From: an uncultured Pelagibacteraceae bacterium | Lineage (GTDB): Bacteria > Pseudomonadota > Alphaproteobacteria > Pelagibacterales > Pelagibacteraceae | Assembly (NCBI GenBank): GCA_902539745.1 | Contig: CACBKA010000005.1 | Location: 10,957-74,956 of the forward strand | DNA length: 64,000 nucleotides | Reading direction: 5' to 3' | Shown: piece after piece, positions 1 to 64,000 of the stretch | How the letters are laid out: each line of letters starts with the position of its first letter | Position numbering within the stretch: position 1 is the first letter of the stretch | Notes under the pieces: model-generated | What the model saw: the letters and a program-made list of their open reading frames with translations, nothing else | The model's database searches: none | What the model was told of the DNA's origin: nothing | Program-made: the position numbers and the translations under genes

Positions 1-154
1 TTGAAAAATCTTTGGCCTCTTGTAATGATTTATTCGATATAAGCTCTTTTAAAGTCTGTGCTCCTTTAATTTTACCTGTTAGATCTGTGATATTATTTCC
101 ATCAGAAATACCGAATTTTGGCTGGCCTTTAAGTAAAAAAGAAACAAATTTCAT
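1..154 (-). CDS. Fumarylacetoacetate hydrolase (FAH) family protein, N-terminal fragment; gene continues past the window start
   Basis: Hand translation of the reverse strand from ATG at 154-152 gives MKFVSFLLKGQPKFGISDGNNITDLTGKIKGAQTLKELI. This resembles typical FAH/2-keto-4-pentenoate hydratase family N-termini. The frame is open to position 1. Not in the ORF track because it is partial. Confidence 0.45.
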   Translation of the reverse strand, partial: MKFVSFLLKGQPKFGISDGNNITDLTGKIKGAQTLKELISNKSLQEAKDFS

Positions 155-207
155 AAATTATTATATGTGCCTTTATCTATTAATCTCTGCTAGGCTACAA
201 TATTCTT

Positions 208-687
208 ATGCAAATTAAAATAAATAAAATTTTTGACTATGCAGCAATAATATCTGGACTGATTTTATTCTCTTTAGCTATACTTACTTTTTGCGATGTT
301 TTTGGAAGACGTTTTTTAAATTCACCCGTTGCAGGTACAATAGAAATTGTAGAATTTGGTATTGCATTAGTTGCATTTCTTGCAATGCCTCGAGCTTTTT
401 TTTTAAATGATCATGTATCAGCTGATTTTATAAAAAACATTGCTATTTCTAAATTACAAATTTTTATTAAAATTTTCAGATTTATTTTGATGTTAATAAT
501 AATGTCATTTGTTGCATACGGTACCACAAAAGAAGCATTTGCTTTTTTTGAAAACAAGAGAGTTACAATTGATCTGGAATTAAGTTTTTATCCGTTCTAT
601 TTCGCAACAGCTATAGCAATGTGGTTAAGTGTTTTAGCAATAATACTTTGGTTTATTCAATCTATAACAGAGAGAAATAGTAAATGA
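208..687 (+). CDS. dctQ: TRAP transporter small permease subunit (DctQ family)
   Basis: 159 aa, four hydrophobic helices. 4-nt ATGA overlap with the downstream DctM-type gene. Confidence 0.8.
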   Translation: MQIKINKIFDYAAIISGLILFSLAILTFCDVFGRRFLNSPVAGTIEIVEFGIALVAFLAMPRAFFLNDHVSADFIKNIAISKLQIFIKIFRFILMLIIMSFVAYGTTKEAFAFFENKRVTIDLELSFYPFYFATAIAMWLSVLAIILWFIQSITERNSK

Positions 688-1994
688 GTTTTGATCCAAT
701 AGTAAACGGTGCTTTAGCTTTTTTAGCTGTTCTAATTTTAATGGCACTTAATATTCCAATTGGAATTTCAATGCTGATAGTAGGTTTCACTGGATTTGGT
801 TTCATAGTTGGTTTTGAACAAGCTTTTTTTATTTTAGGAACGGCACCATATGAAGCTGTATCAAAATATAGTTTATCAGTTTTACCTTTCTTTGTTTTAA
901 TGGGTAATCTTGCAAATAGAGCAAACCTTTCTAGAAATCTTTATGACGCTGCATATGCAATAGTTGGTCACTATAAGGGTGGCCTTGCAATGTCAACTGT
1001 TGGTGCCTGTGCTGGATTTGGAATGATTTGTGGTTCTTCAATTGCAACCGCAGCAACAATGTCTCAAATGGCAGCCCCAGAAATGAGAAGACATGGTTAC
1101 AGCGATGCGTTGATAAGTGGATCGATCGCATCTGGTGGGACTTTAGGAATAATAATCCCACCAAGTGTCATTTTAGTTATATATGCCTATCTAACAGAAC
1201 AATCCGTTCAAAAACTTTTCTTCGCTGCATTAATACCAGGTTTAATAGCTGTTGTACTTTATATGGTTGCTATACGTGTTTATCTTTTAATTTATCCTGA
1301 CCAAGGTGGTTACGGAAATAAAATGCCATTTAAAGAAAGAGTAGCTGCTTTATGGAAAGTTTTTCCAATATTTTTAATTTTTGCAATTATCATGGGTGGA
1401 CTTTATTTAGGATTTTTTACCGCAACAGAGAGTGCTGCGGTGGGTGTGATACTTGTTTTAATTTTTATTTTTTTAAGACGACAATTAACTTTGGAAATGT
1501 TGAAAAATTCAGTCTGGGATACAATTAAAACTGTTGGTGCACTTTATCTTATAGTAGTAGGTGCTGCAGTATTTAATGTTTTGATAACTGTTACACAATT
1601 ACCTTTTACCGTGGTTGATTTTATTAACGACTTACAATTAAGTCAGGTTGGAATAATTCTTGTTATTTGTGCAATATACTTAGTGCTTGGAACAGTAATG
1701 GATTCTCTTGCTATGTTATTTTTAACAATACCAGTTTTTTACCCTGTAATTGCTGATGCAGGAATAGATCCAATATGGTTTGGTATATTCGCTGTTATAG
1801 TTGTTGAATTTGGTTTAATTTCTCCACCAGTTGGAATGAATTTGTTTGTTATTAAAGGTGTAATGCAAAAAACTCCTCTTCAAACAATTTGGTTTGGAAC
1901 ACTTCCTTTTTTATTTACTGATATGATTAGACTTGCACTTATTATTGCATTTCCTGCAATATGTTTGTTTCTTCCAAGTTTAATGATGTCTTAG
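684..1994 (+). CDS. dctM: TRAP transporter large permease subunit (DctM family)
   Basis: 436 aa polytopic membrane protein with typical DctM length and sequence character. Translationally coupled to dctQ. Confidence 0.9.
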   Translation: MSFDPIVNGALAFLAVLILMALNIPIGISMLIVGFTGFGFIVGFEQAFFILGTAPYEAVSKYSLSVLPFFVLMGNLANRANLSRNLYDAAYAIVGHYKGGLAMSTVGACAGFGMICGSSIATAATMSQMAAPEMRRHGYSDALISGSIASGGTLGIIIPPSVILVIYAYLTEQSVQKLFFAALIPGLIAVVLYMVAIRVYLLIYPDQGGYGNKMPFKERVAALWKVFPIFLIFAIIMGGLYLGFFTATESAAVGVILVLIFIFLRRQLTLEMLKNSVWDTIKTVGALYLIVVGAAVFNVLITVTQLPFTVVDFINDLQLSQVGIILVICAIYLVLGTVMDSLAMLFLTIPVFYPVIADAGIDPIWFGIFAVIVVEFGLISPPVGMNLFVIKGVMQKTPLQTIWFGTLPFLFTDMIRLALIIAFPAICLFLPSLMMS

Positions 1995-2317
1995 TGTTCG
2001 TGTTTCTCTATACCGTGTTGCTCTAATAAATCGTGCATTCTTTCGTGTTCTTTATAAGTTAAGCTATAAAAAACTGCAGCAGTCACAAATGATCCAAGTA
2101 CAACACCTTGTATAAATCTAAAAATAGTTTTTCTGTTCCTAGCTTTAGTTTCATCATTCATTTTTAAACCTCTTTTTCGTGACTCATAGAATTTATAAAC
2201 TGCATATAATATCAAAATAATACTTATTGCCCACGAAATAGGATGATTTACTACAGCTATCATTGAGCCTCCAAGTAATGCAGCTATAAAACCACTAATC
2301 CAACAAATTGGGCACAT
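1991..2317 (-). CDS. Small membrane protein of unknown function (N-terminal CPIC, His-rich C-terminal tail)
   Basis: 108 aa with 3 predicted TM helices. Starts MCPICW and ends HERMHDLLEQHGIEKHEH. Last gene of a co-directional string. No family recognised. Confidence 0.5.
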   Translation of the reverse strand: MCPICWISGFIAALLGGSMIAVVNHPISWAISIILILYAVYKFYESRKRGLKMNDETKARNRKTIFRFIQGVVLGSFVTAAVFYSLTYKEHERMHDLLEQHGIEKHEH

Positions 2318-2320
2318 AAT

Positions 2321-3166
2321 TTATTTTACGAAAGTTCCGCTATGATAATCTTCTATAGCTTGCTGAATTTCAGCTTTTGTATTCATTACAAATGGTCCAC
2401 CTCGAGCAATTTGTTCACCAATTGGTTTACCTGATATCAATAGAAATTTAGCTTTTGAAGTTGCTAGAACTTCTAACTCATGGCCTTTATCTAATAAAAT
2501 TAGTGTAGAGTCTTTTGTTTGTTTATGTTCCTTGTCTCCAATTTGAATTTCTCCTTCAATCAAATAAATAAACGAATTATGTGTTTTAGGTAATTTAAAT
2601 TTAAAATATTTATTTTCATTTAATTCAACATCAAAATATATTGGTTCAACATTATGTTTTTTGACTGGTCCTTCTGCTTTTTCAAATTTACCTGCAATAA
2701 CTTTTACTTGTTTATCTTCATCTTTGTGAATACTCATTTTTTTTGAGTCTATATAAATATATTCAGGTTTGTTCTTTTTAAATTTTGCTGGCATATTTAT
2801 CCAAAGTTGAAAGCCATGAAGTTTACCTTCTTTCATTGCAGGCATTTCTGAGTGAATTATTCCGCTTCCTGTTTTCATCCATTGAACATCGCCTGCTGTC
2901 ATTCGTCCTTTTCCACCGGTGCTATCTTTGTGTTCAAATTCACCAGCTAACATATATGTAACTGTTTCTATACCTCTGTGTGGGTGAGCGGGAAACCCAG
3001 CAACGTAGTCATCTTTATTTTCTGATCCAAATTCATCTAACATCAAAAAAGGATCAAAATAGTTTGGTTCAACACCAATACTTCTTTTTAATTTAACACC
3101 AGCTCCGTCTGAAGCGGGTATTGGATCAATAATTTTACTAATTTCTACTTTACTCATTATTACCAA
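2321..3166 (-). CDS. Pirin family protein
   Basis: Bicupin with metal-site motif FPAHPHRGIETVTYML. 281 aa. The start may be M4 (3157) rather than 3166. Confidence 0.85.
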   Translation of the reverse strand: MVIMSKVEISKIIDPIPASDGAGVKLKRSIGVEPNYFDPFLMLDEFGSENKDDYVAGFPAHPHRGIETVTYMLAGEFEHKDSTGGKGRMTAGDVQWMKTGSGIIHSEMPAMKEGKLHGFQLWINMPAKFKKNKPEYIYIDSKKMSIHKDEDKQVKVIAGKFEKAEGPVKKHNVEPIYFDVELNENKYFKFKLPKTHNSFIYLIEGEIQIGDKEHKQTKDSTLILLDKGHELEVLATSKAKFLLISGKPIGEQIARGGPFVMNTKAEIQQAIEDYHSGTFVK

Positions 3167-4740
3167 ACTCCAATCATTATATCGTCCTCTTTTGTATAAT
3201 CTCTATCCTTTAAAACAAACTCATCAGAAGCTGCAACTCTATTTTTCCTACTCACTAATTTTTTAAGTAATAACTCTTTCATCTCATTTCTTACTTTAGA
3301 ATAATCTTTGGACTGACCTAAATCTTCAAATTCCTCTGGATCATTTTTTAAATCAAATAGCTGAGGTGGAAAACTTTTAAAATAAATATATTTCCATTCG
3401 TTATTTCTAATCATATATCCTCGCGCGTCTGAAGCACCTAAATTAAGTATCTTTCTAGCTTCATTAAATGAATAATCAATTTCACTAAATACCGCATCTT
3501 TCCAATTAGCAATTTTATCAGAATTTATTAAGGGTATTAAAGAATTGCCTTCTAGTCTGTGTTTGCTTTCTTTACTTTCGACCGCATCTAGAAAAGTGGG
3601 TAAAAGATCAATTGCTTCGACAAAACGTTTTTCTTTTTTCCCTCTAGTTTTGTTAGCCATTTCCCTTGGGTCATAAATAATCATTGGAACTTTTACTATT
3701 TGTTCATGAAATAGTTCTTTATCTCCTAACCAATGGTCTCCAAGATAATCACCATGATCAGATGTAAAAATTATCATTGTGTCTTTCATGTTTCCTTTTT
3801 TTTCAAGGAAATCAAAAAGTCTACCTAGGTTATCATCAATTTGTTTGATTAATCCCATATAACCTGACATAACTGTATTTCTAACCTCGTCTTTTGAAAA
3901 AGTTTTCGAGACTCTCGTTTCTACAAAAGCTTTATAAACTGGATTCATATTTTCTTTTTGTTTCTCATTTCTTTGAACTTGATTAAACTGATTTTGAGAA
4001 AACATATTGTGATATGGGGCTGGGGCAATGTAAGGCCAATGTGGTTTGATATAGGATAAATGTAAAAACCAAGGCTTATCAGAACTGTCCTCTATAAACT
4101 CCATGGCTCTATTGGTCATGAAAGCAGTTTCAGAATGTTTTTCTGAAATTCTTGCAGGTTTATTTGAGTTTCTTAATTTCCAGCCGCTAAGTAATTCGCC
4201 ATTCTTTCCTTCAGCAGAATTAGCCCAACTGTCCCATGGATTATCTCCATCGTAACCAAGTTTATTCAGCCATTCATTGTAGGATAATTTTTTTTTATAT
4301 TTTTTAACATGGTTATTTGGGTGAAGACCATCGTCTCTTTCATAAGGCTCAAAACCTGGTTCACTTACAATCAAACCAATTTCTGTATCTTTATTAATAC
4401 CAAGACGTGCCATACCTTCTGCATCAGGCTTCATATGTGTCTTACCAACAATTCCAGTTCTTATTCCTGATTTTCTTAAGTAGTCACCAATTGTTAACTC
4501 TCCAATTGGAAGGGGAACTTGATTCCAAGTTGAACCATGACTGAAAACTGTTCTGCCAGTATAATAAGAAGCTCTTGATGGACCACAAACTGGTGATTGC
4601 ACGTAAGCAGATTCAAATAACACGCTTTTTTTAGCTAGACTATCAATGTTTTTTGTTTGTAAGTGTGGATGGCCATAACATGAAAGATAATCCCATCTTA
4701 ATTGATCAGCCATAATAAATAAAATATTTTTTACCTTCAT
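3160..4740 (-). CDS. Sulfatase-family hydrolase (alkaline phosphatase superfamily), resembling the phosphonate monoester hydrolase subgroup
   Basis: N-terminus ILFIMADQLRWDY. Cys-type formylglycine motif CGPSRASYYTGR. Also WFLHLSYIKPHWPYIAPAPYHNMF and IIFTSDHGDYLGDH. 526 aa. Confidence 0.85.
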   Translation of the reverse strand: MKVKNILFIMADQLRWDYLSCYGHPHLQTKNIDSLAKKSVLFESAYVQSPVCGPSRASYYTGRTVFSHGSTWNQVPLPIGELTIGDYLRKSGIRTGIVGKTHMKPDAEGMARLGINKDTEIGLIVSEPGFEPYERDDGLHPNNHVKKYKKKLSYNEWLNKLGYDGDNPWDSWANSAEGKNGELLSGWKLRNSNKPARISEKHSETAFMTNRAMEFIEDSSDKPWFLHLSYIKPHWPYIAPAPYHNMFSQNQFNQVQRNEKQKENMNPVYKAFVETRVSKTFSKDEVRNTVMSGYMGLIKQIDDNLGRLFDFLEKKGNMKDTMIIFTSDHGDYLGDHWLGDKELFHEQIVKVPMIIYDPREMANKTRGKKEKRFVEAIDLLPTFLDAVESKESKHRLEGNSLIPLINSDKIANWKDAVFSEIDYSFNEARKILNLGASDARGYMIRNNEWKYIYFKSFPPQLFDLKNDPEEFEDLGQSKDYSKVRNEMKELLLKKLVSRKNRVAASDEFVLKDRDYTKEDDIMIGVW

Positions 4741-4742
4741 TT

Positions 4743-5657
4743 TTATTTAATTCCAAATCTGAGACTTTTATCAACTGTTTTTCCATCTAGTGTTTTTAAT
4801 TCAATTTTAATATCTTTATTAAGTCTCATATCTTTATTATTCTTCCAAAGACCAGCTGCCAAATGAATTATGCCAATTCTGTCATTAGGAAGATAAGGTT
4901 CAACAAAAGTGTCGTTCTGAATATCGTATTTTGGTAACAAATGACTTGTAATCCAATTGCATTTTAAAGGTAGGAACTCAACTGGTACATTATCGTGATA
5001 AACAGCAATATTAATTGCTAAACCTTCTGATCCAAAGACTTTTCCTTTTGATAAAGTTTTTTCTAAATTTTTTTGCCAAACTTCCCAACATTTAGAATTT
5101 TTTTCTAAAGAAAAAACACCAATATTAATATGTGGTGCAAAGGCTAATTTTCTTGAAATTTCATCTTCAATTCCTGAAGCTTTAGCATGTTTATAATTCT
5201 GTGATTTTATAATGGCTACTTTTCCTAATAACCATTTAACTTTTGACATTATTCTATAACCTGGACCAATACTTTGTGTTATTCCCAATTTTCCATTATC
5301 ACATGCTTTAAAGTAAAGCTTTACTGCAGACCAAGAATTTATCCATGCATCGCAGTCTATCCAAAGATATTTTTCAAATTCTGGAAAATATTTTGGAAGA
5401 AAAGCTCTAGAGACTTGGCTTTTTAACCATTCTTTTTTTAAGACTTTGTATCCTGGAACTTTAATATCCCACTCAGCTTTTTTAATTGCGTATACCTTTC
5501 CTTTCAAATCTTTTCTTTGTTGGTCAGTTAAACCAGCATCTAAAACACAGATTGAAATACTTTTGCTATCGTCATGTTTATTTATAGAATCAATTAATTC
5601 ATTTAATAATTCAAAATAATTGGAGTCTGCTAGAGTTACGATAGCCTTAGAATTCAT
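4743..5657 (-). CDS. Putative GT-A fold glycosyltransferase (GT8-like)
   Basis: 304 aa. N-terminus AIVTLADSNYFELLNELIDSI, candidate DxD motif WIDCDAW. Abuts the GT17-like gene. Confidence 0.5.
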   Translation of the reverse strand: MNSKAIVTLADSNYFELLNELIDSINKHDDSKSISICVLDAGLTDQQRKDLKGKVYAIKKAEWDIKVPGYKVLKKEWLKSQVSRAFLPKYFPEFEKYLWIDCDAWINSWSAVKLYFKACDNGKLGITQSIGPGYRIMSKVKWLLGKVAIIKSQNYKHAKASGIEDEISRKLAFAPHINIGVFSLEKNSKCWEVWQKNLEKTLSKGKVFGSEGLAINIAVYHDNVPVEFLPLKCNWITSHLLPKYDIQNDTFVEPYLPNDRIGIIHLAAGLWKNNKDMRLNKDIKIELKTLDGKTVDKSLRFGIK

Positions 5658-6554
5658 TTAGTTTTTAAGTATCCAATGATTAAATTTTTCTTTATTTGTT
5701 TGAATGTAATTAGGTAACTCATTTAAATCTGTTATTTTGAGTTTTGTATGGCTTCTATCTTTTGACTCTTTTGAATTTGCCATTAAATCATATACAGGTT
5801 TTTTTTCTTTAATCATTTTATCAATATCTTTTGGTCCTATATTGCTTTGGTCATATTCAGGATGATGTAGATATGATCTTAATTTTTTATCAATTTCTTC
5901 AGGTGTTTTAATATTTGTAAAATGCCATCCGCCATTATCCACAAAATAAATACTATTATATTTTTTTTTTGAAAAGTAAGTATCGAGTCTCCACATAGGA
6001 TATTTTTTATCTTTAACCTCTCTTAACCATTGTGGTGAAATAAGATCGATTTTTTTACATGATTTTGATCCACACCAAATCATCTTGTCTAATAATAGGT
6101 TAAATTTATAGTAAAACATTTTCTGTTTAAATAAAATTAACTTTGTTTTAATATTTTTAAAATTGACTTTTTCTAAATTGGGAATTTCATCAACATCAGA
6201 GATAATTATTTGGTCATTGGCATCAGCAGATCCTAATAAATTATTAATTGCATTTCTCTGTGAATTTTCAAACCAGACTGCATTCATAATGGTTTTATTT
6301 TCTTTTACGTGATCAGTATCATATGAATTAATAGTTTCAACCATGTCAGGTTTTTTTTCAACTACATAATATTTAATTTTATCTTTAAATTTTTTATATT
6401 TTTGTAAATCAAAAACTAAGTTTCTTTTTTGACCACTGTGGGTAAAAGTACTTTCAACAATAACAAATTGATCAACGAACTTATTCAAAATATTTAATCT
6501 AATATCTAACAACATTTCTTCGTCATAAAACATAAAACAATCAAATATTTTCAT
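5658..6554 (-). CDS. Glycosyltransferase family 17-like (bisecting GlcNAc-transferase family)
   Basis: N-terminus MKIFDCFMFYDEEMLLDIRLNIL and ISDVDEIP are characteristic of GT17. 298 aa. Confidence 0.7.
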   Translation of the reverse strand: MKIFDCFMFYDEEMLLDIRLNILNKFVDQFVIVESTFTHSGQKRNLVFDLQKYKKFKDKIKYYVVEKKPDMVETINSYDTDHVKENKTIMNAVWFENSQRNAINNLLGSADANDQIIISDVDEIPNLEKVNFKNIKTKLILFKQKMFYYKFNLLLDKMIWCGSKSCKKIDLISPQWLREVKDKKYPMWRLDTYFSKKKYNSIYFVDNGGWHFTNIKTPEEIDKKLRSYLHHPEYDQSNIGPKDIDKMIKEKKPVYDLMANSKESKDRSHTKLKITDLNELPNYIQTNKEKFNHWILKN

Positions 6555-6979
6555 TTTACTTTTATTTTTTTATTTTTTGAAATCACTATGTAATTATTTC
6601 TATAACCACAATCTTTATAACCCTGTATAATTAAATTTAGATACCTTTTGCTTGGAAGAATGTGCTTTGTTTTTTTTGGCATATAATAAAACATGACCTT
6701 TTTGCCAAGTAATCTAAAATACTTTTTAATATATGTTTTTGGAAAATCTTCATAAATATCAAGTTCTCTCTCATCTTTTTTTGAAATTTTGTATATTGCT
6801 CCTAAAACACTACTGTTGTTTTTTTTTTCCACGTCAGCTACACCGCCGCCCAAAAAATAATTTCTAAAAACGAGTTTATAGTTTTTAAGACTGTAGCAAC
6901 CAATATATTTTGAATCTCTACATCGTCTCTTCATTTGTTTCTGATTTAAATTACTACCGAAAGCAAAATATAACATCAT
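6551..6979 (-). CDS. Gamma-glutamylcyclotransferase-like (AIG2/GGCT fold) protein
   Basis: N-terminus LYFAFGSNLNQKQMKRRC is the GGCT-family signature. 142 aa. Confidence 0.7.
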   Translation of the reverse strand: MMLYFAFGSNLNQKQMKRRCRDSKYIGCYSLKNYKLVFRNYFLGGGVADVEKKNNSSVLGAIYKISKKDERELDIYEDFPKTYIKKYFRLLGKKVMFYYMPKKTKHILPSKRYLNLIIQGYKDCGYRNNYIVISKNKKIKVK

Positions 6980-7737
6980 TAACCTTTAAATATCTTTATT
7001 TTTTTCCTGTTTAACATTTTAATAATTGTTTTGTGGCAAGATTGTAGTCGTAATTTATTTGATGATCTAATCACAATTGATACACCTATTTTGCCCAATC
7101 TGAAAAATGGATAACTCCCGATATCTACATACTTTTTGTATTTTTTTTGAGCCCTCTCCAATTCTCTAGCTATACTACTTTCAACAGTAACTGTAGAAAT
7201 ACTTGTGCTATATATTTTTGATCCTGGTTTTAAATATTTTTTTAAATTATAAACCATTGACCTCAATATTGATGGCACACCCGGAAGGCAAATAACATTT
7301 TTGATCATAAAACCAGGTGCGGCACTAGCTGGGTTTAAAATTAATTTTGAGCCACTAGGCATTTTCGCCATTTTCTTTCTAGGATCATTGAAATCTTTAT
7401 CACCATAATATTTTAATAAAATATTATAAGCTTCATTATGATAAATATATTTTTTCTTAAATGCTTTTGATATTGATTTAGAAGTAATATCATCATGAGT
7501 TGGTCCTATTCCCCCTGTGGTTAAAACATAGTCGTTTTGTTTACTTAAAGAAAGAGCGTTCTTTATAATTTCTCTTTCTTCATCTGGAACTATTCTTACT
7601 TCTTTAACTTTAATTCCTAAATTATCATTCAACCATAGAGCTAAAAATGAAATATTTTTATCAATTGTTCGACCAGATAAAATTTCATTTCCAATAACCA
7701 ATATACCAGCAGAAATTTTTTTATTTTTTTTGTTCAT
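6979..7737 (-). CDS. CinA-like / molybdopterin-binding (MoCF_biosynth) domain protein
   Basis: GILVIGNEILSGRTIDKN and TTGGIGPTHDDIT motifs. 252 aa. Confidence 0.75.
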   Translation of the reverse strand: MNKKNKKISAGILVIGNEILSGRTIDKNISFLALWLNDNLGIKVKEVRIVPDEEREIIKNALSLSKQNDYVLTTGGIGPTHDDITSKSISKAFKKKYIYHNEAYNILLKYYGDKDFNDPRKKMAKMPSGSKLILNPASAAPGFMIKNVICLPGVPSILRSMVYNLKKYLKPGSKIYSTSISTVTVESSIARELERAQKKYKKYVDIGSYPFFRLGKIGVSIVIRSSNKLRLQSCHKTIIKMLNRKKIKIFKG

Positions 7738-7757
7738 ATTTTGTTAATATTACAAAA

Positions 7758-8462
7758 ATGGATTTTGAAAATAAATTAATACCAGGTGTTCTAATAAAAA
7801 GATATAAGCGATTTTTTGTTGATATTAAATTAAAAAATAAAACTGTAACTGCACACTGTCCTAATCCTGGATCAATGATTAACTTACTGGACAAAGGAAA
7901 CCAAGTATGGATAACAAAATCTACAAATCCTGATAGAAAACTTCAATATACTCTTCAAATTATAAAAGCCAATAAAATTAAGATTTGTATAAATACACAT
8001 ATAACAAATAAGATAGTTCAAGAGTCAATTAACAATAAGCTTATTAAAGAGATTAAAGATTTTAATATTATTAGACCTGAAAAGACATTCGGCAAAAATA
8101 CGAGATTTGATTTCCTTTTACATAATAATAAAACTGATAAAAAAGCATTTCTTGAGGTAAAAAGTGTTTCATTACAACGACGTAAAGATCATGCAGAATT
8201 TCCTGACTCTGTAACAAGTAGAGGTAAAAAACATTTAGAAAATTTAATAAATGCATTTCAACAAGGTTATGAGAGTTATCTTATGTTTCTCATTCAAATA
8301 GAAAAATGCAAATCTTTTAGTATAGCTGCAGATATTGACCCAGAATATTATAAAGTTTTTAACAATGCGTTAAAAAAAAATGTAAATGTTATTTGTTATG
8401 ATTGTAAATTTACAAACAAAGGAATAGAAATAAATAAGAAAATTGATTTATTTAATGAATGA
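7758..8462 (+). CDS. sfsA: Sugar fermentation stimulation protein SfsA homologue
   Basis: 234 aa. N-terminus LIPGVLIKRYKRFFVDIKL and EVKSVSL...AEFPDSVTSRGKKHL are typical SfsA. Confidence 0.8.
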   Translation: MDFENKLIPGVLIKRYKRFFVDIKLKNKTVTAHCPNPGSMINLLDKGNQVWITKSTNPDRKLQYTLQIIKANKIKICINTHITNKIVQESINNKLIKEIKDFNIIRPEKTFGKNTRFDFLLHNNKTDKKAFLEVKSVSLQRRKDHAEFPDSVTSRGKKHLENLINAFQQGYESYLMFLIQIEKCKSFSIAADIDPEYYKVFNNALKKNVNVICYDCKFTNKGIEINKKIDLFNE

Positions 8463-9231
8463 TGAAATTTTAGAGTCCTTTGAAGGTACAAGAAAAGCTG
8501 GTGCTATTGCAGCTGGAGCTTTGGACGAGTTAAATTCAATTATTAAACCCGGGGTAACAACTGAAGTTATAGACAAGTTTTGCTACGAATATATTAATGA
8601 CAACGGAGCTTATTCTGCGCCACTATTTTATAGGGGTTTTCCAAAATCTTGCTGCACGTCTACAAACCACATTGTATGTCACGGGATACCACAAAATAAA
8701 TTATTGAGGGATGGTGATATAATAAATGTTGATGTCACGGCAATTAAAGACGGATGGCATGGTGATACAAGTAGAATGTTTTTAGTAGGAAGCGTATCAG
8801 TAAAAGCCAAAAAATTAGTTAAAGCTACTTATGAATCAATGATTAAGGGAATCAAAACATTAAAAGAGGGATCTTTTACTGGAGATATAGGATCTGCAAT
8901 ACAAAGTCATGTGGAACAAGAAGGTTTCTCAGTAGTAAGAGACTTTTGTGGTCATGGTCTAGGTAAAAAATTTCATGAACCTCCAAATATTTTACATTAT
9001 GGAGAACCTAAAACTGGAAAAAGACTGTCTGCAGGAATGTTGTTTACAATTGAACCAATGATTAATGAGGGTGAATATAATACAAAATTGCTACAAGATG
9101 GTTGGACAGCAGTTACTAAAGACAAGTCTTTGTCAGCACAATTTGAACACACAGTTGGAGTAACTAGTAATGGTTATGAAATTTTTACTTTATCTAAGAA
9201 AAAATTGGATCTACCTGAAACATTAAAATGA
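8455..9231 (+). CDS. map: Type I methionine aminopeptidase
   Basis: Metal-ligand context VCHGIP, DVT, GHGLG, FTIEP, FEHT. I prefer the ATG at 8455 (MNDEIL) over the track's TTG at 8443. Confidence 0.9.
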   Translation: MNDEILESFEGTRKAGAIAAGALDELNSIIKPGVTTEVIDKFCYEYINDNGAYSAPLFYRGFPKSCCTSTNHIVCHGIPQNKLLRDGDIINVDVTAIKDGWHGDTSRMFLVGSVSVKAKKLVKATYESMIKGIKTLKEGSFTGDIGSAIQSHVEQEGFSVVRDFCGHGLGKKFHEPPNILHYGEPKTGKRLSAGMLFTIEPMINEGEYNTKLLQDGWTAVTKDKSLSAQFEHTVGVTSNGYEIFTLSKKKLDLPETLK

Positions 9232-10520
9232 TAGAAAGATACTCTAGAGAAGAAGTTAAGAAAATCTGGCAAGATCATAATAGATATAAAATTTGGTTAG
9301 ATATTGAGCTTGCAGCAGCTTTGGCAATGGAAAAATACAAACTAATACCAAAGGGTGTTTATAAAAAGGTTAAATCTAAATCAAAAATTGACGTAAAAAA
9401 AATTTTAAAAATTGAAGGCAAGGTTAGACATGATGTGATTGCTTTTCTAAGTTCCATAATGGAAAGGTCAGGAAAAGAGGGAAGATTTTTACATAAGGGA
9501 ATGACGTCATCAGATGTATTGGATACTTGTTTTAATTTACAGCTAAAACAATCTGGAGAAATACTCCTTAAAGATATTGATAATTTATTAAGCGCAATTA
9601 AAAAACAATCTATAAAACACAAATTTACTCTTTGTATTGGTAGAAGCCATGGTATTCATGCGGAACCAACAACATTTGGGCTTAAGCTTCTTACTTATTA
9701 TGCAGAATTCTTGAGAAATAAAAAAAGACTTGAAAGAGCTATTGAAGATATTTCAACTTGTGCAATTTCTGGGGCTGTTGGAACGTTTGCAAATATAGAT
9801 CCAAGAATTGAAAAGTTTGTTGCGAACAAATTAAAATTAAAAATTGAACCAATTTCAACACAGATTATTCCAAGAGACAGGCATGCTCATTTCTTTTCAG
9901 TGTTAGGTATAATTGCAAGTTCTATTGAAAGATTTTCTGTCGAGATACGAAATTTACAAAGAACAGAAGTTGCAGAAGTTTATGAGTTTTTTAAAAAAAA
10001 ACAAATGGGTTCATCTGCAATGCCTCATAAAAAAAATCCGGTCCTAAGCGAGAATTTAACCGGTTTAGCAAGATTAATAAGGTCAATGGTAATACCCGCG
10101 ATGGAAAACGTTGCATTGTGGCATGAAAGAGATATTTCACACTCAAGTGTTGAGAGAAATATTGGTCCAGATGCAACTGTAACTCTAGATTTTGCTCTAA
10201 ACAGAATGAATGAAGTAGTTAATTCTATGAAAATAAATAAGAATAATATGAAAAAAAATTTAGATTTAACAAAAGGATTATTTTTTTCACAAAGAGTAAT
10301 GCTTTTTCTTACTGAAAAGGGACTTAAAAGGGAAGTTGCCTACAGAATTGTACAAAAATGTGCTCTAAGAGCAATTGACCAAAATATATCTTTTTACGAT
10401 AGTTTGATGGAAGATAAAAAAATTAGGGACATAATAACTGTTAATAATTTAAAAAACTTATTTGATTTTGGTTATCATACTAAGAAAATTAATGTAATTT
10501 TTAACAGAGTGTTAAAATGA
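9228..10520 (+). CDS. purB: Adenylosuccinate lyase
   Basis: 430 aa. [11 protein letters not shown] signature. ATGA overlap with map. Confidence 0.95.
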
Positions 10521-11302
10521 ATAAAGGTAAAAAACTTTACGAAGGAAAAGCCAAAATAATCTACGAAACTAAAGAAAAAGGCTTGGCTATACAACATTTC
10601 AAAGACGATGCGACAGCTTTTAATAATAAAAAAAAAGCTACAGTTGAAGGCAAAGGTGTATTAAACAATCGAATATCAGAGCACATTTTAAATAATTTAA
10701 ATCAAGTCGGTATTAAAAATCATTTGGTAAAAAGACTTAATATGCGAGAACAACTTATAAAGCTTGTTGAGATCATACCTATAGAAGTTATCGTAAGAAA
10801 TATCGCTACAGGGTCCCTTACTAAAAGATTGGGTGTTACTGATGGAACCGTTCTTGAAAATCCTTTAATTGAGTTTTGTTACAAAAAAGATGAGCTTGAT
10901 GATCCCCTCATTGCAAAAGAGCATATATTTGCATTTAATTGGGCAACTGTTGAGGAAATAAAAATAATTGAGGAAATGACTTTTAGAATTAACGATTTTA
11001 TGTCAGGAATGTTTCGAGGTATAGGCATAAAACTTGTGGACTTTAAATTGGAATTTGGAAGAATTTGGAATAACGATCAGAAAGAGGTCATACTTGCTGA
11101 CGAAATTAGCCCTGATACTTGTAGACTTTGGGATATTAAAAGTGAAAAAAAATTAGATAAAGACAGATTTAGAAAAGATTTAGGAAATATAATTCAAGCT
11201 TACCAAGAAGTTGCTAGAAGACTTGGTATAGTTCCGGAAACAACCAATGTTAGTGAAGTAAATTTTAAAAAACCTACATCGATAAATATAAAAAAAAGAT
11301 AA
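10517..11302 (+). CDS. purC: SAICAR synthase
   Basis: N-terminus [10 protein letters not shown], and [12 protein letters not shown]. 261 aa. Confidence 0.95.
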
Positions 11303-11303
11303 A

Positions 11304-11546
11304 TTGAAATTTGCAGTAACAGTCACTTTGAAAAAAGATGTACTAGATCCTCAGGGTAAAGTAGTGAGTCAAACTTTAAAAAATATGGGTATGAATAATC
11401 TAAGTCAAGTTAGACAAGGAAAGTTTTTTGAAATTGATTTAAAGGAAAAAGACTCCTCCAAAGCACATAATCAAGTTAAAGAAATGTGTGAAAAACTATT
11501 GGTTAATCAAATCATTGAGGATTTTAAAATTAGTAAAACAGAATGA
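11304..11546 (+). CDS. purS: FGAM synthase subunit PurS
   Basis: 80 aa, VLDPQG motif, TTG start, located between purC and purQ. Confidence 0.85.
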   Translation: MKFAVTVTLKKDVLDPQGKVVSQTLKNMGMNNLSQVRQGKFFEIDLKEKDSSKAHNQVKEMCEKLLVNQIIEDFKISKTE

Positions 11547-12220
11547 AATCATCAGTTATAGTTTTTCCTGGATCAAATTGTGATAGGGACGTAGCAGTTG
11601 CATTAGAAAAATTACAATTTAAAAACTCTATGATATGGCATAAAGAAAACGTCCTGCCAAAATCAGATCTTATTGTTGTTCCTGGAGGTTTTTCGTACGG
11701 TGATTATCTTAGATCTGGCGCCATAGCTGCTAAATCAAATATATTAAATGAAGTAATAAAGGCTGGAGAGCGTGGGTCTTTAATACTTGGTATTTGCAAT
11801 GGTTTCCAAATTCTCATTGAATGTGGTCTTTTAAAAGGCGCACTTTTAAGAAATTCAGGTTTGAAATTTATATCAAAAAATATTTTTATAAAAATTCAAT
11901 CAAATAAAAATAAGTTTTTTAACAAATATAAAAAAAATGAAATATTAGAACTCAATATAGCTCATAATGAAGGTAATTTTTTTACTGATAAAAAACATTT
12001 AAATGAGTTGGAAGACAATGATTTAATACCTATAAAGTATTGTGATAAAGAGGGAAATATAAACCAAAAAACAAATCCAAATGGTTCTATAAATAATATA
12101 GCTGGAATTTTTAATAAAAATAAAAACATTCTAGGTATGATGCCTCATCCCGAGAGAATGGCTGATAAAACATGTTCTAATGAGGATGGTCTTCCACTTT
12201 TTTTGAGTTTAATGAATTAA
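11543..12220 (+). CDS. purQ: FGAM synthase glutaminase subunit PurQ
   Basis: Catalytic GICNGFQ and MPHPER motifs. 225 aa. Confidence 0.9.
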
Positions 12221-12221
12221 A

Positions 12222-14414
12222 ATGAAAATTAATAAAGAACAGATTGAAAAACATGGTTTAAAATTAGAAGAATATAATAAAATTAAAGAACTTTTAGGAA
12301 GAGAAGCAAATTTATTAGAACTTGGAATTTTCTCTGCTATGTGGAATGAGCATTGTTCTTACAAATCCTCTAAGATACACCTAAAAAAATTGCCCACAAA
12401 AAATAACATAGTTATCCAGGGACCAGGTGAAAACGCTGGTGTCATTGATATTGGAGATGATGATGCAATTATTTTTAAAATAGAAAGTCATAATCACCCT
12501 TCGTTTATTGAACCTTATCAAGGAGCAGCTACTGGGGTTGGTGGCATTTTAAGAGATGTTTTTACAATGGGAGCTAGACCAATAGCTTTGATGAACTCAA
12601 TTCATTTTGGCTCACCAACAAATAAAAATACTCAAAACTTATTAAATGGTGTCGTTTCCGGAATTGGTGGTTACGGAAACTCAGTTGGTATACCTACGGT
12701 TGGTGGAGAAACTAAGTTTAATAGCACTTACAATGAAAATATTTTAGTTAATGCAATGGCTGTGGGACACGCAAATAAAAATAAAATTTTTTACTCAAAA
12801 GCAAAAGGAATTAATAAACCAGTGGTTTATGTTGGCTCAAAAACTGGTCGAGATGGAATTCATGGAGCAACTATGGCCTCTGCAGAGTTTGATGAAAACT
12901 CTGAAGAAAAAAAACCAACTGTCCAAGTAGGAGACCCGTTTACTGAAAAGCTTTTGCTTGAGGCATGTTTGGAATTAATGAGGGAAAACTCGATTATATC
13001 AATTCAAGATATGGGTGCAGCTGGTTTGACATCATCAAGTATCGAAATGGCATCAAAAGGCAAACTTGGGATTGAGTTAGATTTAAATAAAGTTCCATGT
13101 AGAGAAAATAATATGTCTCCTTATGAGATGATGCTATCAGAAAGTCAGGAACGAATGCTAATAATACTTGACGAAAAAAAAGAAAAAAAAGCAAAAAAAA
13201 TATTTGATAAATGGGACTTAGATTTTGTAGTAATTGGGAAAACTACAGATACTAATCGTCTAGTTTTAAATTTTGATAACAAAATAGTTGCAGATATTCC
13301 CATACCAGCACTAGCAGATAAAGCTCCCCAGTATGATAGGAAATGGAATAAGCCTAAAATTAAAAAAAATAATTTGAAAAAATATGATCTGAAAAAAATT
13401 AAAATTGAAGATGCTTTAATAAAAATTTTATCCTCTCCAGATCATTCAAATAAAAGTTGGATTACCGATCAGTATGATCAAGTAGTAATGTGTGATACAA
13501 TACAAAAATCAGGTGGAGATGCTGCGGTTGTGAGAATCCATAACAAAAATAAAGCAATATCAATATCAGTAGACTCTTCAGCAAATTATTGCAGCTCTGA
13601 TCCTAAAAGTGGAGGAAAACAAATTGTTTGTGAAAATTGGAGAAATCTAATTTCAGTTGGTTCAAAACCATTAGCTATCACAAATTGTTTAAACTTTGGT
13701 AGCCCGGAAAAACCAGACGTGATGGGAGAATTTGTTGAATGTATAAATGGTATGAAAGAGGCCTGTGAATTTTTAAATTTTCCAGTGGTTTCTGGCAATG
13801 TATCTTTTTATAATGAAACAAACTCAAAAAGTATTTTTCCAACTCCTGTGATCGGAGGTATAGGCTTGTTAGATAATTTAAATAAAATTATCAATATGAA
13901 AACAAAAAAAGTTGGCAATTTAATTATTGTAGTAGGAAAAACATTTGGACATTTAGGTCAAAGTTCTTTTATGAGAGAAATCTATTCAGCTAATGAAGGT
14001 GCACCTCCTGAAATAAATTTAACTAATGAGAAAAATAATGGAAATTCCATTTTAAATTTAATTAATCTAAATTTAGTATCATCATGCCATGACGTCTCTT
14101 CTGGTGGAATTCTAATTAGTTTAGCAGAAATGTCTATGGCCTCTATGTTGGGGTTAAAGATACTGAAGCCCAAAAAGTTTACAAATTTGAATGAATATTT
14201 TTTTGCAGAAGATCAAGGAAGATATTTAGTAGAAATTGAAGTAGATAATCTTAAAAAAGTTGAGGGTATACTAAAAAAAAGCAATATTTTTTATGAAGTT
14301 GTTGCTGAAGTACAAAATGACATATTTGAGTTAAGTAAAACTTTTAGTATAAAAACTCAAGAGCTATATAAAAATAATAATCAGTGGTTTAAAAAATTTA
14401 ATGCCATTAACTAA
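12222..14414 (+). CDS. purL: FGAM synthase subunit PurL (small type)
   Basis: 730 aa. [22 protein letters not shown] motifs. Confidence 0.95.
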
Positions 14415-14634
14415 AGATGAAATATCAAAAATGATAATGAGCGCTTTTCCAGACGCATCTCTTGAGTTGAAAGATACAATGGGAGATAACAATCACTATT
14501 CAGCAAAAATAATCTCAAAAGTTTTTAATGGTAAATCTAGAGTTGAACAACATAAAATGGTATATAAAGCCTTGAAAGGTAAAATGGGTAATGAGCTTCA
14601 TGCCTTAGCATTAACTACTGAGGAACAAAAATGA
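14401..14634 (+). CDS. BolA family protein
   Basis: 77 aa, BolA-like sequence. Translationally coupled to the monothiol glutaredoxin gene. Confidence 0.8.
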
Positions 14635-14954
14635 GCGATATAAATCAAAAAATAAAGGATATAATTTCATCTAATGATATAGTTCTATTTATGAAAGGTA
14701 CACCTGATGCACCACAGTGTGGTTTCTCTATGGCTGTTTCAAATATTTTAAAACATTTAAGTGTTAAATTTGAAGGAGTTAATGTTTTAGTTAGTGATGA
14801 ACTAAGACAAGGAATAAAAGATTTTACAGACTGGCCAACAATACCACAGCTCTATGTCAAAGGAGAATTCGTTGGAGGATGTGACATTATAAAAGAAATG
14901 TTTGAAAAAGGTGAGCTCAAAAAACTTTTTGAGGAAAAATCTTTATTATCTTGA
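14631..14954 (+). CDS. grxD: Monothiol glutaredoxin (Grx4 family)
   Basis: CGFS active site (PQCGFS) and WPTIPQLYV motif. 107 aa. Confidence 0.9.
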
Positions 14955-15563
14955 ATAATATTCGATTACTAGTTTCGGTTCCATTACTGTTGGATAAGGA
15001 ATATCTGCAAACTTGGGCACCCTAACTAATTTTGCTGTTTTGTTTTTACTATCATGCTGAATATACTCTGGCACATCTCTCTCTTTACTACTTAAACATC
15101 CCTCTATAATTGTAAGAGTTTTTGATTTATCCTTTACCTCGATTAAGTCATTTTCTTTAACTGTGTAACTTGAAATATTAACTTTCTTTTTATTTACTTT
15201 GAAATGACCATGATTGATGAGCTGCCTTGCAGAAAAAACTGTTGGAGCAAATTTTGCTCTATAAATGACTGTGTCTAATCTCGTCTCTAAAAGCCCAACT
15301 AAATTTTCTGTTGTATCGCCTTTCTTCTTTAAAGCTTTTCTGTACACATTTCTAAACTGTCTTTCGTTAATATTGCCGTAATAAGATTTTAATTTCTGTT
15401 TTGCGTTAAGCTGAATACCATAATCAGTAGGTTTGCCTTTTCTACTTTGCCCATGTTGTCCTGGTGGATAATTTCTTGTATTAAAGGGACTTTTTGGTCG
15501 ACCCCATAAGTTGACTTTAAGTCTTCTATCTACCTTATGTTTTGCATTTATACGTTTTGTCAT
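14946..15563 (-). CDS. rpsD: 30S ribosomal protein S4
   Basis: 205 aa. Typical S4 N-terminus and S4 RNA-binding domain ([25 protein letters not shown]). Confidence 0.95.
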
Positions 15564-15573
15564 AAAAAAAATC

Positions 15574-15601
15574 TTTATAATCGTTCTTATAAATTTGTCA
15601 A
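15574..15601 (-). promoter_or_regulatory. Candidate sigma70-type promoter for rpsD
   Basis: On the minus strand: TTGACA (15601-15596), 16-nt spacer, TATAAA (15579-15574). Only 10 nt separate the -10 element from the ATG, which would make the mRNA nearly leaderless. The AT-rich background makes chance matches likely. Confidence 0.3.
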
Positions 15602-15607
15602 TTAGTC

Positions 15608-16312
15608 TTATAATTTACTAAAAACACTTGATAAAATCCTTAATTCTTTATTACTTAACTCAATTCTTCCAAAGATATTTCTAAGATTTATAAGCATAGT
15701 TTTTTTCTTTTCTTTTGGAACAAAAAAACCCTTTTTTTCTAATCTTGTTTCTAGGAAATCAAAAAATACGTTAAGTTTTCTTTTGCTTGCAATATCGCCC
15801 AAATGCTTTTCTTTTTTAAAGAAACTTGGTTTAAGCAGTTTAAAAATCTCAAAACATACAATTATTAAACTATGTGATAAATTTAATGACTCAAATTTTT
15901 TATGTGCTGGGATCTTAAATATATAATTAGAGTATCCTATATCTTCATTAGATAAACCTGATGCCTCAGGACCAAATAAAATACCAATCTTTTTATTTCT
16001 ATTCTTTTTTATACTTTTAATAAATTGTTTAAATGAAAGATGTTTTTTGTTTATATCTCTTTTCCTTGCTGTTGAGGCATAAATAATATCATATTGGTTT
16101 GATGCAATTTTTAAAGAGGAATATATTTTAGTTTTATTGAGAATATCATTTGCTCCCACTGAAGTGGCAATAGCTTTTTTGTTTGGCCATTTTTCTTTTG
16201 GATTAATTATATCCAATTTTTTAAACCCAAAGTTCTTTAATGCTCTAGCGCAAAAACCTATATTTTCTGGAAGCTGTGGGTTAACAAGTAAAAAGCCAAC
16301 GCTTTTAATCAT
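15608..16312 (-). CDS. SpoU/TrmH-family RNA 2'-O-methyltransferase (TrmJ-like)
   Basis: N-terminus [21 protein letters not shown] and [11 protein letters not shown] motifs. 234 aa. Confidence 0.75.
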
Positions 16313-17906
16313 TTGCAGGAGCTTTTTCTTTATAAAGTTTATAATCTAAACTATCAATTAATGCTTTAAAAGATGCATCAATAATATTTGGTGACACACC
16401 AATTGTGAACCAGTTTTTTCCTTCTTTATCAGTACTTTCAATTGAGACTCTCGTTGTTGCATTTGTGCCAGTATTTAAAATTCTAACTTTATAATCTACC
16501 AGTTTTAAATCTTTTAAATATTTTGAATATTTACCAACTTTATCTACATTTGATCTTATCGCATTGTCTAATGCATTGACTGGTCCGTTACCTGACCCTT
16601 CACAAATAATTTCTTTACCGTCAACTACCAAATGCGCTTTTGCAAAAGAATTTATTTTATCTTTCGAATCTCTTTTAACAGAGACATCGTATTTAGAAAT
16701 TGTTAAGTATTTTGGTATTTCACCGAGAAGACGTCTTGCTAACAATTCAAATGAAGCATCTGCGCCATCATATGAATAACCAGCAAATTCTCTTTCTTTT
16801 ACTTCATCAAGTAAACTTTGAACCTTTGGATCATTTTTATCTATTTTAATTCCATATTTTTCTAATCTAGAAATTATATTAGACTTACCTGACTGATCGG
16901 AGACAACTATATTCCTAAAATTTCCAACTAAATTAGGAGTTATATGTTCATAAGTTTTAGGATCTTTTGTAACCGCAGATACATGAAGACCGCCCTTATG
17001 AGAAAAAGCTGATGCACCAACATATGCCGCATGTCTATTTGATTTTCTGTTTAAAATTTCATCAAGTAATCTAGAACATTCAGTTAATTTTTTTATTTTT
17101 TCTTTTTTAATACCTATCTCGAATTTTTTTGAAAAGGATTCTTTTAGGACTAGTGTCGGAATTACTGACATTAAATTTGCATTACCGCATCTTTCGCCAA
17201 GACCATTAATTGTTCCTTGTACTTGTCTTGCGCCAGATAAAATTGCAATTAATGAGTTTGCTACTGCATTTTCAGTATCGTTATGTGCATGGATACCTAA
17301 ATTTTTACCAGGTATAACTTTGGATACTTTTGAAACAATTTCTCCTACTTCATGTGGGAGAGTACCCCCATTTGTATCACAAAGAACAATCCATCTTGCC
17401 CCCTCGTTATAAGCAGTTTTTAAGCAACTTATTGCATAATCTCGATTATTTTTGTAACCATCAAAGAAATGCTCAGCATCAAACATAAATTCTTTTTTAT
17501 TTTTGACAAATAATTTTGCTGACTCTTTTATGTTTTCTAAATTTTCTTTTTTGGTTATACCTAAAGCTACGTCCACATGGAAATCCCAAGATTTTCCAAC
17601 CAAACATACCGCGGGTGTATTAGAGTTTAAAATAGCAGATAAACCTGGATCATTTTGTGCACTTCTTCCACTTTTTTTTGTCATTCCGAAAGCAGTTAAG
17701 ACTGTATTGCCGAGACTCGGAGGTTTATTAAAAAAAGTAGTGTCTAATGTATTTGCTCCTGGCCACCCGCCCTCTAAATAGTCTACACCAAGTTCTGAGA
17801 GAGATTTAGCAATTTTATTTTTTTCATCTATAGAAAAATTCACGCCCTCTGTCTGGGCTCCATCTCTTAAAGTTGTATCAAAAATATATATTTTTTCCTT
17901 ACTCAT
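16305..17906 (-). CDS. cimA: Citramalate synthase / 2-isopropylmalate synthase family
   Basis: IFDTTLRDGAQ and HAHNDTENAVANS motifs. 533 aa including the C-terminal LeuA-dimer-type domain. Length and N-terminus fit CimA better than LeuA. Confidence 0.8.
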   Translation of the reverse strand: MSKEKIYIFDTTLRDGAQTEGVNFSIDEKNKIAKSLSELGVDYLEGGWPGANTLDTTFFNKPPSLGNTVLTAFGMTKKSGRSAQNDPGLSAILNSNTPAVCLVGKSWDFHVDVALGITKKENLENIKESAKLFVKNKKEFMFDAEHFFDGYKNNRDYAISCLKTAYNEGARWIVLCDTNGGTLPHEVGEIVSKVSKVIPGKNLGIHAHNDTENAVANSLIAILSGARQVQGTINGLGERCGNANLMSVIPTLVLKESFSKKFEIGIKKEKIKKLTECSRLLDEILNRKSNRHAAYVGASAFSHKGGLHVSAVTKDPKTYEHITPNLVGNFRNIVVSDQSGKSNIISRLEKYGIKIDKNDPKVQSLLDEVKEREFAGYSYDGADASFELLARRLLGEIPKYLTISKYDVSVKRDSKDKINSFAKAHLVVDGKEIICEGSGNGPVNALDNAIRSNVDKVGKYSKYLKDLKLVDYKVRILNTGTNATTRVSIESTDKEGKNWFTIGVSPNIIDASFKALIDSLDYKLYKEKAPAND

Positions 17907-19261
17907 TTATATTTCCATATCGTTTTATTATTTTTATCCTCAATTGAAATCCCGTTGTCTTCTAACTCTTTTCTTATATCATCAGCCAATTTATAATTAC
18001 CTTTTTTTCTAGCATTTTCTCTTTCCTTAATTTTTAGTTCAATTGTATTTTCATCAATATTTATTTTTGTTTTTTTAAAATTTTTCCAAGATTCCTGATT
18101 TTCCTCCATTAATCCAATTAACTTACAACCTTCAAGAAAAAGTTTTTTGGAAGACTTGTCGCCTTTTGAAGCTTTTTCGTACAATAAATGAAGTTTTGCA
18201 ATAAACCCAGGTGTATTTAAATCCTCTAGGAGTGGACTTACTAAATTATCATCTAAATTACTATCTTTGACTGGTTCGTATAAGCTATACCATTTATCAA
18301 GGGTACTTTGACTTTCACTAACTAACTTTTCGTTCCAATCTAATGGTTGTTTATAATGAGAGCTCAATAATGCCAAACGAATAACTTGACCATTAATTTT
18401 ATTTTTCATTTTTTGCATTGTGACTATATTACCTAATGATTTGGACATCTTCTCTTTGTTATAAGTAACATAACCATTGTGTAACCAATAGTTTGCAAAT
18501 TTATCTGTTTTATTTGCACAACAAGATTGAGCTATTTCATTTTCATGATGAGGAAAAACAAGATCTAACCCACCACCATGAATGTCAAAATTTTTTCCTA
18601 AATATTTTTCACTCATAACTGAACACTCGAGATGCCAACCTGGTCTACCCCGACCCCAAGGAGAATCCCAGCCAGGATCATCTGTAGAAGATGGTTTCCA
18701 AAGAACAAAATCTAATGGATTATTTTTTAATTTTGAAATCTCTACTCTTGAACCTGCCTCAAGTTCACTAGGTTTCTTATTAGATAACTTTCCATAATTT
18801 TTAAAAGAGTTTACTGAAAAATAGACGTGTTTGTCTTTTTCATAAGCATGTTTATTATTCAATAAATTTTCTGTCATACTAATCATTCCTTTAATATGTT
18901 CTGTAGCTCTTGGTTCAAAATTTGGTTTTAAACAATTTAAATATTTACAATCGTCGTGAAAGTTTTTTGTAATATCATTTGTAAGCTTATCTATTGAAAT
19001 TTTTTTATTTTTAGATGCTTCGATAATTTTATCATCAATATCAGTTATATTTCTCACATAAGTAACTTTATCATTACCATTAAGTTTTTTTAGCAATCTA
19101 AACAGAACATCAAAAACAACAAGTGGTCTTGCGTTTCCAATATGTGGAAAATCGTAAACAGTTGGTCCACAAACATACATCCCAACCTTACCTGTATTAA
19201 TGGGTATAAATTTTTCTTTTTTTCCTGAAAGAGTATTAAATATATTTAATTGTTTATTCAT
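17903..19261 (-). CDS. cysS: Cysteinyl-tRNA synthetase
   Basis: HIGNARP (HIGH) and KMSKS motifs. 452 aa. Confidence 0.95.
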   Translation of the reverse strand: MNKQLNIFNTLSGKKEKFIPINTGKVGMYVCGPTVYDFPHIGNARPLVVFDVLFRLLKKLNGNDKVTYVRNITDIDDKIIEASKNKKISIDKLTNDITKNFHDDCKYLNCLKPNFEPRATEHIKGMISMTENLLNNKHAYEKDKHVYFSVNSFKNYGKLSNKKPSELEAGSRVEISKLKNNPLDFVLWKPSSTDDPGWDSPWGRGRPGWHLECSVMSEKYLGKNFDIHGGGLDLVFPHHENEIAQSCCANKTDKFANYWLHNGYVTYNKEKMSKSLGNIVTMQKMKNKINGQVIRLALLSSHYKQPLDWNEKLVSESQSTLDKWYSLYEPVKDSNLDDNLVSPLLEDLNTPGFIAKLHLLYEKASKGDKSSKKLFLEGCKLIGLMEENQESWKNFKKTKINIDENTIELKIKERENARKKGNYKLADDIRKELEDNGISIEDKNNKTIWKYK

Positions 19262-19994
19262 CTTTCATCATACAAACGGGTATAGGATTCATCTTGTGTA
19301 GATTTTTTTTTCTAATTTCAAGATACTTGCTATAACCTTCACTAGTTTTGTCCATCATAGCTTTTTCAAGCTCGTCATAAGACATACCTAACTGATTTGT
19401 ATCGGTTCTTCCGTCGTCCCACAAACCATCAGTTGGTTCTGCCTCAATTATTTCTTTTATGATGCCTAGTGATTTTCCCATCTCCCAAACTTGTGTTTTT
19501 GTGCAGTCAGCTATTGGAGAAATATCAACTCCTCCATCACCATATTTTGTGTAAAAACCAACGCCAAAATCTTCTACTTTGTTTCCAGTTCCCACAACTA
19601 TACCATTGTTAGATGCAGCAACTTGATAAAGTGTTGTCATTCTTAATCTTGCTCTAGAATTAGCTAATCCATGATTATTTTTAAAGTTTGATAAACTATT
19701 TTTAAAATTATCAAAGACATTATCAAGTTTAATTATGTGTCCTTCTACATTTTTAAACTTATTTTTTAACCATTCCTGATGCTTAAGACTTAGATCATGT
19801 TGATCTTTTATTTGGTTGATAGGCATTGAAAGTATAATCGTTTTTTTTCCTGTAAGAGCACAAAGTGTGCTTGTCACTGAGGAATCTATGCCTCCTGAAA
19901 CACCAATTACTAAAGTTTTTGCCTCTATCGGCATATTTTTACAGTAATCAATAATCCAGTTTTTTATACGATTTATTCTTTCAGTAGTTTGCAT
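19254..19994 (-). CDS. nadE: NH3-dependent NAD+ synthetase
   Basis: PP-loop GVSGGIDSS. 246 aa. Confidence 0.9.
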   Translation of the reverse strand: MQTTERINRIKNWIIDYCKNMPIEAKTLVIGVSGGIDSSVTSTLCALTGKKTIILSMPINQIKDQHDLSLKHQEWLKNKFKNVEGHIIKLDNVFDNFKNSLSNFKNNHGLANSRARLRMTTLYQVAASNNGIVVGTGNKVEDFGVGFYTKYGDGGVDISPIADCTKTQVWEMGKSLGIIKEIIEAEPTDGLWDDGRTDTNQLGMSYDELEKAMMDKTSEGYSKYLEIRKKNLHKMNPIPVCMMKDE

Positions 19995-20021
19995 AATGTT
20001 ACTATCATCTTATTAATAGAC

Positions 20022-20048
20022 CTTAGTAATTGTTTTTCAATTACTAAG
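20022..20048 (-). other. Perfect 11-bp stem / 5-nt loop hairpin overlapping the DAHP synthase stop codon (possible terminator or RNA-stability element)
   Basis: CTTAGTAATTG-ttttt-CAATTACTAAG. All 11 pairs checked by hand. There is no U-tract after it on the minus-strand RNA. Confidence 0.35.
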
Positions 20049-21423
20049 ATGCCGCTTGAATAATATTTTTTGAATATTGAGAATTTTTCTTAATTTCATC
20101 TGAGATTAAGAATGCAAGCTCTAAAGCTTGGTTTGCATTCAATCTAGGGTCACAATGTGTGTGATATCTGTGAGATAAATCTTTTTCAGATATTTTTTGA
20201 GCTCCACCTGTGCATTCTGTCACATCTTGTCCTGTCATTTCTATATGTAAGCCTCCTGCATAAGAACCCTCGGATTGATGAACAGCAAAAACTTTTTTGA
20301 TTTCCTTAACTATATTATTAAAAGGCCTCGTTTTAAAACCTGTGGTAGATACAAGAGTATTTCCATGCATTGGGTCACAGGACCAAATCACATTTAATCC
20401 CTCTTTCTTCACTGATCTTATCAATTTAGGTAAAAATTTATCAACATTATCTGCTCCGAATCTAGAAATTAAAGTTAATCTTCCGGGTTCATTTTGTGGA
20501 TTCAGCTTATTGCATAATTTTATTAATTCTTCGGGTTTAAGTGTGGGCCCACATTTCAAACCTATTGGATTTTTAATTCCTCTACAAAATTCGACGTGTC
20601 CTCCATCTAATTGTCTTGTCCTGTCTCCGATCCAAACAAAATGTGCTGACGTATCATGATATTCTCCAGTTGTTGAGTCAACTCTTGTCATTGCTTGCTC
20701 AAATGGTAAAAGAAGAGCCTCGTGGGAAGTATAAAAGTTCACTGTTCTTAATCTTCTGTTATTGTCAGCATTTATCCCGCATGCTTCCATAAATGCTAAT
20801 GCATCACTAATTTTGTCCTCTACTTCTTTATATTTTTTTCCTTGAGAACTGTCCTTTACAAAACCAAGATTCCATAAATGAACCTGACGTAAGTCTGCAA
20901 AGCCTCCTTGTGAAAATGCCCTTAATAAATTTAAAGTTGAGGCAGATTGTGAGTATGCTCTAAATAATCTCTTAGCATCGGGTTTACGAGCCTCTTCAGT
21001 AAATTCAATACCGTTTATATTGTCCCCTAAATAAGTCGGTAATTCTTTGCCATTCTTATTTTCCACAGGAGAACTTCTTGGCTTAGAAAACTGTCCAGCT
21101 ATTCTTCCTACTTTAACCACGGGTAGAGATGCTGAGGATGATAAAACTAAAGCCATTTGTAAAATTACTTTGAAAGTATCTTTTATGTTGTCAGGATGAA
21201 ATTCAGCAAAACTTTCTGCACAATCACCACCTTGTAATAAAAAAGCTTTTCCATCACAAACATCTGACAGTTGTTTTATAAGAGATCTAGACTCTCCAGC
21301 AAATACTAATGGTGGAAAACGTTTAATCTTATTTAGTACAAGATTAAGCTCATCCATATCATCATATTTAGGTATATGCTTGACAGGGTAATTTTTCCAA
21401 CTATCTAATTTCCATTTTTTCAT
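20044..21423 (-). CDS. Class II (plant-type) 3-deoxy-7-phosphoheptulonate (DAHP) synthase
   Basis: KPRSSP, WIGDRTRQLDGGHVEF and CDPMHGNT motifs. I place the start at MKKWKLDSW (ATG 21423), not the track's 21561. Confidence 0.9.
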   Translation of the reverse strand: MKKWKLDSWKNYPVKHIPKYDDMDELNLVLNKIKRFPPLVFAGESRSLIKQLSDVCDGKAFLLQGGDCAESFAEFHPDNIKDTFKVILQMALVLSSSASLPVVKVGRIAGQFSKPRSSPVENKNGKELPTYLGDNINGIEFTEEARKPDAKRLFRAYSQSASTLNLLRAFSQGGFADLRQVHLWNLGFVKDSSQGKKYKEVEDKISDALAFMEACGINADNNRRLRTVNFYTSHEALLLPFEQAMTRVDSTTGEYHDTSAHFVWIGDRTRQLDGGHVEFCRGIKNPIGLKCGPTLKPEELIKLCNKLNPQNEPGRLTLISRFGADNVDKFLPKLIRSVKKEGLNVIWSCDPMHGNTLVSTTGFKTRPFNNIVKEIKKVFAVHQSEGSYAGGLHIEMTGQDVTECTGGAQKISEKDLSHRYHTHCDPRLNANQALELAFLISDEIKKNSQYSKNIIQAAS

Positions 21424-21475
21424 ATTCAACCTACAGTCTATATAAGGTATACAGTTAAAAAAGTTAAGTAATAAG

Positions 21476-22156
21476 ATGGTTAAATTTACAAAGAAAATCG
21501 TTGAAAATAGTGAAAATTTTTTAATTAAAAAATTTATTAACCAATTTAAAAGAAAAATCAAAAATAAAGGGGGAGCACGATTTTCATTTGTTCTGACTGG
21601 AGGGAAAAGTCCAATTAAACTTTATAAAAATTTAGCAAAAGAAAAAAATATACCATGGCGAAATATAGACTTTTTTTTTGGTGACGAGAGATGTGTGAAT
21701 AAAAATTCTAAAGATTCAAACTTTAATATGTGTAAAAAAAATTTACTGAAAAAAATACCTATTCTTAATAGTCAAATTTATGAAATAAATATTAAAAACA
21801 AGAAATTTAAAAATATTGCTAGAGAATACGAAAAAAAAATCAAGAAATATTTTAATGGAAAAAAAATTTGTTTTGATTTAACTCTTTTAGGAATTGGTAA
21901 TGATGGACATATTGCTTCTCTTTTCAAAAATAACATAAGTAAAATTAATAAAAAAGATGTAGATTTTGTAATTAGAAAAGATTTTAAAAGAGTGACCTTA
22001 ACAATAAAATGTATAAATAATTCAAAAAATATTTTTCTTTGGGCGCCAGGAAAAAATAAAAAAAAGATTATTAAAAATATTATAAAGGATAAAAGACTTG
22101 TATATCCAGCGTCTTATTTAAGATCAAAAAATAATATTTTATTCTACTGTAACTGA
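21476..22156 (+). CDS. pgl: 6-phosphogluconolactonase
   Basis: LTGGKSP and LLGIGNDGHIASLF motifs. 226 aa. Confidence 0.8.
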   Translation: MVKFTKKIVENSENFLIKKFINQFKRKIKNKGGARFSFVLTGGKSPIKLYKNLAKEKNIPWRNIDFFFGDERCVNKNSKDSNFNMCKKNLLKKIPILNSQIYEINIKNKKFKNIAREYEKKIKKYFNGKKICFDLTLLGIGNDGHIASLFKNNISKINKKDVDFVIRKDFKRVTLTIKCINNSKNIFLWAPGKNKKKIIKNIIKDKRLVYPASYLRSKNNILFYCN

Positions 22157-23956
22157 TTTAGCTAAATTTCTTGGCTTATCAATATCGCACTTTTTAAATA
22201 AAGCTACATGATAAGAAAGAAGTTGAAGAGGTATTGTAAATATAAAAGGTGTAAGAGATAAATCTGAAGGAGGTAAATCAATCTGAAATCTAATATTTTC
22301 ACTTATTACTTTTCCATCAGTGTTTGTTAGAAGTAAAACTTTTCCTCCTCTTGCAATAACCTCTTGCATATTTGACAAAGTTTTTTCAAAATATTTATCT
22401 TTTGGTGCGATCACGACAACTGGTAATCCATCTTCAATTAATGCTAAGGGTCCATGTTTCATTTCACCAGCAGGATATCCCTCGGCATGTAGGTATGAAA
22501 GCTCTTTTAATTTTAATGCTCCTTCCATAGCTATTGGATAAGACGAGCCTCTACCCAAAAACATTGAGCCTTTAGAATTGTAAATATCTTTTGCTATAAG
22601 TTGAATTTTTTGTTCTTCTTTTAGTGTTTCTTTAATTAATTGTGGTAAATTTTTTAAATTACTTATTAATTTTTTATATTTTTTTTTATCTAAATCTCCC
22701 CTCACCTCTCCAATCTTTAATGAAAATAAATACAGAACAAGCATTTGACCTAAAAAAGCTTTTGTTGAAGCTACACCGATTTCAGGTCCAGCATGGATTG
22801 GTAATACACAATCTGATTGTCTAGCTATCGAGCTCTCAACAACATTTACTACAGAACATGTTTTTAAATTTTCTTTTTTACAAAGATCAAGTGCTGCAAA
22901 AGTGTCTGCTGTTTCCCCTGATTGTGAAACAAAAATATAAAGATTGTCTTTGTCAAACCTATTATTTCTATACCTAAATTCAGAAGCTATGTCTGTCTCA
23001 ATAACTAAATTCGTAAACTCCTCAAGCCAATATTTTGTAACTAAACAAGAGTGATAAGCAGTTCCACATCCTATAAGCACAATTTTTTTAATTTTTTTTG
23101 GTTCAATTGGGAGATTATAGAAATTTATCTCCTCTCTAATTTTATCAATATATTCTTTTAAACAAGTTTTTAATGTTATCGGTTGTTCAAAAATCTCTTT
23201 GATCATAAAGTTTTTATAATTTCCCTTGCTTGCTTCAGACTTGTTTTCAGAAAGAGTAAATATCTGTTTATTTATTTTTTCTTTATTTGAATTATAAAAC
23301 TTCACTTCATCTTTGGATAAAATACAAACATCCCCGTCATCTAAATATGAAATTTTATTTGTCATAGATTTTAAAGCATAAGAGTCGGATCCTAGATAAT
23401 TCTCATCATTTGAATATCCAACAGCTAAAGGACTGCCTCTTCTTGCGCCAATAACAAAATCTTTATAATTTTTAAATATTATTCCTAATGCGAAACTGCC
23501 TTTTAAAAGACCTAGAGTTTTAAAAACTGCTTCCAAAGGTTCTGTGTTTTTCAATTTTTCAGTCAACAACACTGTTATTACCTCAGTATCTGTCTGCGAT
23601 TTAAAAGTTTTTCCCTCTTTCTCCAAAATCTTTTTTAATTCATTTGAGTTTTCAATAATACCATTGTGTACTACTGAAACTATTTCAGTTGAGTGTGGAT
23701 GAGCATTTACTTCGTTGGGTACGCCGTGAGTAGCCCATCTAACATGACCTATGCCAAGATTTCCCTCACTAGGGTTTTGAAACAAAATTTTTTCTAATTT
23801 TTCAACTCTTCCTGGACATTTTTTTTCATCTATTTTTCCTTTGTTAATTGTTGCCAATCCAGCTGAGTCATATCCTCTATACTCTAATTTTTTAAGAGCA
23901 TTTATGATATTTACTGAAACAGATTTATTGCTAGCAATACCTATAATTCCACACAT
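22139..23956 (-). CDS. glmS: Glutamine--fructose-6-phosphate aminotransferase
   Basis: N-terminal nucleophile MCGIIG, two SIS domains, C-terminal KSVTVE. 605 aa. Confidence 0.95.
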   Translation of the reverse strand: MCGIIGIASNKSVSVNIINALKKLEYRGYDSAGLATINKGKIDEKKCPGRVEKLEKILFQNPSEGNLGIGHVRWATHGVPNEVNAHPHSTEIVSVVHNGIIENSNELKKILEKEGKTFKSQTDTEVITVLLTEKLKNTEPLEAVFKTLGLLKGSFALGIIFKNYKDFVIGARRGSPLAVGYSNDENYLGSDSYALKSMTNKISYLDDGDVCILSKDEVKFYNSNKEKINKQIFTLSENKSEASKGNYKNFMIKEIFEQPITLKTCLKEYIDKIREEINFYNLPIEPKKIKKIVLIGCGTAYHSCLVTKYWLEEFTNLVIETDIASEFRYRNNRFDKDNLYIFVSQSGETADTFAALDLCKKENLKTCSVVNVVESSIARQSDCVLPIHAGPEIGVASTKAFLGQMLVLYLFSLKIGEVRGDLDKKKYKKLISNLKNLPQLIKETLKEEQKIQLIAKDIYNSKGSMFLGRGSSYPIAMEGALKLKELSYLHAEGYPAGEMKHGPLALIEDGLPVVVIAPKDKYFEKTLSNMQEVIARGGKVLLLTNTDGKVISENIRFQIDLPPSDLSLTPFIFTIPLQLLSYHVALFKKCDIDKPRNLAKSVTVE

Positions 23957-24597
23957 TATTTTTTTCTTTTATAGTTTTCAATTTCCTCTTGTTCTGATCT
24001 TTCAATAGATAAGGAATTTTCTTTTACATCTTCTGTAATTACTGATCCCGCACCAACTACAGCATTTTTATTTATTTTTATAGGTGCTACAAGTGAACTA
24101 TTTGATCCTATAAAAACATTATCAGAAATAGTTGTTTTGTTTTTTTTAACTCCATCGTAGTTACAAGTAATTGTACCAGCACCGATATTAGAATTTTTAC
24201 CGATTAGCGTGTCTCCGATATAGGAAAGATGATTAACTTTAGAATTTTTTTTAATTTTTGATTTTTTTGTCTCAACAAAATTACCAATTTTAACCCCAGA
24301 CATTAGATGTGTTCCCTCTCTTAATCGTGCGTAAGGTCCAACCTTAACTTTATTTTCAATTTTTGCTCCCTCAATATGACTAAACGATAAAATTTCAACA
24401 TTGTTTCCGATTTTCACTTTTTTTCCAATAACTACATAAGGATTTATAGTTACATTTTTTCCAAATTTAGTATCTCTTGATAAAAATATAGTTTCAGGTG
24501 CAATTAAATTTACACCAGATTTTATTGCTTTTTTTCTCAGCAACTCTTGGTTTGACCTAAAGTTATCAATTTTTTTTAGATTTGATTTTGTTTTCAT
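23956..24597 (-). CDS. glmU: Stand-alone GlmU-type glucosamine-1-phosphate N-acetyltransferase (left-handed beta-helix domain only)
   Basis: 213 aa. GAGTITCNYDGVKKNKTTISDNVFIGSNSSLVAPI matches the GlmU C-terminal domain. No uridylyltransferase domain is present. 1-nt TAATG coupling to glmS. Confidence 0.8.
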   Translation of the reverse strand: MKTKSNLKKIDNFRSNQELLRKKAIKSGVNLIAPETIFLSRDTKFGKNVTINPYVVIGKKVKIGNNVEILSFSHIEGAKIENKVKVGPYARLREGTHLMSGVKIGNFVETKKSKIKKNSKVNHLSYIGDTLIGKNSNIGAGTITCNYDGVKKNKTTISDNVFIGSNSSLVAPIKINKNAVVGAGSVITEDVKENSLSIERSEQEEIENYKRKK

Positions 24598-24669
24598 AGA
24601 AATTTGTATTTACATTAGATTTAATATGGTAATAAGTCACAAAATATTTCTTTATAATACTTAATAAAA

Positions 24670-25332
24670 ATGACTCAAAAATTAACAATTTTATTTGATT
24701 TAGATGGAACCCTTGTTGATACAGCGCCAGACTTGATGGGTGCTCATAATCATGTCATGAAAAAATTTGGTTATCCTCAAAAGAGTCTAGATGATATCAA
24801 GCATATTGCAGGTCGAGGAGCCTGGATAATGATGCAAAGAACATTTAGAGATGAAATCAAAGATGAAAATTTAAAAAAAGAAATGGTTAAAGAGTTCATA
24901 AATTATTATGCAAAAAATATTGATAGGGCAAGCAAACCGATTAAAGGTGTAGTTAAATTTCTTGATTGGGCAAAATCAAAACAAATTTTAATGGCTGTTT
25001 GTACAAACAAGCAAGAAAGACTTGCGGTTGATCTACTCAAAAAAATCAATCTATCACAATATTTCGAATATATAGCCGGGTGTGATACTTTCGATTTTAA
25101 TAAACCTGACCCAAGACATTTAACAAATGTTATCGACATAATTGGTGGAGATATAAATAAAAGTATTATGATTGGCGATAGCGAAGTGGATTCGCAATCA
25201 GCATATAACGCCAAAATTCCATTTATTTTGGTTGAGGAAGGATATACAGAAAAAAATATAAATGAAATTCCACACAAAACTCTTATAAAAGATTTTTCTA
25301 ATTTTGAAAAAATTGTTGAAAAATATTTATGA
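24670..25332 (+). CDS. HAD-superfamily phosphatase (phosphoglycolate phosphatase-like)
   Basis: FDLDGTLVDT motif I and GDSEVD motif. 220 aa. Confidence 0.75.
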   Translation: MTQKLTILFDLDGTLVDTAPDLMGAHNHVMKKFGYPQKSLDDIKHIAGRGAWIMMQRTFRDEIKDENLKKEMVKEFINYYAKNIDRASKPIKGVVKFLDWAKSKQILMAVCTNKQERLAVDLLKKINLSQYFEYIAGCDTFDFNKPDPRHLTNVIDIIGGDINKSIMIGDSEVDSQSAYNAKIPFILVEEGYTEKNINEIPHKTLIKDFSNFEKIVEKYL

Positions 25333-25931
25333 TTGATCTTCAGTTGTTTGGTGCCCTTGTTACTTATTATTTTATAATGTTTGCTACACCTGGTCCAAAT
25401 AATGCAATGTTGACAGCATCGGGATTAAAATTTGGGTTTCTTAGAACACTCCCTCACTTAGTTGGTATTCCATTGGGTCACATTTTTCAAATAGGACTAG
25501 TTTGCTTCGGTATTGGGAACTTATTTTTAATATTTCCTGATTTGCAATTTTATATGAAAATATTGTGTTTTATTTATTTACTTTATTTGGGATGGAAAAT
25601 AATAGGTTCTTTTAGTCTTGCTGAAAAAGATACAAAAGGAAGACCATTAAAATTTTATGAAGCGTCTTTATTTCAATTTATTAATCCGAAAGCCTGGACT
25701 ATAGCGATCACAGTTGCCTCAGGTTTTTTTCCAACAGAAGAAAATTTTTTAATAGCTGTGATGTTCATAACAATTACTGCTGCTGTAGTTTGTTTCCCGT
25801 CAATATGTATTTGGGCTATATTTGGAAATAGCTTAAGAGTTTTTATTAAAAATGAAAAAACTAAAAAAATTACTGAATATATCTTGGCTATATTGTTGGT
25901 TTTAACTGCTATTACAATACTTTTAAAATAA
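25329..25931 (+). CDS. LysE/RhtB family amino-acid exporter
   Basis: 200 aa, six hydrophobic segments. N-terminal TPGPNN motif. Confidence 0.8.
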   Translation: MIDLQLFGALVTYYFIMFATPGPNNAMLTASGLKFGFLRTLPHLVGIPLGHIFQIGLVCFGIGNLFLIFPDLQFYMKILCFIYLLYLGWKIIGSFSLAEKDTKGRPLKFYEASLFQFINPKAWTIAITVASGFFPTEENFLIAVMFITITAAVVCFPSICIWAIFGNSLRVFIKNEKTKKITEYILAILLVLTAITILLK

Positions 25932-25969
25932 TCTTTGATTTTATATTTTTGTTTTAATATAAAAACTTA

Positions 25970-26866
25970 ATGCATTTTACAAAAAAAAATGCTGGGGAGA
26001 AAAGAAAAGATTTTATAAACAATCTTAAAGAAAAAAAATTACTTAGATTTCCTGGCGCATACAATCCTTTATGTGCAAAATTAATTGCTGAAATTGGATT
26101 TGATGGTATTTATATTTCTGGCGGGGTGATGTCTAATGATCTTGGAATTCCAGATATAGGACTTACAACACTTAAACATGTAAATTATAGAGCAAGCCAA
26201 ATAGCTAAAGTAAGTGATTTGCCTTCTATCGTTGATGCAGACACTGGTTTTTCAAATTGCAAAAATACAATTGAAACTTTTGAGAATTCTGGTCTTGCTG
26301 GGTGTCATATTGAAGATCAAGTAGCTGAAAAAAGATGCGGTCACTTAGAAAATAAAGAACTTATTTCAACAAATGAAATGGTAAAGAAAATTAAAGATTC
26401 GATAAAAGCAAGAAAGGACAAACATTTTTCAATAATTGTAAGAACAGATGCAAATCTCGTAGAAGGTCTTAATAAAACTATTGATAGAATAAAAGCTTAT
26501 GAAGCGGCTGGTGCTGACATAATATTTCCTGAATCTATGAAAGATGAGAAAGAATTCGAAAATGTTAGAAAAAATTCAAAGGCTTATTTACTCGCAAACA
26601 TGACTGAATTTGGAAAATCTAAATTATTATCTACAAAAGAATTAGAGAATTTAGGATATAATATTGTAATATACCCAGTAACTACCCAAAGATTAGCAAT
26701 GAAGAGTGTTGAGGAAGGATTGAGGTCTATTTTTAAGGATGGACATCAAAATAATATTATAGATAAAATGCAAACTCGTAAAAGATTATACGAACTTGTA
26801 GAGTATGAAAAATATAATACTCCAAACAAGAAAATTACAGATTTTAAAACTGAGGGACATGAATAA
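25970..26866 (+). CDS. prpB: Methylisocitrate lyase (ICL/PEP-mutase superfamily)
   Basis: IEDQVAEKRCGHLENK signature. Adjacent to the prpC-type citrate synthase gene. Confidence 0.8.
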   Translation: MHFTKKNAGEKRKDFINNLKEKKLLRFPGAYNPLCAKLIAEIGFDGIYISGGVMSNDLGIPDIGLTTLKHVNYRASQIAKVSDLPSIVDADTGFSNCKNTIETFENSGLAGCHIEDQVAEKRCGHLENKELISTNEMVKKIKDSIKARKDKHFSIIVRTDANLVEGLNKTIDRIKAYEAAGADIIFPESMKDEKEFENVRKNSKAYLLANMTEFGKSKLLSTKELENLGYNIVIYPVTTQRLAMKSVEEGLRSIFKDGHQNNIIDKMQTRKRLYELVEYEKYNTPNKKITDFKTEGHE

Positions 26867-26869
26867 ATT

Positions 26870-27994
26870 ATGAGCGATGAAGTAAAAAAAGGTTTAATGG
26901 GTATAGTTGTTGATGAAACTACTATCTCACAAGTTATGCCAGAAATTAATTCGCTTACATACAGAGGATACAAAGTTCAGGATCTTTGTGAAAAATGTAT
27001 TTTCGAAGAAGTTGCTTATCTAGTTTTAAATGGTGAGCTTCCAAGATCAAAAGAATTAAAAAAATTTATAAACGAGGAAAGAAATAATCGTAAATTATCA
27101 AAACAAATTTTGAATGATATTAAAAACATGCCAAAGAAAGCACATCCAATGGATGCGATAAGATCAGCTGTTAGTTTAATGGGTCTTGAAGATAAAGATG
27201 CAGGTGATAATTCGCCAAAAGCAAATATGAGAAAAGCTATGAGAATTTTTGCTCAAACCCCTACAGCTGTTGCAGCTTATTTTAGAGCAAGAAAAGGTAA
27301 AAAATTTATACCGCCGAACAAAAAATTATCGTATTCAGAAAATTTCTTTCATATGATGTTTGGTAAAGTTCCAAAGAAAGAAATAGTAGAGGCTTTTGAT
27401 GTTTCTATGATTCTTTATGCTGAACATAGTTTTAATGTTTCTACTTTCACTGCAAGAACAATAACAAGCAGTTTGTCTGATATGCATGGTGCAATAACTG
27501 GGGCGATCGCTAGTCTTAAAGGACCATTGCATGGAGGTGCTAATGAAGCTGTAATGCATATGTTTAAAGAAATTAAATCTCCTCAGAAAGCAAAGTCTTG
27601 GATCAATGATGCATTAGATAAGAAAAAGGTGATTATGGGGTTTGGTCATCGAGTTTACAGAAGTGGAGACTCTAGGGTGCCCACGATGAAAAAATATTTT
27701 TTAAAGGTAGCTGAGTTAATGAAAAATACTAAATATCCTGAGATGTATGACACTTTAGAAAAAGCTATGCTTGAAAGAAAAAATATTCATCCTAATGTTG
27801 ATTACCCTTGCGGACCGACTTATCATTTAATGGGAATAGATACAGACTTTTTTACACCAGTTTTTGTAATGGCTAGAATAACTGGGTGGTCTGCTCATAT
27901 CATGGAACAGCATACTGCAAATAAATTAATTAGGCCTTTATCTAAGTATAAAGGGAGCGAGCACAGAGAGGTGCTGGCTTTAAATATAAGATAA
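26870..27994 (+). CDS. prpC: 2-methylcitrate synthase / citrate synthase family
   Basis: GPLHGGANE and GFGHRVY motifs. 374 aa. Confidence 0.85.
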   Translation: MSDEVKKGLMGIVVDETTISQVMPEINSLTYRGYKVQDLCEKCIFEEVAYLVLNGELPRSKELKKFINEERNNRKLSKQILNDIKNMPKKAHPMDAIRSAVSLMGLEDKDAGDNSPKANMRKAMRIFAQTPTAVAAYFRARKGKKFIPPNKKLSYSENFFHMMFGKVPKKEIVEAFDVSMILYAEHSFNVSTFTARTITSSLSDMHGAITGAIASLKGPLHGGANEAVMHMFKEIKSPQKAKSWINDALDKKKVIMGFGHRVYRSGDSRVPTMKKYFLKVAELMKNTKYPEMYDTLEKAMLERKNIHPNVDYPCGPTYHLMGIDTDFFTPVFVMARITGWSAHIMEQHTANKLIRPLSKYKGSEHREVLALNIR

Positions 27995-28639
27995 TTATAT
28001 TGTTATTTTTGCAAATCTTTTTTCAATAATCTCAAATTTTAACTTTTTTTCTTTTACAAATTGGTCAACAGCCCTCTTAACACCTGTAATATAGTCTGCG
28101 TCTTCATAATCATCACACAAAATTATTGCGTCTTTATTTAACGAAATTTTATCAAAAAGTAAATTTAGATCATTAAAAACAGTTTCAAAACTATGTCCGC
28201 CATCTAAGAATGCGAAATCAATGTTTTCCATGTCCAAATGTTGTAAAATCTTATTAGAATTTCCCTTAATTAAAGTAATATTTTTTGAATATTTTTTCAA
28301 AAATTTTTGAACACTCTCATAAGAATTTAAATTTTCTCTTAAAATTATATTGTAAAATAAGTTTTTAATTGGATTAGAAAAACTTTGTTTTTTCAAGTAG
28401 TTGGGTACTTTTTCATCTTCATTTGTTTTATCCCCAAACAGGTCTATGCCAATATATTTGAAATTTCCTGAGTGAATAATATTTAAAAGTTCACAAACAT
28501 TCCTCGCCGTAACACCACAAAAAACACCTACTTCCAGGAAAACTTTAGGCCTGTGTTGGTTGACAATATTTAAAAAAATATTTCCCCAATCTTTTTTTAA
28601 TCCCGATTTTCTCCAGTAAGTTTTATAATCAATGCTCAA
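27995..28639 (-). CDS. Class I SAM-dependent methyltransferase (Methyltransf_24-like)
   Basis: FLEVGVFCGVTA SAM-binding loop and FAFLDGGHSFE. 214 aa. Confidence 0.6.
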   Translation of the reverse strand: MSIDYKTYWRKSGLKKDWGNIFLNIVNQHRPKVFLEVGVFCGVTARNVCELLNIIHSGNFKYIGIDLFGDKTNEDEKVPNYLKKQSFSNPIKNLFYNIILRENLNSYESVQKFLKKYSKNITLIKGNSNKILQHLDMENIDFAFLDGGHSFETVFNDLNLLFDKISLNKDAIILCDDYEDADYITGVKRAVDQFVKEKKLKFEIIEKRFAKITI

Positions 28640-28642
28640 TGA

Positions 28643-29644
28643 TTAAGAAAATGCTTCTGCCCAAGAACCTTTTGTCGATGCCTTAGAATATTCAGTTGCT
28701 CTGCCTTCGAAGAAATTCATGTGTTCAACAGCATTAAGCATTGTGTCTAACCAGGTTAGTGGGTTTTCTTTAACTTTATAAATTGGTTGTAAACCAAGCT
28801 GGATAAGTCTTCTGTCCCCTATCCATCTAATATATTTTTTAACCTGATCAGCTGTTAAACCTTGTATTGGGCCCATCTTAAAAGCCAGATCTATGAAAGC
28901 ATCCTCGTGGGCAATAATAGTTTTACAAGCATCGTAAAGATCTTTTTGTAATTTTTCAGTCCATATCTCCGGATTTTCCTTAATGAAAGCTCTAAATAGT
29001 CTAATCATAGAGTTGCAGTGGAGAGTTTCGTCTCTGACTGACCAAGTAACGATTTGACCCATTCCTTTCATTTTATTGTGCCTTGGAAAGTTTAATAAGA
29101 TTGCAAAACTTGCAAAAAGTTGAAGTCCTTCTGTGAAAGCACTAAATACAGCAACGGTTTTAGCAATGTCAGCTTTTGAATTTACATTAAAACCTTGCAT
29201 GTAATCATACTTATCTTTCATCTCTTTATATTTCATAAATGCTGAATACTCTGACTCAGGCATTCCGATTGTATCTAATAAGTGAGAATAAGCTGCAATA
29301 TGCACTGTTTCCATTGCTGCAAATGCAGTCATCATCATCAAAACCTCTGTTGGTTTAAAAACTGTTGTGTAATGTCTCAAATAACAATTGTTTACCTCTA
29401 CATCAGCTTGAGTAAAAAATCTAAAAATTTGAGTTAATAAGTTTTTTTCTTCTTGAGATAGGTTTTTTTGCCAATCTCTTACATCGTCACCTAGTGGTAC
29501 TTCTTCTGGTAACCAGTGTATTCTTTGTTGTGTAAGCCATGCATCATAGCACCATGGATATCTAAATGGTTTGTATACTGGATTTTCTACTAATAGCCCG
29601 CCCTTAAAAACTTCTTGATCTTTTTTTAGTTTAATTACTGACAT
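28643..29644 (-). CDS. nrdB: Ribonucleotide reductase class Ia beta subunit
   Basis: Diiron/tyrosyl motif AAMETVHIAAYSH (E-x2-H-x3-Y, radical Tyr present). I prefer the ATG at 29644 (MSVIKL) over the GTG at 29653. Overlaps the nrdA stop codon. Confidence 0.9.
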   Translation of the reverse strand: MSVIKLKKDQEVFKGGLLVENPVYKPFRYPWCYDAWLTQQRIHWLPEEVPLGDDVRDWQKNLSQEEKNLLTQIFRFFTQADVEVNNCYLRHYTTVFKPTEVLMMMTAFAAMETVHIAAYSHLLDTIGMPESEYSAFMKYKEMKDKYDYMQGFNVNSKADIAKTVAVFSAFTEGLQLFASFAILLNFPRHNKMKGMGQIVTWSVRDETLHCNSMIRLFRAFIKENPEIWTEKLQKDLYDACKTIIAHEDAFIDLAFKMGPIQGLTADQVKKYIRWIGDRRLIQLGLQPIYKVKENPLTWLDTMLNAVEHMNFFEGRATEYSKASTKGSWAEAFS

Positions 29645-31584
29645 GATAAACACTCCTCATATTTGTTCTCCTCATTATCTGATTCTTTTTTATTTGAATA
29701 AACATTCTTTGTCACATCTGTTGATGAACCTGAATTAATATTTTCTGCTCTTTGTATAGATTTAGATCTACAGTAATAGAGGCTTTTAAGTCCTTTTTTC
29801 CACGCTTGAAAATGAAGTTGGTGAAGATCTTTTTTGTGCACATCAGCTGGGACAAAAACGTTAACTGATTGTGCTTGTGAAACATGTGGTGTTCTATCTG
29901 CACCTAGTTCTACAATCCATCTTTGATCAATTTCAAAAGCTGTTTTAAAAGTTTCTTTTTCTTCTTTTGTTAAAAAATCTAAATGAGATACCGAACCTTG
30001 GTTAGTGGTAATACTTGACCAAATTTCATCAGTGTTTTTATTATATTTTTCTAGGACCTCAGTTAAATATTTATTTCTAACGTTATATGAACCAGACAAT
30101 GTTTTGTGGGTGTAACTATTTGCAGCAATAGGTTCTATACCAGGTGAAGCGCCGCCACAAATTATAGATATAGATGCCGTTGGCGCAATTGCGGTCTTAT
30201 TCGAAAATCTCTCTTTAATTCCAAACTCTTCAGCATCAGGGCATGCGCCTCTTTCTTCGGCTAAATCTTTTGAAGCTTTATTAACTTTTTCATCTATATT
30301 TTTAAATATTTTTTTGTTCCAAACTTTGCTCATCACAGATCCAAAAGGAATACCTTTTTTTTGAAAAAATGAGTGTAAACCCATCACTCCTAGACCCACG
30401 CTTCTTTCTCTTGCTGCTGCGTATTTTGCATTTGCAAAACTATCTGGGGCTTTGTTTATAAAATCTTCGAGAACATTATCTAAAAACCTCATAACATCTT
30501 CTACAAAATTTTTATCGTCTTTCCATTCATCATATTTTTCTACATTTAAGGATGATAAACAACAAACTGCTGTTCTTTCTTTTCCATCTCTGTCCTTACC
30601 GGTTGGAAGTGTAATTTCACTGCACAGGTTAGATGTTTTTACTGTTAGACCAGCTAATTTATGATGCTGAGGGATTTGACGATTAACTGTATCAATATAA
30701 ACAATATATGGTTCACCTGTTTCAACTCTAGCTGTAAGTAATCTAATCCATAAATTCCTTGCAGAAAGTGAACTTTGTACAGAACCATCTTTAGGACTAC
30801 GCAGTGCCCATTGACTGTCGGTTTCTACAGCTCTCATAAATGCATCTGAAACTAAAACGCCATGGTGTAAATTTAGAGACCGTCTATTTGTGTCCCCACC
30901 TGTTGGTCTTCTCATTTCGATAAATTCTTCAATTTCAGGATGATCAATTGGCAAGTAGCATGCGGCAGAACCTCTTCTTAAAGAGCCCTGGCTAATTGCC
31001 AGTGTAAGAGAGTCCATCACTTTAATAAAAGGAATTATTCCAGATGTTTTTCCAACCTTTCCAATTTTTTCACCTATTGATCTTAGATTACCCCAGTAAC
31101 TTCCTATACCACCGCCTCTTGCAGCTAACCAAACATTTTCACTCCAAAGTCCTAATATGCCTTCAAGACTATCTCCGGCTTCATTTAAAAAACAAGATAT
31201 TGGCAAACCTCTTTCTGTTCCACCGTTAGACAATACTGGCGTGGCTGGCATAAACCAAAGGTTACTAATGTAATTGTAAAGTCTTTGTGCGTGTAGATTG
31301 TCATCAGCATAAGTGCTTGCAACTCTCGCAAATAGATCTTGGTAAGACTCATCTTGTCCCAAATATCTGTCGCTAAGAGTAGCTCTTCCAAAATCTGTTA
31401 AGTTTTTATCTCTAGATCTATCTATTTTTATTGTTATACCCTTGTCATTCTGAAATAATTCTGTTTGATCGTTTAATGAAAATAAGTCTGGTTTTTTATT
31501 ATTTAGTTCTTCTAGACTGCTTTTCTCAATCCTATCTAGGTTTAGGACAGCTTTTTCTATCGCCAAAGACACGTTTTTATTCAT
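29635..31584 (-). CDS. nrdA: Ribonucleotide reductase class I alpha subunit, without a recognisable ATP-cone
   Basis: 649 aa. LSNGG, NLCSEI and C-terminal redox-shuttle pair ECLSCQ. The N-terminus goes directly into the helical domain. Confidence 0.9.
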   Translation of the reverse strand: MNKNVSLAIEKAVLNLDRIEKSSLEELNNKKPDLFSLNDQTELFQNDKGITIKIDRSRDKNLTDFGRATLSDRYLGQDESYQDLFARVASTYADDNLHAQRLYNYISNLWFMPATPVLSNGGTERGLPISCFLNEAGDSLEGILGLWSENVWLAARGGGIGSYWGNLRSIGEKIGKVGKTSGIIPFIKVMDSLTLAISQGSLRRGSAACYLPIDHPEIEEFIEMRRPTGGDTNRRSLNLHHGVLVSDAFMRAVETDSQWALRSPKDGSVQSSLSARNLWIRLLTARVETGEPYIVYIDTVNRQIPQHHKLAGLTVKTSNLCSEITLPTGKDRDGKERTAVCCLSSLNVEKYDEWKDDKNFVEDVMRFLDNVLEDFINKAPDSFANAKYAAARERSVGLGVMGLHSFFQKKGIPFGSVMSKVWNKKIFKNIDEKVNKASKDLAEERGACPDAEEFGIKERFSNKTAIAPTASISIICGGASPGIEPIAANSYTHKTLSGSYNVRNKYLTEVLEKYNKNTDEIWSSITTNQGSVSHLDFLTKEEKETFKTAFEIDQRWIVELGADRTPHVSQAQSVNVFVPADVHKKDLHQLHFQAWKKGLKSLYYCRSKSIQRAENINSGSSTDVTKNVYSNKKESDNEENKYEECLSCQ

Positions 31585-31766
31585 AATATCCTTATTAATC
31601 GATTTTTAGAGCAAAACAACTACATGTTGTGTTACATATACATTGATACACCATATAGGAGTAAAATCAATAGAACATTATAAGAACATTCAATTTAATT
31701 TGCAAGTGTAAAATTTGTTAATAAAAATTTATAAAAAAAGCCCTAATTCAATAGTATTTATTGTTA

Positions 31767-33209
31767 ATGAAAATTAATCCTAATGGTTTTAGAGAATACG
31801 ATGCGAGGTGGTTATTTCAAAAAGAAATCGATATAGATGGAATCAAGGATTTAGGAAAAGGTTTGGGGTCTCAGGTAATTAAACATACTAAAAAAACAAA
31901 TCCAAGAATAATAGTTGGTCATGATTATAGATCATACAGTGAAAAAATAAAAAAAGCTCTTATTGAAGGGTTAACTTCAACAGGATGTTATGTTGAAGAT
32001 GTGGGACTATCTTTGTCTCCAATGGTTTACTACGCACAATTCAATTTAAAATCAGATGCGATAGCAATGGTTACAGCTAGTCATAATGAAAATGGATGGA
32101 CAGGAGTAAAAATGGGAATAAAAAAAGGTTTAACTCATGCTCCAGATGAAATGTTAGAATTAAAGAACTTAACTTTAAATAAACACTTTATTGTAGGCAA
32201 GGGAGAGGTAAAGAAAATAGAAGATTTTAAACAAATTTATATAAATGATTTAATAAAAAAAAATAAGGTTTCAAAAAAAATTAAAGCTGTTGTTGCATGC
32301 GGTAATGGGACTGCAGGTATTTTTGCTCCACAAATTTTAAAAGGTATTGGGTGTGAGGTAATTGAATTAGATTGCAATTTAGATTGGACTTTTCCAAAGT
32401 ACAATCCTAATCCAGAGGACTTAAATATGCTTCATGCTATATCAAAAGTAGTCAAAGAAAATAATGCAGATATCGGGTTTGGTTTTGATGGTGATGGAGA
32501 TAGATGTGGAGTAATTGATAATGAAGGTAATGAAATTTTTTCAGATAAAATTGGTTTACTAATTGCAAGGAATTTATCAGATAAATACAAAAATTCAAAA
32601 TTTATTGTAGATGTTAAATCAACAGGTCTTTATTCAAGAGATAAAGTCTTAAAAGAAAATAAATGTAAAACGATTTATTGGAAAACTGGCCATTCACATA
32701 TTAAGAGGAAGGTACATTTAGAAAATGCATTAGCTGGGTTTGAGAAAAGTGGTCATTTCTTTTTTAACAAACCTCTAGGTTATGGTTACGATGATGGAAT
32801 AAATTCATCTATTCAAGTCTGTCATTTAATTGATATTAAAAATAAAAAAATTAGCGAAATTATTAAAGAATTACCAAAAACTTTTCAGTCACCAACAATG
32901 GCTCCTTTTTGCAAAGATGAAAATAAATATCAAGTTGTAAATGATATAGTTAAAAAGATTGAAGAACTAAAAAGTAAAAAAATCAAAATAGATGAACAGA
33001 ATATATCCGAAATCTCAACAATTAATGGAATTAGATTTACTTTAGAAGATGGATCATGGGGCTTAGTACGTGCATCCTCTAACAAACCATCGTTAGTTGT
33101 TGTAGTCGAAAGTCCTTCATCAGAAAAAAGGAAAAAAAATATTTTTGATTTTATTGATAGTCTCCTCAAAAAGACGAATAAAATTGGTGAATACGACCAA
33201 AAAATTTAA
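31767..33209 (+). CDS. Phosphomannomutase / phosphoglucomutase
   Basis: Phosphoserine loop TASHNENGWTG and metal loop GFDGDGDRCG. ATG at 31767 (the track uses TTG at 31761). Confidence 0.85.
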   Translation: MKINPNGFREYDARWLFQKEIDIDGIKDLGKGLGSQVIKHTKKTNPRIIVGHDYRSYSEKIKKALIEGLTSTGCYVEDVGLSLSPMVYYAQFNLKSDAIAMVTASHNENGWTGVKMGIKKGLTHAPDEMLELKNLTLNKHFIVGKGEVKKIEDFKQIYINDLIKKNKVSKKIKAVVACGNGTAGIFAPQILKGIGCEVIELDCNLDWTFPKYNPNPEDLNMLHAISKVVKENNADIGFGFDGDGDRCGVIDNEGNEIFSDKIGLLIARNLSDKYKNSKFIVDVKSTGLYSRDKVLKENKCKTIYWKTGHSHIKRKVHLENALAGFEKSGHFFFNKPLGYGYDDGINSSIQVCHLIDIKNKKISEIIKELPKTFQSPTMAPFCKDENKYQVVNDIVKKIEELKSKKIKIDEQNISEISTINGIRFTLEDGSWGLVRASSNKPSLVVVVESPSSEKRKKNIFDFIDSLLKKTNKIGEYDQKI

Positions 33210-34036
33210 AAATTAAAATATTCATACAAAAACCTGCTTGCTATAACTATTAAGAAAAAACCAAAAAGTTTTGCTATTATTTCTCTTTTGATTTTATGAA
33301 CTGATGTTGCGCCAACTTTTGCCATTATAATTGTAATTGGAATAAATATTAAAAAAGCAGGAATATTTATAAAGCCAGTACTTAAAGGGATATTTTTTTG
33401 CATAATTAACCCCGTGCTTAAAAATCCTATTGTGCCAAATATTGATATTAAAAAGCCAATTGAAGCAGCAGTTCCTATTGCTTTATTAATAGTGTATCCA
33501 ACAAATTTTAAGATAGGTACGTTCATAATGGCTCCTCCTATACCCATTAAAGAAGATATAAAACCCACAACAAAACCAAATGTAGTTCTTTGAATTAGAT
33601 TAAACTTTATTTTTAATTTTGTTTTATCTTTTAAGAAAATTAAATTTAATGCGAGAAGATAAATAATTAAGCTAAAAAAAAGCACCAATGATTTTGTATC
33701 CATTAAAGCAGCTGAAAAGGCACCAATTACAACACCAATTACAACAAATATTCCATAAGTTTTTAAAATATTTAAATCGACTGCTTTATGTTTGTAATGT
33801 GTGTAAACAGACATCATGGCTGTTGGAACAATTATTGCAAAGGAAGTTCCTACAGATAAATGCATTATTAGGGACTTATCAATACCTATTGAATTAAAAA
33901 TATAAAAAAGACATGGTACAGTTATAATGCCTCCGCCGATCCCAAAAAAACCTGCAAAGAATCCAGCTATAGTGGCGGTTATTGCCATTACAATTAATAA
34001 AAATAATACTTGGTCAGATCCAAACGTTTCAATCAT
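33206..34036 (-). CDS. TauE/SafE family (DUF81) anion exporter membrane protein
   Basis: 276 aa, about 8 TM helices, duplicated GxGGG motifs (GIGGGIITVP, GIGGAIMNVP). Confidence 0.8.
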   Translation of the reverse strand: MIETFGSDQVLFLLIVMAITATIAGFFAGFFGIGGGIITVPCLFYIFNSIGIDKSLIMHLSVGTSFAIIVPTAMMSVYTHYKHKAVDLNILKTYGIFVVIGVVIGAFSAALMDTKSLVLFFSLIIYLLALNLIFLKDKTKLKIKFNLIQRTTFGFVVGFISSLMGIGGAIMNVPILKFVGYTINKAIGTAASIGFLISIFGTIGFLSTGLIMQKNIPLSTGFINIPAFLIFIPITIIMAKVGATSVHKIKREIIAKLFGFFLIVIASRFLYEYFNF

Positions 34037-35025
34037 TGAGATGCTTGGTTAGCTTTTTCATTATTCTGAGCGATTGTCATTATATGTTGTACTTTTTGAA
34101 AATCTGAGTCCCTTGCCATCATATTGTCACTTAAATACCTCTTCCATTTATTTGCTCCGCTCTGACCATGGTACAATCCAACTGTATGTCGCATTATTTG
34201 GTTTACTCTAGTGCCTTTTTTTACTTCATCTTTAACATACTCAACTAACTTTTCTGCAATTTCAGATCTTGTTGGAATATTGGTATTATTAAATATCCTT
34301 TTTTCAATATCAGCCAAAAAATATGGATTTTGATAAATAGCCCTTCCAATCATTACACCATCACATTTGTTTAGATGTGTAATAATTTGATCTGAATTAG
34401 TAATTCCACCATTTAAAATTATTTCTAGATCTTTATTATTTCTTTTTATTTCGTAAACCATAGGATAATTTAATTTAGGTATCTTCAAATTTTCTTTTGG
34501 TGTAAGGCCTTTTAAAATTGCTCTTCTAGCATGCAATATTATTGTTTTGCAACCAGCTTCTGAAATTTTTTTTACAAAAGAGTTTAGATACTCAAACGTT
34601 TCTGTATTATCAAAACCTATTCGTGTTTTTGCTGTTACTGGTATTTTACAGTTTTGAACCATACTACTTATACAATCTGCTACCAATTCTGGTTCTTTGA
34701 TTAAACAAGCTCCAAACTTATTTTTTTGAACTTTTTTACTTGGACAACCCAAGTTTATATTAATTTCATCATAACCCATATCTTCTGCTATTTTACATAC
34801 CTCAATTAACTCTTTTTGGTTTGAGCCACCAATTTGAAGTGCTAAAGGCTTTTCAATTTTGTTAAATCCTAAAATTTTTTTTCTATCCCCGTGAATTGCT
34901 GATTTTGTTGCAACCATCTCTGTATAAAGCATTACATTTCTGCTCATTAAACGTAAAAAAAATCTTTCGTGACGATCTGTACAATCCATCATTGGAGCCA
35001 CACTCACAGTTCTATTTATTTTCAT
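34033..35025 (-). CDS. dusA: tRNA-dihydrouridine synthase A
   Basis: N-terminus VAPMMDCTDRHERFFLR, and NLGCPS. 330 aa. Confidence 0.9.
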   Translation of the reverse strand: MKINRTVSVAPMMDCTDRHERFFLRLMSRNVMLYTEMVATKSAIHGDRKKILGFNKIEKPLALQIGGSNQKELIEVCKIAEDMGYDEININLGCPSKKVQKNKFGACLIKEPELVADCISSMVQNCKIPVTAKTRIGFDNTETFEYLNSFVKKISEAGCKTIILHARRAILKGLTPKENLKIPKLNYPMVYEIKRNNKDLEIILNGGITNSDQIITHLNKCDGVMIGRAIYQNPYFLADIEKRIFNNTNIPTRSEIAEKLVEYVKDEVKKGTRVNQIMRHTVGLYHGQSGANKWKRYLSDNMMARDSDFQKVQHIMTIAQNNEKANQASQ

Positions 35026-35033
35026 AATATTTG

Positions 35034-35777
35034 TTATGTTTTGTCTTTAGGTAAAAAAATATAATTATCTCCAATTTGCTTGATTAATTTATATCCTAAA
35101 TTTATGACATAGTTAATAATTTCATCGTTAGTAGTCTGCATACTTTCGAGATTTCTTTTGTTATTATTCCATATTTCCACAATTATAATTGGTTTATACT
35201 TTATTATTTTATTTTTTCCCCCTTTTAAAACCTCATACTCTTTACCTTCAACATCAGCTAATAAAATATCAAAATTTGAAATATTTAAATCATCTAACTT
35301 TTTCATTTCATTAGAATATTTTTTACTATGAATATTAGATGAAAGTCTTTTGTTTGATATATCGTCGTCTGTGATTACATGCATACCGCCTGTATTATTT
35401 TTAATTCTAATATTTTCATTATCTAGAAAATAGATTTTTTTATTTTCATCACCTATTGCTAAATTAAAAACTTCAATATTTTTTAAATTATTAATCTTGA
35501 TATGCTCTTCCAAATGTTCAAATGTGAGTGGATATGCTTCAATCGCTGTAACTTTTTCAATATATTTAGAAATTGGTAGAGCCACTGTTCCTATATGGCA
35601 ACCAATGTTAAGAAAATGTTTTAAATTAAATTTTTTGATTAATTGTCCAATTATAAAGAGAATATTATTATTCCATTGGATATTGTTTACAAGAGATTTT
35701 TGTATTAGATCATTTTCGTTTTTAATAATATATTTAATTTCGTTGATTTTAACAGTCTGTTTAAGATTTTTTATCAT
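35034..35777 (-). CDS. FkbM family methyltransferase
   Basis: NIGCHIGTVALP...AIEAYPLTFEHL...VFNLAIGDE pattern. 247 aa. Confidence 0.7.
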   Translation of the reverse strand: MIKNLKQTVKINEIKYIIKNENDLIQKSLVNNIQWNNNILFIIGQLIKKFNLKHFLNIGCHIGTVALPISKYIEKVTAIEAYPLTFEHLEEHIKINNLKNIEVFNLAIGDENKKIYFLDNENIRIKNNTGGMHVITDDDISNKRLSSNIHSKKYSNEMKKLDDLNISNFDILLADVEGKEYEVLKGGKNKIIKYKPIIIVEIWNNNKRNLESMQTTNDEIINYVINLGYKLIKQIGDNYIFLPKDKT

Positions 35778-35821
35778 AAGTCCAAAATATTTTAAAAACT
35801 TTTGGAATTATATCAGATAAA

Positions 35822-36292
35822 TTATTTTTTTTCTTCTTCGGCCGTTAAAGGTTTTTCTTCTGTTTCTGATTTAACTTCTTCTGTCAATTGGAGAGTTGTT
35901 TCTGGCTCTTTTTTTTCATTTGTAGAAGAACTATTTTGGATGGGGGCTTTTCTCATTCTTTTAGAAGGTAATATTGCTACACCACTTTTTGAAACTTCTC
36001 CTTTATATTCTTTCTCAAAATCATCATTTGAAACTTCTTCTTCGATTACTTCTTCATCACTTTCGTTAGGTTCTTTTCTCAATCTTAGAACTGCGTTCTT
36101 TTTCAGTTCATTAATGTCGAGTTTTCCTTCTCCTATTTCTCTTAAAGCTACTACAGTATTTTTGTCGTTATCTTTTTCTACAAGCATTTCAGCTCCAGAA
36201 TTTAATTGAGAAGTTCTCTCTTTTGCCAAGAGAACTAAGTCATATTGATTATCAATTTTTTTTAAACAGTCTTCTACAGTGATACGTGCCAT
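35822..36292 (-). CDS. rpoZ: RNA polymerase omega subunit with a long acidic C-terminal extension
   Basis: [30 protein letters not shown] is the canonical omega N-terminus. I place the start at ATG 36292, not 36304. Confidence 0.85.
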
Positions 36293-36329
36293 AAATCTGA
36301 GCAATAAGTATTAAAAAGAATTCAAGAAA

Positions 36330-37553
36330 TCAAGTTTTTTGTTGAATATTTTTAGGTTCAATCGAGCTTTTTATAAAAACTAACATAATTAATGTTATAC
36401 TTACATACAAAGCGCTAATCATTGCAATATTTTCAATCGAATATCCATTATCAATTAAAAAACCGAAAAGTGCTGTTCCAAAAGCAGTTGAAAAAACCAT
36501 TAAAGCAGTCGTAAGTGCTCTAATTCCTCCAAGAAATCTAACCCCATAAATTTCAGCCCATAATGAAGAGCCCAAAACATTTGCCAACCCATTTGATGCG
36601 CCCATTAATCCAAAAAATATGTAAGCATAAAAAGGATTATCAAATACATATAAAATAATAAGTCCAATAAGAAGAGGTATGTTTACAAAGGGTATAAGTT
36701 TTCTGCTTGTAAACTTGTCAACCAAAAAACCAGAAAATATTAAAGTCAAAATTGAAATTATAGAATAAATCATAAACGATTTTGGTATTACATAAATATT
36801 CCATAATTTTGACTCAGCTATAAAAGATTGATAAATGAATATTCCTGTAGCAATCCAAGGTAATGCTAGCATGTTTAAAGCTATGATATAAAACCTAAAG
36901 TCTTTTAATACCTCAGATCTTTTCCAACTTTTTATGTCAATGAAATTTTTATTTTTAATATTTGTGTCTTCTCTTGAGTCAATTGTAATATTTTTAATTG
37001 TATAGAAAACTACTAACGGTAAAACTATTATAATAATAATTGAAATTAAATGCCATATAATTCTCCATGAGTAAAAGGTTAACAAAAAAACAATTAGCAC
37101 TGGTAGAATAAATTCGGCTGAAGAAAGCCCGAACCAAATTCCACTTAACGCTCTTCCTCGTCTTTCAGTAAAATATCTTGAAATTGTTGTAGATGAAGTG
37201 TGTGACATTAACCCTTGACCAGAAAATCTCATTAAAAAAATTCCAAAAATTAATAAATAAATATTATTTATGAAAGAGAAAAATACCGATGAAAAAAATA
37301 AAATACCTATAACAACTATTGAATAGTTCAATAGTTTATACTCATCAATTTTTTTTCCAAACCAAATTAAAACAATACTTGAGCAAATAGTGGCTATTGC
37401 ATAAATTGTGCCAAATTGTCCATGTGATATGTCAAGCTCATTTCTAATACTAGGATTAAATAGCCCAAGAAAAAAACTCTGTCCAAAACTTGAAAAAAAT
37501 GTAAATATAAATCCAAATAATAATACTTTTTTATTTAAACTAAGGTTAAACAT
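36330..37553 (-). CDS. MFS transporter
   Basis: 407 aa, about 12 TM helices, MFS loop motif (RFSGQG / ERRGRA). Confidence 0.8.
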   Translation of the reverse strand: MFNLSLNKKVLLFGFIFTFFSSFGQSFFLGLFNPSIRNELDISHGQFGTIYAIATICSSIVLIWFGKKIDEYKLLNYSIVVIGILFFSSVFFSFINNIYLLIFGIFLMRFSGQGLMSHTSSTTISRYFTERRGRALSGIWFGLSSAEFILPVLIVFLLTFYSWRIIWHLISIIIIIVLPLVVFYTIKNITIDSREDTNIKNKNFIDIKSWKRSEVLKDFRFYIIALNMLALPWIATGIFIYQSFIAESKLWNIYVIPKSFMIYSIISILTLIFSGFLVDKFTSRKLIPFVNIPLLIGLIILYVFDNPFYAYIFFGLMGASNGLANVLGSSLWAEIYGVRFLGGIRALTTALMVFSTAFGTALFGFLIDNGYSIENIAMISALYVSITLIMLVFIKSSIEPKNIQQKT

Positions 37554-37555
37554 TT

Positions 37556-38422
37556 ATGAGTAAAGTTTCTTTCATAGGTTTAGGTGTTATGGGTTACCCC
37601 ATGGCTGGTTATATATCAAAAGCAGGCCATGATGTAACTGTTTATAACAGAACAAAGTCAAAAGCAGAAAAGTGGATCAAAGAATACAAAGGTAAATCAG
37701 CTGATACTCCAATGGACGCAGCTAAAGACAGTGACTTTATCTTTACATGCGTAGGAAACGATAATGATTTAAGAGAGGTGACTCTTGGAGATAGAGGATT
37801 GTTTAAAACTGCTAAGAAGAGTTCAGTTTACATTGATAATACAACTGCATCTGCAAATATTGCTAGAGAACTTTATAAAGAAGCTAAAACAAAAGAGTTT
37901 GATTTTTTAGATGCTCCAATATCTGGGGGGCAAGCAGGAGCGGAAGGTGGCACTTTAACTGTGATGGTTGGTGGAGATGAAATCGCATATAAAAAGGCTG
38001 AACCCATTATTGATTGTTACAGTAAAAAAATAAAATTATTAGGCCCTTCAGGAAGTGGTCAGTTAACTAAAATGGTAAATCAAATATGTATTGCTGGTGT
38101 TGTTCAGGGTTTATCTGAGGCTATTAATTTTGGGATGAACGCTGGTTTAAATATGATTGATGTCATTGAAGTGATATCAAAAGGAGCGGCTCAGTCATGG
38201 CAGATGGAAAATAGACATAAAACAATGATTGAAGATAAGTTTGACTACGGATTTGCAGTCGACTGGATGAGAAAAGATTTAAAAATAGCCATGGATGAAG
38301 CAAAAAAAAATAATTCACCTCTACCAATAACTAAAATAATTGACGAATATTATGCTGAAGTTCAGAAAATGGGTGGACAAAGATGGGATACTTCGAGCTT
38401 GATAAAAAGATTTAGAAAATAG
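37556..38422 (+). CDS. NAD(P)-dependent 3-hydroxyisobutyrate dehydrogenase family oxidoreductase
   Basis: N-terminal FIGLGVMGYPMAG Rossmann motif and DAPISGG. 288 aa. Confidence 0.85.
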   Translation: MSKVSFIGLGVMGYPMAGYISKAGHDVTVYNRTKSKAEKWIKEYKGKSADTPMDAAKDSDFIFTCVGNDNDLREVTLGDRGLFKTAKKSSVYIDNTTASANIARELYKEAKTKEFDFLDAPISGGQAGAEGGTLTVMVGGDEIAYKKAEPIIDCYSKKIKLLGPSGSGQLTKMVNQICIAGVVQGLSEAINFGMNAGLNMIDVIEVISKGAAQSWQMENRHKTMIEDKFDYGFAVDWMRKDLKIAMDEAKKNNSPLPITKIIDEYYAEVQKMGGQRWDTSSLIKRFRK

Positions 38423-38425
38423 ATT

Positions 38426-39034
38426 GTGTCTAAAGAAGTAAGCTATTACGAAAATTCACAAGAAATCGAAAAAAAAATTTGGAAGCTTTTGACAAATGCA
38501 GTTAAGGACAGATCTTCTGAATTCAGAACTCCAACTTTTATATGTGGTAATGGTAAAGATATTGATGGACGAGTGGTTGTTTTAAGAAAAGCAGATCAAC
38601 AGAATAATATTATTCAATACCATAGCGATATAAGATCATCAAAAATAGAGAAGATTAAAAACAATCCAAATTGCTCAATATTATTTTATGGAAAAGAAGA
38701 AAAAATACAATTGAGAATTAAAGCTGTTTGCGAAATAAATTATAATAATAAAGTTACTAAAGAGTCTTGGGAAAAGACAGGCCATATTAGTAGAAAATGT
38801 TATTTAGTTTCTAATAGTCCTGGAACAAAATCAGATATACCAACTTCAGGTTTAGATAATAAATTTGATAACTTTGACTTCACAAAAAAAGAAAGTGAAG
38901 AAGGGTATAAGAATTTTTGTGTTATTAGATGTAAAATAAAAAGTATTGAGTGGCTTTACTTGGCAGCAAAAGGACATCGGAGAGCTTTAATTGATTTAAA
39001 TGGACCAAAAAATTTTACCTGGTTAGTTCCTTAA
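38426..39034 (+). CDS. Pyridoxamine 5'-phosphate oxidase-like FMN-binding protein
   Basis: 202 aa, split-barrel-like pattern (RTPTFICGNG...GRVVVLRK). GTG start. Confidence 0.55.
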   Translation: MSKEVSYYENSQEIEKKIWKLLTNAVKDRSSEFRTPTFICGNGKDIDGRVVVLRKADQQNNIIQYHSDIRSSKIEKIKNNPNCSILFYGKEEKIQLRIKAVCEINYNNKVTKESWEKTGHISRKCYLVSNSPGTKSDIPTSGLDNKFDNFDFTKKESEEGYKNFCVIRCKIKSIEWLYLAAKGHRRALIDLNGPKNFTWLVP

Positions 39035-39538
39035 TTATTTTTTATACTTTTTAGATCCATCAACATAGTGTTGTGCATTTTCGTGGATAGCTTTAATTTC
39101 TTCTTCTGTAACTTTTCTTAAAACTCTTCCTGGGCTTCCAACAACCAAAGAATTGTCTGGAATGATTTTATGTTCTGTAATCAAACTGTTAGCACCAATT
39201 ATACAATTTTTTCCAATTTTAGCATTGTTTAAAATAATACTTCCTATACCAATCAATGTATCATCACCTATTTGGCAACCATGTAGCATAACCATGTGTC
39301 CAACAGTTACACCTTTACCAACATTTAATTTAAATCCTGGGTCAGTATGAAGTACACTTCCATCCTGTATATTAGAGTTTTCACCAATTGTTATTGGTTC
39401 AATATCTCCTCGAAGTACAGCATTAAACCAAATACTTGAATTTTTTTCTAATTTAATCTTTCCTATAAGTGTAGCATTTGCTGCGACCCATGCTTCAGGG
39501 TGAACCTCAGGTACATTTTTTTCGAAGTCATAAATCAT
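39035..39538 (-). CDS. Gamma carbonic anhydrase family (hexapeptide repeat) protein
   Basis: 167 aa. LRGDIEPITIGENSNIQDGSVLH and GHMVMLHGC motifs. Confidence 0.85.
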   Translation of the reverse strand: MIYDFEKNVPEVHPEAWVAANATLIGKIKLEKNSSIWFNAVLRGDIEPITIGENSNIQDGSVLHTDPGFKLNVGKGVTVGHMVMLHGCQIGDDTLIGIGSIILNNAKIGKNCIIGANSLITEHKIIPDNSLVVGSPGRVLRKVTEEEIKAIHENAQHYVDGSKKYKK

Positions 39539-39558
39539 ATTTTTATGTATAATACATT

Positions 39559-40113
39559 ATGGTTTTAACTAAAACACCTATATGTAATTTTGGTGAAAAA
39601 ACTAAATCTTTTGAGCTCAAAGGAATTGATGGTCAATTACACAAATTAGAAGACCACATTGGGAAGAATGGTTTGTTGATTATGTTTATTTGCAATCACT
39701 GCCCTTATGTAAAAGCTGTAATAAGAGATATTGTTGAGGATTGTAAAAATTTAAAAAAAGAAGGTGTAAATTCAATTGCAATTATGTCTAATGATACAAA
39801 GGAGTATCCCGAGGACTCCTTTGATAATATGAAAATTTTTAGTAAAAAATTTAATTTTTCTTTTCCTTATTTAATAGATGAAACTCAAATTGTAGCTAAA
39901 CAATATGGTGCCGTATGTACGCCAGATTTTTTTGGTTATAATAGTAAAATGGAACTACAGTACAGGGGTAGAATAAGAGAACTAAAAGATTTAAAACCAG
40001 TTGGTTCAGGTAAAAGTGACTTAATTAGAGCAATGCAATTAATAATAAAAACTAAAAAAGGGCCAAAAGAACAAATCCCTAGCATGGGCTGCAATATCAA
40101 ATGGACTAAATAA
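39559..40113 (+). CDS. Thioredoxin-fold thiol-disulfide oxidoreductase (AhpC/TSA-like)
   Basis: CNHCPYV redox motif. 184 aa. Confidence 0.75.
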   Translation: MVLTKTPICNFGEKTKSFELKGIDGQLHKLEDHIGKNGLLIMFICNHCPYVKAVIRDIVEDCKNLKKEGVNSIAIMSNDTKEYPEDSFDNMKIFSKKFNFSFPYLIDETQIVAKQYGAVCTPDFFGYNSKMELQYRGRIRELKDLKPVGSGKSDLIRAMQLIIKTKKGPKEQIPSMGCNIKWTK

Positions 40114-41207
40114 TGTTTGTTATTTCAACAAGAAACTTTCCACCCGAAATTGGAGGAATGCAAAATTTGATTGGTGGTTTAGCTAATGAATTGGTGAATC
40201 ATGGTCCGGTAACAGTATTTGCAGATAAAACTGTTAGGCAAGAAGAGTACGATAAAGTTTCTAAGGCTACAATTGAAAGATTTGGTGGATTTAAACTTTT
40301 TAGAAAATACAGAAAGGCAAATAGGATTTCAGAATTTATCAAAGAAAACGAGAGCATAAGATCAATTTTCTTTGATCACTGGAAAAGTGTTGAAAAAATT
40401 AATTTAAATAATATTAAAAATATACCATCGTTCTGTCTTATTCACTCCAAAGAGATAAATCACGAAAAAGGTACAAGTTCAAACAAAAGGGTTTTGCTTT
40501 CACTTGAAAAAGTTAAGTTTATTATTGCAAATTCTAGATTTACAAAGACTTTAGCTATTAATGTTGGTTTGCCTGAAAAAAAAATTCATATTATTCATCC
40601 TGGGCATGATGAACCTATAGATATCGAGAAAAGATTTATAAATGAGTCAAAAAAAATTTATGGCGATAGTTTCCCTAAAATTTTAACAGTAGCAAGGTTA
40701 GAAAAAAGAAAGAATCATCAAAATATTTTGATGTGTATTAGAAATTTAAAAGAAAAATTTCCAAAAATTAAGTATATAATTGTAGGTGACGGTGATGAAA
40801 AGAAGAAACTATTATCATTGGTTTATGAGCTTAGATTGGAAAAAGAAGTAATTTTTTTAAATAATATTGATCAAAAATTAAAAATATCTCTCATTCAAAC
40901 TTCTGATTTGTTTTTAATGCCATCAATAAAATACAAAAGATCTGTAGAGGGATTTGGAATATCTTTTATAGAAGCTGCAAGCTATGGCGTGGGTTCAATT
41001 GGTGGGAGAGATGGTGGAGCCGAAGATGCTATAATAAATAATGAAACCGGTTTAATTTGTGATGGTCAGGATATAGGATCAATCTATAACAGCATTGTGG
41101 AATTTTTCAGAAACGATAACTATAAAAAATTTGGATCAAGCGCTATAAAATTTTCTGAACACTTTACTTGGAAAAAAATAATTAGACAGTATTTAGATCT
41201 CATTTAG
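40113..41207 (+). CDS. GT4-family (GT-B) glycosyltransferase
   Basis: C-terminal E-x7-E context SVEGFGISFIEAASYG. 364 aa. Confidence 0.8.
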   Translation: MFVISTRNFPPEIGGMQNLIGGLANELVNHGPVTVFADKTVRQEEYDKVSKATIERFGGFKLFRKYRKANRISEFIKENESIRSIFFDHWKSVEKINLNNIKNIPSFCLIHSKEINHEKGTSSNKRVLLSLEKVKFIIANSRFTKTLAINVGLPEKKIHIIHPGHDEPIDIEKRFINESKKIYGDSFPKILTVARLEKRKNHQNILMCIRNLKEKFPKIKYIIVGDGDEKKKLLSLVYELRLEKEVIFLNNIDQKLKISLIQTSDLFLMPSIKYKRSVEGFGISFIEAASYGVGSIGGRDGGAEDAIINNETGLICDGQDIGSIYNSIVEFFRNDNYKKFGSSAIKFSEHFTWKKIIRQYLDLI

Positions 41208-42131
41208 ATCTGTTTTAATTTTACTAATTACGGTATCAACTTTTAAATCTTTTAAATTTTTAACTTCTAATGCTTTCATGTTATTTTCACCAATACTTAC
41301 TTTTTGTGGTGAAGTGTGGCTTCCAAATAAAGCAAGACCTTTCTTATTTAAATGTGATGATATATGCGCTGGACCCGTGTCATTAGAAACAATATAACTT
41401 GCTTCTTTTATAAAACTTACTAGCTCTATTAAATCTAAAGCATTTCCATTATTCAAAATAACATTTGCATTTAAGTTTTTAGCTTTTTCTATTTCATTTG
41501 AAGCAGGAGCAATAACTATATTGTATTTGCCCGCAAATAAAGATTTCATTTCTTTAATCAACTCATAATAATAAGGCCAAATTTTATTTTTATGTTTTCC
41601 GGAACTAAAGGGAAATATCGCTATATACTTCCCATCGATATGTTGATTTATTAAAGGTTTAATATTTTTAAAAGCCCAAGTTAAATCTAAATTTTCCGTA
41701 TATTTAGTTTTAATTAGACTTTTTTGCAATTGAACTTTCATCCTTTTTAAAACAGGTTCTTTATCAAAATCTGATTTTTTCTGGTCTTTCTCTAATGACG
41801 TATCCGAACTTGACCAGTCTATACCTCTAAATAAAAAATTTCTGTAAAAATTTGTTCTAGAGGAGTTTTGTAAATCAAATACTTTTTCAAAAGAAAATCT
41901 ATTTAACATTTTTTTTAATTTAAATAGATAAAATAAATTCCATCTTGGAAGCCTTCTATCTATAAGAACCCCGTTTATATATGGGCAGTTTGACATAAAA
42001 TTTACATATGGAGGAGTTGTCATTAAAAGAACATTATCGCTTGGAAAAGACTCTTTAATATCTTTCATTGCTCCATTTGCTTGGATTAAGTCTCCCAAAG
42101 AACCATGCTTGATAATCAATATATTTGACAT
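41193..42131 (-). CDS. GT9-family glycosyltransferase (heptosyltransferase-like)
   Basis: N-terminus ILIIKHGSLGDLIQANGAMKDI, and SNDTGPAHI. 312 aa. Confidence 0.8.
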   Translation of the reverse strand: MSNILIIKHGSLGDLIQANGAMKDIKESFPSDNVLLMTTPPYVNFMSNCPYINGVLIDRRLPRWNLFYLFKLKKMLNRFSFEKVFDLQNSSRTNFYRNFLFRGIDWSSSDTSLEKDQKKSDFDKEPVLKRMKVQLQKSLIKTKYTENLDLTWAFKNIKPLINQHIDGKYIAIFPFSSGKHKNKIWPYYYELIKEMKSLFAGKYNIVIAPASNEIEKAKNLNANVILNNGNALDLIELVSFIKEASYIVSNDTGPAHISSHLNKKGLALFGSHTSPQKVSIGENNMKALEVKNLKDLKVDTVISKIKTDLNEI

Positions 42132-42165
42132 TAAAAGTTAAAATAACATAATTTATAAATATTCA

Positions 42166-42552
42166 ATGAAAAAAATTTTAGCTGAAATTTCTCTGGGCGA
42201 ATTAGCAGATAAACTTACTATTTTAGAGATCAAGCTCAAAAAAATAGAGGATAAAGAATCAATTAATATTATTAATAAGGAATATCAAAGTCTAAATAAT
42301 ATTGATTTAAAAGGTATAGATTTAAAAAAATACAAAGCCCTTTTTAATGAACTTAAGTCGGTAAACGAAAAACTGTGGGATATTGAAAATGAAAAAAGAT
42401 TATTGGAAAAAAATTCGCACTTTGAAGATAAATTTATTCAAGTTTCAAGAAATGTTCATTTCATGAATGATAAAAGAGCTAAAATTAAAAAAGAGATAAA
42501 TAGGACATTTGGATCAAATATTGAAGAAGTTAAAGAGTATACTAAGTACTAA
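42166..42552 (+). CDS. Conserved hypothetical helical protein (possibly DUF6165-like)
   Basis: 128 aa. GELADKLTILEIKLKKI ... NEKLWDIENEKR ... MNDKRAKIKKEIN. The family assignment is from memory only. Confidence 0.45.
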   Translation: MKKILAEISLGELADKLTILEIKLKKIEDKESINIINKEYQSLNNIDLKGIDLKKYKALFNELKSVNEKLWDIENEKRLLEKNSHFEDKFIQVSRNVHFMNDKRAKIKKEINRTFGSNIEEVKEYTKY

Positions 42553-43601
42553 GATTGATCTTTATTTAATAATGAAGAAGCAAAGTTCCATCTACAGTCG
42601 AAGCTAGGTATGAAAACCTCATCAAGTACAACATTACCAAAATTATTTTTTAATAAATCTAACCAATTTTTAACTTGCTTTGGTTTTTTTGACATGCAAC
42701 CCACTTGTGCTGTTAAAACACCATCCGGTTTTAAAATTCTTTTTAGACCTTTCATATTTTTAGCTGCTAGATTTATACAAAACTGATCATCATTTAGATC
42801 AACAAAAATTTTATCATATTTAGAATCTTTTACTTTTTTTATACTTTCAAAAGCATCCCCCCAATATGTTTTTACTTTATTGTTAGCTTTAGTATCTCCA
42901 CAAATTTTTGGAAGGTGTTTTTGACAAACTTTGACTACTTCAGGGTCTAGTTCATACCAATCAATTAAATCAAAGCCTTTTGATAACAATTCTCTTGCTA
43001 CGCCTCCGTCTCCACCGCCTATTATTGCGGCACTTGAGTTATTTTTTTGTAAATTCAGTGCGGAGGAAACAAATTGACTGCTATATTTTTTTTCATCTTT
43101 TTCTGCAACTTGCAATTCACTATCAATAAATAATGCGCATCCAAATTCCTCCAATTTAAGTATTTCAATATGCTGACCTGCTTTAGATACAAAGTTTTCT
43201 AAAGCATCAGTCACCACATAATATTTCTTGTGTCCAGGCGTACTATATATATCTTCATAAACTCCTTTGTTGCTTCTATCAAAACTTCTTACTACGGCTC
43301 TTTCATGTTTAATTTCTTCTTTTAAAATATCTAGTGCTGCAGTAGGTGAAATCTTACCACACGTAAAAAAATCGAAACTAATTATTCCCTTTTCAGGAAA
43401 AGTATGAAAACTCATATGGCTCTCTGCTAAGAGTGCTAAACAAGTATATCCCTGAGGTTTAAATATTTTTTCTGCGATGTTAAGGACTTCAATTTTGGCT
43501 TTTTTTGCTATTTTATATATAACCTTATTATAAAAATCTGGAGCGTAATCTCGTTTTACGCCTAAAAAATCTATCGTTACGTGTTCTCCAACTTTTTTCA
43601 T
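42549..43601 (-). CDS. Fusion of pyruvoyl-type S-adenosylmethionine decarboxylase (SpeD/SpeH) and spermidine synthase (SpeE)
   Basis: The N-terminal ~110 aa contain HVTIDFLG and the self-cleavage/pyruvoyl site LLAESHMSFHTFPEKG. The C-terminal ~230 aa contain the aminopropyltransferase motif IIGGGDGGVARELL. 350 aa. Confidence 0.8.
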   Translation of the reverse strand: MKKVGEHVTIDFLGVKRDYAPDFYNKVIYKIAKKAKIEVLNIAEKIFKPQGYTCLALLAESHMSFHTFPEKGIISFDFFTCGKISPTAALDILKEEIKHERAVVRSFDRSNKGVYEDIYSTPGHKKYYVVTDALENFVSKAGQHIEILKLEEFGCALFIDSELQVAEKDEKKYSSQFVSSALNLQKNNSSAAIIGGGDGGVARELLSKGFDLIDWYELDPEVVKVCQKHLPKICGDTKANNKVKTYWGDAFESIKKVKDSKYDKIFVDLNDDQFCINLAAKNMKGLKRILKPDGVLTAQVGCMSKKPKQVKNWLDLLKNNFGNVVLDEVFIPSFDCRWNFASSLLNKDQS

Positions 43602-43697
43602 TGTATCAACCTTTTTTAACGACTCTTTAATTTTTTAACTTGTTATTTAATTTTTTACAACTAAAAATATTCTTGTTAATAAAAAAGGAGATTGATT

Positions 43698-45731
43698 TTG
43701 AGAAACAATTGGTCAAACAAAATTGCAAACCGTTATGTAAAAAAGTACAAAAAACTTGGTTTTTCTAAGGATTTGGCTTTAAGAGTCTATACAACTCGTC
43801 TTCTTGGAAGAAATCCTGAACTTGTTCTTCATGGCGGGGGTAATACATCTGTAAAAACTACGATTAACGATATAGACGGAAAAAAATATAATGTTTTATG
43901 TGTTAAAGGTAGTGGTTGGGATATGGCAGACATTGAGCCACCTGGTCTTCCGGCAGTAAAATTAGATCCCCTTTTAAGTCTTAGAAAGAAAAAATATTTG
44001 TCAGACGAAGATATGGTTGCTTTTCAAAAAAGAAATTTAATAGATATTAAATCTCCAAATCCTTCTGTAGAAACATTTCTACATGCCTTCTTGCCTTATA
44101 AATATGTGGACCACACACATGCTGATGCTGTAATGAATGTAACTAATAGACCAGGAGGACTAAATTTAAGTAAAAAAATATTTGGAAAAAAAGCTAGCAT
44201 TGTTCCTTATGTAATGCCTGGTTTTATGTTAGCAAAAAAAGTGAATGAGGTTTATTCTGAAAATCCAGATATCGAATGTCTAATACTTATGAATCACGGA
44301 ATTTTTACTTTCTCTAATGATTGTAAAAGAGCTTATGATTTAATGATTAAATACGTTTCTAAGGCAGAAAGAGCTGTTAAAAAATTAAGATCAAAAAAAA
44401 TAAAACAAATTAAAAAAAATAATATTAAATTTAATCCACATGATATTGCACCGATAGTAAGAGGTCTTTTATCAGAAAATAAAGATCAAAAATTTGTGAT
44501 TAATTATAGATTAAATAAACATCTTAAATACTTCATAAATGGTAAAAATGTCAGAACTTATACCTCAAAAGGTACAGCAACACCTGATCACGTAATAAGG
44601 GTAAAGCCATTCCCTCTAATTATTACACCTAAAAAAAATTCATCTATAGATGATTTTAAAAAGACCGCAGAAAAAGCTTTTGATAATTATAGAAAAAAAT
44701 ATGTAAATTATTTCAAAGTAAATAGTAAAAAAGTTAAAGGTAAAAAAGTTATGTTAGATACTTCGCCAAGAGTGGTTCTTGTGCAAAATGTTGGTATGTT
44801 TAGCGTTGGTAAAGATCTTGGTTCAGCTAAAATAGCAGGCGACTTAACAGAAACTAATGCAAAAGTGATTAGTTCTGTCGAAGAAACTTCTACATATAAA
44901 TTTATACCTGAAAAAGATCTTTTTGATGTTGAATATTGGTCGTTGGAGCAAGCTAAAATTAAAAAAAAGAAAAAACTTTTAGAGGGAAATATTGTTGTTA
45001 TAACTGGAGCCACAGGAACAATTGGTTTTGAAACCTATAAAATATTTAAAAGTTACGGGGCAGAAGTTGTTTTGCTAGATAACGATCTTAATCGTTTAAA
45101 AGAAGTTCAATTGAAAATTAAAGACCTTTGTATACATTGCGATGTTACAAATAAAAAAAGTGTAAAAAGAGCCTTTAAAATAATTTGCGAAAAGTTTGGT
45201 GGGTTCGATATTTTAATATCAAATGCAGGGGCTGCACCTGGAGGAGAAATAGGTGAAGTAAGTGATGAGATATTAAGAAAAAGTTTTGAAATTAATTTTT
45301 TCTCCCATCAAAACTGTGCTTCAGAAGCAATTAAAATTATGAAAAAACAAAATATTAATGGTTGTTTATTGTTCAATATTTCAAAACAATCTGTCAATCC
45401 AGGAAAGAATTTTGGACCATACGGTTTACCTAAATCGGCTTTATTAAGTTTGTGTAAACAATATGCAGTTGATTATGGATCTATAGGTATTAGATCTAAT
45501 GGAGTGAATGCTGATAGAATAAAAAGTGGTCTAATGACTGGTAAAATGATTAAGACAAGAGCAAAAGCTAGATCTGTAAGTGCGGAGACATACATGAGAG
45601 GAAATTTATTATCTAATGAGGTAAAAGCTGAGGATGTAGCAAAAGCTTTTTTTCATCTTGCAGTTTCTAAAAAAACAACTGGAGCTGTGCTTACAGTTGA
45701 TGGTGGTAACATTGCTGCTTCTTTAAGGTAA
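43698..45731 (+). CDS. Bifunctional class II aldolase/adducin domain - short-chain dehydrogenase fusion (RhaD/YuxG-type)
   Basis: Aldolase part: HGGGNTSVK, PSVETFLHAF, VDHTHAD. SDR part: ITGATGTIG, NAGAAPGG, YGLPK (YxxxK). AAGGAG at 43685-43690 favours the TTG at 43698 over the TTG at 43692. Confidence 0.85.
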   Translation: MRNNWSNKIANRYVKKYKKLGFSKDLALRVYTTRLLGRNPELVLHGGGNTSVKTTINDIDGKKYNVLCVKGSGWDMADIEPPGLPAVKLDPLLSLRKKKYLSDEDMVAFQKRNLIDIKSPNPSVETFLHAFLPYKYVDHTHADAVMNVTNRPGGLNLSKKIFGKKASIVPYVMPGFMLAKKVNEVYSENPDIECLILMNHGIFTFSNDCKRAYDLMIKYVSKAERAVKKLRSKKIKQIKKNNIKFNPHDIAPIVRGLLSENKDQKFVINYRLNKHLKYFINGKNVRTYTSKGTATPDHVIRVKPFPLIITPKKNSSIDDFKKTAEKAFDNYRKKYVNYFKVNSKKVKGKKVMLDTSPRVVLVQNVGMFSVGKDLGSAKIAGDLTETNAKVISSVEETSTYKFIPEKDLFDVEYWSLEQAKIKKKKKLLEGNIVVITGATGTIGFETYKIFKSYGAEVVLLDNDLNRLKEVQLKIKDLCIHCDVTNKKSVKRAFKIICEKFGGFDILISNAGAAPGGEIGEVSDEILRKSFEINFFSHQNCASEAIKIMKKQNINGCLLFNISKQSVNPGKNFGPYGLPKSALLSLCKQYAVDYGSIGIRSNGVNADRIKSGLMTGKMIKTRAKARSVSAETYMRGNLLSNEVKAEDVAKAFFHLAVSKKTTGAVLTVDGGNIAASLR

Positions 45732-45737
45732 ATTTTA

Positions 45738-46211
45738 TTAATCGTTTAAAAGAACTGGGAAAACTGGTTTCATTTTTAAAAATAATCTTTGATATTCTTG
45801 TTTTATACATTTATTCATAATGCAAGTCAGTCCAGCGGATTTGGAGATCTCCTCAGCCTCATTGTTTTGAATTCCAAACTGTAGCCACAGTGTCTTGGCT
45901 CCAACTTTGATTGCATTTTTTGCTATATCGGGAGTTTCTTTGGATGGTCTAAAAACATTTACAATATCTATTTGTGAAGAAATATCCTCTAATTTTTCAA
46001 CTATTTTTTCTCCATTAACTTTTTTTCCAACTGAAAATGGATTTACAGGTATAACTTTATATCCAAATTCCAAAAGATATTTCATAACAATTATCGAGGG
46101 CTTTAGTCTCATTTTGGCAACTGCTTCATTTTCCTTAGGAACACTTGCTCCAACCATTGCTATGATTTTAGAAGTCTGAAGTGTTTCTTTAATTAAATTA
46201 TCTGATGTCAT
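45738..46211 (-). CDS. CoA-binding domain protein (YccU-like)
   Basis: 157 aa. IAMVGAS...GYKVIPVNP pattern. Confidence 0.7.
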   Translation of the reverse strand: MTSDNLIKETLQTSKIIAMVGASVPKENEAVAKMRLKPSIIVMKYLLEFGYKVIPVNPFSVGKKVNGEKIVEKLEDISSQIDIVNVFRPSKETPDIAKNAIKVGAKTLWLQFGIQNNEAEEISKSAGLTCIMNKCIKQEYQRLFLKMKPVFPVLLND

Positions 46212-46993
46212 TTATCTTTCCAATTTGGTTTTCTTTTCTCAATGAAAGCAGATATACCCTCTTTTGCATCAATGGCCATCATATTTTCACTCATAACTCG
46301 GCTTGTAAATTTATAGGCTTTATCTAAAGGCATTTCTAATTGCTTATAGAAAGCTTTTTTTCCAATTTTTACAATCTTTTTAGACTTTGAAGAAATATTT
46401 TCTGCTAACTTTACAACTTCCTCTTCTAAATTATCGTTGCTAAAATGATCATTAATTAAACCGATATCTTTAGCATGTTTAGCGCTAACTGGTTCACCTG
46501 TTAAAAGCATTCTCATTGCTTTCTTTCTTGCAACGTTTCTGCTTAAAGCAACCATTGGGGTACTGCAGAAAAGACCTATGTTAACTCCTGGTGTTGAAAA
46601 AATTGCATCGTCAGTACTCAATGCTAAATCACAGGTAGCAACTAATTGACAGCCTGCTGCAAATGCTGCACCATGCACTTTTGCAATAACTGGTTTATTG
46701 CAATTTATTATTACCATCATCAGCTCAGAGCATAATTCAAATAGTTTTTTATAATTTGGTTTGCCTTTTAAAGATTTTACCTCTTTCAAATTATGACCAG
46801 CGCTAAATCCCTTTCCTGAACCTTCAATAATGATAACTCTAGTTTTTTGATCTTTATCAAGCTCTTTAAATCTACTTATTAATGATTTCAACATACTAGT
46901 TGATAAAGAATTATATGTTCCTGGATCGTTTAATTTTAGTCTAGTTATACCGCTATTTGATCCTTGTAAAATTGTATAAGAATTGTTTTTCAT
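46208..46993 (-). CDS. Enoyl-CoA hydratase/isomerase (crotonase) family protein
   Basis: 261 aa. VIIIEGSGKGFSAGHNLKE and HGAAFAAGCQLV oxyanion-hole segments. Confidence 0.85.
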   Translation of the reverse strand: MKNNSYTILQGSNSGITRLKLNDPGTYNSLSTSMLKSLISRFKELDKDQKTRVIIIEGSGKGFSAGHNLKEVKSLKGKPNYKKLFELCSELMMVIINCNKPVIAKVHGAAFAAGCQLVATCDLALSTDDAIFSTPGVNIGLFCSTPMVALSRNVARKKAMRMLLTGEPVSAKHAKDIGLINDHFSNDNLEEEVVKLAENISSKSKKIVKIGKKAFYKQLEMPLDKAYKFTSRVMSENMMAIDAKEGISAFIEKRKPNWKDK

Positions 46994-48060
46994 TTAAATA
47001 AACTTTCTAATCCCTCAATTGATGCATTACAAACACCTTTTTCTGTGATTAGGCCGGTTACATATTTGGCCGGGGTAATATCAAATGCTAAATTCATTGA
47101 TTGACTTTTTTCTGGATAAATTAGAACTTTTGTTAATTTATTATTTTTATCTAACCCCTCTACATGGGAGAGTTCTTCAGAATTTCTTTCTTCGATTGGA
47201 ATATCCTTAGAATTTTTTATATTCCAATCTATTGTTGAACTAGGCAATGCCACATAAAAGGGTACCTTATTATCATGTGCAGCAAGAGCTTTTAGATAAG
47301 TTCCAATTTTATTACAAACATCCCCGTTAGATAAAGTTCTGTCAGTTCCAACTATACACATATCTACTTGTCCTCTTTGCATTAAAATACCACCTGCATT
47401 ATCAGTAATTATTGTATTTGATATTCCCTCCTCATTTAGTTCATATGATGTAAGATTGGCCCCTTGGTTTCTAGGTCTTGTTTCGTCTACCCAAACATGA
47501 ACTTTAATACCTTTTTTATGTGCATGATATATTGGAGAAGTTGCAGTTCCCCAATCAATAGTTGCCAACCAACCAGCGTTACAATGAGTTAAGATATTTA
47601 TCGTGTCTTTCTTTTTTTTAGATATTTCTTCAATTATTTTTAAACCATTGAGTCCTATGTTTTTACAAAAACCAATATCTTCTTCACAAATATTTTTTGC
47701 TTCTTTTATAGCAATATTTAAAATTTCCTCACTATTAACTCCGGATAATTTTTTCATCATTCTATCAACTGCCCATTTTAGATTTATTGCAGTTGGTCTT
47801 GAATTGATCAGATCTTCACCCGATTTTTTTAAAAAAGACTGATCATTCTTTTCAATTATTGATAAAACTAATCCGTATGCTGCTGTTGCTCCAATTAATG
47901 GCGCTCCTCTCACTTCCATATTTTTAATCGCAAGAATTGCGTCTTTAACACTTTTTAATTCTTTTATAATAAATTGATGTGGAAGTTTTGTTTGGTCAAT
48001 TATTTTAACAATATTATTATCAAACCATATAGTTCTAAATGCTTTTCCGTTTATATTCAT
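46990..48060 (-). CDS. mtnA: S-methyl-5-thioribose-1-phosphate isomerase
   Basis: 356 aa. eIF-2B-related fold. MEVRGAPLIGATAAYG and VGTDR motifs. Confidence 0.9.
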   Translation of the reverse strand: MNINGKAFRTIWFDNNIVKIIDQTKLPHQFIIKELKSVKDAILAIKNMEVRGAPLIGATAAYGLVLSIIEKNDQSFLKKSGEDLINSRPTAINLKWAVDRMMKKLSGVNSEEILNIAIKEAKNICEEDIGFCKNIGLNGLKIIEEISKKKKDTINILTHCNAGWLATIDWGTATSPIYHAHKKGIKVHVWVDETRPRNQGANLTSYELNEEGISNTIITDNAGGILMQRGQVDMCIVGTDRTLSNGDVCNKIGTYLKALAAHDNKVPFYVALPSSTIDWNIKNSKDIPIEERNSEELSHVEGLDKNNKLTKVLIYPEKSQSMNLAFDITPAKYVTGLITEKGVCNASIEGLESLFK

Positions 48061-48932
48061 TTATTTTTAAAAACTCTTCCAGCTATATGTTTTAATTTTT
48101 CTTTAGTTTCTTTTGTCATTAATTTTAGATCTGTAATAATAGCTGTATCCAAACAATTGTTTGCTGGATCTTTTTCATCATAGAACTGTTTGTAGGTTTT
48201 AATTAATTCTTTAATCATGTTTTGTGCATTAGATGCATTATTTTGTAAAGTTTTAACAACCATAGCAACATCTACTTCGTCATGCTCAGAGTGCCAACAA
48301 TCATAATCCGTAACCATCGCTACCGTGCAATACCTAATTTCAGCTTCTCTTGCTAATTTTGCTTCGGGCATATTTGTCATACCAATTACGTCAGCTTTCC
48401 AAGATCTATATAAATTTGACTCTGCAAAAGTTGAAAACTGAGGGCCTTCCATAACTACGTACGTTCCTCCCATTTGATGTTTTATATCAAGTTTTTTTAG
48501 AACTTCTTCACAACATTCTCTTAAAATTTTGCTAGTTGGTTGGGCCATTGATACATGAGCAACAATTTCGTTATCAAAGAAGGTTTTTACTCTTGAAAAA
48601 GTTCTATCTATGAATTGATCAACAATGACAAATGTTCCTGGGTCTAAATTTCCTTTTAATGAACCTACAGCGGATACAGATATTAGATCGGTTACCCCAA
48701 GTTGTTTCATAGCATCAATGTTTGCTCTAAAGTTTATATTTGTGGGGCTTATTTTGTGACCTCTTGAGTGTCGAGGTATAAAACATATCTCATTTCCATA
48801 AAATTTTGCTATCATCACAGAGTCAGAGGGGCTTCCCCAAGGAGTATCTACTTTTTTCCACTTCGGTTTTTCAAAACCCTCCATTTTATACAAACCGCTT
48901 CCACCAATTATCCCAAGCTTTCTATTTTTCAT
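48057..48932 (-). CDS. mtnP: S-methyl-5'-thioadenosine phosphorylase
   Basis: LGIIGGSGLY and FIPRHSRGH motifs. 291 aa. Confidence 0.9.
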   Translation of the reverse strand: MKNRKLGIIGGSGLYKMEGFEKPKWKKVDTPWGSPSDSVMIAKFYGNEICFIPRHSRGHKISPTNINFRANIDAMKQLGVTDLISVSAVGSLKGNLDPGTFVIVDQFIDRTFSRVKTFFDNEIVAHVSMAQPTSKILRECCEEVLKKLDIKHQMGGTYVVMEGPQFSTFAESNLYRSWKADVIGMTNMPEAKLAREAEIRYCTVAMVTDYDCWHSEHDEVDVAMVVKTLQNNASNAQNMIKELIKTYKQFYDEKDPANNCLDTAIITDLKLMTKETKEKLKHIAGRVFKNK

Positions 48933-48975
48933 GATTTAATTATTAATCTTTTTTTGTTAGATAATGAAGTAAAAT

Positions 48976-49503
48976 ATGGATTTAAAAGAATATATAAGAT
49001 CAATTCCTGACTACCCTAAAAAAGGCATACTGTTCAGAGATATTACTACTTTAATAAAAGATTCAAAGGCATTCAACTACTCAATTGATAAAATTGTAGA
49101 AATTTCAGAGAAATTAAATTTCGATAAAATAGCGGCTATAGAATCAAGAGGTTTTGTTTTTGCTTCGGCAGTCTCCTATAAGTTGAAAAAACCTTTCATA
49201 ATGTTGAGAAAAAAAAATAAATTACCTGCTGGAAAAATTTCAGTAGATTTTCAATTGGAATATGGAACAGCAACATTAGAAGTCCATAAGGATTCTATTA
49301 GCTCTGGGGAAAGAGTATTAATAATAGATGACCTAATTGCTACTGGAGGAACCGCAGAAGCTGGTGCTAAATTAGTTGAAATGTCTAAAGGGAAAGTTGC
49401 AGGATTTATTTTTATTATAAACTTATTTGATTTAGGTGGAAATAAAAAACTGAACGAAAAGTCTTATTTTACTAAAAGTTTAATAGAATTTCCTGGTCAC
49501 TAA
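48976..49503 (+). CDS. apt: Adenine phosphoribosyltransferase
   Basis: PRPP loop VLIIDDLIATGGT and N-terminal IPDYPKKGILFRDIT. 175 aa. Confidence 0.9.
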   Translation: MDLKEYIRSIPDYPKKGILFRDITTLIKDSKAFNYSIDKIVEISEKLNFDKIAAIESRGFVFASAVSYKLKKPFIMLRKKNKLPAGKISVDFQLEYGTATLEVHKDSISSGERVLIIDDLIATGGTAEAGAKLVEMSKGKVAGFIFIINLFDLGGNKKLNEKSYFTKSLIEFPGH

Positions 49504-49506
49504 AAA

Positions 49507-50394
49507 TTAATTTAACTTAAGTAAAAAGTTTTGAATGTAATTTTTAAGCTCAATTTTACCAAAGTATTTATATACTTTATTTGAAAGACTTTTATTTGTA
49601 AGCGCAGAAGCATATCTTTCACCTTTGCGTTTAGGCAAATATCTAATTTTTGTGTTAAACATTTTTGCAACTTCTTTAATTGAATGTTCCTTTTTGTTAG
49701 CAATGCTATAATGCCTACATAATTTTCTTTTCCAGGCCATATAACAAACATCAACAGTATCAAATATATGTGTAAACCTCCTTGTTTGTGTACCAGGTTT
49801 TACAACAGGAAGAGATTTTCTTTTTTTATAATGATTCTCGAAGATGCCGATAACAGTGGCCATCTCTCCTTCACAAATCTGATATGGACCATAAACATTG
49901 TAAAAGTAAATTACTTCATATTTAAAATTAAACCATTTTTTTAAATTTTCTAATAATTCTAAATTTTTTGCTTTTGTGAATGCATAAGGGGATAAGTTTT
50001 TGTCATTACCTTTATTACCTAAAGAAGCTGAAGTAGCAGAGTAAATAAGTTTTATTTTATTTTTTAAACAAAAATTAAAGACAGCATTGGTACCTACCGA
50101 ATTTGAATTAATACATTGATTCATTTTCTTAAAACTTTGATATATTCTTGCAAATTCACCAAAATGAAACACAGCAATTATTTCTCTCGGATTTTTTATT
50201 ATTTCAGCGATATTCTTAGTGTTACCTCTATAGTATTTTACTCTATTATTTCTTATGTGATTATTTTTTGTGCCTGATGAATAATCATCAATACTAATAA
50301 TTTTAAATTTTGTTTTTTTCAAAAGAAGGTTTATTAAATTAGTCCCGACAAATCCAGCACCGCCTGTTACTAAAATATTCTTAATTTTTGGCAT
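49507..50394 (-). CDS. NAD-dependent sugar-nucleotide epimerase/dehydratase (extended SDR; UXS/GalE-like)
   Basis: VTGGAGFVGTNL and YAFTK (YxxxK). 295 aa. Confidence 0.75.
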   Translation of the reverse strand: MPKIKNILVTGGAGFVGTNLINLLLKKTKFKIISIDDYSSGTKNNHIRNNRVKYYRGNTKNIAEIIKNPREIIAVFHFGEFARIYQSFKKMNQCINSNSVGTNAVFNFCLKNKIKLIYSATSASLGNKGNDKNLSPYAFTKAKNLELLENLKKWFNFKYEVIYFYNVYGPYQICEGEMATVIGIFENHYKKRKSLPVVKPGTQTRRFTHIFDTVDVCYMAWKRKLCRHYSIANKKEHSIKEVAKMFNTKIRYLPKRKGERYASALTNKSLSNKVYKYFGKIELKNYIQNFLLKLN

Positions 50395-50497
50395 TCAAGA
50401 TTTATATTTTAAAAATTGATTAAATCAACAATTGATTTTAACAAGTAATTCTTTTACTAATTAAATATATTAGATCATTTCTTTTTAAAATTTATAT

Positions 50498-51529
50498 ATG
50501 AGGAAAATCATAGTAACAGGTGGTCAGGGTTTTATTGGTAGTAATTTGGTAGAGTTTTTATTAGAAAAGAACTACTTTGTTATAAATATTGATAAATCGA
50601 ATTACTCAGCAAATCCCTACAATGTTAAAGATTTTAAAAAAAATAAAAAATATATTTTTTATAAATTAGATATAAACAATAAAACCAAACTCTTAAAAAT
50701 TATTAAAAAATTCAAACCTGATGGTATTTTCAATCTTGCAGCTGAAACGCATGTAGATAGATCGATAGATAGCCCATACGCATTTTTAAAAACTAACATA
50801 ATGGGTGTTTTTAATATTTTAGAAACTCTAAGATCTTTTAATAAAAAAAATAAAAAAGTCATTAAACTTATTCATGTTTCAACTGATGAAGTTTATGGTG
50901 ATATTCCAAAACATAAACAAGTTAACGAAGATTATAATTATAATCCAAGCTCTCCCTATTCTGCATCTAAAGCTGCTGCTGATCAATTATTGAAAGCATA
51001 CTTCAGAACCTATTCATCTAAAATAGTAATAGCAAATGCATGTAATAATTATGGCCCAAGACAATTACCAGAAAAATTTATTCCAAAAATTATTTATAAT
51101 ATTTTAAAGAATAAATCTATACCCCTTTATGGAAAGGGCACTAATGTAAGGGAGTGGATCTATGTAAAAGATAACTGTGAAGCTTTACTTAAAATTTTTT
51201 TAAAAGGTAAAATAGGAAGAAATTATAATATTGGTACTGGAAAAAGAATAAAAAATATTGAAATAATTAAAAATATTTTAAGTATTGCAAAAAAAAATAA
51301 AGTTAAATTTTCAAATAAATTAAAGATTAAATATGTAAAAGATAGACCAGGTCATGACAAAAGATATGCGGTAAATTCAAATAAAATTAGAAATGAACTA
51401 AACTGGAAACCAAAAATATCACTTTCGGTTGGGTTAAATAAAACTTTAAGGTGGTATGTGACTAACAAAAAGTTTTTTGAACAAATTTCAAAAAAAAATA
51501 TAAATAAAAGGTTTGGACTTAAAATTTGA
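50498..51529 (+). CDS. rfbB: dTDP-glucose 4,6-dehydratase-type enzyme
   Basis: VTGGQGFIGSN, STDEVYGD and YSASKAAAD motifs. 343 aa. Confidence 0.85.
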   Translation: MRKIIVTGGQGFIGSNLVEFLLEKNYFVINIDKSNYSANPYNVKDFKKNKKYIFYKLDINNKTKLLKIIKKFKPDGIFNLAAETHVDRSIDSPYAFLKTNIMGVFNILETLRSFNKKNKKVIKLIHVSTDEVYGDIPKHKQVNEDYNYNPSSPYSASKAAADQLLKAYFRTYSSKIVIANACNNYGPRQLPEKFIPKIIYNILKNKSIPLYGKGTNVREWIYVKDNCEALLKIFLKGKIGRNYNIGTGKRIKNIEIIKNILSIAKKNKVKFSNKLKIKYVKDRPGHDKRYAVNSNKIRNELNWKPKISLSVGLNKTLRWYVTNKKFFEQISKKNINKRFGLKI

Positions 51530-53073
51530 TATCAGAAAAAAATAATAAGATAGTATATTTAATAATTATTTTAACTTGTGTTTTTTTAAGTTTCTCACAT
51601 TCTTTATATCAGGTAGCAATAAATGGCGGTTTGACATTATCCGAGATAATTAAATATCCCGAACCTTTATCTCCGATGAAATACTACTATCATAATAGTT
51701 GGACATTGTTACACCAATTTGCTGAAATTTTATTAAATTCTGGATTATCTATAAATAATAGCTCAAGAGCAATTCTTTTTCTTTCTACTTTATGTTTTGG
51801 AATAAGCTCATTTTTAATTGTAAATAAACTAACCTTTAATAAATATTTGGCACTTCTTGTAAGTATATTAATGCTTATTTTACAAAAAAATTTTGGGGAC
51901 ACTGATTATCCCTCTCTTATTTTTTCTAATCAAAGTTATGGCATGTTTAGTTTGGCTCTTACATCTTTAATTTTTAGTTTGATTTTAAATGAAAATTTTA
52001 AATATTCAGGCTTTTTCACACTTTTATTAATTTCTGTACATCCTGTTGTTGGTTTTTGGATGTTATCAATATTAGTAATAAGTTTAATAATTTATAAAGA
52101 TAAAAAGATAAGTTTAGAATTTTTTAAAGGTGGTTCTTTCGGACTAGTCATAACATTGCTAAGCCTTTTTTTCTTTTACAGCAATTATATCGAAAAAGTA
52201 GAGTTTGATAGTAGTTTTTATAAAATTTATATGGAACTCTGGGATGGCCATAGGAATTTATCTGGGATAGTCCATTATGAATATTTAATAAAGACTTTAT
52301 TGTTGTTTGCTACATTAAATACTTATTATTTTTTACAAAAGAATAAACAAAAAAATTTTTTTCATTTAATAATAAATTTGTCTATTACGTTTTCCACGAT
52401 ATTTTATCTTTCTTATAAGTTTTTTCCAAATTTATTTCCAGATATTTTTATCAGATTAATGCCAACAAGATTTTTGATATTACACTCATATATTGGATGG
52501 CCTTTAATTATTTCAATTATATATTTTATTTTTTTAAAGTTAAATTCTATTAAAAAATTTGTTCAGATTTTTATTTTTGCAGTTTTAATTATTCACTCAA
52601 TTCAACATTATAAAAAATTTATTTTTTTAAAAAATAACTTTATAATAAATATATCTAAGGAGGATAAACTTTATAATTTTGATATTTTTAAAGAAATATC
52701 AAAATTAGACTATAAAGGATATTTTATTACTTCATCAGACACAGTAAATTACGTAAATCAATATTCATTAAAACCAGTTTTATTGGATACACAATCATTG
52801 GATTTTCTTCCTTATCACCCATATCTTATTAAAGTTTCATTTGAAATACTTGAGGATATTTATGATGTTCAAATGAATAATCCACCAAATAAAAATGATC
52901 CGCGTATTCCAAATGAATTTATAAAAAAAAGTTTTGAGGCAAAAAATAAATCTGATTGGGAATATATTAAAAAAAAATATAATGCAAATTATGTAATAGT
53001 TCCAAAGAATTGGAAAATAAATTTAAATTTATTGAATAGTAATAATTTTTATTCTATTTATCAAATCGAATAA
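51526..53073 (+). CDS. Large polytopic membrane protein, candidate GT-C-type glycosyltransferase or polymerase
   Basis: 515 aa: ten or more hydrophobic helices followed by a soluble tail of roughly 150 aa. 4-nt overlap with rfbB. Lies next to a GtrB/ArnC-like GT2 gene. No family motif recognised. Confidence 0.5.
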   Translation: MISEKNNKIVYLIIILTCVFLSFSHSLYQVAINGGLTLSEIIKYPEPLSPMKYYYHNSWTLLHQFAEILLNSGLSINNSSRAILFLSTLCFGISSFLIVNKLTFNKYLALLVSILMLILQKNFGDTDYPSLIFSNQSYGMFSLALTSLIFSLILNENFKYSGFFTLLLISVHPVVGFWMLSILVISLIIYKDKKISLEFFKGGSFGLVITLLSLFFFYSNYIEKVEFDSSFYKIYMELWDGHRNLSGIVHYEYLIKTLLLFATLNTYYFLQKNKQKNFFHLIINLSITFSTIFYLSYKFFPNLFPDIFIRLMPTRFLILHSYIGWPLIISIIYFIFLKLNSIKKFVQIFIFAVLIIHSIQHYKKFIFLKNNFIINISKEDKLYNFDIFKEISKLDYKGYFITSSDTVNYVNQYSLKPVLLDTQSLDFLPYHPYLIKVSFEILEDIYDVQMNNPPNKNDPRIPNEFIKKSFEAKNKSDWEYIKKKYNANYVIVPKNWKINLNLLNSNNFYSIYQIE

Positions 53074-53080
53074 TCTTAAA

Positions 53081-54016
53081 TTATTTTTTATAGTCTTTAA
53101 TATCTTTTATAACGTATCTTGTTCTACCTTTTGTTTGTTCAAAAATTCTTGCTAAGTAAATTCCCATTATTCCAATAGTTGATAATAGAGCTCCTGAAAA
53201 AAAAGATATTACAATTAAAATTCCGGTTGTACCGGGTACAGCAATTCCTGATACTTTTGCATAAAAAGCATAAATGATTAATAATATTGAAAAAAGAAAA
53301 GCAAAAAATCCCAACAATACGCCCAGGTAAAGTGGTTTTAATGAATAACTAGTAACACCCCTTATAAATTGAGTTACTGGTCCTTCAGCAAACAATGAAA
53401 ATTTAGATTCTCCTGCCTCTCTTGCTTCTCTAACATAATCTACATAAGTTTGCTTAAAGCCAACCCAAACGGATAAGCCACGAATATATGGATTATATTC
53501 TTTTTGCTCTAAAATTTTATCTAAAGCTCTTTTAGATATCAATTTAAAGTCTCCTACATCTTTTTCTAAATTTATATCTGATAATTTGTGAATAATCGTG
53601 TAAGCAATATTTGTAAAAAATAATTTAAATTTTGGCTCTCCTAACCTTTTCGTTCTTTTCGTGTGAACAATATCAAAACCTTTTTCATGTTGTTTTACTA
53701 ATTCGGTAATTAGTTCAGGTGGGTCTTGAAGATCTGAGTCCATGTAGATTATACAATCACCCGAGCAATTTTCAAAACCAGCTAAAACACATGGGTTAGT
53801 TCCAAATCTTCTAGACATGTTAATAATTTTTATTGGAAATTGTTTCTGTAAATCTAATAATATATTTTCAGAATTATCAGTTGAATCATCATTCACAAAT
53901 ATCAACTCATAATCCCAATTTTGAGTTTTTTTAACTGATTTGTGAACTCTATCAATAAGACTTTTTAAATTTTTCTCTTCGTTTCTAAATGAAAAAACAA
54001 AAGAAATTAATTTCAT
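53081..54016 (-). CDS. GT2 polyprenyl-phosphate glycosyltransferase (GtrB/ArnC/DPM1-like)
   Basis: FVNDDSTDNS and YMDSDLQDPPE motifs plus two C-terminal TM helices. 311 aa. Confidence 0.8.
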   Translation of the reverse strand: MKLISFVFSFRNEEKNLKSLIDRVHKSVKKTQNWDYELIFVNDDSTDNSENILLDLQKQFPIKIINMSRRFGTNPCVLAGFENCSGDCIIYMDSDLQDPPELITELVKQHEKGFDIVHTKRTKRLGEPKFKLFFTNIAYTIIHKLSDINLEKDVGDFKLISKRALDKILEQKEYNPYIRGLSVWVGFKQTYVDYVREAREAGESKFSLFAEGPVTQFIRGVTSYSLKPLYLGVLLGFFAFLFSILLIIYAFYAKVSGIAVPGTTGILIVISFFSGALLSTIGIMGIYLARIFEQTKGRTRYVIKDIKDYKK

Positions 54017-54084
54017 AATATTTGAATAAAAGACTATTTAATAATATCTTAAAATGATAAAAAAAGTAACCATAGAATATCAAA

Positions 54085-55272
54085 ATGCACTCTTTAGATT
54101 TAGTAGTTTTAGCTGGAGGTAAAGGTTCTAGAATTAAATACCTTCTAAAAAAGAAAGCTAAACCAATGGCTATTTTTAACAAAAAACCATTCATAGAATA
54201 TATTATACAGAATTATAGTAAATATCGTTTTAAAAATATCTTTCTACTAACTGGTTACAAATCTAAGGAAATAATAAATAAATTTCATAAGAAGTACTAC
54301 AATTTCACGTTAATAAATTGTCTTAAAGAAAAAAAGCTTATGGGTACAGGTGGTGCTCTTAATATTTTAAAGAAAAAAAAATTAAACGATTTTATTTTAA
54401 TTAATGGGGATACATTTCTTAATGTTGATTTGAGTAAATTAATTAAATCGTGCAGTAGAAATAGTTTTGGATCCCTTTGTTTGGTAAAAAGTAAATCATA
54501 TAAATCAAATAGGAAATTAATAACTATGGGTTTAAAGCAAGGAAGAATTGTTTTTAAAAATTCAGGTGGCTTCATGAATGGAGGTGTATATTTCTTTAAA
54601 AAAAAAATTTTGAAACTCATTAAAAATAAAAACCTCTCTTTAGAAAATGAGATTTTACCGAATTTAATAAATAAGAAAAAAATTTCAGGAATTGTTGCAA
54701 GCAGTTTCTTTTTAGATATCGGTACACCTATTAATTTTAAGAGAGCAAAAAAACTTTTGATTAAAAATTGTTCAAAACCTGCTGCGTTCTTAGATAGAGA
54801 TGGTGTAATAAATTATGATACCGGTTACGTTCATAAAATTAGAGATTTTAAATTTAGACCCGGAGTTATTGAAGGATTAAAATTATTAATAAAAAGGAAT
54901 TACTTTATTTTCATTGTTACAAATCAAGCAGGAATTGGTAAAGATATCTTTTCAAAAAGTGAGTTTTATAGACTGCATAATCAAATAAAAGAAAAACTTC
55001 AAAATAAAAATATATTTTTTGATGATGTAAATTACTGTCCATATCATCCAAAGGCAAAATTAAAAAAATATAGAAAAAAAACCGAACTAAGAAAACCAGG
55101 AAATTTAATGATACGTCAAATTAAAAAAAAGTGGCATATAAAAGACAGTGGTAGTTTTATGATTGGGGATAAAATTTCCGACAAAATTTGCGCTAAAAAA
55201 AGTAAGTTGTATTTTGAATTTGCAGAAAGAAATTTTCTTAATCAAATTAAAAGAATTACCAAACGAAGCTAG
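54085..55272 (+). CDS. Fusion of sugar-1-phosphate nucleotidyltransferase (HddC/RmlA-like) and D,D-heptose 1,7-bisphosphate phosphatase (GmhB, HAD)
   Basis: N-terminal part: VVLAGGKGSRI and LMGTGGAL. C-terminal part: FLDRDGVIN, TNQAGIGK, YCPYHP, RKPGNLM, GDKISD (GmhB signature set). 395 aa. Confidence 0.8.
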   Translation: MHSLDLVVLAGGKGSRIKYLLKKKAKPMAIFNKKPFIEYIIQNYSKYRFKNIFLLTGYKSKEIINKFHKKYYNFTLINCLKEKKLMGTGGALNILKKKKLNDFILINGDTFLNVDLSKLIKSCSRNSFGSLCLVKSKSYKSNRKLITMGLKQGRIVFKNSGGFMNGGVYFFKKKILKLIKNKNLSLENEILPNLINKKKISGIVASSFFLDIGTPINFKRAKKLLIKNCSKPAAFLDRDGVINYDTGYVHKIRDFKFRPGVIEGLKLLIKRNYFIFIVTNQAGIGKDIFSKSEFYRLHNQIKEKLQNKNIFFDDVNYCPYHPKAKLKKYRKKTELRKPGNLMIRQIKKKWHIKDSGSFMIGDKISDKICAKKSKLYFEFAERNFLNQIKRITKRS

Positions 55273-56204
55273 TAATTATTTATAATTTTTTTATTATCCG
55301 TACTAAATAAATCAATTAATTCTTCAATGCCTTGTTCCAAAGATGCTTTTGCTTTAAAGCCTTTTTTTTCAATTTTTTTATTACTTACAAAATAATCTCT
55401 TTTGTCTGGATCTTTTCTGTTTGTAATAATTTTAATTTTAAGTTTATTCATTTTTTTCTTTATTTTTTTTGCTAACATAAGTTTACTTATATTTGCAGAT
55501 GAAAGTCCCAAATTATAAATATTTGATTTTAATTTATTAAAATTTTTTATCGCGTAAATTATTCCTAAAACTACATCCTTAATATGTATAAAATTTCTTC
55601 TAAAATGAGGTTCGAAAATTGTTAGTTTTTTTGTTTTTACTGATTTATAAACAAAGTTATTTACTAATAAATCTGTTCTCATTCTATAACTGTATCCAAA
55701 AACTGTTGCTAATCTGAAGCAAATAAAATTTTTAGATTTTTTTACCTCTTCCTCTGCATCGCATTTTGTTCTACCGTAAAGTGATATTGGGTTTAAAGGA
55801 CTGTTTTCATCACAAAATTTATTTTTTTCTCCAACTCCATATCCAGAATTGGTAGTTAAAAATATTATTTTATTTTTTTTTGAGCTCAAAGATACAAGAT
55901 TTTTAATTGAATGGTGATTTACTGATATTGCATCTTTCTTATATTTATCACACAAAGGAGCACCGACTAAAGCAGCTAATGGTATTATAAATTCATTTTT
56001 TTTAAGTAAAGATTTTAATAATTTTTTATCTCGGACATCTTTTTTTATTAATTTAAAATTTTTAAAGTAATAAAGATGATTTAGTGATCCTCTATCATAT
56101 TTCATCAAATCTAAAACAGTAACTTTATGGCCTAAATTAACAAGGGCTGTGGATAGCATTGATCCAACATATCCTCCCCCACCAGTTATTAAAATTTTAC
56201 TCAT
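55269..56204 (-). CDS. NAD-dependent sugar-nucleotide epimerase/reductase (extended SDR)
   Basis: ITGGGGYVGS and YGRTK (YxxxK). 311 aa. Last gene of the operon. Confidence 0.75.
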   Translation of the reverse strand: MSKILITGGGGYVGSMLSTALVNLGHKVTVLDLMKYDRGSLNHLYYFKNFKLIKKDVRDKKLLKSLLKKNEFIIPLAALVGAPLCDKYKKDAISVNHHSIKNLVSLSSKKNKIIFLTTNSGYGVGEKNKFCDENSPLNPISLYGRTKCDAEEEVKKSKNFICFRLATVFGYSYRMRTDLLVNNFVYKSVKTKKLTIFEPHFRRNFIHIKDVVLGIIYAIKNFNKLKSNIYNLGLSSANISKLMLAKKIKKKMNKLKIKIITNRKDPDKRDYFVSNKKIEKKGFKAKASLEQGIEELIDLFSTDNKKIINNY

Positions 56205-56205
56205 T

Positions 56206-56694
56206 TTACAAATATTTTGAAGTTCTATCCCTTTTACTTAGAATTGGTTTTCTTATTGGCCATTTAATTTTAAATTTTGGGTCATTCCATCTGTAACTTT
56301 TTTGTTTATTTGAGTCTACATATTTTCCTTTATAAGACCATTTGTAATGAAAAACACATTTATTAGATAAACATAAATAGGCATTGGCAAAATGTGGTGG
56401 TATTAATATTAAAGTTGGTTTTTCATGTTTTAGGAACCAGCTTTTATGTTTTAAATAATTTTTTGATTTTTTCTCCATATTTACAACAACAAAAAAAACT
56501 TTTCCATAAGTGCATGTTACCAATTTCCAAGACTTAAAATCACAATGCAAACCTCGTAAAACATTTTTGTTTGAAATGGAAAACTTATCATGATTAAATT
56601 TAAGTTTCCGTAAAATACCTTTTTTCCACGTTGTCCAATAAAAACCTCTCTTGTCTCTAAAAGTAGAATTTTTTATAACTTTAAGTTTAATCAT
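56206..56694 (-). CDS. RmlC-like sugar-nucleotide 3,5-epimerase (cupin)
   Basis: FRDKRGFYWTTW and VLRGLHCD motifs. I place the start at ATG 56694, giving a 4-nt ATGA overlap with the upstream gene (the track uses 56721). Confidence 0.7.
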   Translation of the reverse strand: MIKLKVIKNSTFRDKRGFYWTTWKKGILRKLKFNHDKFSISNKNVLRGLHCDFKSWKLVTCTYGKVFFVVVNMEKKSKNYLKHKSWFLKHEKPTLILIPPHFANAYLCLSNKCVFHYKWSYKGKYVDSNKQKSYRWNDPKFKIKWPIRKPILSKRDRTSKYL

Positions 56695-57872
56695 AATTTT
56701 ATTGCATTTAAAATCGAGCAAATTTTTTTTATTCTAGATGACTTTAAACTTGGATAATTCCCAATATAATAGCCAAAGAAATGAACATGATCAACTTCTG
56801 GAAACTTTTTTAGATTAATTTTCTTCAAGTAAGTTTTTAAATACGGTTGTCTAAGCTGATTGCCACCTCCAGCATTTCCTCTTCTAAATTCAATGTTATA
56901 TCTTTTTAAGGTCAACTCAAAACGATCTCTAAACTTAAAACTTTTGTTTTTAAAAACAACTGGAAATGCGTAATTTGAACTACCATCAACTTCATAATCA
57001 ACCCTATATTTAGATGGGTCTAATAAATTTAAGAAAAGTTTTAAATTTTTTGTTCTTGTCCTATTATTTTTATCGAGTCTTTTAAGCTGGTTTATACCAA
57101 TCACAGCTCCAATTTCATTATTTCTAAAATTAAAAGTTGGATGTAAAAAAATAAATTGGGGGGATAATTTTGGATATTTTTTTATCATTTGTTTTTCAAA
57201 TTTCAGATTTTTTGCTTCTCTTGCCATGCCGTGAGACCTAAAAATTCTTGCTAATTCATAAATTTTTTTATTATTTGTGCAGATCATCCCGCCTTCAATA
57301 GTTGACATATGATGTGCATAATAAAAAGAAAAATTGGATATCAAACCAAATGTTCCTAATTTTTTGTTTTTATATTTAGCTCCATGTGACTCACACACAT
57401 CTTCTACAAGAATTATCTTTTTTCTTTTAATTTTTTTTAAAAGTTTTTCTGACAAACTATTAAATCCTTGTACGTGTGTTACAAAAACAGCAAGTGTATT
57501 TTTGTTTATTTTGCTCAAAACTTGATCTTGATTCATAGAAAGTGTTCTTGGATCAATATCGACAAATACAGGTTTAAAACCTGCCATTATTACAGAATTT
57601 ATATCTGAAACCCAAGTTAGTGTAGGAACAATAATCTCTTTTTTTTTAAGAGATAAGCTTTTTAATATTAACATACTTAATAAGTTAGCTGAAGATCCAG
57701 AATTAACAAAAACACTAAATTTTACACCAAGCCATTTGGACCATTTTTTTTCAAACTCAATAACATTCTTTGATTGTGTAAGAATTAAATTCTTATTTTT
57801 AATTAATTTTCTAACAGAATCCATATCGGATTTAATAAAATTATTGTGCATTAGTGGATGATTAATCTTCAT
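56691..57872 (-). CDS. DegT/DnrJ/EryC1-family PLP enzyme of the ColD/E1 3-dehydratase type
   Basis: SGSSANLL, and FSFYYAHHMSTIEGG where His occupies the usual Schiff-base Lys position. Only three Cys in total, so no E1-type Fe-S motif. 393 aa. Confidence 0.75.
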   Translation of the reverse strand: MKINHPLMHNNFIKSDMDSVRKLIKNKNLILTQSKNVIEFEKKWSKWLGVKFSVFVNSGSSANLLSMLILKSLSLKKKEIIVPTLTWVSDINSVIMAGFKPVFVDIDPRTLSMNQDQVLSKINKNTLAVFVTHVQGFNSLSEKLLKKIKRKKIILVEDVCESHGAKYKNKKLGTFGLISNFSFYYAHHMSTIEGGMICTNNKKIYELARIFRSHGMAREAKNLKFEKQMIKKYPKLSPQFIFLHPTFNFRNNEIGAVIGINQLKRLDKNNRTRTKNLKLFLNLLDPSKYRVDYEVDGSSNYAFPVVFKNKSFKFRDRFELTLKRYNIEFRRGNAGGGNQLRQPYLKTYLKKINLKKFPEVDHVHFFGYYIGNYPSLKSSRIKKICSILNAIKL

Positions 57873-58864
57873 TTTTTATCCTTTTTTAATTGATCAAAAA
57901 TTATTTCACTTCCTGCTGAAGTGAATTTAAACGGAATATTAATTAGTTTATAATTTTTTTTAAAAAATTTTTTTCTTTGATCTTGTCTCATGTACATAAG
58001 TAAAAAACCACCACCGCCTGCACCTAACAATTTACCTCCTAAAGCTCCAAATCTAATTGCATCATCATAAATATCATTTATTTTTGAATTTGTAATTAAA
58101 CTACTAAGAGCCTTTTTTTCCATCCAAGCATCATTTAAAAGTCTTCCAAAATCATCAATATTACCATATTTTAAAATACGTTCACCTTCTTTAACGTAAT
58201 TTAATATTTTACTAATATGTTCTTTCTTAATCGTTGTAAGTTTACTTACATATTGATTTGCTATTTTATGAGCAGTTCTATTAATGCCTGTGTAAATTAA
58301 AACAAGATTTTCATTTAATTTTTTTATATTTTTTTTTGAAGAAACTCTTTTAACATTAATAGAATTATTTTTATTAAATAGAATCTTATTAAAACCACCA
58401 TAAGAAGCTGAGGTCTGATCTTGTGAGCCCACCACTTCTCTCATTATATTTTGTTCAAAATTAATACTATTTTTTGCTAACTCAGCTCTAGTTAATTTAA
58501 TATTTTTAATTTTATATAAAGCCTGCATCAGTCCAACAGTGAAAGATGAGCTAGAACCCATTCCGCTTCTTGCAGGTAAATCACCATAATAATGGATTTC
58601 TAATCCTTCTTTAATATTTAGATGTTTTAGTAGATATCTTACAGCTTTGTGATTTATTTCATTAATTTTTTTTACATTCTCAATTTTTCTCCATACTATT
58701 CTATATTTTTGTTTAAAATAACCTGGTGAGAAACGACAAGTAATATAAATATGCTTATCAATTGTAGAAGATAATACAGCACCTCCATTTTTTTTATACC
58801 ATGAGGGATAATCACTACCGCCTCCAAAAAATGATATTCGATACGGTGTTTTTGTAATAATCAT
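57869..58864 (-). CDS. GHMP kinase of the heptose 7-phosphate kinase (HddA) type
   Basis: N-terminus TKTPYRISFFGGGSDYPSWY and GHMP loop PARSGMGSSSSF. 331 aa. Confidence 0.75.
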   Translation of the reverse strand: MIITKTPYRISFFGGGSDYPSWYKKNGGAVLSSTIDKHIYITCRFSPGYFKQKYRIVWRKIENVKKINEINHKAVRYLLKHLNIKEGLEIHYYGDLPARSGMGSSSSFTVGLMQALYKIKNIKLTRAELAKNSINFEQNIMREVVGSQDQTSASYGGFNKILFNKNNSINVKRVSSKKNIKKLNENLVLIYTGINRTAHKIANQYVSKLTTIKKEHISKILNYVKEGERILKYGNIDDFGRLLNDAWMEKKALSSLITNSKINDIYDDAIRFGALGGKLLGAGGGGFLLMYMRQDQRKKFFKKNYKLINIPFKFTSAGSEIIFDQLKKDKK

Positions 58865-58867
58865 ATT

Positions 58868-59404
58868 TTACTTTTCGCTATAATAATCTCCATACTCAAC
58901 TAGAATTGTACTTTTCCCATCTTTCCTCTCAATTGCTTTTTTGTATGATGTAAATATATCTGATGGTTCCTCAAGTCTTATGATTTCTACTGTGCTTAAA
59001 ACTTTTTGAAATGCTTCCGTAAAATCTCCAATGTGTTGGTGTTGAGGATGTAAGGGCCTTTGTGAACCGATTGATGTTCTTATAATTACTTTGGTTTTAA
59101 ATTTGCCTTGTGACATTATACTAAATTTATCTAAATGACTAACTAACTGATTTGTAGCAAGTAAAAGAAAATTCCATCTTGGAAATATACTTATAGGAAT
59201 ATGTCCGTTTAAAGCTAATCCATTGCTTATTCCTAATTGCATTTCTTCTGCGACAGGTAATTCATAGAGTTTACTTTTTGGTATACTTTTTAAAGTGTTT
59301 GTCATTGCAGTGCCTGGGTATGCAACTGCTTGTCCAAGAAATATAGTTCTTGGATCTTTACTCAGATAAATCATTGATTTAGTTAATTCCTCGGCGTATT
59401 TCAT
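58868..59404 (-). CDS. Minimal E1-beta/transketolase Pyr-domain protein
   Basis: 178 aa. ELPVAEEMQLGISNGLALNG matches the E1-beta Pyr-domain Glu context. The C-terminal domain found in E1-beta is absent. Confidence 0.55.
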   Translation of the reverse strand: MKYAEELTKSMIYLSKDPRTIFLGQAVAYPGTAMTNTLKSIPKSKLYELPVAEEMQLGISNGLALNGHIPISIFPRWNFLLLATNQLVSHLDKFSIMSQGKFKTKVIIRTSIGSQRPLHPQHQHIGDFTEAFQKVLSTVEIIRLEEPSDIFTSYKKAIERKDGKSTILVEYGDYYSEK

Positions 59405-59407
59405 AAA

Positions 59408-60010
59408 TTAAAATTGTATCCTTTTCCCTGCACCAGCATGTGGCCACTTAGACTTATAGCTGTAAAAAGTGACAAATTTATCATTAGAACCCTCAAAACT
59501 TAAATTTTTTTGCTGCCATGTTTTTCTAGTGTCTGTACAAACAGATAATGAATTATCCTCTATAACAAAATGAATTGGTAAATCAAAATTTCTACTGTAT
59601 TTAATACACTCATGGGCTATACCTGTTTCAGATGTCATCTCTCCCATAAAACAATAAACCATTGCGCTTTTTTCTTTTCTAAGCTTCAAAGACATTGCTG
59701 TACCTACTGCTATAGGAATAGAGCCTCCAACTAATGCTGATGAGTATATTTTGTACTCAGGAAAACACAAAGATATGGATCTGCCTGATAAAATTTCATT
59801 TTTAACTTCTTCTTTTGGAACACCTTTGAGAAGACATTGATAATGTGATCTCCAACTACAAAAAACCCAATCTTGCTTGTTAATTTTTTTAAAAATTTCT
59901 ATTATTTTATCTTCATTACCTTGATAAAGATGAACTGGAGCTCTTATTTTACCTTGATTAAATAAAGATGCAATTTCCTCCTCAAAGTTTATTAAGTCCT
60001 TTTTATTCAT
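59408..60010 (-). CDS. Minimal E1-alpha-like ThDP (PP-domain) protein
   Basis: 200 aa. FEEEIASLF..VHLYQGNE, and a ThDP motif variant GEMTSETG..(x)..VIEDNSLSV. Shares the C-terminal W-x-H-[AS]-G-A-G motif with the 279-aa paralogue. Confidence 0.55.
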   Translation of the reverse strand: MNKKDLINFEEEIASLFNQGKIRAPVHLYQGNEDKIIEIFKKINKQDWVFCSWRSHYQCLLKGVPKEEVKNEILSGRSISLCFPEYKIYSSALVGGSIPIAVGTAMSLKLRKEKSAMVYCFMGEMTSETGIAHECIKYSRNFDLPIHFVIEDNSLSVCTDTRKTWQQKNLSFEGSNDKFVTFYSYKSKWPHAGAGKRIQF

Positions 60011-60011
60011 T

Positions 60012-60929
60012 TTATACTCTTTTTTTTATTTTTATTTGTTTAATTTTATTTATTATTTCTAAAGCTGAGGGCGGAAAATTGCTAGTTTCAAGTGTATATC
60101 CCGCAGACTTATCTTTTAATCCTAAAACATAAACTTTTTTATTGGTCTGCTCATTTATTTTATGAGCTAAAGTTCTAATTATACCATCAACATAATCATT
60201 ATCAGTCATAAGAACTCCATATTTAGAGCTTTTAATCATGCTTATCCATTTTTTTTTCAAGACAAAGGGTTTTAATTCATATAAATGAATTATCCCAACC
60301 TTATAGCCATTGTTATTTAAATAATTTTTTGCTTTTTCTGCCTCGAAACGAGTTACTGATATTGGCATTAAAATTATATCAAGATTCTTTTTTATAGAAT
60401 TTTTGAACTCTATTTTATTTTCATAACTTTTTCTATGTTCTGAGACATAAAAAACATCGTCTGACTTCATAAATTTTTTATAAGTTTTAGTGTATTCATT
60501 TTTAGTCATGGGAGAATAAATTTTGATCCCAGGCATTTTGTAAAAGATTGATATATGGCTTGATGTAGAAACTGGACCTAAGCCACCTTCACTTGAAAGA
60601 CCTCTAATAAACATTGGTGCGGGCTTGTTCCAAATTTCTTTAGACTTACATGCGTAATTAACAATAAAAATACAATTTAACCAGTTATATCCTTGATATC
60701 TTATTATATAGAACGGTCTCCTCCCAACTAATGCCGCACCAGTAACCATTCCGCCGTTAGCAACGTCGGCCATTGGTAGCTCTATCACGCCATCTTTCTC
60801 ATAAAGTTTTGGTAAGGTTCCGGCTACCCAACCAACACCTGTTAGGTTTTGTCCAAAAACCTGACCTTTAAATTTTTTTAAGTGTTTAAAGGTTATTTGT
60901 TTTATTACTTCTCTAAGCGTTGTTTCCAT
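60012..60929 (-). CDS. E1-beta-like ThDP enzyme subunit (Pyr plus C-terminal domains)
   Basis: 305 aa. IELPMADVANGGMVTGAALVG and PGIKIYSPMT pattern. Confidence 0.7.
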   Translation of the reverse strand: METTLREVIKQITFKHLKKFKGQVFGQNLTGVGWVAGTLPKLYEKDGVIELPMADVANGGMVTGAALVGRRPFYIIRYQGYNWLNCIFIVNYACKSKEIWNKPAPMFIRGLSSEGGLGPVSTSSHISIFYKMPGIKIYSPMTKNEYTKTYKKFMKSDDVFYVSEHRKSYENKIEFKNSIKKNLDIILMPISVTRFEAEKAKNYLNNNGYKVGIIHLYELKPFVLKKKWISMIKSSKYGVLMTDNDYVDGIIRTLAHKINEQTNKKVYVLGLKDKSAGYTLETSNFPPSALEIINKIKQIKIKKRV

Positions 60930-61744
60930 AAATTTTCAATCTTTTTTTTTATATTTCTATGAATTTTTTCTGCTTTTTTTCCTAAAAATTTTTTTTCTAA
61001 TGTTAGTCTATCTCCTTTTACTTCTTCATCTACACCTGCACCCGAATGCCAGAAAAGTCTCTTAGTATTTACATTTATAAAAATTGGTTTTTTAAACAAG
61101 TTTTTTTTTAGTACTGAAAAAATATTTTTGGGTTGGTCATCAATATCGTAAGATTCTAATTTAAACGCTTTTGCAACATCCTTAGCTTTCCAATCTCTTC
61201 TGTCCTTCTTTTTAGTTAACACGGCATAATTATTATCCTCTACTACAAAAAGTATAGGTAATTCCTTTTTGGCTGCCCAACTTAATGAGGCTAAAACATA
61301 GTCTTCCTCGACAGATGCATCACCTAAGAAGACGATAGTAGGTTTTGCAGATGAAAAACATGCTCCAACACCCATACATGCATTGCTTCCCATTAATCCC
61401 TCATGACCAAACATGTTAATTTTATTTGAATTTATTGATAATGATCCGCCCATACCTCGTGTACATCCAGTTTTTTTTCCCAAAAGTTCGTCAATTAGTT
61501 CTACAATATTTCCTCCAAAAGAAAGATATATCGAGTGTCCTCTATGCTGCCCAAAGATAAGAGGTTTTTGTTTTTTATCTTTTACTATCTGAGCTATTGA
61601 TGATGGAACATATTCTTGTCCGGCTGATAGATAAACTGGAAAATTGATAATTTTTTCATTAACTCTTTTAAAAACCTCATTTTCAAAATTTCTGCACAAA
61701 GAAGCCTTTTCAAATGTTTTTAAACGATAATTTTTGTATGACAA
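60905..61744 (-). CDS. E1-alpha-like ThDP enzyme subunit
   Basis: 279 aa. RNFENEVF, SAGQE, GMGGSLS, and the ThDP motif GDASVEEDYVLASLSWAAKKELPILFVVEDNNYAV. Confidence 0.7.
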   Translation of the reverse strand: MSYKNYRLKTFEKASLCRNFENEVFKRVNEKIINFPVYLSAGQEYVPSSIAQIVKDKKQKPLIFGQHRGHSIYLSFGGNIVELIDELLGKKTGCTRGMGGSLSINSNKINMFGHEGLMGSNACMGVGACFSSAKPTIVFLGDASVEEDYVLASLSWAAKKELPILFVVEDNNYAVLTKKKDRRDWKAKDVAKAFKLESYDIDDQPKNIFSVLKKNLFKKPIFINVNTKRLFWHSGAGVDEEVKGDRLTLEKKFLGKKAEKIHRNIKKKIENLWKQRLEK

Positions 61745-61745
61745 T

Positions 61746-63266
61746 TTAGTCTCCCAGTAGTTTTCTTTTTAGTTTAATCTTAGTTGTGCTTTTAATATTA
61801 TCTACTGCGTTTTGACCAAATTTTTCTTTTATTAAATTTAAATATTTCTCATTAGTATGGTATTTCATCCAAGCTTCATCTCTAAATTTAAGTATTTGAC
61901 TAGCAGAAAGTTTCGTAGTTGACAAATTTTGTGTATCGTATGAATGTTGACTATATCCTGAATAAGTCGATGGAAGTTCAATTCCATTTTTTCGAGCCTC
62001 TAAGAAAAGAGGACTACCAGGATATGCCATCGCAGAATAAAAGTTTACCATCTCTGAATTTGTTTCTTCAGCAAAGTCATATGTAAATTTTAAACTTTTC
62101 TCTGTATCCTCTGGCAAGCCAAAAATATAATTGGCAGCGACATTTATTCCAGAGTCTCTAATTCCATTTATAACATCTATGATTTTAACTTCTTTATATG
62201 AGTCTTTGTGAACCTCTTTTCTTAAAACGGTATCTGGATTTTCTATTCCAAGACCTAGCCAATTAACTCCCGCTTTTTTTAGTTTTTCTAAATATTGTGG
62301 CTTGCAAGTATCAATTCTTGAGTAAGCCCAAATATTAAAACCATAATTTCTCTCAATTAATAAATCACATATCTTCATAAAATGGTTTGGATTAAGTACA
62401 AAAAGTTCATCTGCGATTTTTACATTTTTAACTCCTTGCTTTGCAATATAATCGAACTGTTTAATTATAAATTCTGGTGACCACCATCTAAAAATATTCG
62501 AGTTTTGAGATGAAATGTTTTCATCATTGTTAGTTCTATTAATTATATTTATCATACAAAATGAGCATTTGTATGGACACCCCAGACTTGTATATAAAGC
62601 TGCGAAAGGTTGTTTGTCAGAATTATTTGACCAAGAATGCCATCCTGCAGTCCTATATTCGGATAACTTGGGTAACAAATCCCAGGCTATTCCTGGTAAA
62701 TCATTTTCTAAAAGTTTTTTTGGTACTACTATTTCTGGTTCGTTTAAAATAATTTGGTTTTCATTATTTCTAAAACCTATTCCTTTAATTTTTTTTAGAT
62801 AAGACTCTTCATTTAAATTATCAGCACTCAATAAATTTGATATTGAGTATACTCCTTCATTTAATGCAACGAAATCAATACTAGATTCATTTAGTAAAGT
62901 TTCTCTAGGTAAGGCAGCAACATGACCTCCAACAAATAAAGTTTTAATTTCATTATTTAATTTTTTTAATTCTATGGAGGTTTTTGTAGCTCCCTCCATA
63001 TTTTGAGATGAAGCTGAGGGTTGTTGCCCATAGACTACAAAACAAGCAATTTTTGGTTTAAGATTATTTATTTCTTTAGCACTTTTTTCATAATCGAGTT
63101 TACTAACTTCGCAATCCAAAATTGCTGTTTTAAAATTATTAGACCTACAGTGGTTTGCTAACATTCCTGCCCATATAGGCGGCTCATATGCAGAATGGTC
63201 TTTGCTAAGTTCTTGATAAATTTTTTTAGATGCGTTTGGGTGAATAAATAAAATATCTAGGCTCAT
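61746..63266 (-). CDS. B12-binding-domain radical SAM enzyme (class B, methyltransferase-like)
   Basis: N-terminal Rossmann-like cobalamin-domain pattern (ILFIHPN...FVGGHVAALP) followed by the CxxxCxxC motif in LGCPYKCSFCM. 506 aa. Confidence 0.8.
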   Translation of the reverse strand: MSLDILFIHPNASKKIYQELSKDHSAYEPPIWAGMLANHCRSNNFKTAILDCEVSKLDYEKSAKEINNLKPKIACFVVYGQQPSASSQNMEGATKTSIELKKLNNEIKTLFVGGHVAALPRETLLNESSIDFVALNEGVYSISNLLSADNLNEESYLKKIKGIGFRNNENQIILNEPEIVVPKKLLENDLPGIAWDLLPKLSEYRTAGWHSWSNNSDKQPFAALYTSLGCPYKCSFCMINIINRTNNDENISSQNSNIFRWWSPEFIIKQFDYIAKQGVKNVKIADELFVLNPNHFMKICDLLIERNYGFNIWAYSRIDTCKPQYLEKLKKAGVNWLGLGIENPDTVLRKEVHKDSYKEVKIIDVINGIRDSGINVAANYIFGLPEDTEKSLKFTYDFAEETNSEMVNFYSAMAYPGSPLFLEARKNGIELPSTYSGYSQHSYDTQNLSTTKLSASQILKFRDEAWMKYHTNEKYLNLIKEKFGQNAVDNIKSTTKIKLKRKLLGD

Positions 63267-63271
63267 GAAAA

Positions 63272-64000
63272 TTAATAGTCTTTAAAAGCATCGTATATCT
63301 TTTGTCTAGGATCCGTAATAACCTCAATAAAAAGAGGTTTGTTATTTTTCATTATTTTTTTCAAGTCGTTATCTATTTCTTTGAAGTTATGTATCAAATA
63401 ATGGTCTAAATCAAATGCTTTTGCAATATTTTTGAAATTAAGTGTGCCTGTTCCGGTATCTTCTGGATTATCTAGTCTTCTTCCTTTGAAAAATGTATCG
63501 GCCCAATTATGCATAGATACGTAACCACCATTGTTAATAACAAATAATTTAATGTTAAACTTGTTGTGAGAAATTGTTTTAAGTTCCTGGATATTTAATT
63601 CTAGTGATCCGTCACCTGTCACTGCTAAAACTCGAGATCTTGGAGCTGCAACTGCTGCTCCAATCGCCAGAGGAACAGATAGACCCATAGCTGCATTAGA
63701 TACTGAAGTGATTTCCTTTGTTCCTTTTTCAAAAGTCCAAACTTGTCCACCGATATAATAATTTGAACCAGCATCTGTTACTAAAATATCATTTTTTTTT
63801 GCAATTTTTCCAAGTTTTTGCATAAAAAAATATAAATCAATTGGATTTTTTTGTTTTAATTTTGAGGGAATAATTGGTTTATTCTTTTTATTATTTAAAC
63901 AAAAATTTATCCAACTATTGTAGCTGGGAAATTTAGAAACTTTTGTCATTTTATTTAAAATCGGTAAAAAGTTTTTCAAGTCATAATTAAATCTATAATT
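63272..64000 (-). CDS. Acetolactate-synthase-family (YerE/IlvB-like) ThDP enzyme, C-terminal part; gene continues past the window end
   Basis: ThDP motif VTGDGSLELNIQELKTISHNKFNIKLFVINNGGY. The frame stays open from 63979 to 64000 (NYRFNYD upstream of the track's TTG start). Confidence 0.8.
   Translation of the reverse strand, partial: NYRFNYDLKNFLPILNKMTKVSKFPSYNSWINFCLNNKKNKPIIPSKLKQKNPIDLYFFMQKLGKIAKKNDILVTDAGSNYYIGGQVWTFEKGTKEITSVSNAAMGLSVPLAIGAAVAAPRSRVLAVTGDGSLELNIQELKTISHNKFNIKLFVINNGGYVSMHNWADTFFKGRRLDNPEDTGTGTLNFKNIAKAFDLDHYLIHNFKEIDNDLKKIMKNNKPLFIEVITDPRQKIYDAFKDY

What the first reader, a model, noticed from the sequence alone, without database searches (positions are those of the whole stretch)
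42549..49503. Self-contained SAM to spermidine to MTA to adenine/thio-sugar neighbourhood
Seen in sequence, within 7 kb:
- a SpeD-SpeE fusion;
- a divergently transcribed class II aldolase-SDR fusion, with a shared spacer of 90-96 bp;
- a convergent operon mtnP-mtnA-crotonase-CoA-binding protein;
- a divergent apt.

Established knowledge: AdoMetDC and spermidine synthase convert SAM to spermidine and release MTA. MtnP splits MTA into adenine and methylthioribose-1-P. Apt recycles adenine to AMP. MtnA gives methylthioribulose-1-P.

Inference: the clustering covers producer, by-product cleavage and purine recycling in one place. This implies that the neighbouring non-canonical genes (aldolase-SDR, crotonase, CoA-binding) handle the remaining methylthio-sugar. 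That would matter for organisms reported to depend on exogenous reduced sulfur, as SAR11 is.
Basis: partly seen in the sequence, partly recalled or inferred. Interest (0 to 1): 0.7.

Follow-up and report, generated by a model that had tools for sequence, protein, structure and literature searches.

The report
SAR11 MTA-disposal cluster with aldolase-dehydrogenase fusion
In this SAR11 (Pelagibacter) genome the genes that make spermidine, split its by-product methylthioadenosine and recycle the adenine sit next to an uncharacterised aldolase-dehydrogenase fusion; that fusion is also found beside methylthioadenosine-salvage genes in many other bacteria, so it most likely performs the missing sugar-cleaving step, while the neighbouring crotonase and CoA-binding genes are passengers.

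Summary
All seven genes are at the stated coordinates and carry the stated domains.

- **Aldolase-SDR fusion (NCBIfam NF006192, not RhaEW): supported.** In all 11 Pelagibacteraceae species loci it lies divergent from speDE, and mtnA/mtnP/apt follow it wherever the contig reaches far enough.
- **Outside SAR11:** 34 of 69 species loci have mtnA or mtnP within 10 kb. In 23 of them one of these genes lies less than 300 bp upstream on the same strand (mtnP-(apt)-mtnA-fusion, sometimes with 4-bp overlaps).
- **Kinase variant:** Mesorhizobium, Shinella, Pararhizobium, Agrobacterium and Mariluticola replicons carry regulator - fusion - sugar ABC transporter - mtnK - mtnA.
- No stand-alone class II aldolase lies in any of these flanks.
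- **Best explanation:** a variant of the known DHAP shunt. The fusion would cleave methylthioribulose-1-P (and 5-deoxyribulose-1-P) to DHAP and then process the aldehyde. This is inferred; there is no biochemistry.
- **Crotonase and CoA-binding genes: not supported.** They form a portable two-gene module inserted here only in the window's sublineage. They are absent from the other SAR11 and non-SAR11 loci and sit in unrelated contexts elsewhere.

I could not test whether canonical mtnB/C/D/E exist elsewhere in the genome. I found no prior report in the searchable literature. I rate it a new variant of a known kind.

The parts
42549..43601 (-). SpeD-SpeE fusion (S-adenosylmethionine decarboxylase + aminopropyltransferase). 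It makes spermidine and releases MTA.
   Evidence: Pfam AdoMet_dc plus Spermine_synth, and TIGR03330 above cutoff. The SAR11 fusion is reported as already characterised (Green et al. 2011, as cited in PMC8437039). It lies divergent from the aldolase-SDR fusion in 11 of 11 Pelagibacteraceae loci.
43602..43697 (.). Divergent intergenic spacer between speDE and the fusion. It carries a sublineage-conserved, promoter-like motif (ACTTGTTATTTAATTTTTTACAACTAAAAAT).
   Evidence: Spacer comparison across SAR11 loci. The consensus promoter scan is uninformative in this AT-rich DNA. No Rfam family matches.
43698..45731 (+). Class II aldolase + degenerate aldolase-like domain + SDR fusion (NF006192). It is the predicted methylthioribulose-1-P / 5-deoxyribulose-1-P aldolase with a fused aldehyde oxidoreductase. 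An alternative start lies at 43692.
   Evidence: NF006192 scores 885 against 639; RhaEW TIGR02632 scores 435 against 568, below cutoff. Catalytic E127, H141, H143 and H202 are invariant and align with class II aldolase motifs. SDR residues N535/S564/Y577/K581 and D463 are present. AF2 model pLDDT 90.8, with Foldseek hits to 3m4r and NAD-dependent SDRs. The middle domain has a class II aldolase-like fold. Gene-neighbourhood evidence.
45738..46211 (-). CoA_binding_2 protein. It is the last gene of the mtnP transcription unit in this sublineage and is probably a passenger, not part of the pathway.
   Evidence: Pfam. It is always paired with the crotonase but occurs in unrelated contexts elsewhere. 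It is absent from the other SAR11 and non-SAR11 loci.
46208..46993 (-). ECHDC3-like enoyl-CoA hydratase (NF006008). It is translationally coupled to mtnA here and is probably a passenger.
   Evidence: The best PDB hits are 3myb and 2vx2 (ECHDC3), with no DmdD entry among the top 60. Distribution.
46990..48060 (-). MtnA, the methylthioribose-1-phosphate isomerase.
   Evidence: TIGR00512 scores 421 bits against a cutoff of 279. It is conserved next to the fusion in SAR11 and many other lineages.
48057..48932 (-). MtnP, the methylthioadenosine phosphorylase.
   Evidence: TIGR01694 scores 319 bits against a cutoff of 275. Conserved linkage.
48976..49503 (+). Apt, the adenine phosphoribosyltransferase, divergent from mtnP with a 43-bp spacer.
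   Evidence: TIGR01090 scores 208 bits against a cutoff of 186. mtnP-apt adjacency holds in SAR11 and in 8-9 non-SAR11 operons of the form mtnP-apt-mtnA-fusion.

Best explanation
The locus is a SAM by-product disposal unit built around a variant of the dihydroxyacetone-phosphate (DHAP) shunt.

**Predicted steps**
1. SpeDE decarboxylates SAM and transfers the aminopropyl group to putrescine, releasing 5'-methylthioadenosine (MTA).
2. MtnP phosphorolyses MTA to adenine and methylthioribose-1-P. It probably acts on 5'-deoxyadenosine too.
3. Apt returns the adenine to AMP.
4. MtnA isomerises the sugar phosphate to methylthioribulose-1-P.
5. The N-terminal class II aldolase domain of the 677-aa fusion cleaves this to DHAP plus 2-(methylthio)acetaldehyde, or acetaldehyde from the 5-deoxy analogue.
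6. The fused NAD-type SDR domain removes the reactive aldehyde at once. By analogy with RhaEW this is most likely oxidation to 2-(methylthio)acetate. Reduction to 2-(methylthio)ethanol is the alternative.

**Status of each step**
- The identities of steps 1-4 follow from above-cutoff family assignments.
- Steps 5-6 are inferred from domain chemistry and from conserved gene neighbourhood in several independent architectures.
- The direction of the SDR and the fate of the methylthio-C2 product are unknown. It could be excreted, or converted to methanethiol and reassimilated by MetY/MetC.
- The crotonase and CoA-binding genes are co-transcribed passengers inserted in this sublineage.
For: Gene identities.

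SAR11 conservation:
- speDE lies divergent from the fusion in 11 of 11 Pelagibacteraceae species loci.
- mtnA/mtnP/apt lie downstream in 9 of 11. The other two contigs end too early.
- The same order holds in 13 or more metagenome contigs of the window's sublineage.
- A 66%-identical sister-lineage fusion (L002) keeps the convergent mtnA but has no speDE.

Outside SAR11:
- 34 of 69 GTDB species loci have mtnA or mtnP within the flank, and 23 have one less than 300 bp upstream on the same strand.
- Arrangements seen: mtnP-fusion, mtnA-fusion, mtnP-mtnA-fusion and mtnP-apt-mtnA-fusion, with 4-bp mtnA/fusion overlaps in L042 and L060.
- Kinase variant: regulator - fusion - sugar ABC transporter - mtnK (TIGR01767, 513 bits against 275) - mtnA in Mesorhizobium and Chelativorans.
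- The same kinase variant appears, under the depositors' own annotation, on plasmids of Pararhizobium, Shinella, Mariluticola and Agrobacterium.
- Tistrella mobilis pTM3 carries mtnP-mtnA-fusion.

Other lines:
- No stand-alone class II aldolase lies in any flank.
- All sampled fusions are NF006192 and fall below the RhaEW cutoff. In an NJ tree the clade is separate from RhaEW, and mtn-linked tips are spread through it.
- The catalytic Glu, three His and the SDR tetrad are conserved, and the fold is confirmed.
- Precedent: RhaEW, the characterised relative, converts a ketose-1-P to DHAP plus a carboxylate with NAD+ (PMC3870299).
- The DHAP shunt is defined as MtnP or MtnN+MtnK, then MtnA, then Ald2. 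Its aldehyde-reducing enzyme is still described as unidentified (PMC10986504; PMC13474568; PMC5893883).
Against: - There are no biochemical or genetic data for any NF006192 member.
- RhaEW acts on L-rhamnulose-1-P (L-threo at C3/C4), whereas methylthio-D-ribulose-1-P is D-erythro, the stereochemistry of FucA-type Ald2/DrdA. This is from my own knowledge of class II aldolases. A change of stereospecificity has to be assumed.
- About half of the non-SAR11 loci show no mtn gene within 10 kb.
- One subclade (L066, L072, L078) sits with an FGGY kinase, another SDR and a different ABC transporter, so the family is not restricted to one substrate.
- Many mtnP-linked loci share a syntenic petABC ... 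ychF/pth backbone. They are therefore not independent observations. I count roughly five independent architectures, not 34.
- The rest of the genome could not be searched for MtnB/C/D/E, Ald2 or an RLP.
- A 2026 preprint states that 'methionine salvage' is at least 98% complete in Pelagibacter, without listing the genes it counted.
Confidence: 0.7

Rival explanations
1. One reading: the crotonase and the CoA-binding protein also take part, converting the methylthio fragment through CoA thioesters, so that the whole seven-gene block is one pathway.
For: In the window the two genes are translationally coupled to mtnA (4-bp overlaps). The order mtnP-mtnA-ECH-CoAb is kept across contigs with 78-97% ECH identity. 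SAR11 lacks a DmdD orthologue for a methylthio-acyl-CoA hydratase step (PMC5069961), so an orphan crotonase is tempting.
Against: - Neither gene gives a hit in the 11 GTDB Pelagibacteraceae loci or in any of the 69 other loci.
- In L007 and L008, mtnA directly follows the fusion. In other SAR11 genomes the slot holds unrelated inserts: a TrpB-like PLP enzyme with DUF1015, a BKACE, an SMR transporter or a hydrolase.
- At about 75% identity the pair sits after cytochrome oxidase genes (L099) or trkAH (L101) with no mtn genes.
- The ECH is ECHDC3-like (3myb, 2vx2), not DmdD-like.
- There is no CoA ligase in the cluster, and a saturated methylthioacetyl-CoA has no enoyl bond to hydrate.
Confidence: 0.08
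2. The fusion is an ordinary deoxy-sugar catabolic enzyme (RhaEW-like, for rhamnose- or fucose-type ketose-1-phosphates or another sugar). Its position next to mtn genes reflects inherited synteny and tight packing of a streamlined genome, not shared function.
For: - The characterised relatives are rhamnulose-1-P aldolase/lactaldehyde dehydrogenases.
- Some NF006192 members lie in sugar ABC/FGGY kinase clusters.
- Half of the non-SAR11 loci are not mtn-linked.
- Many linked loci share one syntenic backbone.
Against: - The protein scores below the RhaEW cutoff and falls in a separate clade.
- RhaEW orthologues are reported to lie always in rha loci (PMC3870299), yet no rhamnose isomerase or kinase is in the window or in the SAR11 flanks.
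- Linkage to mtn genes recurs in unrelated contexts that share only the mtn genes: the SAR11 speDE context, the petABC context, the plasmid-borne transporter-mtnK-mtnA context, and Tistrella pTM3.
- mtnA and the fusion overlap by 4 bp in some operons.
Confidence: 0.12
3. The same enzymes serve mainly to dispose of 5'-deoxyadenosine from radical-SAM enzymes (5-deoxyribulose-1-P to DHAP plus acetaldehyde, then acetate), with MTA as a secondary substrate.
For: - The known DHAP shunt is bifunctional for MTA and 5'-deoxyadenosine, with similar efficiency (PMC13474568; PMC6079011).
- In the sister-lineage locus L002 a radical-SAM/SPASM gene lies directly upstream of the fusion.
- The plasmid clusters with a sugar transporter and mtnK resemble 5-deoxyribose utilisation clusters.
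Against: In all SAR11 loci the fusion shares a divergent promoter region with speDE, the MTA producer. This is not really exclusive of the best explanation, because both substrates are expected.
Confidence: 0.25
4. The N-terminal domain acts as an MtnB-type dehydratase and not an aldolase, and the SDR reduces or oxidises the diketone product. That would give an unknown route back to methionine.
For: MtnB belongs to the same class II aldolase superfamily. The profile of the N-terminal domain hits the Aquifex MtnB-like protein 2irp about as weakly as it hits FucA (1.9e-5 against 1.4e-5).
Against: The only characterised members of this fusion architecture are true aldolases coupled to aldehyde oxidation. 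A fused aldehyde dehydrogenase has an obvious substrate only after aldol cleavage. No enolase-phosphatase or dioxygenase gene accompanies the fusion in any locus.
Confidence: 0.05

Closest known systems
DHAP shunt for MTA / 5'-deoxyadenosine salvage (MtnP or MtnN+MtnK, MtnA, Ald2/DrdA; R. rubrum, R. palustris, E. coli ExPEC, B. thuringiensis)
   Same: The first two enzymes are the same. The phosphorylase and kinase variants both occur. The genes are clustered with a class II aldolase-superfamily gene and sometimes with sugar transporters. The predicted products are DHAP plus a C2 aldehyde.
   Different: - The aldolase is not an Ald2/DrdA (FucA-type, about 210 aa) orthologue. It is a 677-aa RhaE-type protein with a second degenerate aldolase-like domain and a fused SDR.
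- The aldehyde-processing enzyme is unidentified in the known shunt and is built in here.
- In SAR11 the unit is joined to speDE and apt.
RhaEW (YuxG / Caur_2283), bifunctional L-rhamnulose-1-P aldolase / L-lactaldehyde dehydrogenase (TIGR02632)
   Same: The domain architecture matches. The catalytic Glu, three His and the SDR tetrad are conserved. The cofactor site is NAD-type. Identity is about 30-35% over the full length.
   Different: It belongs to a different NCBIfam family (NF006192). It scores below the RhaEW cutoff and forms a separate clade. It is never in rha loci here and is linked instead to mtnP/mtnK/mtnA. The predicted substrate has the opposite C4 configuration.
Universal methionine salvage pathway (MtnB, MtnC or MtnW/X, MtnD, MtnE)
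   Same: It shares MtnP/MtnK and MtnA, and the intermediate methylthioribulose-1-P.
   Different: No MtnB, enolase-phosphatase, dioxygenase or dedicated aminotransferase lies in the window or next to the fusion in any locus. The predicted route does not regenerate the methionine carbon skeleton.
MTA-isoprenoid shunt (RLP 1,3-isomerase plus cupin methylsulfurylase)
   Same: It uses the same upstream steps. On some rhizobial plasmids an RLP gene lies in the same cluster as the fusion, as R. palustris has both RLP and Ald2 routes.
   Different: There is no RLP or cupin in the window or in the SAR11 flanks.
SpeD-SpeE fusion proteins (Green et al. 2011, cited in PMC8437039)
   Same: The window's 350-aa protein has this architecture, and the SAR11 enzyme is reported as already characterised.
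   Different: Nothing new. Only its conserved divergent pairing with the aldolase-SDR gene is added here.

Membership tests
DHAP shunt | MTA phosphorylase (MtnP), or nucleosidase plus MtnK | tested here: met
   The window MtnP scores 319 bits on TIGR01694 against a cutoff of 275. MtnK (TIGR01767, 513 bits against 275) is present in the kinase-variant loci.
DHAP shunt | MTR-1-P / 5-deoxyribose-1-P isomerase (MtnA) | tested here: met
   TIGR00512 scores 421 bits against a cutoff of 279.
DHAP shunt | Ald2/DrdA-type (FucA-like, stand-alone) class II aldolase | tested here: not met
   The only class II aldolase domain in the window is in the fusion. It is only remotely related to FucA (profile E 1.4e-5). 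No stand-alone aldolase lies in any related flank. So this works like the shunt but is not an orthologous member.
DHAP shunt | Aldolase activity on methylthioribulose-1-P / 5-deoxyribulose-1-P giving DHAP | not testable with these tools
   Needs enzyme assays.
DHAP shunt | Clustering of the kinase/phosphorylase, isomerase and aldolase genes | tested here: met
RhaEW (TIGR02632) | Score above the curated cutoff | tested here: not met
   435 bits against a cutoff of 567.75. True RhaEW representatives P0196 and P0215 pass.
RhaEW (TIGR02632) | Located in a rhamnose utilisation locus | tested here: not met
   No rha genes in the window or the SAR11 flanks. [quoted passage not shown]
NF006192 bifunctional aldolase/short-chain dehydrogenase | Full-length match above the curated cutoff | tested here: met
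   885 bits against 639. Ten related loci score 959-1148 bits.
Class II (metal-dependent) aldolase superfamily | Catalytic Glu and three metal-binding His; characteristic fold | tested here: met
   E127, H141, H143 and H202 are invariant. They align with the PS.E / HTH / HG motifs of 1pvt, 2opi and 2irp. Foldseek hit to 3m4r has target TM-score 0.93. The assignment of these motifs to catalytic roles is from my own knowledge.
Short-chain dehydrogenase/reductase (classical SDR) | Gly-rich dinucleotide motif, N-S-Y-K tetrad, acidic residue after beta-2 for NAD preference | tested here: met
   TGATGTIG at about residues 437-444, N535, S564, Y577, K581 and D463. Structural matches are to NAD-dependent SDRs.
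Universal methionine salvage pathway | MtnB, MtnC (or MtnW/X), MtnD and MtnE present in the genome | not testable with these tools
   Only 64 kb is available and none is in the window. The preprint claim of module completeness does not list the genes counted.
DmdD / methylthioacryloyl-CoA hydratase (for the crotonase) | Closest similarity to DmdD; association with dmd genes | tested here: not met
   The top PDB hits are 3myb and ECHDC3 2vx2 (238 and 229 bits), against about 136 bits or less for all others. No DmdD entry is among the top 60. No dmd genes are nearby.

The most novel reading that the evidence does not exclude
SAR11 and a broad set of other Alphaproteobacteria dispose of MTA through a previously unrecognised DHAP-shunt variant. 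In it, a tandem-aldolase-SDR fusion (NF006192) replaces Ald2 and the still-unidentified alcohol dehydrogenase, and it oxidises 2-(methylthio)acetaldehyde to 2-(methylthio)acetate. The most abundant marine heterotroph, which depends on exogenous reduced sulfur, would then either excrete a so far unmonitored methylthio-C2 compound or possess an unknown enzyme that recovers methanethiol from it.
Probability: 0.3. Interest if true: 0.75.

Novelty: new variant of a known kind. Interest (0 to 1): 0.6.

Why it matters
- It would give a specific, testable function to NF006192, a widespread enzyme family that is annotated only generically.
- It would supply a candidate for the aldehyde-handling step that reviews of the DHAP shunt still list as unknown.
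- It would define what happens to methylthioadenosine in SAR11, whose growth depends on exogenous reduced sulfur.
- If the sulfur leaves as methylthioacetate or methylthioethanol, that is an unaccounted organosulfur flux. If it is recovered as methanethiol, an unknown C-S cleaving enzyme remains to be found.
- The work also shows that operon membership in SAR11 (the crotonase and CoA-binding genes) can be a poor guide to function.

Tried and rejected
- **Rfam, whole window, gathering thresholds:** no match. There is no SAM riboswitch at this locus.
- **Consensus promoter/terminator scan of 42-49.7 kb:** fewer hits than in shuffled controls, so uninformative.
- **Exact-sequence look-up of the window's fusion:** not on record, so the source genome could not be named beyond *Ca.* Pelagibacter.
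- **Context of representative P0122:** the contig is only 3 kb, so uninformative.
- **Single-sequence PDB search with the N-terminal domain:** reached only 3m4r. A profile was needed.
- **Sequence search of the middle region against the PDB:** nothing. Only the fold comparison showed it to be aldolase-like.
- **Preprint's 'methionine salvage complete' statement:** I could not resolve it from the text or supplement. The KO list is not given, and mtnB/mtnC/mtnD KOs are absent from the table of rescued KOs.
- **North et al. 2017 and 2020, Green et al. 2011:** not held in the library, so a prior mention of fused aldolases there cannot be excluded.
- **Crotonase as a DmdD/AcuH substitute:** considered and rejected on distribution and similarity.
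- **All 34 linked loci as independent observations:** considered and rejected, because many share one syntenic backbone.

Full report
**1. What is there**

The window is AT-rich (about 30% G+C). The closest relatives of its proteins are 85-99% identical sequences from marine metagenomes and *Candidatus* Pelagibacter MAGs, so it comes from a SAR11 genome.

Their family assignments hold:
- a SpeD-SpeE fusion (42549-43601, minus strand);
- a class II aldolase-SDR fusion (43692/43698-45731, plus strand);
- a CoA_binding_2 protein (45738-46211, minus);
- an enoyl-CoA hydratase of NCBIfam NF006008 (46208-46993, minus);
- MtnA (46990-48060, minus);
- MtnP (48057-48932, minus);
- Apt (48976-49503, plus).

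MtnA, MtnP and Apt all exceed the curated equivalog cutoffs. The four minus-strand genes overlap by 4 bp at each junction. The fusion and the CoA-binding gene converge with 6 bp between their stop codons. speDE and the fusion diverge across 90-96 bp, and mtnP and apt diverge across 43 bp. The likelier start of the fusion is the TTG at 43698, which has GGAG 8 nt upstream and matches most homologues at 677 aa. The flanks encode cell-envelope glycosyltransferases and sugar-nucleotide enzymes, not mtn genes. No other class II aldolase is present among the window's ORFs. Rfam finds nothing in the window.

**2. Is the arrangement conserved in SAR11?**

A scan of one genome per GTDB species with an alignment of fusion homologues returned 80 loci, 11 of them Pelagibacteraceae.
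- In all 11, speDE lies divergently upstream of the fusion at 79-105 bp.
- In 9 of the 11, mtnA lies downstream on the opposite strand. In 7 of those, mtnP and apt are also within reach.
- The two exceptions are contigs that end too early.
- A 66%-identical fusion from a sister lineage (L002) keeps the convergent mtnA. It has a radical-SAM gene in place of speDE.

So the producer - by-product cleavage - adenine recycling neighbourhood is a conserved SAR11 feature.

**3. The crotonase and CoA-binding genes are passengers**

- Neither gene gives any tblastn hit in the 11 Pelagibacteraceae species loci or in the 69 other loci.
- In L007 and L008, mtnA follows the fusion directly.
- In other SAR11 genomes the slot between the fusion and mtnA, or between mtnA and mtnP, holds unrelated genes: a TrpB-like PLP enzyme with DUF1015, a BKACE enzyme, an SMR transporter or a secreted hydrolase.
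- A metagenome scan with the crotonase found 23 contigs. At 78-97% identity the order mtnP-mtnA-ECH-CoAb is kept, with the convergent fusion present wherever the contig extends that far; L096 is an exception (next point).
- At about 75% identity the ECH-CoAb pair lies after cytochrome oxidase genes (L099) or trkAH (L101). In L096 it is followed by yjeF/ubiH/ubiA and not the fusion.
- The pair is therefore a portable two-gene module.
- The crotonase is closest to *M. smegmatis* 3myb and human ECHDC3 (238 and 229 bits, against 136 or less for all others). No DmdD entry is among the top 60 PDB hits.

Translational coupling to mtnA in this sublineage shows co-expression, not shared function.

**4. 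The aldolase-SDR fusion is the conserved partner of the mtn genes well beyond SAR11**

Among the 69 non-SAR11 species loci (mostly other Alphaproteobacteria, 44-54% identity), 34 have mtnA or mtnP within the fetched flank. In 23 of these, one lies less than 300 bp upstream on the same strand. Seven loci have too little upstream sequence to judge.

The arrangements differ:
- mtnP-fusion (6 loci);
- mtnA-fusion (2-3 loci);
- mtnP-mtnA-fusion (8 loci);
- mtnP-apt-mtnA-fusion (8 loci);
- mtnP-mtnA-x-x-fusion (2 loci);
- fusion-x-mtnA (1 locus).

In L042 and L060 the mtnA stop codon overlaps the fusion's start codon.

A distinct architecture occurs in Mesorhizobium and Chelativorans. It consists of a SorC/DeoR-type regulator, the fusion, a divergently transcribed ribose-type ABC transporter, then mtnK (TIGR01767, 513 bits against a cutoff of 275) and mtnA. 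The same architecture, under the depositors' own annotation, is present on plasmids of *Pararhizobium qamdonense*, *Shinella* sp., *Mariluticola halotolerans* and *Agrobacterium* sp. MA01. *Tistrella mobilis* pTM3 carries mtnP-mtnA-fusion.

No stand-alone class II aldolase (Ald2, DrdA or MtnB type) occurs in any flank.

Caveats:
- Many mtnP-linked loci share a petABC ... ychF/pth backbone and so reflect common descent. I count about five independent contexts, not 34.
- About half of the loci are unlinked.
- One small subclade (L066, L072, L078) lies with an FGGY kinase, another SDR and a different ABC transporter, so the family is not mono-specific.

**5. What the fusion is**

- All ten sampled relatives, linked or not, are NF006192 above cutoff and fall below the RhaEW (TIGR02632) cutoff. 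True RhaEW representatives score the other way round.
- In a neighbour-joining tree, NF006192 is separated from RhaEW, NF006194 and NF006195-like sequences. mtn-linked tips occur in both the SAR11 branch and the main alphaproteobacterial branch.
- The N-terminal domain keeps E127 in a PS.E motif, H141/H143 (HTH) and H202 (HG). These are invariant in the family and align with the same motifs of solved class II aldolases. I take them to be the catalytic Glu and the three metal-binding His, from my own knowledge of the superfamily.
- The SDR domain keeps N535, S564, Y577 and K581, plus an Asp (D463) at the position that favours NAD over NADP.
- An AlphaFold model is confident (pLDDT 90.8). It matches 3m4r, an N-terminal class II aldolase domain (target TM-score 0.93), and NAD-dependent SDRs. 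No full-length structure is solved.
- The about 200-residue middle region has no Pfam or PDB sequence match. When modelled alone it gives Foldseek hits drawn almost entirely from the class II aldolase/adducin superfamily (FucA 2opi TM 0.54, RhaD, YgbL, DrdA), although only the top hit has E <= 0.001. The architecture is therefore a catalytic aldolase domain, a degenerate aldolase-like domain and an SDR.

**6. Mechanism proposed**

The characterised relatives, RhaEW of *Chloroflexus* and *Bacillus*, convert rhamnulose-1-P to DHAP plus lactate. They require NAD+, and the aldolase step depends on the dehydrogenase step (PMC3870299).

The known DHAP shunt converts MTA or 5'-deoxyadenosine via MtnP (or MtnN+MtnK) and MtnA to a ribulose-1-P. 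The stand-alone aldolase Ald2/DrdA then cleaves this to DHAP plus 2-(methylthio)acetaldehyde or acetaldehyde. The enzyme that next handles the aldehyde is still described as unknown (PMC10986504; PMC6079011; PMC5893883; PMC13474568).

Combining these, the fusion most likely performs the aldol cleavage and the immediate conversion of the aldehyde. I favour oxidation to 2-(methylthio)acetate, or acetate from the 5-deoxy substrate, because of the RhaEW precedent and the NAD-type site. Reduction to 2-(methylthio)ethanol, the product seen in *Rhodospirillum* and *Rhodopseudomonas*, is not excluded. SAR11 can assimilate methanethiol through MetY/MetC (PMC5069961), but nothing in this locus suggests how methanethiol would be released.

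Family assignments and gene linkage are shown here. The substrate, the direction of the SDR and the fate of the sulfur are inferred.

A stereochemical caveat, from established knowledge of class II aldolases: rhamnulose-1-P is L-threo at C3/C4, whereas D-ribulose-1-P derivatives are D-erythro. NF006192 must therefore differ from RhaEW in C4 specificity.

**7. Comparison with what is known, and novelty**

- The SpeD-SpeE fusion of SAR11 is reported as already described (Green et al. 2011, as cited in PMC8437039).
- MtnP, MtnA and Apt are ordinary.
- The DHAP shunt is known. What appears new is that an RhaE-type aldolase-SDR fusion takes the place of Ald2 and of the unknown dehydrogenase, in SAR11 and many other Alphaproteobacteria.
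- Full-text searches found nothing relevant: SAR11 or Pelagibacter with methylthioadenosine, methylthioribose, methionine salvage or rhamnulose; and mtnA/mtnP with aldolase and short-chain dehydrogenase.
- Two key DHAP-shunt papers are not in the library, so I cannot fully exclude an earlier mention.
- The locus works like a DHAP shunt. It fails the membership test for an Ald2 orthologue and for RhaEW. I rate it a new variant of a known kind.

**8. What remains open**

A 2026 preprint says methionine salvage is at least 98% complete in 135 Pelagibacter genomes but does not list the genes it counted.

The decisive work is enzymology of the fusion with MTA-derived substrates, complementation of ald2 mutants, a whole-genome HMM census, and isotope tracing of MTA in SAR11 cultures.

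Noticed in passing
window 45738-46993; L099 2489-3781; L101 3806-5061; L096 2847-4139: The ECHDC3-like crotonase and the CoA_binding_2 protein always travel as a pair, but in different SAR11 lineages they sit in unrelated contexts: after mtnA, after cytochrome oxidase genes, or after trkAH. This is a small portable two-gene module of unknown function.
   Followed up: partly
window 45732-48060 and the equivalent slot in L003, L005, L009-L013: The short stretch between the fusion and mtnA/mtnP is an insertion hot spot in SAR11. Different genomes carry a TrpB-like PLP enzyme with DUF1015, a BKACE enzyme, an SMR transporter, a secreted S9-like hydrolase, the ECH-CoAb pair, or nothing.
   Followed up: partly
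window 44374-44987 (fusion residues about 228-432): The conserved middle region of the fusion has no Pfam or PDB sequence match, but it folds like a second, degenerate class II aldolase domain (Foldseek FucA 2opi TM 0.54, E 8e-4). It carries a strongly conserved TPDH(V/I)IR(T/V)K motif. It may form an intramolecular pseudo-dimer that completes the active site.
   Followed up: partly
L106 15452-20052; L108 12701-17802; L109 14951-20052: On plasmids of Pararhizobium, Mariluticola and Agrobacterium, mtnK-mtnA is followed in the same direction by a split transketolase (DXS-N-like plus Tkt-C) and a RuBisCO-like protein. This suggests a second, RLP/transketolase-based branch for methylthioribulose-1-P or 5-deoxyribulose-1-P in the same cluster as the fusion.
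   Followed up: no
L043 8297-8893; L045 (same position); probably also L036, L054, L071: A glutathione S-transferase-family gene sits inside the operon mtnP-apt-GST-mtnA-fusion in Rhizomicrobium-type genomes. It is a possible candidate for thiol-dependent release of methanethiol from the methylthio-C2 product.
   Followed up: no
window 43602-43697: The speDE/fusion spacer carries a motif conserved within the window's sublineage (ACTTGTTATTTAATTTTTTACAACTAAAAAT, duplicated in L084). Other SAR11 sublineages have a different conserved core (TTTTTTACTTCTTTCAAAYAAAAAACT). It could be a promoter or an operator.
   Followed up: partly
window 43692 vs 43698: The mechanical ORF start (TTG at 43692) is probably wrong. 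TTG at 43698 has a GGAG 8 nt upstream and gives the 677-aa length of most homologues.
   Followed up: yes
window 49507-58000: A low-G+C stretch (0.24-0.26, against about 0.30 elsewhere) encodes sugar-nucleotide epimerases/dehydratases, glycosyltransferases and a 515-aa multi-pass membrane ORF with no Pfam match. It looks like a variable cell-surface polysaccharide island.
   Followed up: no
L003, L005-L010, L012, L013 (upstream of speDE): In most other SAR11 species an amino-acid-type ABC transporter (one SBP_bac_3 binding protein plus two permeases) lies between the DUF6165 gene and speDE. It is absent from the window, where DUF6165 abuts speDE with a 4-bp overlap of their 3' ends.
   Followed up: no
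L002 7150-8148: In the sister lineage with a 66%-identical fusion, a radical-SAM/SPASM gene lies directly upstream of the fusion where SAR11 has speDE. This hints that 5'-deoxyadenosine disposal may be the linked function there.
   Followed up: no
window 1-64000: No Rfam family reaches its gathering score anywhere in the 64-kb window: no tRNA, riboswitch or other known RNA.
   Followed up: yes

What the first reader, a model, noticed from the sequence alone, without database searches (positions are those of the whole stretch)
43698..45731. Class II aldolase-SDR fusion as a candidate one-protein DHAP shunt step for methylthioribulose-1-phosphate
Seen in sequence: a 677-679-aa protein with an N-terminal class II aldolase/adducin-type domain (HGGGNTS, HTHAD) and a C-terminal SDR domain (TGATGTIG, YGLPK). 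It lies between the MTA-producing SpeD-SpeE fusion and the mtnP-mtnA operon.

Established knowledge:
- This architecture is characterised in Bacillus (RhaEW/YuxG) as rhamnulose-1-P aldolase plus lactaldehyde dehydrogenase.
- MtnB and the DHAP-shunt aldolase Ald2 belong to the same class II aldolase family.
- Ald2 cleaves methylthioribulose-1-P to DHAP and 2-(methylthio)acetaldehyde, which is then reduced to 2-(methylthio)ethanol.

Inference: here the fusion may cleave methylthioribulose-1-P (and 5-deoxyribulose-1-P from radical SAM by-products) and immediately oxidise or reduce the aldehyde. No rhamnose catabolic genes are nearby.
Basis: partly seen in the sequence, partly recalled or inferred. 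Interest (0 to 1): 0.65.

Follow-up and report, generated by a model that had tools for sequence, protein, structure and literature searches.

The report
Fused aldolase-dehydrogenase for methylthioadenosine disposal
This SAR11 (Pelagibacter) gene encodes a two-domain enzyme that most likely finishes the breakdown of methylthioadenosine and 5'-deoxyadenosine, the waste of polyamine synthesis and radical-SAM reactions, by splitting the sugar phosphate and at once converting the aldehyde released; it is not a rhamnose enzyme, despite how databases label it.

Summary
Window 43698..45731 (+) encodes a 677-aa protein (679 aa from an upstream TTG). It has an N-terminal class II aldolase domain and a C-terminal classical SDR domain, and all the quoted motifs are present. 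It lies between a SpeD-SpeE fusion and an mtnP-mtnA operon in a Candidatus Pelagibacter genome.

- The protein belongs to a clade (NCBIfam NF006192, 885 bits, cut-off 639) separate from true RhaEW (TIGR02632, 435 bits, cut-off 568).
- Of 75 non-SAR11 genomic loci of this clade, 41 carry mtnA, mtnP or mtnK within 10 kb. In 25 of these, mtnA or mtnP lies directly upstream on the same strand (mtnP-[apt]-mtnA-fusion).
- Rhizobia have a second architecture: regulator, fusion, sugar ABC transporter, mtnK-mtnA.
- No rhamnose genes occur in any of these loci or in the window.
- One Shinella replicon carries both paralogs, one in a complete rha locus and the target-like one beside mtnK-mtnA.

The enzyme is therefore most likely a non-orthologous, fused replacement of the DHAP-shunt aldolase Ald2. 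The direction of the redox step is unresolved; homology to RhaW favours NAD+-dependent oxidation. No biochemistry exists. Rated a new variant of a known kind.

The parts
43698..45731 (+). Bifunctional class II aldolase / short-chain dehydrogenase gene (677 aa; alternative TTG start at 43692 gives 679 aa)
   Evidence: ORF. NF006192 885 bits against cut-off 639; TIGR02632 435 bits against cut-off 567.75. Homologs are mostly 677 aa.
43685..43690 (+). Shine-Dalgarno-like AAGGAG, 7 nt upstream of the TTG at 43698
   Evidence: Read directly from the sequence.
43788..44363 (+). Class II aldolase domain (residues 33-224 of the 679-aa form). Putative catalytic residues in 677-aa numbering: E125, and Zn ligands H139, H141 and H200.
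   Evidence: Pfam PF00596 75.5 bits. PDB 3m4r E = 9e-52. H139, H141 and H200 are conserved at 95% or more in the target's clade and 90% or more in the RhaEW set. These and E125 are invariant in alignment A2; one RhaEW sequence has Asp at the E125 position.
44991..45707 (+). Classical SDR domain (residues 434-672 of the 679-aa form). In 677-aa numbering: TGxxGxIG at 436-443, D461 at the end of strand beta-2 (NAD preference), S562, Y575, K579.
   Evidence: Pfam PF13561 and PF00106. Residue conservation. Foldseek matches to NAD-dependent SDRs (low-confidence model).
42549..43601 (-). SpeD-SpeE fusion (SAM decarboxylase + aminopropyltransferase), which produces MTA. It is divergent from the target with a 96-bp spacer to the TTG at 43698.
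   Evidence: Pfam and NCBIfam. Divergent neighbour in 9 of 9 SAR11 loci, 86-103 bp away. The SAR11 SpeE fusion is described in PMC8437039.
48057..48932 (-). mtnP, MTA phosphorylase (first step: MTA to adenine + methylthioribose-1-P)
   Evidence: TIGR01694 319 bits against cut-off 275.
46990..48060 (-). mtnA, methylthioribose-1-P isomerase (makes the proposed substrate, methylthioribulose-1-P)
   Evidence: TIGR00512 421 bits against cut-off 279.
48976..49503 (+). apt, adenine phosphoribosyltransferase (salvages the adenine released by MtnP)
   Evidence: TIGR01090 208 bits against cut-off 186. Co-located in 14 of the 84 loci.
45738..46993 (-). CoA_binding_2 protein (45738..46211) and enoyl-CoA hydratase (46208..46993). 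They lie between the target and mtnA and are probably NOT part of the system.
   Evidence: Among the 9 SAR11 loci they are found only in L001. In L046, L059 and L074, mtnA ends 8-10 bp from the fusion gene.

Best explanation
The gene encodes the terminal enzyme of a dihydroxyacetone-phosphate (DHAP) shunt for 5'-deoxynucleoside by-products of SAM.

**Steps shown by annotation**
1. SpeD-SpeE makes spermidine and 5'-methylthioadenosine (MTA).
2. MtnP phosphorolyses MTA to adenine, which Apt recycles, plus methylthioribose-1-P. It probably acts on 5'-deoxyadenosine as well.
3. MtnA isomerises that product to methylthioribulose-1-P, or to 5-deoxyribulose-1-P.

**Steps inferred**
4. The N-terminal Zn-dependent class II aldolase domain cleaves the ketose-1-phosphate into DHAP plus 2-(methylthio)acetaldehyde, or acetaldehyde.
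5. The fused NAD-type SDR domain converts the reactive aldehyde at once.

By homology to RhaW, I commit to NAD+-dependent oxidation, giving 2-(methylthio)acetate or acetate. I put this at about 60:40 over reduction to 2-(methylthio)ethanol or ethanol.

The enzyme replaces the separate Ald2 aldolase and the still-unidentified aldehyde-converting enzyme of the known shunt. It does so without being an Ald2 orthologue.
For: **1. A separate clade from RhaEW.** The target passes NF006192 and fails TIGR02632. In a neighbour-joining tree of representatives, true RhaEW proteins (P0219 at 790 bits, P0180 at 726 bits on TIGR02632) fall in a different group.

**2. Gene linkage outside SAR11.**
- Of 75 non-SAR11 loci of this clade, 41 have mtnA, mtnP or mtnK within the flanks held (at most 10 kb each side).
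- In 25 of them, mtnA or mtnP lies less than 300 bp upstream on the same strand.
- A single-copy gene should fall in such a window in roughly 0.5% of cases (my estimate).
- The adjacent genes pass the MtnA and MtnP equivalog cut-offs.

**3. Three independent architectures.**
- mtnP-[apt]-mtnA-fusion in Rhodospirillales-type genomes.
- SorC-type regulator, fusion, sugar ABC transporter, then mtnK-mtnA in 14 rhizobial-type loci (MtnK TIGR01767 at 497 bits, cut-off 275).
- Convergent fusion/mtnA-mtnP in SAR11.
- The linkage is scattered over the whole clade in the tree.

**4. No rhamnose genes.** No RhaI, RhaK, RhaU, RhaS or E. coli RhaA/B/D/M/T homologs occur in the window or in these loci. A true RhaEW in Paracoccus sits in a complete rha locus.

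**5. Both paralogs on one replicon.** Shinella oryzae NZ_CP132315.1 holds two copies that are 33% identical. One lies in the rha locus and the target-like one beside mtnK-mtnA.

**6. Catalytic residues.** The putative Zn ligands H139/H141/H200, the catalytic E125, the SDR residues S562/Y575/K579 and the NAD-type D461 are all conserved.

**7. Precedent.** RhaEW couples aldol cleavage to NAD+-dependent aldehyde oxidation and is inactive with NADH (PMC3870299).

**8. Expression.** The locus is represented in seawater metatranscriptomes.
Against: - No enzyme of this clade has been assayed. Everything rests on gene context and homology.
- About 45% of non-SAR11 loci show no mtn gene within reach. 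Three members of the P0122 sub-clade are lone genes.
- L016, the sister lineage of the SAR11 clade in the tree, has the fusion in an operon with an FGGY sugar kinase, an SDR and an Fe-ADH-like gene, and no mtn genes. The clade may therefore not be isofunctional.
- The aldolase domain is very distant from Ald2, DrdA, FucA and MtnB, so substrate cannot be transferred by homology.
- Characterised DHAP shunts end in the alcohol, not the acid (PMC10986504, PMC13474568).
- SAR11 genomes are highly syntenic, so the SAR11 arrangement alone is weak evidence.
- The tree is neighbour-joining without support values.
- The 80 loci are the best matches to one query, so they are biased towards Alphaproteobacteria.
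- I could not check whether SAR11 has another enzyme that consumes methylthioribulose-1-P.
Confidence: 0.72

Rival explanations
1. Reductive sub-variant (nested within the best explanation; its probability is part of the 0.72). The aldolase step is the same, but the SDR uses NAD(P)H to reduce 2-(methylthio)acetaldehyde to 2-(methylthio)ethanol, or acetaldehyde to ethanol, as in the R. rubrum and E. coli shunts.
For: The known DHAP shunts yield 2-methylthioethanol, and the responsible reductase is still unidentified (PMC13474568; PMC10986504, listing). SDRs are usually alcohol/carbonyl oxidoreductases (PDB matches).
Against: The only characterised homologue, RhaEW, oxidises the aldehyde with NAD+ and is inactive with NADH. 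The Asp at the end of strand beta-2 (D461) is conserved, which indicates NAD rather than NADPH. This last point is my inference from the standard SDR classification.
Confidence: 0.28
2. Aldolase/dehydrogenase for a different or broader set of (deoxy)ketose-1-phosphates, for example products of an FGGY kinase. The mtn linkage would then reflect only one of several uses, or general handling of deoxy-sugars.
For: L016 has an operon with an FGGY kinase, an SDR, an Fe-ADH-like gene and ABC transporter parts. Other members are lone genes in unrelated contexts. About 45% of loci are unlinked. Class II aldolases are known to be promiscuous (PMC6302742).
Against: The mtn linkage recurs in three architectures and across the whole clade. 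In SAR11 no sugar kinase lies in the neighbourhood: the genes at 41.2-49.5 kb were all annotated, and rhamnulokinase-type FGGY queries find nothing in the window. MtnK and MtnP already supply the 1-phosphate.
Confidence: 0.12
3. The N-terminal domain acts as an MtnB-like dehydratase and the SDR reduces the diketone. This would be a non-canonical methionine salvage that keeps the sulfur in a methionine precursor.
For: MtnB shares the class II aldolase fold and acts on the same substrate (PMC6302742). SAR11 needs reduced sulfur, so true salvage would be useful. The sulfur requirement is from my own knowledge and was not checked here.
Against: The N-domain matches no MtnB model at E <= 1e-6. Its only characterised relative is an aldolase. 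No acireductone dioxygenase, enolase-phosphatase or transaminase family appears among the 25 commonest Pfam families around 14 linked loci. No such chemistry is known.
Confidence: 0.06
4. Ordinary RhaEW: rhamnulose-1-P aldolase plus lactaldehyde dehydrogenase, as the JGI label 'rhamnose utilization protein RhaD' implies.
For: The domain architecture is the same, with about 30% identity to RhaEW-clade proteins. JGI names say so.
Against: The protein is below the TIGR02632 and NF006189 cut-offs. It falls in a separate clade. [quoted passage not shown] A separate true RhaEW paralog coexists in Shinella.
Confidence: 0.03

Closest known systems
RhaEW / YuxG (TIGR02632; B. subtilis, Chloroflexus aurantiacus; rhizobial 'RhaD')
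   Same: Both have a class II aldolase domain, a middle region of about 200 residues and a classical SDR domain. The catalytic His, Tyr and Lys residues and the NAD-type Asp are the same. The logic is probably the same too: aldol cleavage coupled to immediate conversion of the aldehyde.
   Different: Identity is only about 30-33%. The target is below the equivalog cut-off and in a different clade. Its genomic partners are mtnP/mtnK-mtnA rather than rhaI/rhaK/rhaU/rhaSTPQ. Clade-specific substitutions lie in the SDR domain: L526/W, Q538/F, Q564/N, P578/A.
DHAP shunt: MtnP or MtnN+MtnK, MtnA, Ald2/DrdA (R. rubrum, R. palustris, ExPEC E. coli, B. thuringiensis)
   Same: The upstream genes are the same (mtnP or mtnK, then mtnA), often in one operon with the aldolase. 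The predicted products are the same: DHAP plus a C2 aldehyde. Like E. coli, the rhizobial version has its own regulator, and it adds a transporter. This suggests uptake of methylthioribose or 5-deoxyribose.
   Different: Ald2 and DrdA are stand-alone class II aldolases; I recall their length as roughly 200-220 aa, which I did not check here. In this system the aldolase domain belongs to the RhaE-like lineage. By sequence it is not detectably related to any solved class II aldolase except 3m4r, and it matches only fusion-family models in NCBIfam. It is also covalently fused to the aldehyde-converting enzyme, which is still unidentified in the known shunt.
PDB 3m4r (Thermoplasma acidophilum, 'N-terminal class II aldolase domain of a conserved protein')
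   Same: It is the best structural and sequence relative of the N-domain (E = 9e-52, 40% identity, TM 0.79).
   Different: It is uncharacterised, so it says nothing about substrate.

Membership tests
Class II aldolase/adducin N-terminal domain (PF00596) | Profile match above the gathering score | tested here: met
   75.5 bits against cut-off 22.2, residues 33-224.
Class II aldolase/adducin N-terminal domain (PF00596) | HxH plus a third His (metal ligands) and a catalytic Glu | tested here: met
   H139, H141 and H200 are conserved at 95% or more in 84 clade members and 90% or more in 16 RhaEW-clade sequences. These and E125 are invariant in alignment A2. Their roles are assigned by analogy, and metal binding itself cannot be tested here.
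Classical short-chain dehydrogenase/reductase | TGxxxGxG cofactor motif, Ser-Tyr-Lys catalytic residues, profile match | tested here: met
   PF13561 at 123.5 bits and PF00106 at 107.4 bits. T436, G437, G443, S562, Y575 and K579 are conserved.
NCBIfam NF006192 (PRK08324.1-6, 'bifunctional aldolase/short-chain dehydrogenase', function unnamed) | Whole-protein score above the curated cut-off | tested here: met
   885.3 bits against cut-off 639, and it is the best-scoring model.
RhaEW (TIGR02632 RhaD_aldol-ADH / NF006189) | Score above the equivalog cut-off | tested here: not met
   435.3 bits against cut-off 567.75, and 417.1 against 634. True members score 726-790 bits.
RhaEW (TIGR02632 RhaD_aldol-ADH / NF006189) | Encoded within a rhamnose utilisation locus (isomerase, kinase, mutarotase, transporter) | tested here: not met
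   tblastn with RhaI, RhaK, RhaU, RhaS and E. coli RhaA/B/D/M/T finds nothing in the window or in loci of the clade. The positive controls L086 and L089 are found.
RhaEW (TIGR02632 RhaD_aldol-ADH / NF006189) | Rhamnulose-1-P cleavage coupled to NAD+-dependent lactaldehyde oxidation | not testable with these tools
   This needs an enzyme assay.
DHAP shunt (functional system) | Aldolase gene clustered with mtnA and with mtnP or mtnK | tested here: met
   Met in the window and in 41 of 75 non-SAR11 loci, 25 of them directly adjacent on the same strand. MtnA, MtnP and MtnK pass their equivalog cut-offs.
DHAP shunt (functional system) | The aldolase is an Ald2/DrdA-type orthologue | tested here: not met
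   The N-domain alone matches only fusion-family models in NCBIfam. By phmmer at E <= 10 it matches only 3m4r among class II aldolases in the PDB; I recall that FucA, RhaD, MtnB and DrdA structures are deposited, and none was reported. No Ald2 sequence was available for a direct comparison.
DHAP shunt (functional system) | Cleaves methylthioribulose-1-P and 5-deoxyribulose-1-P to DHAP plus an aldehyde | not testable with these tools
   This needs an enzyme assay.
MtnB (methylthioribulose-1-P dehydratase) | Match to MtnB family models; clustering with mtnC/mtnD or mtnW/mtnX | tested here: not met
   No MtnB model is matched at E <= 1e-6. No ARD or HAD family is among the 25 commonest Pfam families in 14 linked loci (families seen only once beyond the first 25 were not shown).

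The most novel reading that the evidence does not exclude
The clade defines an oxidative DHAP shunt. A single polypeptide turns methylthioribulose-1-P into DHAP plus 2-(methylthio)acetate, and 5-deoxyribulose-1-P into DHAP plus acetate, while gaining NADH. SAR11 is often described as the most abundant marine heterotroph. On this reading, SAR11 and many soil and rhizosphere Alphaproteobacteria would dispose of, or grow on, MTA, methylthioribose and 5-deoxyribose in this way. They would release or further metabolise methylthioacetate, an organosulfur compound not yet considered in the marine sulfur cycle.
Probability: 0.4. Interest if true: 0.75.

Novelty: new variant of a known kind. Interest (0 to 1): 0.66.

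Why it matters
**1. SAR11 metabolism.** The finding would say what happens to MTA in SAR11. These cells make polyamines with the adjacent SpeD-SpeE fusion and live in water into which Prochlorococcus exudes MTA (bioRxiv 10.1101/2024.02.09.579562). None of the SAR11 papers I could search names a step after MtnA.

**2. A candidate for the unidentified step of the DHAP shunt.** It points to a candidate for the aldehyde-converting step, which a 2026 review still calls unknown (PMC13474568). It also shows that the aldolase step has been recruited twice within the class II aldolase fold.

**3. Annotation.** Thousands of database entries are currently labelled 'rhamnose utilization protein RhaD' and would be corrected.

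**4. A testable rhizobial locus.** The rhizobial arrangement (regulator, ABC transporter, mtnK-mtnA, fusion) predicts uptake of and growth on methylthioribose or 5-deoxyribose. This can be tested directly in tractable strains.

Tried and rejected
- **Rfam scan of the whole window for a SAM riboswitch or other RNA upstream of the gene.** No match at gathering scores. The 96-bp spacer was not searched at relaxed thresholds.
- **AlphaFold2 with a 19-sequence alignment.** The model is poor (mean pLDDT 65, pTM 0.41). I used it only to confirm the two folds and not for the active-site pocket.
- **Neighbourhoods of three P0122-clade members**. They are lone genes and uninformative.
- **De novo ORF clustering of the 84 loci**. 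High-GC genomes gave spurious antisense ORFs (clusters 5, 6, 11, 23). I replaced it with tblastn using defined queries, plus a Pfam census.
- **Enoyl-CoA hydratase and CoA-binding genes as downstream pathway steps.** Rejected, because they are absent from this position in the other SAR11 lineages.
- **Literature.** Eight full-text searches found no paper linking an aldolase-SDR fusion to mtnA, MTA or SAR11. North et al. 2020 (PMC7237333), the main survey of DHAP-shunt distribution, is not held. Prior mention there cannot be excluded.
- **Direct phylogeny against Ald2 and MtnB.** The N-domain is also too distant for phmmer to find any characterised class II aldolase among solved structures.
Full report
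**1. What is there**

The window has about 30% G+C. The closest proteins are named Candidatus Pelagibacter, so the organism is a SAR11 bacterium.

A single ORF runs from 43692 to 45731 on the + strand. It begins TTG ATT TTG. An AAGGAG at 43685-43690 sits 7 nt before the second TTG (43698) and only 1 nt before the first. Almost all close homologs are 677 aa.

Pfam finds Aldolase_II at residues 33-224 and adh_short/adh_short_C2 at 434-672. All four quoted motifs are in the translation.

- A divergent SpeD-SpeE fusion at 42549..43601 (-).
- On the other side, converging on the target, the overlapping genes mtnP, mtnA, an enoyl-CoA hydratase and a CoA_binding_2 protein.
- apt beyond mtnP.

Seawater metatranscriptome contigs at 95% identity or more cover the target and its neighbours. 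These are assembler contigs, so they show presence, not expression level.

**2. Which family**

NCBIfam places the protein in NF006192, 'bifunctional aldolase/short-chain dehydrogenase' (885 bits, cut-off 639). It falls below the cut-offs of the two rhamnulose-1-P aldolase/SDR models: TIGR02632 (435 against 567.75) and NF006189 (417 against 634).

An exhaustive search of cluster representatives found 781 relatives at E < 1e-30. In a neighbour-joining tree of 96 full-length representatives, the target falls in one large group. Sampled members of that group score best on NF006192, NF006195 or NF006193. Proteins that pass TIGR02632 (P0219 at 790 bits, P0180 at 726 bits) lie in another group, together with the NF006194 and NF006196 clades.

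The N-terminal 261 residues on their own match only the fusion-family models in NCBIfam. Among solved structures they match only 3m4r, an uncharacterised Thermoplasma domain (E = 9e-52). No FucA, RhaD, MtnB or DrdA chain appears even at E <= 10. So the aldolase domain belongs to the RhaE-like lineage and is not an Ald2 or MtnB orthologue.

**3. The decisive evidence: gene context outside SAR11**

SAR11 genomes are strongly syntenic, so the SAR11 arrangement alone proves little. I scanned one genome per GTDB species with an alignment of the target's group. This returned 80 loci with flanks of up to 10 kb. They are mostly diverse Alphaproteobacteria, with Nitrospinaceae and one Verrucomicrobiae. 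I also used four loci fetched earlier.

tblastn with the window's own proteins gave these results:
- An MtnA homolog occurs in 42 of 84 loci and MtnP in 31.
- Among the 75 non-SAR11 loci, 41 have mtnA, mtnP or mtnK in the flanks.
- In 25 of those, mtnA or mtnP ends less than 300 bp upstream of the fusion gene on the same strand.
- Typical layouts are mtnP-mtnA-fusion (L013, L020, L023, L039) and mtnP-apt-mtnA-fusion (L008, L014, L018, L025).
- The adjacent genes pass the MtnA and MtnP equivalog cut-offs.

By my rough estimate, a single-copy gene would fall within 10 kb either side of another gene in about 0.5% of genomes of around 4 Mb.

A second architecture occurs in Mesorhizobium, Rhizobium, Pararhizobium, Chelativorans, Hoeflea and relatives, 14 loci in all. 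It consists of a SorC/DeoR-like sugar-binding regulator, the fusion gene, a divergent sugar ABC transporter (binding protein, permease, ATPase), and then mtnK-mtnA. MtnK scores 497 bits on TIGR01767 against a cut-off of 275.

SAR11 provides a third architecture. All 9 SAR11 loci have SpeD-SpeE divergent at 86-103 bp, and 7 of 9 have mtnA downstream and convergent. In L046, L059 and L074, mtnA ends only 8-10 bp from the fusion gene.

In a tree of the 84 homologs, mtn-linked loci are scattered through the whole group rather than confined to one branch.

A Pfam census of 129 neighbouring ORFs from 14 linked loci shows cytochrome bc1 genes, IF-2B (MtnA) and PNP_UDP_1 (MtnP) as the commonest families. 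No acireductone dioxygenase, HAD phosphatase or second aldolase appears in the 25 families listed.

**4. Rhamnose is excluded**

tblastn with RhaI, RhaK (FGGY), RhaU and RhaS from a true RhaEW locus (Paracoccus), and with E. coli RhaA, RhaB, RhaD, RhaM and RhaT, finds nothing in the window. In the loci of the target's group it finds only a 20%-identical FGGY kinase in L016 and weak similarities between binding proteins.

Rodionova et al. state that RhaEW orthologs are always encoded within rha loci (PMC3870299).

The cleanest contrast is one Shinella oryzae replicon (NZ_CP132315.1) that carries both paralogs, 33% identical to each other:
- One lies among RhaK, RhaU, RhaS, DeoR and RhaI.
- The other is 46.5% identical to the SAR11 protein and lies among the SorC-type regulator, the ABC transporter, mtnK and mtnA.

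**5. Mechanism**

*Shown by annotation.* SpeD-SpeE makes MTA. MtnP, MtnA and Apt convert it to methylthioribulose-1-P and AMP.

*Inferred.* The aldolase domain cleaves methylthioribulose-1-P to DHAP and 2-(methylthio)acetaldehyde. It very probably also cleaves 5-deoxyribulose-1-P, since known shunt enzymes take both substrates with similar efficiency (PMC13474568). The SDR domain then converts the aldehyde.

The putative Zn ligands H139, H141 and H200 are conserved in both the target's group and RhaEW. E125 is invariant in the target's group, although one RhaEW sequence has Asp there. The SDR residues Y575 and K579 and the Asp at the end of strand beta-2 (D461) are likewise conserved in both groups, and S562 is invariant in alignment A2 (Ser or Thr at that position in the RhaEW sequences shown).

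RhaEW oxidises lactaldehyde with NAD+, shows no activity with NADH, and needs NAD+ for net cleavage. I therefore favour oxidation to methylthioacetate or acetate, at about 60:40. The characterised shunts end in methylthioethanol instead.

Positions that differ consistently between the two groups include several in the SDR domain: L526/W, Q538/F, Q564/N and P578/A. This fits a different aldehyde substrate but proves nothing.

The structure prediction was too poor (pLDDT 65) to examine the pockets.

**6. Caveats**

- About 45% of non-SAR11 loci have no mtn gene in reach. These include Reyranella, the Nitrospinaceae, part of the Stellaceae and three P0122-clade members.
- L016, the nearest outgroup of the SAR11 clade in the tree, has the fusion in an operon with an SDR, an FGGY kinase (XylB-like, below cut-off), an Fe-ADH-like protein and ABC transporter parts. 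Some members may therefore cleave other ketose-1-phosphates.
- The trees are neighbour-joining without support values.
- The 80 loci are the best matches to one query.
- I could not examine a whole SAR11 genome for Ald2, MtnB or a RuBisCO-like protein.
- No member of the clade has been assayed.

**7. Novelty**

The DHAP shunt and the RhaEW architecture are both known. The new point is that a separate clade of the fusion serves the shunt.

NCBI gives the family no specific function, and JGI calls it a rhamnose protein. Eight full-text searches found no paper making the link. Beaudoin et al. 2018 do not mention such a fusion. A 2026 review still lists the aldehyde-reducing enzyme as unknown. North et al. 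2020 could not be read.

I rate it a new variant of a known kind, with interest about 0.66. A specialist would find it plausible rather than astonishing. It does fill a gap in the metabolism of a very abundant marine bacterium, and it can be tested directly.

Noticed in passing
window 45738..46993 (-): A CoA_binding_2 protein (157 aa) and an enoyl-CoA hydratase (NF006008, 370 bits against cut-off 313) are joined to mtnA by 4-bp overlaps. Among the 9 SAR11 loci they are found only in L001. Elsewhere mtnA abuts the fusion gene. They look like a lineage-specific insertion into the mtnP-mtnA transcription unit, and their role is unknown.
   Followed up: partly
L001 14367..15545 (-): In a SAR11 genome whose fusion protein is 91% identical to the target, a 392-aa ORF is inserted between mtnA and mtnP. 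It has no Pfam entry on record and no NCBIfam match at E <= 1e-20.
   Followed up: partly
L085 18820..21883; also L022 and L081: In Pararhizobium and two other rhizobial-type loci, mtnK-mtnA is followed by a split transketolase (DXS-N-like plus transketolase-C) and a RuBisCO-like protein. The latter is closest to MtnW (195 bits, cut-off 409). This may be a second, uncharacterised branch for methylthioribulose-1-P next to the fusion gene.
   Followed up: partly
L016 3740..12031 (+): A marine single-cell genome (AG-904-K09), sister to the SAR11 clade in the tree, has the fusion as the last gene of a tight same-strand cluster. The cluster holds an unknown 530-aa protein, an SDR, an FGGY kinase, an Fe-ADH/glycerol-1-P-dehydrogenase-like protein and a UgpC-like ATPase, with no mtn genes.
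   Followed up: partly
window 45652..45802: The target and the CoA-binding gene converge with only 6 bp between their stop codons. Metatranscriptome contigs (for example X2, 45652-45802) span the junction, so transcripts seem to read through into the opposing gene.
   Followed up: no
window ~50000..58000: G+C drops to 24-26%, against about 30% elsewhere. By eye, the ORFs here look like sugar epimerase/dehydratase, glycosyltransferase and polytopic membrane proteins. This may be a variable cell-surface glycosylation island. It was not annotated with profiles.
   Followed up: no
L006, L008, L012, L013, L025, L065 and others, upstream of mtnP: In many Rhodospirillales-type genomes the mtnP-(apt)-mtnA-fusion cluster lies directly downstream of the cytochrome bc1 genes (Rieske, cytochrome b, cytochrome c1).
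   Followed up: no
window 2321..6554 (-): A pirin, a sulfatase-family protein (526 aa) and two glycosyltransferases (GT8, GT17) lie in a row next to a TRAP transporter DctM subunit.
   Followed up: no

What the first reader, a model, noticed from the sequence alone, without database searches (positions are those of the whole stretch)
55269..64000. Ten-gene operon with three ThDP C-C enzymes, a B12-radical SAM enzyme and heptose/3-deoxygenation genes: candidate pathway for an undescribed branched-chain deoxy-heptose-type sugar
Seen in sequence:
- Ten minus-strand genes run from beyond the window end to 55269 with gaps of 0-5 nt or overlaps. These include ATGA overlaps at 57869-57872 and 56691-56694 and a 25-nt overlap at 60905-60929.
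- Order: ALS/YerE-like ThDP enzyme, B12-binding radical SAM, E1-alpha-like, E1-beta-like, mini E1-alpha-like, mini E1-beta-like, HddA-type GHMP kinase, His-for-Lys PLP dehydratase (ColD/E1 type), RmlC-like epimerase, SDR.
- A convergent NTP-transferase-GmhB fusion lies directly next to the operon.

Established knowledge:
- YerE, an ALS-like ThDP flavoenzyme, adds a C2 branch to a 3,6-dideoxy-4-keto NDP-hexose in yersiniose A biosynthesis.
- E1 alpha/beta-like pairs (AviB1/AviB2 in avilamycin and the equivalent pair in aldgamycin) are implicated in two-carbon branch attachment on deoxysugars.
- Class B radical SAM enzymes (GenK, GenD1) C-methylate sugars.
- ColD/E1 enzymes remove the C3 hydroxyl of 4-keto-6-deoxy NDP-sugars.
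- HddA/GmhB/HddC make GDP-D-glycero-alpha-D-manno-heptose.
- Campylobacter capsules contain 3,6-dideoxy-heptoses.

Inference: this combination would make an activated heptose (or hexose) that is 3-deoxygenated, epimerised, carbon-branched (possibly twice) and C-methylated. I know of no characterised pathway that unites all these catalysts in one operon.
Basis: partly seen in the sequence, partly recalled or inferred. Interest (0 to 1): 0.85.

Follow-up and report, generated by a model that had tools for sequence, protein, structure and literature searches.

The report
Widespread heptose-branching sugar operon in SAR11
This SAR11 surface-sugar operon appears to turn an activated seven-carbon sugar into an unknown carbon-branched sugar using three thiamine enzymes and a B12 radical enzyme, and its core gene set recurs, uncharacterised, in many bacterial phyla.

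Summary
Ten tightly packed minus-strand genes lie at 55269-64000, with the reported domains and overlaps.

Three details need correcting:
- The last gene is about 55% identical to Cj1427, the GDP-heptose C4-dehydrogenase. It is not a generic reductase.
- The epimerase is of the Campylobacter GDP-4-keto-heptose type.
- The PLP enzyme is ColD-type, with an invariant His. No GDP-heptose 4,6-dehydratase and no C4-reductase is encoded.

The expected intermediate is therefore GDP-D-glycero-3-deoxy-4-keto-heptose, with its 4-ketone left free for ThDP-dependent branching.

Close relatives show the operon continuing upstream into a full 566-aa YerE-like gene, a glycosyltransferase and an aminotransferase. 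There is no E2/E3 and no PEP mutase.

New result: the B12-radical SAM gene sits in conserved synteny across many phyla. In 42 genome loci it lies next to a heptose kinase (40), a two-subunit transketolase-superfamily ThDP enzyme (39), a Cj1427-like SDR (38) and a DegT-family gene (40, mostly His-type). The window operon is unusual in carrying a long E1 pair, a mini E1 pair and a YerE-like enzyme together.

The product and the radical SAM chemistry (methylation or ring closure) remain inferred. I found no described pathway of this kind.

The parts
63272..64000 (-). C-terminal 242 codons of a YerE-like (ALS-family) ThDP carboligase, cut by the window end. It is 566 aa in close relatives.
   Evidence: TPP_enzyme_C, E 1.9e-29. 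The full-length relative (L006:2774-4474) has TPP_N/M/C. Its best PDB match is JanthE 8rph, a characterised YerE-like enzyme, at E 1.4e-78, against 3.4e-64 for AHAS. A GDG...NN motif is visible in the translation.
61746..63266 (-). B12-binding-domain radical SAM enzyme, 506 aa. It is the signature gene of the conserved cassette.
   Evidence: PF02310 plus PF04055. The CxxxCxxC motif is invariant in 87 homologues. The best named family is HpnJ at 124 bits against a cut-off of 577.6, followed by BchE and PhpK. There is no close PDB relative. The family has 410 clusters (50% identity) at E<=1e-30.
60905..61744 (-). 'Long' E1-alpha-like ThDP (PP-domain) subunit, 279 aa.
   Evidence: E1_dh, E 4.7e-15. 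PDH E1-alpha, E 1e-13. The motif GDA-x27-EDNN is conserved in 16 homologues.
60012..60929 (-). 'Long' E1-beta-like subunit (Pyr plus C-terminal domain), 305 aa.
   Evidence: Transket_pyr and a weak Transketolase_C. In a HMMER alignment to human PDH E1-beta, a conserved Asp ('MADVAG') sits where the cofactor-activating Glu ('PISEMGF') lies. This holds in all homologues.
59408..60010 (-). 'Mini' E1-alpha-like ThDP subunit, 200 aa (PP domain only).
   Evidence: E1_dh, E 2.1e-18. Motif G(D/E)M-x27-DN. It is 57-70% identical to the mini subunits that fill the ThDP slot in Verrucomicrobia and Nitrospira cassettes. It is only 26% identical to the long alpha subunit.
58868..59404 (-). 'Mini' E1-beta-like subunit, 178 aa (Pyr domain only, no C-terminal E2-binding domain).
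   Evidence: Transket_pyr, E 1.4e-11. The canonical Glu is kept ('PVAEEM') in 48 homologues.
57869..58864 (-). HddA-type GHMP kinase (D-glycero-D-manno-heptose-7-phosphate kinase family).
   Evidence: GHMP_N and GHMP_C. HddA model, E 1.7e-39. Best PDB matches are WcbL/HddA (4usm, 3k85, 4n3o), E about 1e-34. It lies next to the radical SAM gene in 40 of 42 genome loci.
56691..57872 (-). ColD-type PLP/PMP-dependent C3-dehydratase, with His in place of the Schiff-base Lys.
   Evidence: Best PDB match is ColD/WbdK 2gms at E 5.6e-49, against 4e-32 for E1 (3bcx). 'YAHHMST' aligns to ColD 'YSHHIAT'. 'YYAHH' is invariant in 42 homologues. His is present in 62 of 80 DegT genes near the radical SAM gene.
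56206..56721 (-). GDP-4-keto-heptose C3/C5 epimerase (Cj1430/MlghB/DdahB family). The likely start is the ATG at 56694.
   Evidence: Best PDB matches are the C. jejuni GDP-D-glycero-4-keto-D-lyxo-heptose 3- and 3,5-epimerases (7ang, 8dcl, 7m14), E about 1e-41, against 2e-20 for the best dTDP-type RmlC. Relatives call a 162-aa product.
55269..56204 (-). [quoted passage not shown]
   Evidence: E 1.4e-87 and about 55% identity over the full length to PDB 6vo6/6vo8. A published Cj1427c primer at gene position 918 encodes RAFKMMKV, which matches 6vo6 residues 299-302 (RAFK) in register. The 'TTNSGYG' motif lacks the dehydratase Asp/Glu. It is present in 38 of 42 loci.
54085..55272 (+). Convergent HddC-like nucleotidyltransferase fused to a GmhB-like heptose-1,7-bisphosphate phosphatase.
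   Evidence: NTP_transferase plus HAD/PNK3P. GmhB model, E 3e-37, and HddC model, E 5e-26. The same fusion is present in L006, L010, L011 and L012.
53081..54016 (-). PgfS/ArnC-like GT2 with C-terminal membrane helices (polyprenyl-phosphate glycosyltransferase type).
   Evidence: Glycos_transf_2. PgfS 235.6 bits and ArnC 136.7 bits. Hydrophobic segments at residues 233-288. It also adjoins the compact SAR11 cassette in L007-L010.
51526..53073 (+). 515-aa polytopic membrane protein with no family match. It is a candidate GT-C-like transferase for the lipid-linked sugar (inferred).
   Evidence: No Pfam or NCBIfam hit even at E 10. At least 7 hydrophobic segments lie in the first 360 aa, followed by a soluble tail. 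The AF2 single-sequence model has pLDDT 44.5 and is unusable. Homologues are present in L011 (73%) and L010 (32%).
49507..51529 (.). Island edge: an SDR of unknown role (49507-50394, minus strand) and RmlB dTDP-glucose 4,6-dehydratase (50498-51529, plus strand). This is a separate dTDP-6-deoxyhexose branch.
   Evidence: RmlB equivalog at 402 bits, above the cut-off of 365. PDB 8du1, E 1e-88. The SDR gives only generic hits. GC falls to 24-26% from 50 kb.

Best explanation
The ten genes are most of a co-directional run of at least 12 genes. It lies in a cell-surface glycan island of roughly 15-20 kb in a SAR11 (Pelagibacteraceae) genome.

**Shown by homology**
- The Cj1427-like SDR oxidises C4.
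- The ColD-type His enzyme removes the 3-OH.
- The Cj1430-like epimerase inverts C3 and/or C5.
- These steps give GDP-D-glycero-3-deoxy-4-keto-heptose.

**Inferred**
- No C4-reductase is encoded, so the 4-ketone is the electrophile for ThDP-bound acyl anions made from pyruvate or another 2-oxo acid. This creates a C4 tertiary alcohol with an acyl branch.
- One two-subunit transketolase-superfamily enzyme does this in the ancestral cassette. This lineage carries a long pair, a mini pair and a YerE-like enzyme, so more than one C-C bond, or more than one donor, is likely.
- The B12-binding radical SAM enzyme then acts on an unactivated carbon of the heptose or of the branch, either by C-methylation or by radical C-C ring closure.
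- The finished GDP-sugar is passed by the PgfS/ArnC-like GT2 to a polyprenyl phosphate.
- A membrane transferase, possibly the 515-aa protein, then moves it on the periplasmic side onto LPS or another envelope acceptor.
For: - Gene identities.
- The SDR is identified as Cj1427-like through 6vo6 plus a primer check.
- Cj1427 followed by a PLP C3-dehydratase has been shown in vitro to give GDP-D-glycero-3-deoxy-4-keto-heptose (PMC10680097).
- YerE-like enzymes and E1 alpha/beta pairs are established or proposed branching enzymes on 4-keto (or 3-keto) deoxysugars (PMC9306805; PMC12247030).
- No Cj1428-type reductase and no GDP-heptose 4,6-dehydratase is present in the operon.
- Synteny across phyla, within 9 kb of the radical SAM gene in 42 loci: kinase 40, DegT-family 40, two-subunit ThDP enzyme 39, Cj1427-like SDR 38, NTP-transferase 35. 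The DegT genes are mostly His-type.
- The ThDP slot is filled interchangeably by mini pairs, long pairs or split transketolases.
- Catalytic motifs are conserved.
- Upstream genes in L006 and L011 are a glycosyltransferase and an aminotransferase.
- A GT2 of ArnC/PgfS type is adjacent in several SAR11 versions.
- In Nitrospira the cassette sits beside a Wzm/Wzt O-antigen exporter.
Against: - No member of the cassette has been characterised, and no glycan structure is known for any carrier.
- GmhA is absent from the 64-kb window, and it lies within 9 kb of the radical SAM gene in only 6 of 42 loci.
- The long E1-beta has Asp instead of the cofactor-activating Glu, so that pair may be weak or may do something different.
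- The order of steps, and whether the ThDP and radical SAM enzymes act on the GDP-sugar or on a sugar phosphate, is not determined. The near-universal radical SAM/kinase adjacency could point to the sugar-phosphate option.
- The radical SAM enzyme matches no curated functional family, and cobalamin use is unproven.
- The island also encodes RmlB, so a dTDP-4-keto-6-deoxyhexose is an alternative acceptor for the YerE-like enzyme.
- The GT-C assignment of the 515-aa protein is unsupported.
Confidence: 0.55

Rival explanations
1. Same pathway up to the 4-C-acetyl-3-deoxy-heptose, but the B12-radical SAM enzyme is a cyclase, not a methylase. It abstracts H from C7 and closes a C7-C8 bond onto the branch carbonyl. 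The product is a caryose-type cyclopentane-fused nonose (4,8-cyclo-3,9-dideoxy-nonose skeleton).
For: - Caryose is a 3-deoxy C9 sugar whose C8-C9 unit is bonded to C4 and to C7. Its biosynthesis is stated to be unknown (PMC9092360).
- The conserved core (heptose activation, C4 oxidation, C3 dehydration, a C2-donating ThDP enzyme, a radical SAM enzyme) provides exactly the steps a retrosynthesis needs. It includes no C4-reductase, and the compact SAR11 cassette (L007) has no second SDR that could reduce the branch.
- The nearest named radical SAM families are HpnJ and BchE. HpnJ is genetically linked to sugar-to-cyclopentitol conversion. BchE's isocyclic-ring chemistry is from my own knowledge, supported here only by its annotated name as an oxidative cyclase.
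Against: - The HpnJ score is 124 bits against a cut-off of 577.6, so there is no membership.
- Most characterised B12-radical SAM enzymes are methyltransferases.
- No homologue from Trinickia (Burkholderia) caryophylli appeared among the best 120 hits to a Burkholderiales family member, and its genome could not be searched.
- Non-SAR11 cassettes usually carry a second SDR that could be a branch ketoreductase.
Confidence: 0.15
2. The ThDP and radical SAM enzymes do not branch the nucleotide sugar. Either they act earlier on a sugar phosphate (chain extension or methylation before the GHMP kinase), or they build a separate small acyloin-type substituent that is later attached to the heptose.
For: - The radical SAM and GHMP kinase genes are adjacent in almost every locus, including Azospirillum plasmids that have few other cassette genes.
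- Some versions use true split transketolases, whose usual substrates are sugar phosphates.
Against: - A Cj1427-like oxidase and a His-type dehydratase, with no C4-reductase, create a reactive 4-ketone that otherwise has no fate.
- No acyltransferase or ligase is conserved in the cassette.
- E1-type and YerE-type enzymes have precedent on NDP-keto-sugars.
Confidence: 0.15
3. The E1-like genes belong to an ordinary pyruvate/acetoin/2-oxoacid dehydrogenase, or the ThDP/radical SAM/nucleotidyltransferase set is a phosphonate pathway that merely sits next to sugar genes.
For: - E1_dh and Transket_pyr domains are present.
- One distant relative (L093) has a PEP-mutase fragment and a Ppd-like gene about 7 kb away.
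Against: - No E2, E3 or lipoyl gene lies within 10 kb in L006, L007, L010 or L011.
- The mini beta subunit lacks the E2-binding C-terminal domain.
- No PEP-mutase homologue is found in the window or in the other 92 loci.
- The pairs are conserved in synteny with heptose genes across phyla.
- Scores to PDH models are far below their cut-offs.
Confidence: 0.02

Closest known systems
Campylobacter jejuni capsular GDP-heptose modification pathways (HddA/GmhA/GmhB/HddC; Cj1427 C4-dehydrogenase; HS:5 PLP C3-dehydratase; Cj1430-type epimerases; Cj1428-type C4-reductases)
   Same: - The kinase, phosphatase and guanylyltransferase types are the same.
- The C4-dehydrogenase is about 55% identical to Cj1427.
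- The epimerase belongs to the same structural family.
- The C3-dehydratase is a ColD-type His enzyme.
- The predicted intermediate, GDP-D-glycero-3-deoxy-4-keto-heptose, was made in vitro with the Campylobacter enzymes (PMC10680097).
   Different: - There is no C4-reductase and no 4,6-dehydratase for the heptose.
- In their place, the operon carries five ThDP-enzyme genes and a B12-radical SAM gene.
- In C. jejuni the Cj1427-plus-C3-dehydratase combination is reported only as an artificial in-vitro route.
YerE/YerF yersiniose A pathway and YerE-like enzymes (ErwE, MMAR_2332, MygE, JanthE)
   Same: - The ThDP carboligase belongs to the same family. JanthE is its best solved relative.
- It is encoded with genes that make a 3-deoxy-4-keto nucleotide sugar in an envelope-glycan locus.
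   Different: - The acceptor would be a GDP-heptose that keeps its 6-OH, not CDP-3,6-dideoxy-4-keto-glucose.
- No YerF-like reductase is evident next to it.
- The YerE-like gene is an add-on limited to the SAR11 versions of the cassette (3 of 42 loci).
alpha-KADH2 sugar-branching E1 alpha/beta pairs of actinomycete antibiotics (aldgamycin, kibdelomycin KbDH-alpha/beta, paulomycin, avilamycin) and split transketolases (miharamycin, amipurimycin)
   Same: - These are two-subunit transketolase-superfamily ThDP enzymes without E2/E3 partners.
- They are encoded among deoxy-keto-sugar genes.
   Different: - Here they sit in Gram-negative and candidate-phylum envelope loci, not in secondary-metabolite clusters.
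- The mini pair (200 + 178 aa) lacks the C-terminal domain altogether.
- The long beta subunit has Asp for the catalytic Glu.
- Sequence relationship to the characterised pairs could not be tested.
Class B (B12-binding) radical SAM enzymes acting on sugars or forming carbocycles (GenK, Fom3; HpnJ, BchE, OxsB)
   Same: It has an N-terminal B12-binding domain plus a CxxxCxxC radical SAM core, and it is encoded in a sugar-modification operon.
   Different: It falls below every curated family cut-off (best is HpnJ, 124 against 577.6 bits). Its substrate and reaction are unknown. It forms its own large family (410 clusters at 50% identity with E<=1e-30).
Arn/Gtr/Pgf-type lipid-linked single-sugar decoration systems (ArnC/GtrB/PgfS plus a GT-C transferase)
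   Same: The adjacent GT2 matches PgfS and ArnC and has C-terminal membrane helices. A polytopic membrane protein is encoded next to it.
   Different: The membrane protein matches no GT-C family. No flippase gene was identified. The acceptor is unknown.

Membership tests
C. jejuni-type GDP-D-glycero-heptose modification pathway | HddA-type heptose-7-phosphate kinase | tested here: met
   HddA model, E 1.7e-39. PDB WcbL/HddA, E about 1e-34. The score is below the equivalog cut-off (136 against 600 bits).
C. jejuni-type GDP-D-glycero-heptose modification pathway | GmhA sedoheptulose-7-phosphate isomerase | tested here: not met
   No homologue is found in the 64-kb window. A SIS_2 gene is adjacent in relatives L005 and L010 and in the methanotroph locus L066.
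C. jejuni-type GDP-D-glycero-heptose modification pathway | GmhB phosphatase and HddC guanylyltransferase | tested here: met
   A fused 395-aa protein. GmhB model, E 3e-37, and HddC model, E 5e-26.
C. jejuni-type GDP-D-glycero-heptose modification pathway | Cj1427-type C4-dehydrogenase | tested here: met
   E 1.4e-87 and about 55% identity to 6vo6. The identity of 6vo6 with Cj1427 was checked against the published primer.
C. jejuni-type GDP-D-glycero-heptose modification pathway | PLP/PMP C3-dehydratase with His replacing the Schiff-base Lys | tested here: met
   ColD 2gms, E 5.6e-49, with the His aligned. The His is invariant in homologues.
C. jejuni-type GDP-D-glycero-heptose modification pathway | Terminal NADPH-dependent C4-reductase (Cj1428/MlghC/DdahC type) | tested here: not met
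   The only SDR in the operon is Cj1427-like. The other island SDRs are RmlB and a 295-aa protein with only generic hits.
YerE-like ThDP carboligases | Three-domain decarboxylase-family architecture with a GDG...NN ThDP motif | tested here: met
   Only the C-terminal domain lies in the window. TPP_N/M/C is present in the 566-aa orthologue of L006 and L011. The motif is visible in the translation.
YerE-like ThDP carboligases | Closer to characterised YerE-like enzymes than to acetohydroxyacid synthases | tested here: met
   JanthE 8rph scores 268 bits against 221 bits for the best AHAS. JanthE is described as YerE-like in PMC12188165.
YerE-like ThDP carboligases | Carboligation of a 2-oxo acid to an NDP-4-keto-deoxysugar | not testable with these tools
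   This needs an enzyme assay.
alpha-KADH2 sugar-branching E1 alpha/beta pairs | Separate PP-domain and Pyr-domain subunits with a ThDP/Mg motif and no E2/E3 partner | tested here: met
   Domains. Motifs. No E2/E3 gene in the flanks of L006, L007, L010 or L011.
alpha-KADH2 sugar-branching E1 alpha/beta pairs | Cofactor-activating Glu in the Pyr subunit | tested here: inconclusive
   The mini pair keeps the Glu. The long pair has a conserved Asp at that position.
alpha-KADH2 sugar-branching E1 alpha/beta pairs | Sequence clustering with characterised members (AlmDI/DII, KbDH) | not tested
   No sequences or structures of those proteins were available in the tools.
Class B (B12-binding) radical SAM enzymes | B12-binding domain plus a CxxxCxxC radical SAM core | tested here: met
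   PF02310 at 40.9 bits (cut-off 32.1) and PF04055 at 66.7 bits. The cysteine motif is invariant.
Class B (B12-binding) radical SAM enzymes | Membership of a functionally defined subfamily (HpnJ, BchE, PhpK, KedN5, HpnR and others) | tested here: not met
   The best score is HpnJ at 124.3 bits against a cut-off of 577.6. All others score lower.
ArnC/GtrB/PgfS plus GT-C lipid-linked decoration system | GT2 with C-terminal transmembrane helices that matches polyprenyl-phosphate glycosyltransferases | tested here: met
   PgfS 235.6 bits and ArnC 136.7 bits, both below their equivalog cut-offs. Hydrophobic C-terminal segments are present.
ArnC/GtrB/PgfS plus GT-C lipid-linked decoration system | GT-C fold transferase partner | tested here: inconclusive
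   The 515-aa polytopic protein has no family hit. The AF2 model has pLDDT 44.5.
2-oxoacid/acetoin dehydrogenase complex | Lipoyl E2 and E3 components encoded with E1 | tested here: not met
   None is present in the window island or in the 10-kb flanks of relatives.
Phosphonate biosynthesis | PEP mutase | tested here: not met
   tblastn with the L093 PEP-mutase fragment finds nothing in the window or in the other 92 loci.

The most novel reading that the evidence does not exclude
The cross-phylum core cassette consists of heptose activation, a Cj1427-like oxidase, a His-type C3-dehydratase, a minimal two-subunit ThDP enzyme and a B12-radical SAM enzyme. In this reading it is the unknown biosynthetic route to carbocyclic higher sugars of the caryose type. 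The ThDP enzyme puts an acetyl group on C4 of GDP-3-deoxy-4-keto-heptose. The radical SAM enzyme then closes a cyclopentane ring between C7 and the branch carbonyl. SAR11 would elaborate this skeleton further with its extra ThDP enzymes, so a major ocean bacterium would display a vitamin-B1- and B12-dependent carbocyclic sugar on its surface.
Probability: 0.13. Interest if true: 0.9.

Novelty: new variant of a known kind. Interest (0 to 1): 0.72.

Why it matters
**Surface glycans of SAR11.** SAR11 is among the most abundant bacteria in the ocean. From general knowledge, surface glycans of this kind affect phage adsorption and grazing, yet the ones encoded in its variable islands are chemically unknown.

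**Vitamin dependence.** This operon would need thiamine diphosphate for three enzymes and probably cobalamin for one. The organism is reported to be auxotrophic for B12 (PMC9296465) and for a thiamine precursor (PMC11452348). Vitamin supply could therefore influence envelope structure.

**A cassette no one has characterised.** The same radical SAM/kinase/Cj1427-like/His-dehydratase/ThDP core occurs in Omnitrophota, Verrucomicrobia, Nitrospira, methanotrophs, Burkholderiales, OM43 and others. It has thousands of homologues and none has been studied.

**New enzymology.** The cassette points to:
- a natural role for the Cj1427-plus-C3-dehydratase route, so far known only in vitro;
- minimal 200 + 178-aa ThDP enzymes;
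- a B12-radical SAM enzyme that may act on a nucleotide sugar.

**Tractability.** Cultivable carriers exist, which makes the question experimentally approachable.

Tried and rejected
1. **Erwiniose made by C7-methylation of a 3,6-dideoxy-heptose.** Dropped after reading PMC9306805. Erwiniose is explained there by ErwE adding 4-hydroxy-2-oxopentanoate to CDP-3,6-dideoxy-4-keto-glucose.
2. **Bradyrhizose (7+2+1 carbons).** The paper on the putative bradyrhizose cluster mentions no transketolase, thiamine or radical SAM genes. There is no supporting link.
3. **Ordinary PDH/acetoin dehydrogenase or a phosphonate pathway.** Rejected.
4. **3,6-dideoxy-heptose route through a GDP-heptose 4,6-dehydratase.** The only 4,6-dehydratase is an RmlB equivalog.
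5. **Exact-sequence contig look-ups** for the radical SAM and long E1-beta proteins found nothing. Extension of the locus came from near-identical relatives instead.
6. **Searching for the cassette in Trinickia caryophylli.** A protein search seeded with a Burkholderiales member returned no named caryophylli hit in the top 120. The question stays untested rather than negative.
7. **AF2 single-sequence model of the 515-aa membrane protein.** pLDDT was 44.5, so no fold search was run.
8. **Promoter and terminator scan of 53-64 kb.** Promoter-like sites were at the shuffle level (63 against 64.8). This is uninformative in DNA of 25-30% GC.
9. **Literature searches** for SAR11 or heptose together with radical SAM, cobalamin or transketolase found no description of this cassette.
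10. **Direct confirmation that PDB 6vo6 is Cj1427.** The structure papers are not held. It was checked indirectly through the primer sequence.

Full report
**1. Observation.** The ORF list gives ten minus-strand ORFs from 55269 to the window end, at exactly the reported coordinates. Spacings are 1-5 nt. There are four-base ATGA overlaps at 57869-57872 and 56691-56694 and a 25-nt overlap at 60905-60929. Pfam and NCBIfam confirm the domain content of every gene and of the convergent 395-aa nucleotidyltransferase/GmhB fusion. GC is 24-26% between 50 and 58 kb, against about 30% elsewhere.

The island starts near 49.5 kb, after housekeeping genes (phosphoribosyltransferase, nucleoside phosphorylase, eIF-2B-like isomerase).

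**2. What lies beyond the window.** Exact or near-exact copies occur on Tara Oceans contigs (L001, 97.9% nucleotide identity). They also occur in a Pelagibacteraceae single-cell genome, AG-426-L15 (L011). There the radical SAM protein is 98% identical in the scan, and the locus is 90.9% identical in nucleotides over window 51771-64000. In L011 and L006 the first gene is a complete 566-aa TPP_N/M/C protein. It is preceded on the same strand by a Glyco_trans_1_2 protein and a PseC-like DegT aminotransferase. Further upstream are a divergent GT2, a class-III aminotransferase and an FkbM-type methyltransferase.

There is no lipoyl E2, no E3 and no PEP mutase. The co-directional run is probably twelve genes long.

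**3. Refined gene identities.**
- The first gene's best solved relative is JanthE (8rph, E 1.4e-78), a characterised YerE-like carboligase. This is ahead of acetohydroxyacid synthases (E 3.4e-64).
- The PLP enzyme is ColD-type (2gms, E 5.6e-49). The catalytic His aligns, and RfbH/E1 scores much lower.
- The kinase groups with heptose-7-phosphate kinases.
- The 'RmlC-like' protein is closest to the C. jejuni GDP-D-glycero-4-keto-heptose 3- and 3,5-epimerases (E about 1e-41, against 2e-20 for the best dTDP-type RmlC).
- The terminal 'SDR' is about 55% identical over its whole length to PDB 6vo6/6vo8 (E 1.4e-87). I recalled these entries as Cj1427 and checked this indirectly. A published primer at position 918 of Cj1427c encodes RAFKMMKV, which matches 6vo6 residues 299-302 in register.

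The neighbouring 343-aa SDR is an RmlB equivalog (402 bits, above its cut-off). No GDP-heptose 4,6-dehydratase is encoded, and no Cj1428-type C4-reductase either.

**4. Consequence for the chemistry.** Three steps (C4 oxidation, PMP-dependent C3 dehydration, epimerisation) give GDP-D-glycero-3-deoxy-4-keto-heptose. The Raushel laboratory made this compound in vitro by combining Cj1427 with the HS:5 C3-dehydratase, describing the resulting 3-deoxy-heptoses as novel.

In C. jejuni a C4-reductase finishes the sugar. Here the ketone has no reductase. It does have three ThDP enzymes encoded upstream. YerE-like enzymes and E1 alpha/beta pairs are the two known enzyme classes that add acyl anions to such ketones (PMC9306805; PMC12247030). 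This is the main mechanistic argument for C4 branching. It is an inference.

**5. The cassette is widespread.**
- The radical SAM protein has more than 7,900 90%-identity homologue clusters at E<=1e-30. That search scored only 8,000 candidates, so the count is a floor.
- It has 410 clusters (50% identity) at E<=1e-30 in the representative library.
- A scan of one genome per species returned at least 598 loci. The best 80 are from Pelagibacteraceae, OM43/Methylopumilus and other Betaproteobacteria, Omnitrophota, MAGs labelled Planctomycetales, Verrucomicrobia, Nitrospira, Methylomicrobium/Methylotuvimicrobium (complete genomes), a Prochlorococcus single-cell genome, Stappia, Bdellovibrionales, Elusimicrobia and Spirochaetes.
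- Azospirillum plasmids and Piscinibacter defluvii also carry members.

A tblastn synteny matrix covers the 42 loci that have at least 6 kb on both sides of the radical SAM gene. The counts below are genes within 9 kb of it.

| Gene | Loci (of 42) |
|---|---|
| HddA-like kinase | 40 |
| DegT-family gene | 40 |
| Two-subunit transketolase-superfamily ThDP enzyme | 39 |
| Cj1427-like SDR | 38 |
| Nucleotidyltransferase | 35 |
| GmhA | 6 |
| RmlC-like epimerase | 4 |
| YerE-like gene | 3 |

The 39 ThDP enzymes break down as mini pair 23, long pair 6, split transketolase 4, distant E1 4, long plus mini 1, and mini plus transketolase 1.

Of 80 DegT-family genes near the radical SAM gene, 62 have His at the Schiff-base position. 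These include the divergent Omnitrophota type. In a methanotroph the order is radical SAM, kinase, SDR, split transketolase N and C, His-dehydratase, nucleotidyltransferase, GmhA, Cj1427-like SDR, NUDIX, GT. In Nitrospira the cassette abuts Wzm/Wzt O-antigen export genes.

The functional unit is therefore radical SAM + kinase + C4-oxidase + C3-dehydratase + one ThDP enzyme + nucleotidyltransferase. The second refutation condition (never co-occurring with sugar-nucleotide genes) is clearly not met.

**6. What is special in this window.**
- Compact SAR11 versions, inserted between recG/Sdh5 and SLT/PBP5/tmk, have YerE-like, radical SAM, long pair, kinase, dehydratase, epimerase, oxidase, GmhB and GT2.
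- The window lineage (with L006 and L011) additionally has the mini pair between the long beta subunit and the kinase. It was the only long-plus-mini case among the 42 loci.
- Its mini subunits are 57-70% identical to those of Verrucomicrobia and Nitrospira, whose radical SAM proteins are only 43-46% identical. The window radical SAM protein is instead closest to the long-pair cassettes (63-80% identical). The operon therefore looks like a long-pair cassette that acquired a mini pair.
- Long and mini alpha subunits are only 26% identical.
- Another low-GC contig (L093) also combines a mini pair, a YerE-like gene and a third transketolase-like pair. Stacking of ThDP enzymes therefore recurs.

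**7. Catalytic competence.** ThDP/Mg motifs are conserved in both alpha subunits. The radical SAM cysteines, the dehydratase His-His and the SDR YxxxK are conserved too. The mini beta subunit keeps the cofactor-activating Glu. The long beta family has a conserved Asp at that position, as aligned to human PDH E1-beta. This departure is unusual and unexplained.

**8. The radical SAM step.** The protein has a B12-binding domain and a radical SAM core. It reaches no curated family cut-off. The best scores are HpnJ 124 bits (cut-off 577.6), then BchE 92 and PhpK-type 83. AprD4 is the only notable PDB hit (E 3e-10).

Two options are left open.
- **C-methylation of an unactivated carbon.** This is the commonest chemistry of the class. 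From my own knowledge, GenK and Fom3 methylate hydroxymethyl-type carbons.
[quoted passage not shown] It is formally a 3-deoxy-heptose carrying a C2 unit on C4 whose carbonyl carbon is also bonded to C7. The conserved core supplies every step of such a route if the radical SAM enzyme closes the ring. HpnJ is genetically implicated in making a cyclopentitol from a sugar.

I could not test whether the caryose producer carries the cassette, so this stays a minority reading.

**9. Delivery.** The adjacent GT2 matches PgfS and ArnC and has C-terminal membrane segments. A homologous GT2 also follows the compact SAR11 cassettes. This suggests transfer of the sugar to a polyprenyl phosphate for periplasmic use.

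The neighbouring 515-aa polytopic protein has no family match, and its single-sequence model was unusable. Its role as the final transferase is only an inference from position and topology.

**10. Comparison and novelty.** The downstream half is a recognisable variant of the Campylobacter heptose pathways. The upstream half combines the two known classes of sugar-branching ThDP enzymes with a class B radical SAM enzyme.

Reviews place YerE-like enzymes in LPS sugars, and E1-type and transketolase-type enzymes in actinomycete secondary metabolites. The envelope-locus cassettes found here are not described in that literature, and neither are their minimal 200 + 178-aa pairs. Searches for SAR11 or heptose with radical SAM, cobalamin or transketolase found no description of the cassette either.

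I rate it a new variant of a known kind (nucleotide-sugar branching pathways). The enzyme combination is uncharacterised, and there is a modest chance that the product class is new.

**11. Verdict.**
- Confidence in the heptose to 3-deoxy-4-keto to ThDP branching to radical SAM modification model is about 0.55.
- Interest is 0.72.

Noticed in passing
window 60012-60929 and homologues in L004-L018, L057: The long E1-beta-like family has a conserved Asp ('MADVAG') at the position of the ThDP-activating Glu of PDH E1-beta ('PISEMGF'). The mini beta subunit keeps the Glu.
   Followed up: partly
window 50000-58000 versus 58000-64000: GC drops to 24-26% in the left part of the island (RmlB to the dehydratase). 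The ThDP/radical SAM part is about 30%, like the rest of the window. The island looks compositionally mosaic.
   Followed up: no
window 58868-60010 versus L060, L074, L086, L087 and others: The mini pair is 57-70% identical to the Verrucomicrobia and Nitrospira mini pairs. The radical SAM proteins of those loci are only 43-46% identical to the window's. This suggests the mini pair was acquired separately and inserted into a long-pair cassette.
   Followed up: partly
proteins P0241, P0243, P0253-P0255, P0263, P0266 and others: Many members of the radical SAM family are 650-940 aa long and match the query in two stretches. They carry an insertion or extra domain of about 140-380 aa between the B12 and radical SAM parts.
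   Followed up: no
one search hits (P0014, P0028, P0081, P0094 and others); L004, L005, L093: Proteins of 181-203 aa containing only TPP_enzyme_C, and 58-78% identical to the C-terminus of the YerE-like enzyme, are frequent. In L004, L005 and L093 the gene is in pieces. Some of these are probably frameshift artefacts of long-read assemblies, and others may be genuine split genes.
   Followed up: partly
L093:16276-18546: In one distant low-GC relative a cytidylyltransferase-like gene, a PEP-mutase fragment and a Ppd-like ThDP gene lie about 7 kb from the cassette. No PEP-mutase homologue exists in the window or in the other 92 loci.
   Followed up: yes
window 49507-51529: An RmlB equivalog and a 295-aa SDR at the island edge indicate a second, dTDP-6-deoxyhexose branch. 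No RmlA homologue turned up in the window search with the nucleotidyltransferase query. L010 has RmlA-like, RmlB-like and SDR genes together.
   Followed up: partly
window 51526-53073; L087:7316-8803: Large polytopic membrane proteins with no Pfam or NCBIfam match sit next to the PgfS/ArnC-like GT2 in the SAR11 cassette. A no-Pfam protein sits similarly next to a GT2 in the Nitrospira cassette. These may represent an undescribed transferase family.
   Followed up: partly
window 55269-55272: The Cj1427-like gene and the nucleotidyltransferase/GmhB gene converge and overlap by four bases, which leaves no room for terminators.
   Followed up: no
L034:4291-6655: In an Omnitrophota genome a carbamoyltransferase and an SxtJ-like protein lie directly upstream of the cassette. 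This hints at carbamoylation of the sugar in that lineage.
   Followed up: no
L092 (Azospirillum argentinense Az39 plasmid p5): The radical SAM/SDR/kinase genes lie beside a split transketolase and a second 'cobalamin-dependent protein', and the group is surrounded by IS elements.
   Followed up: no
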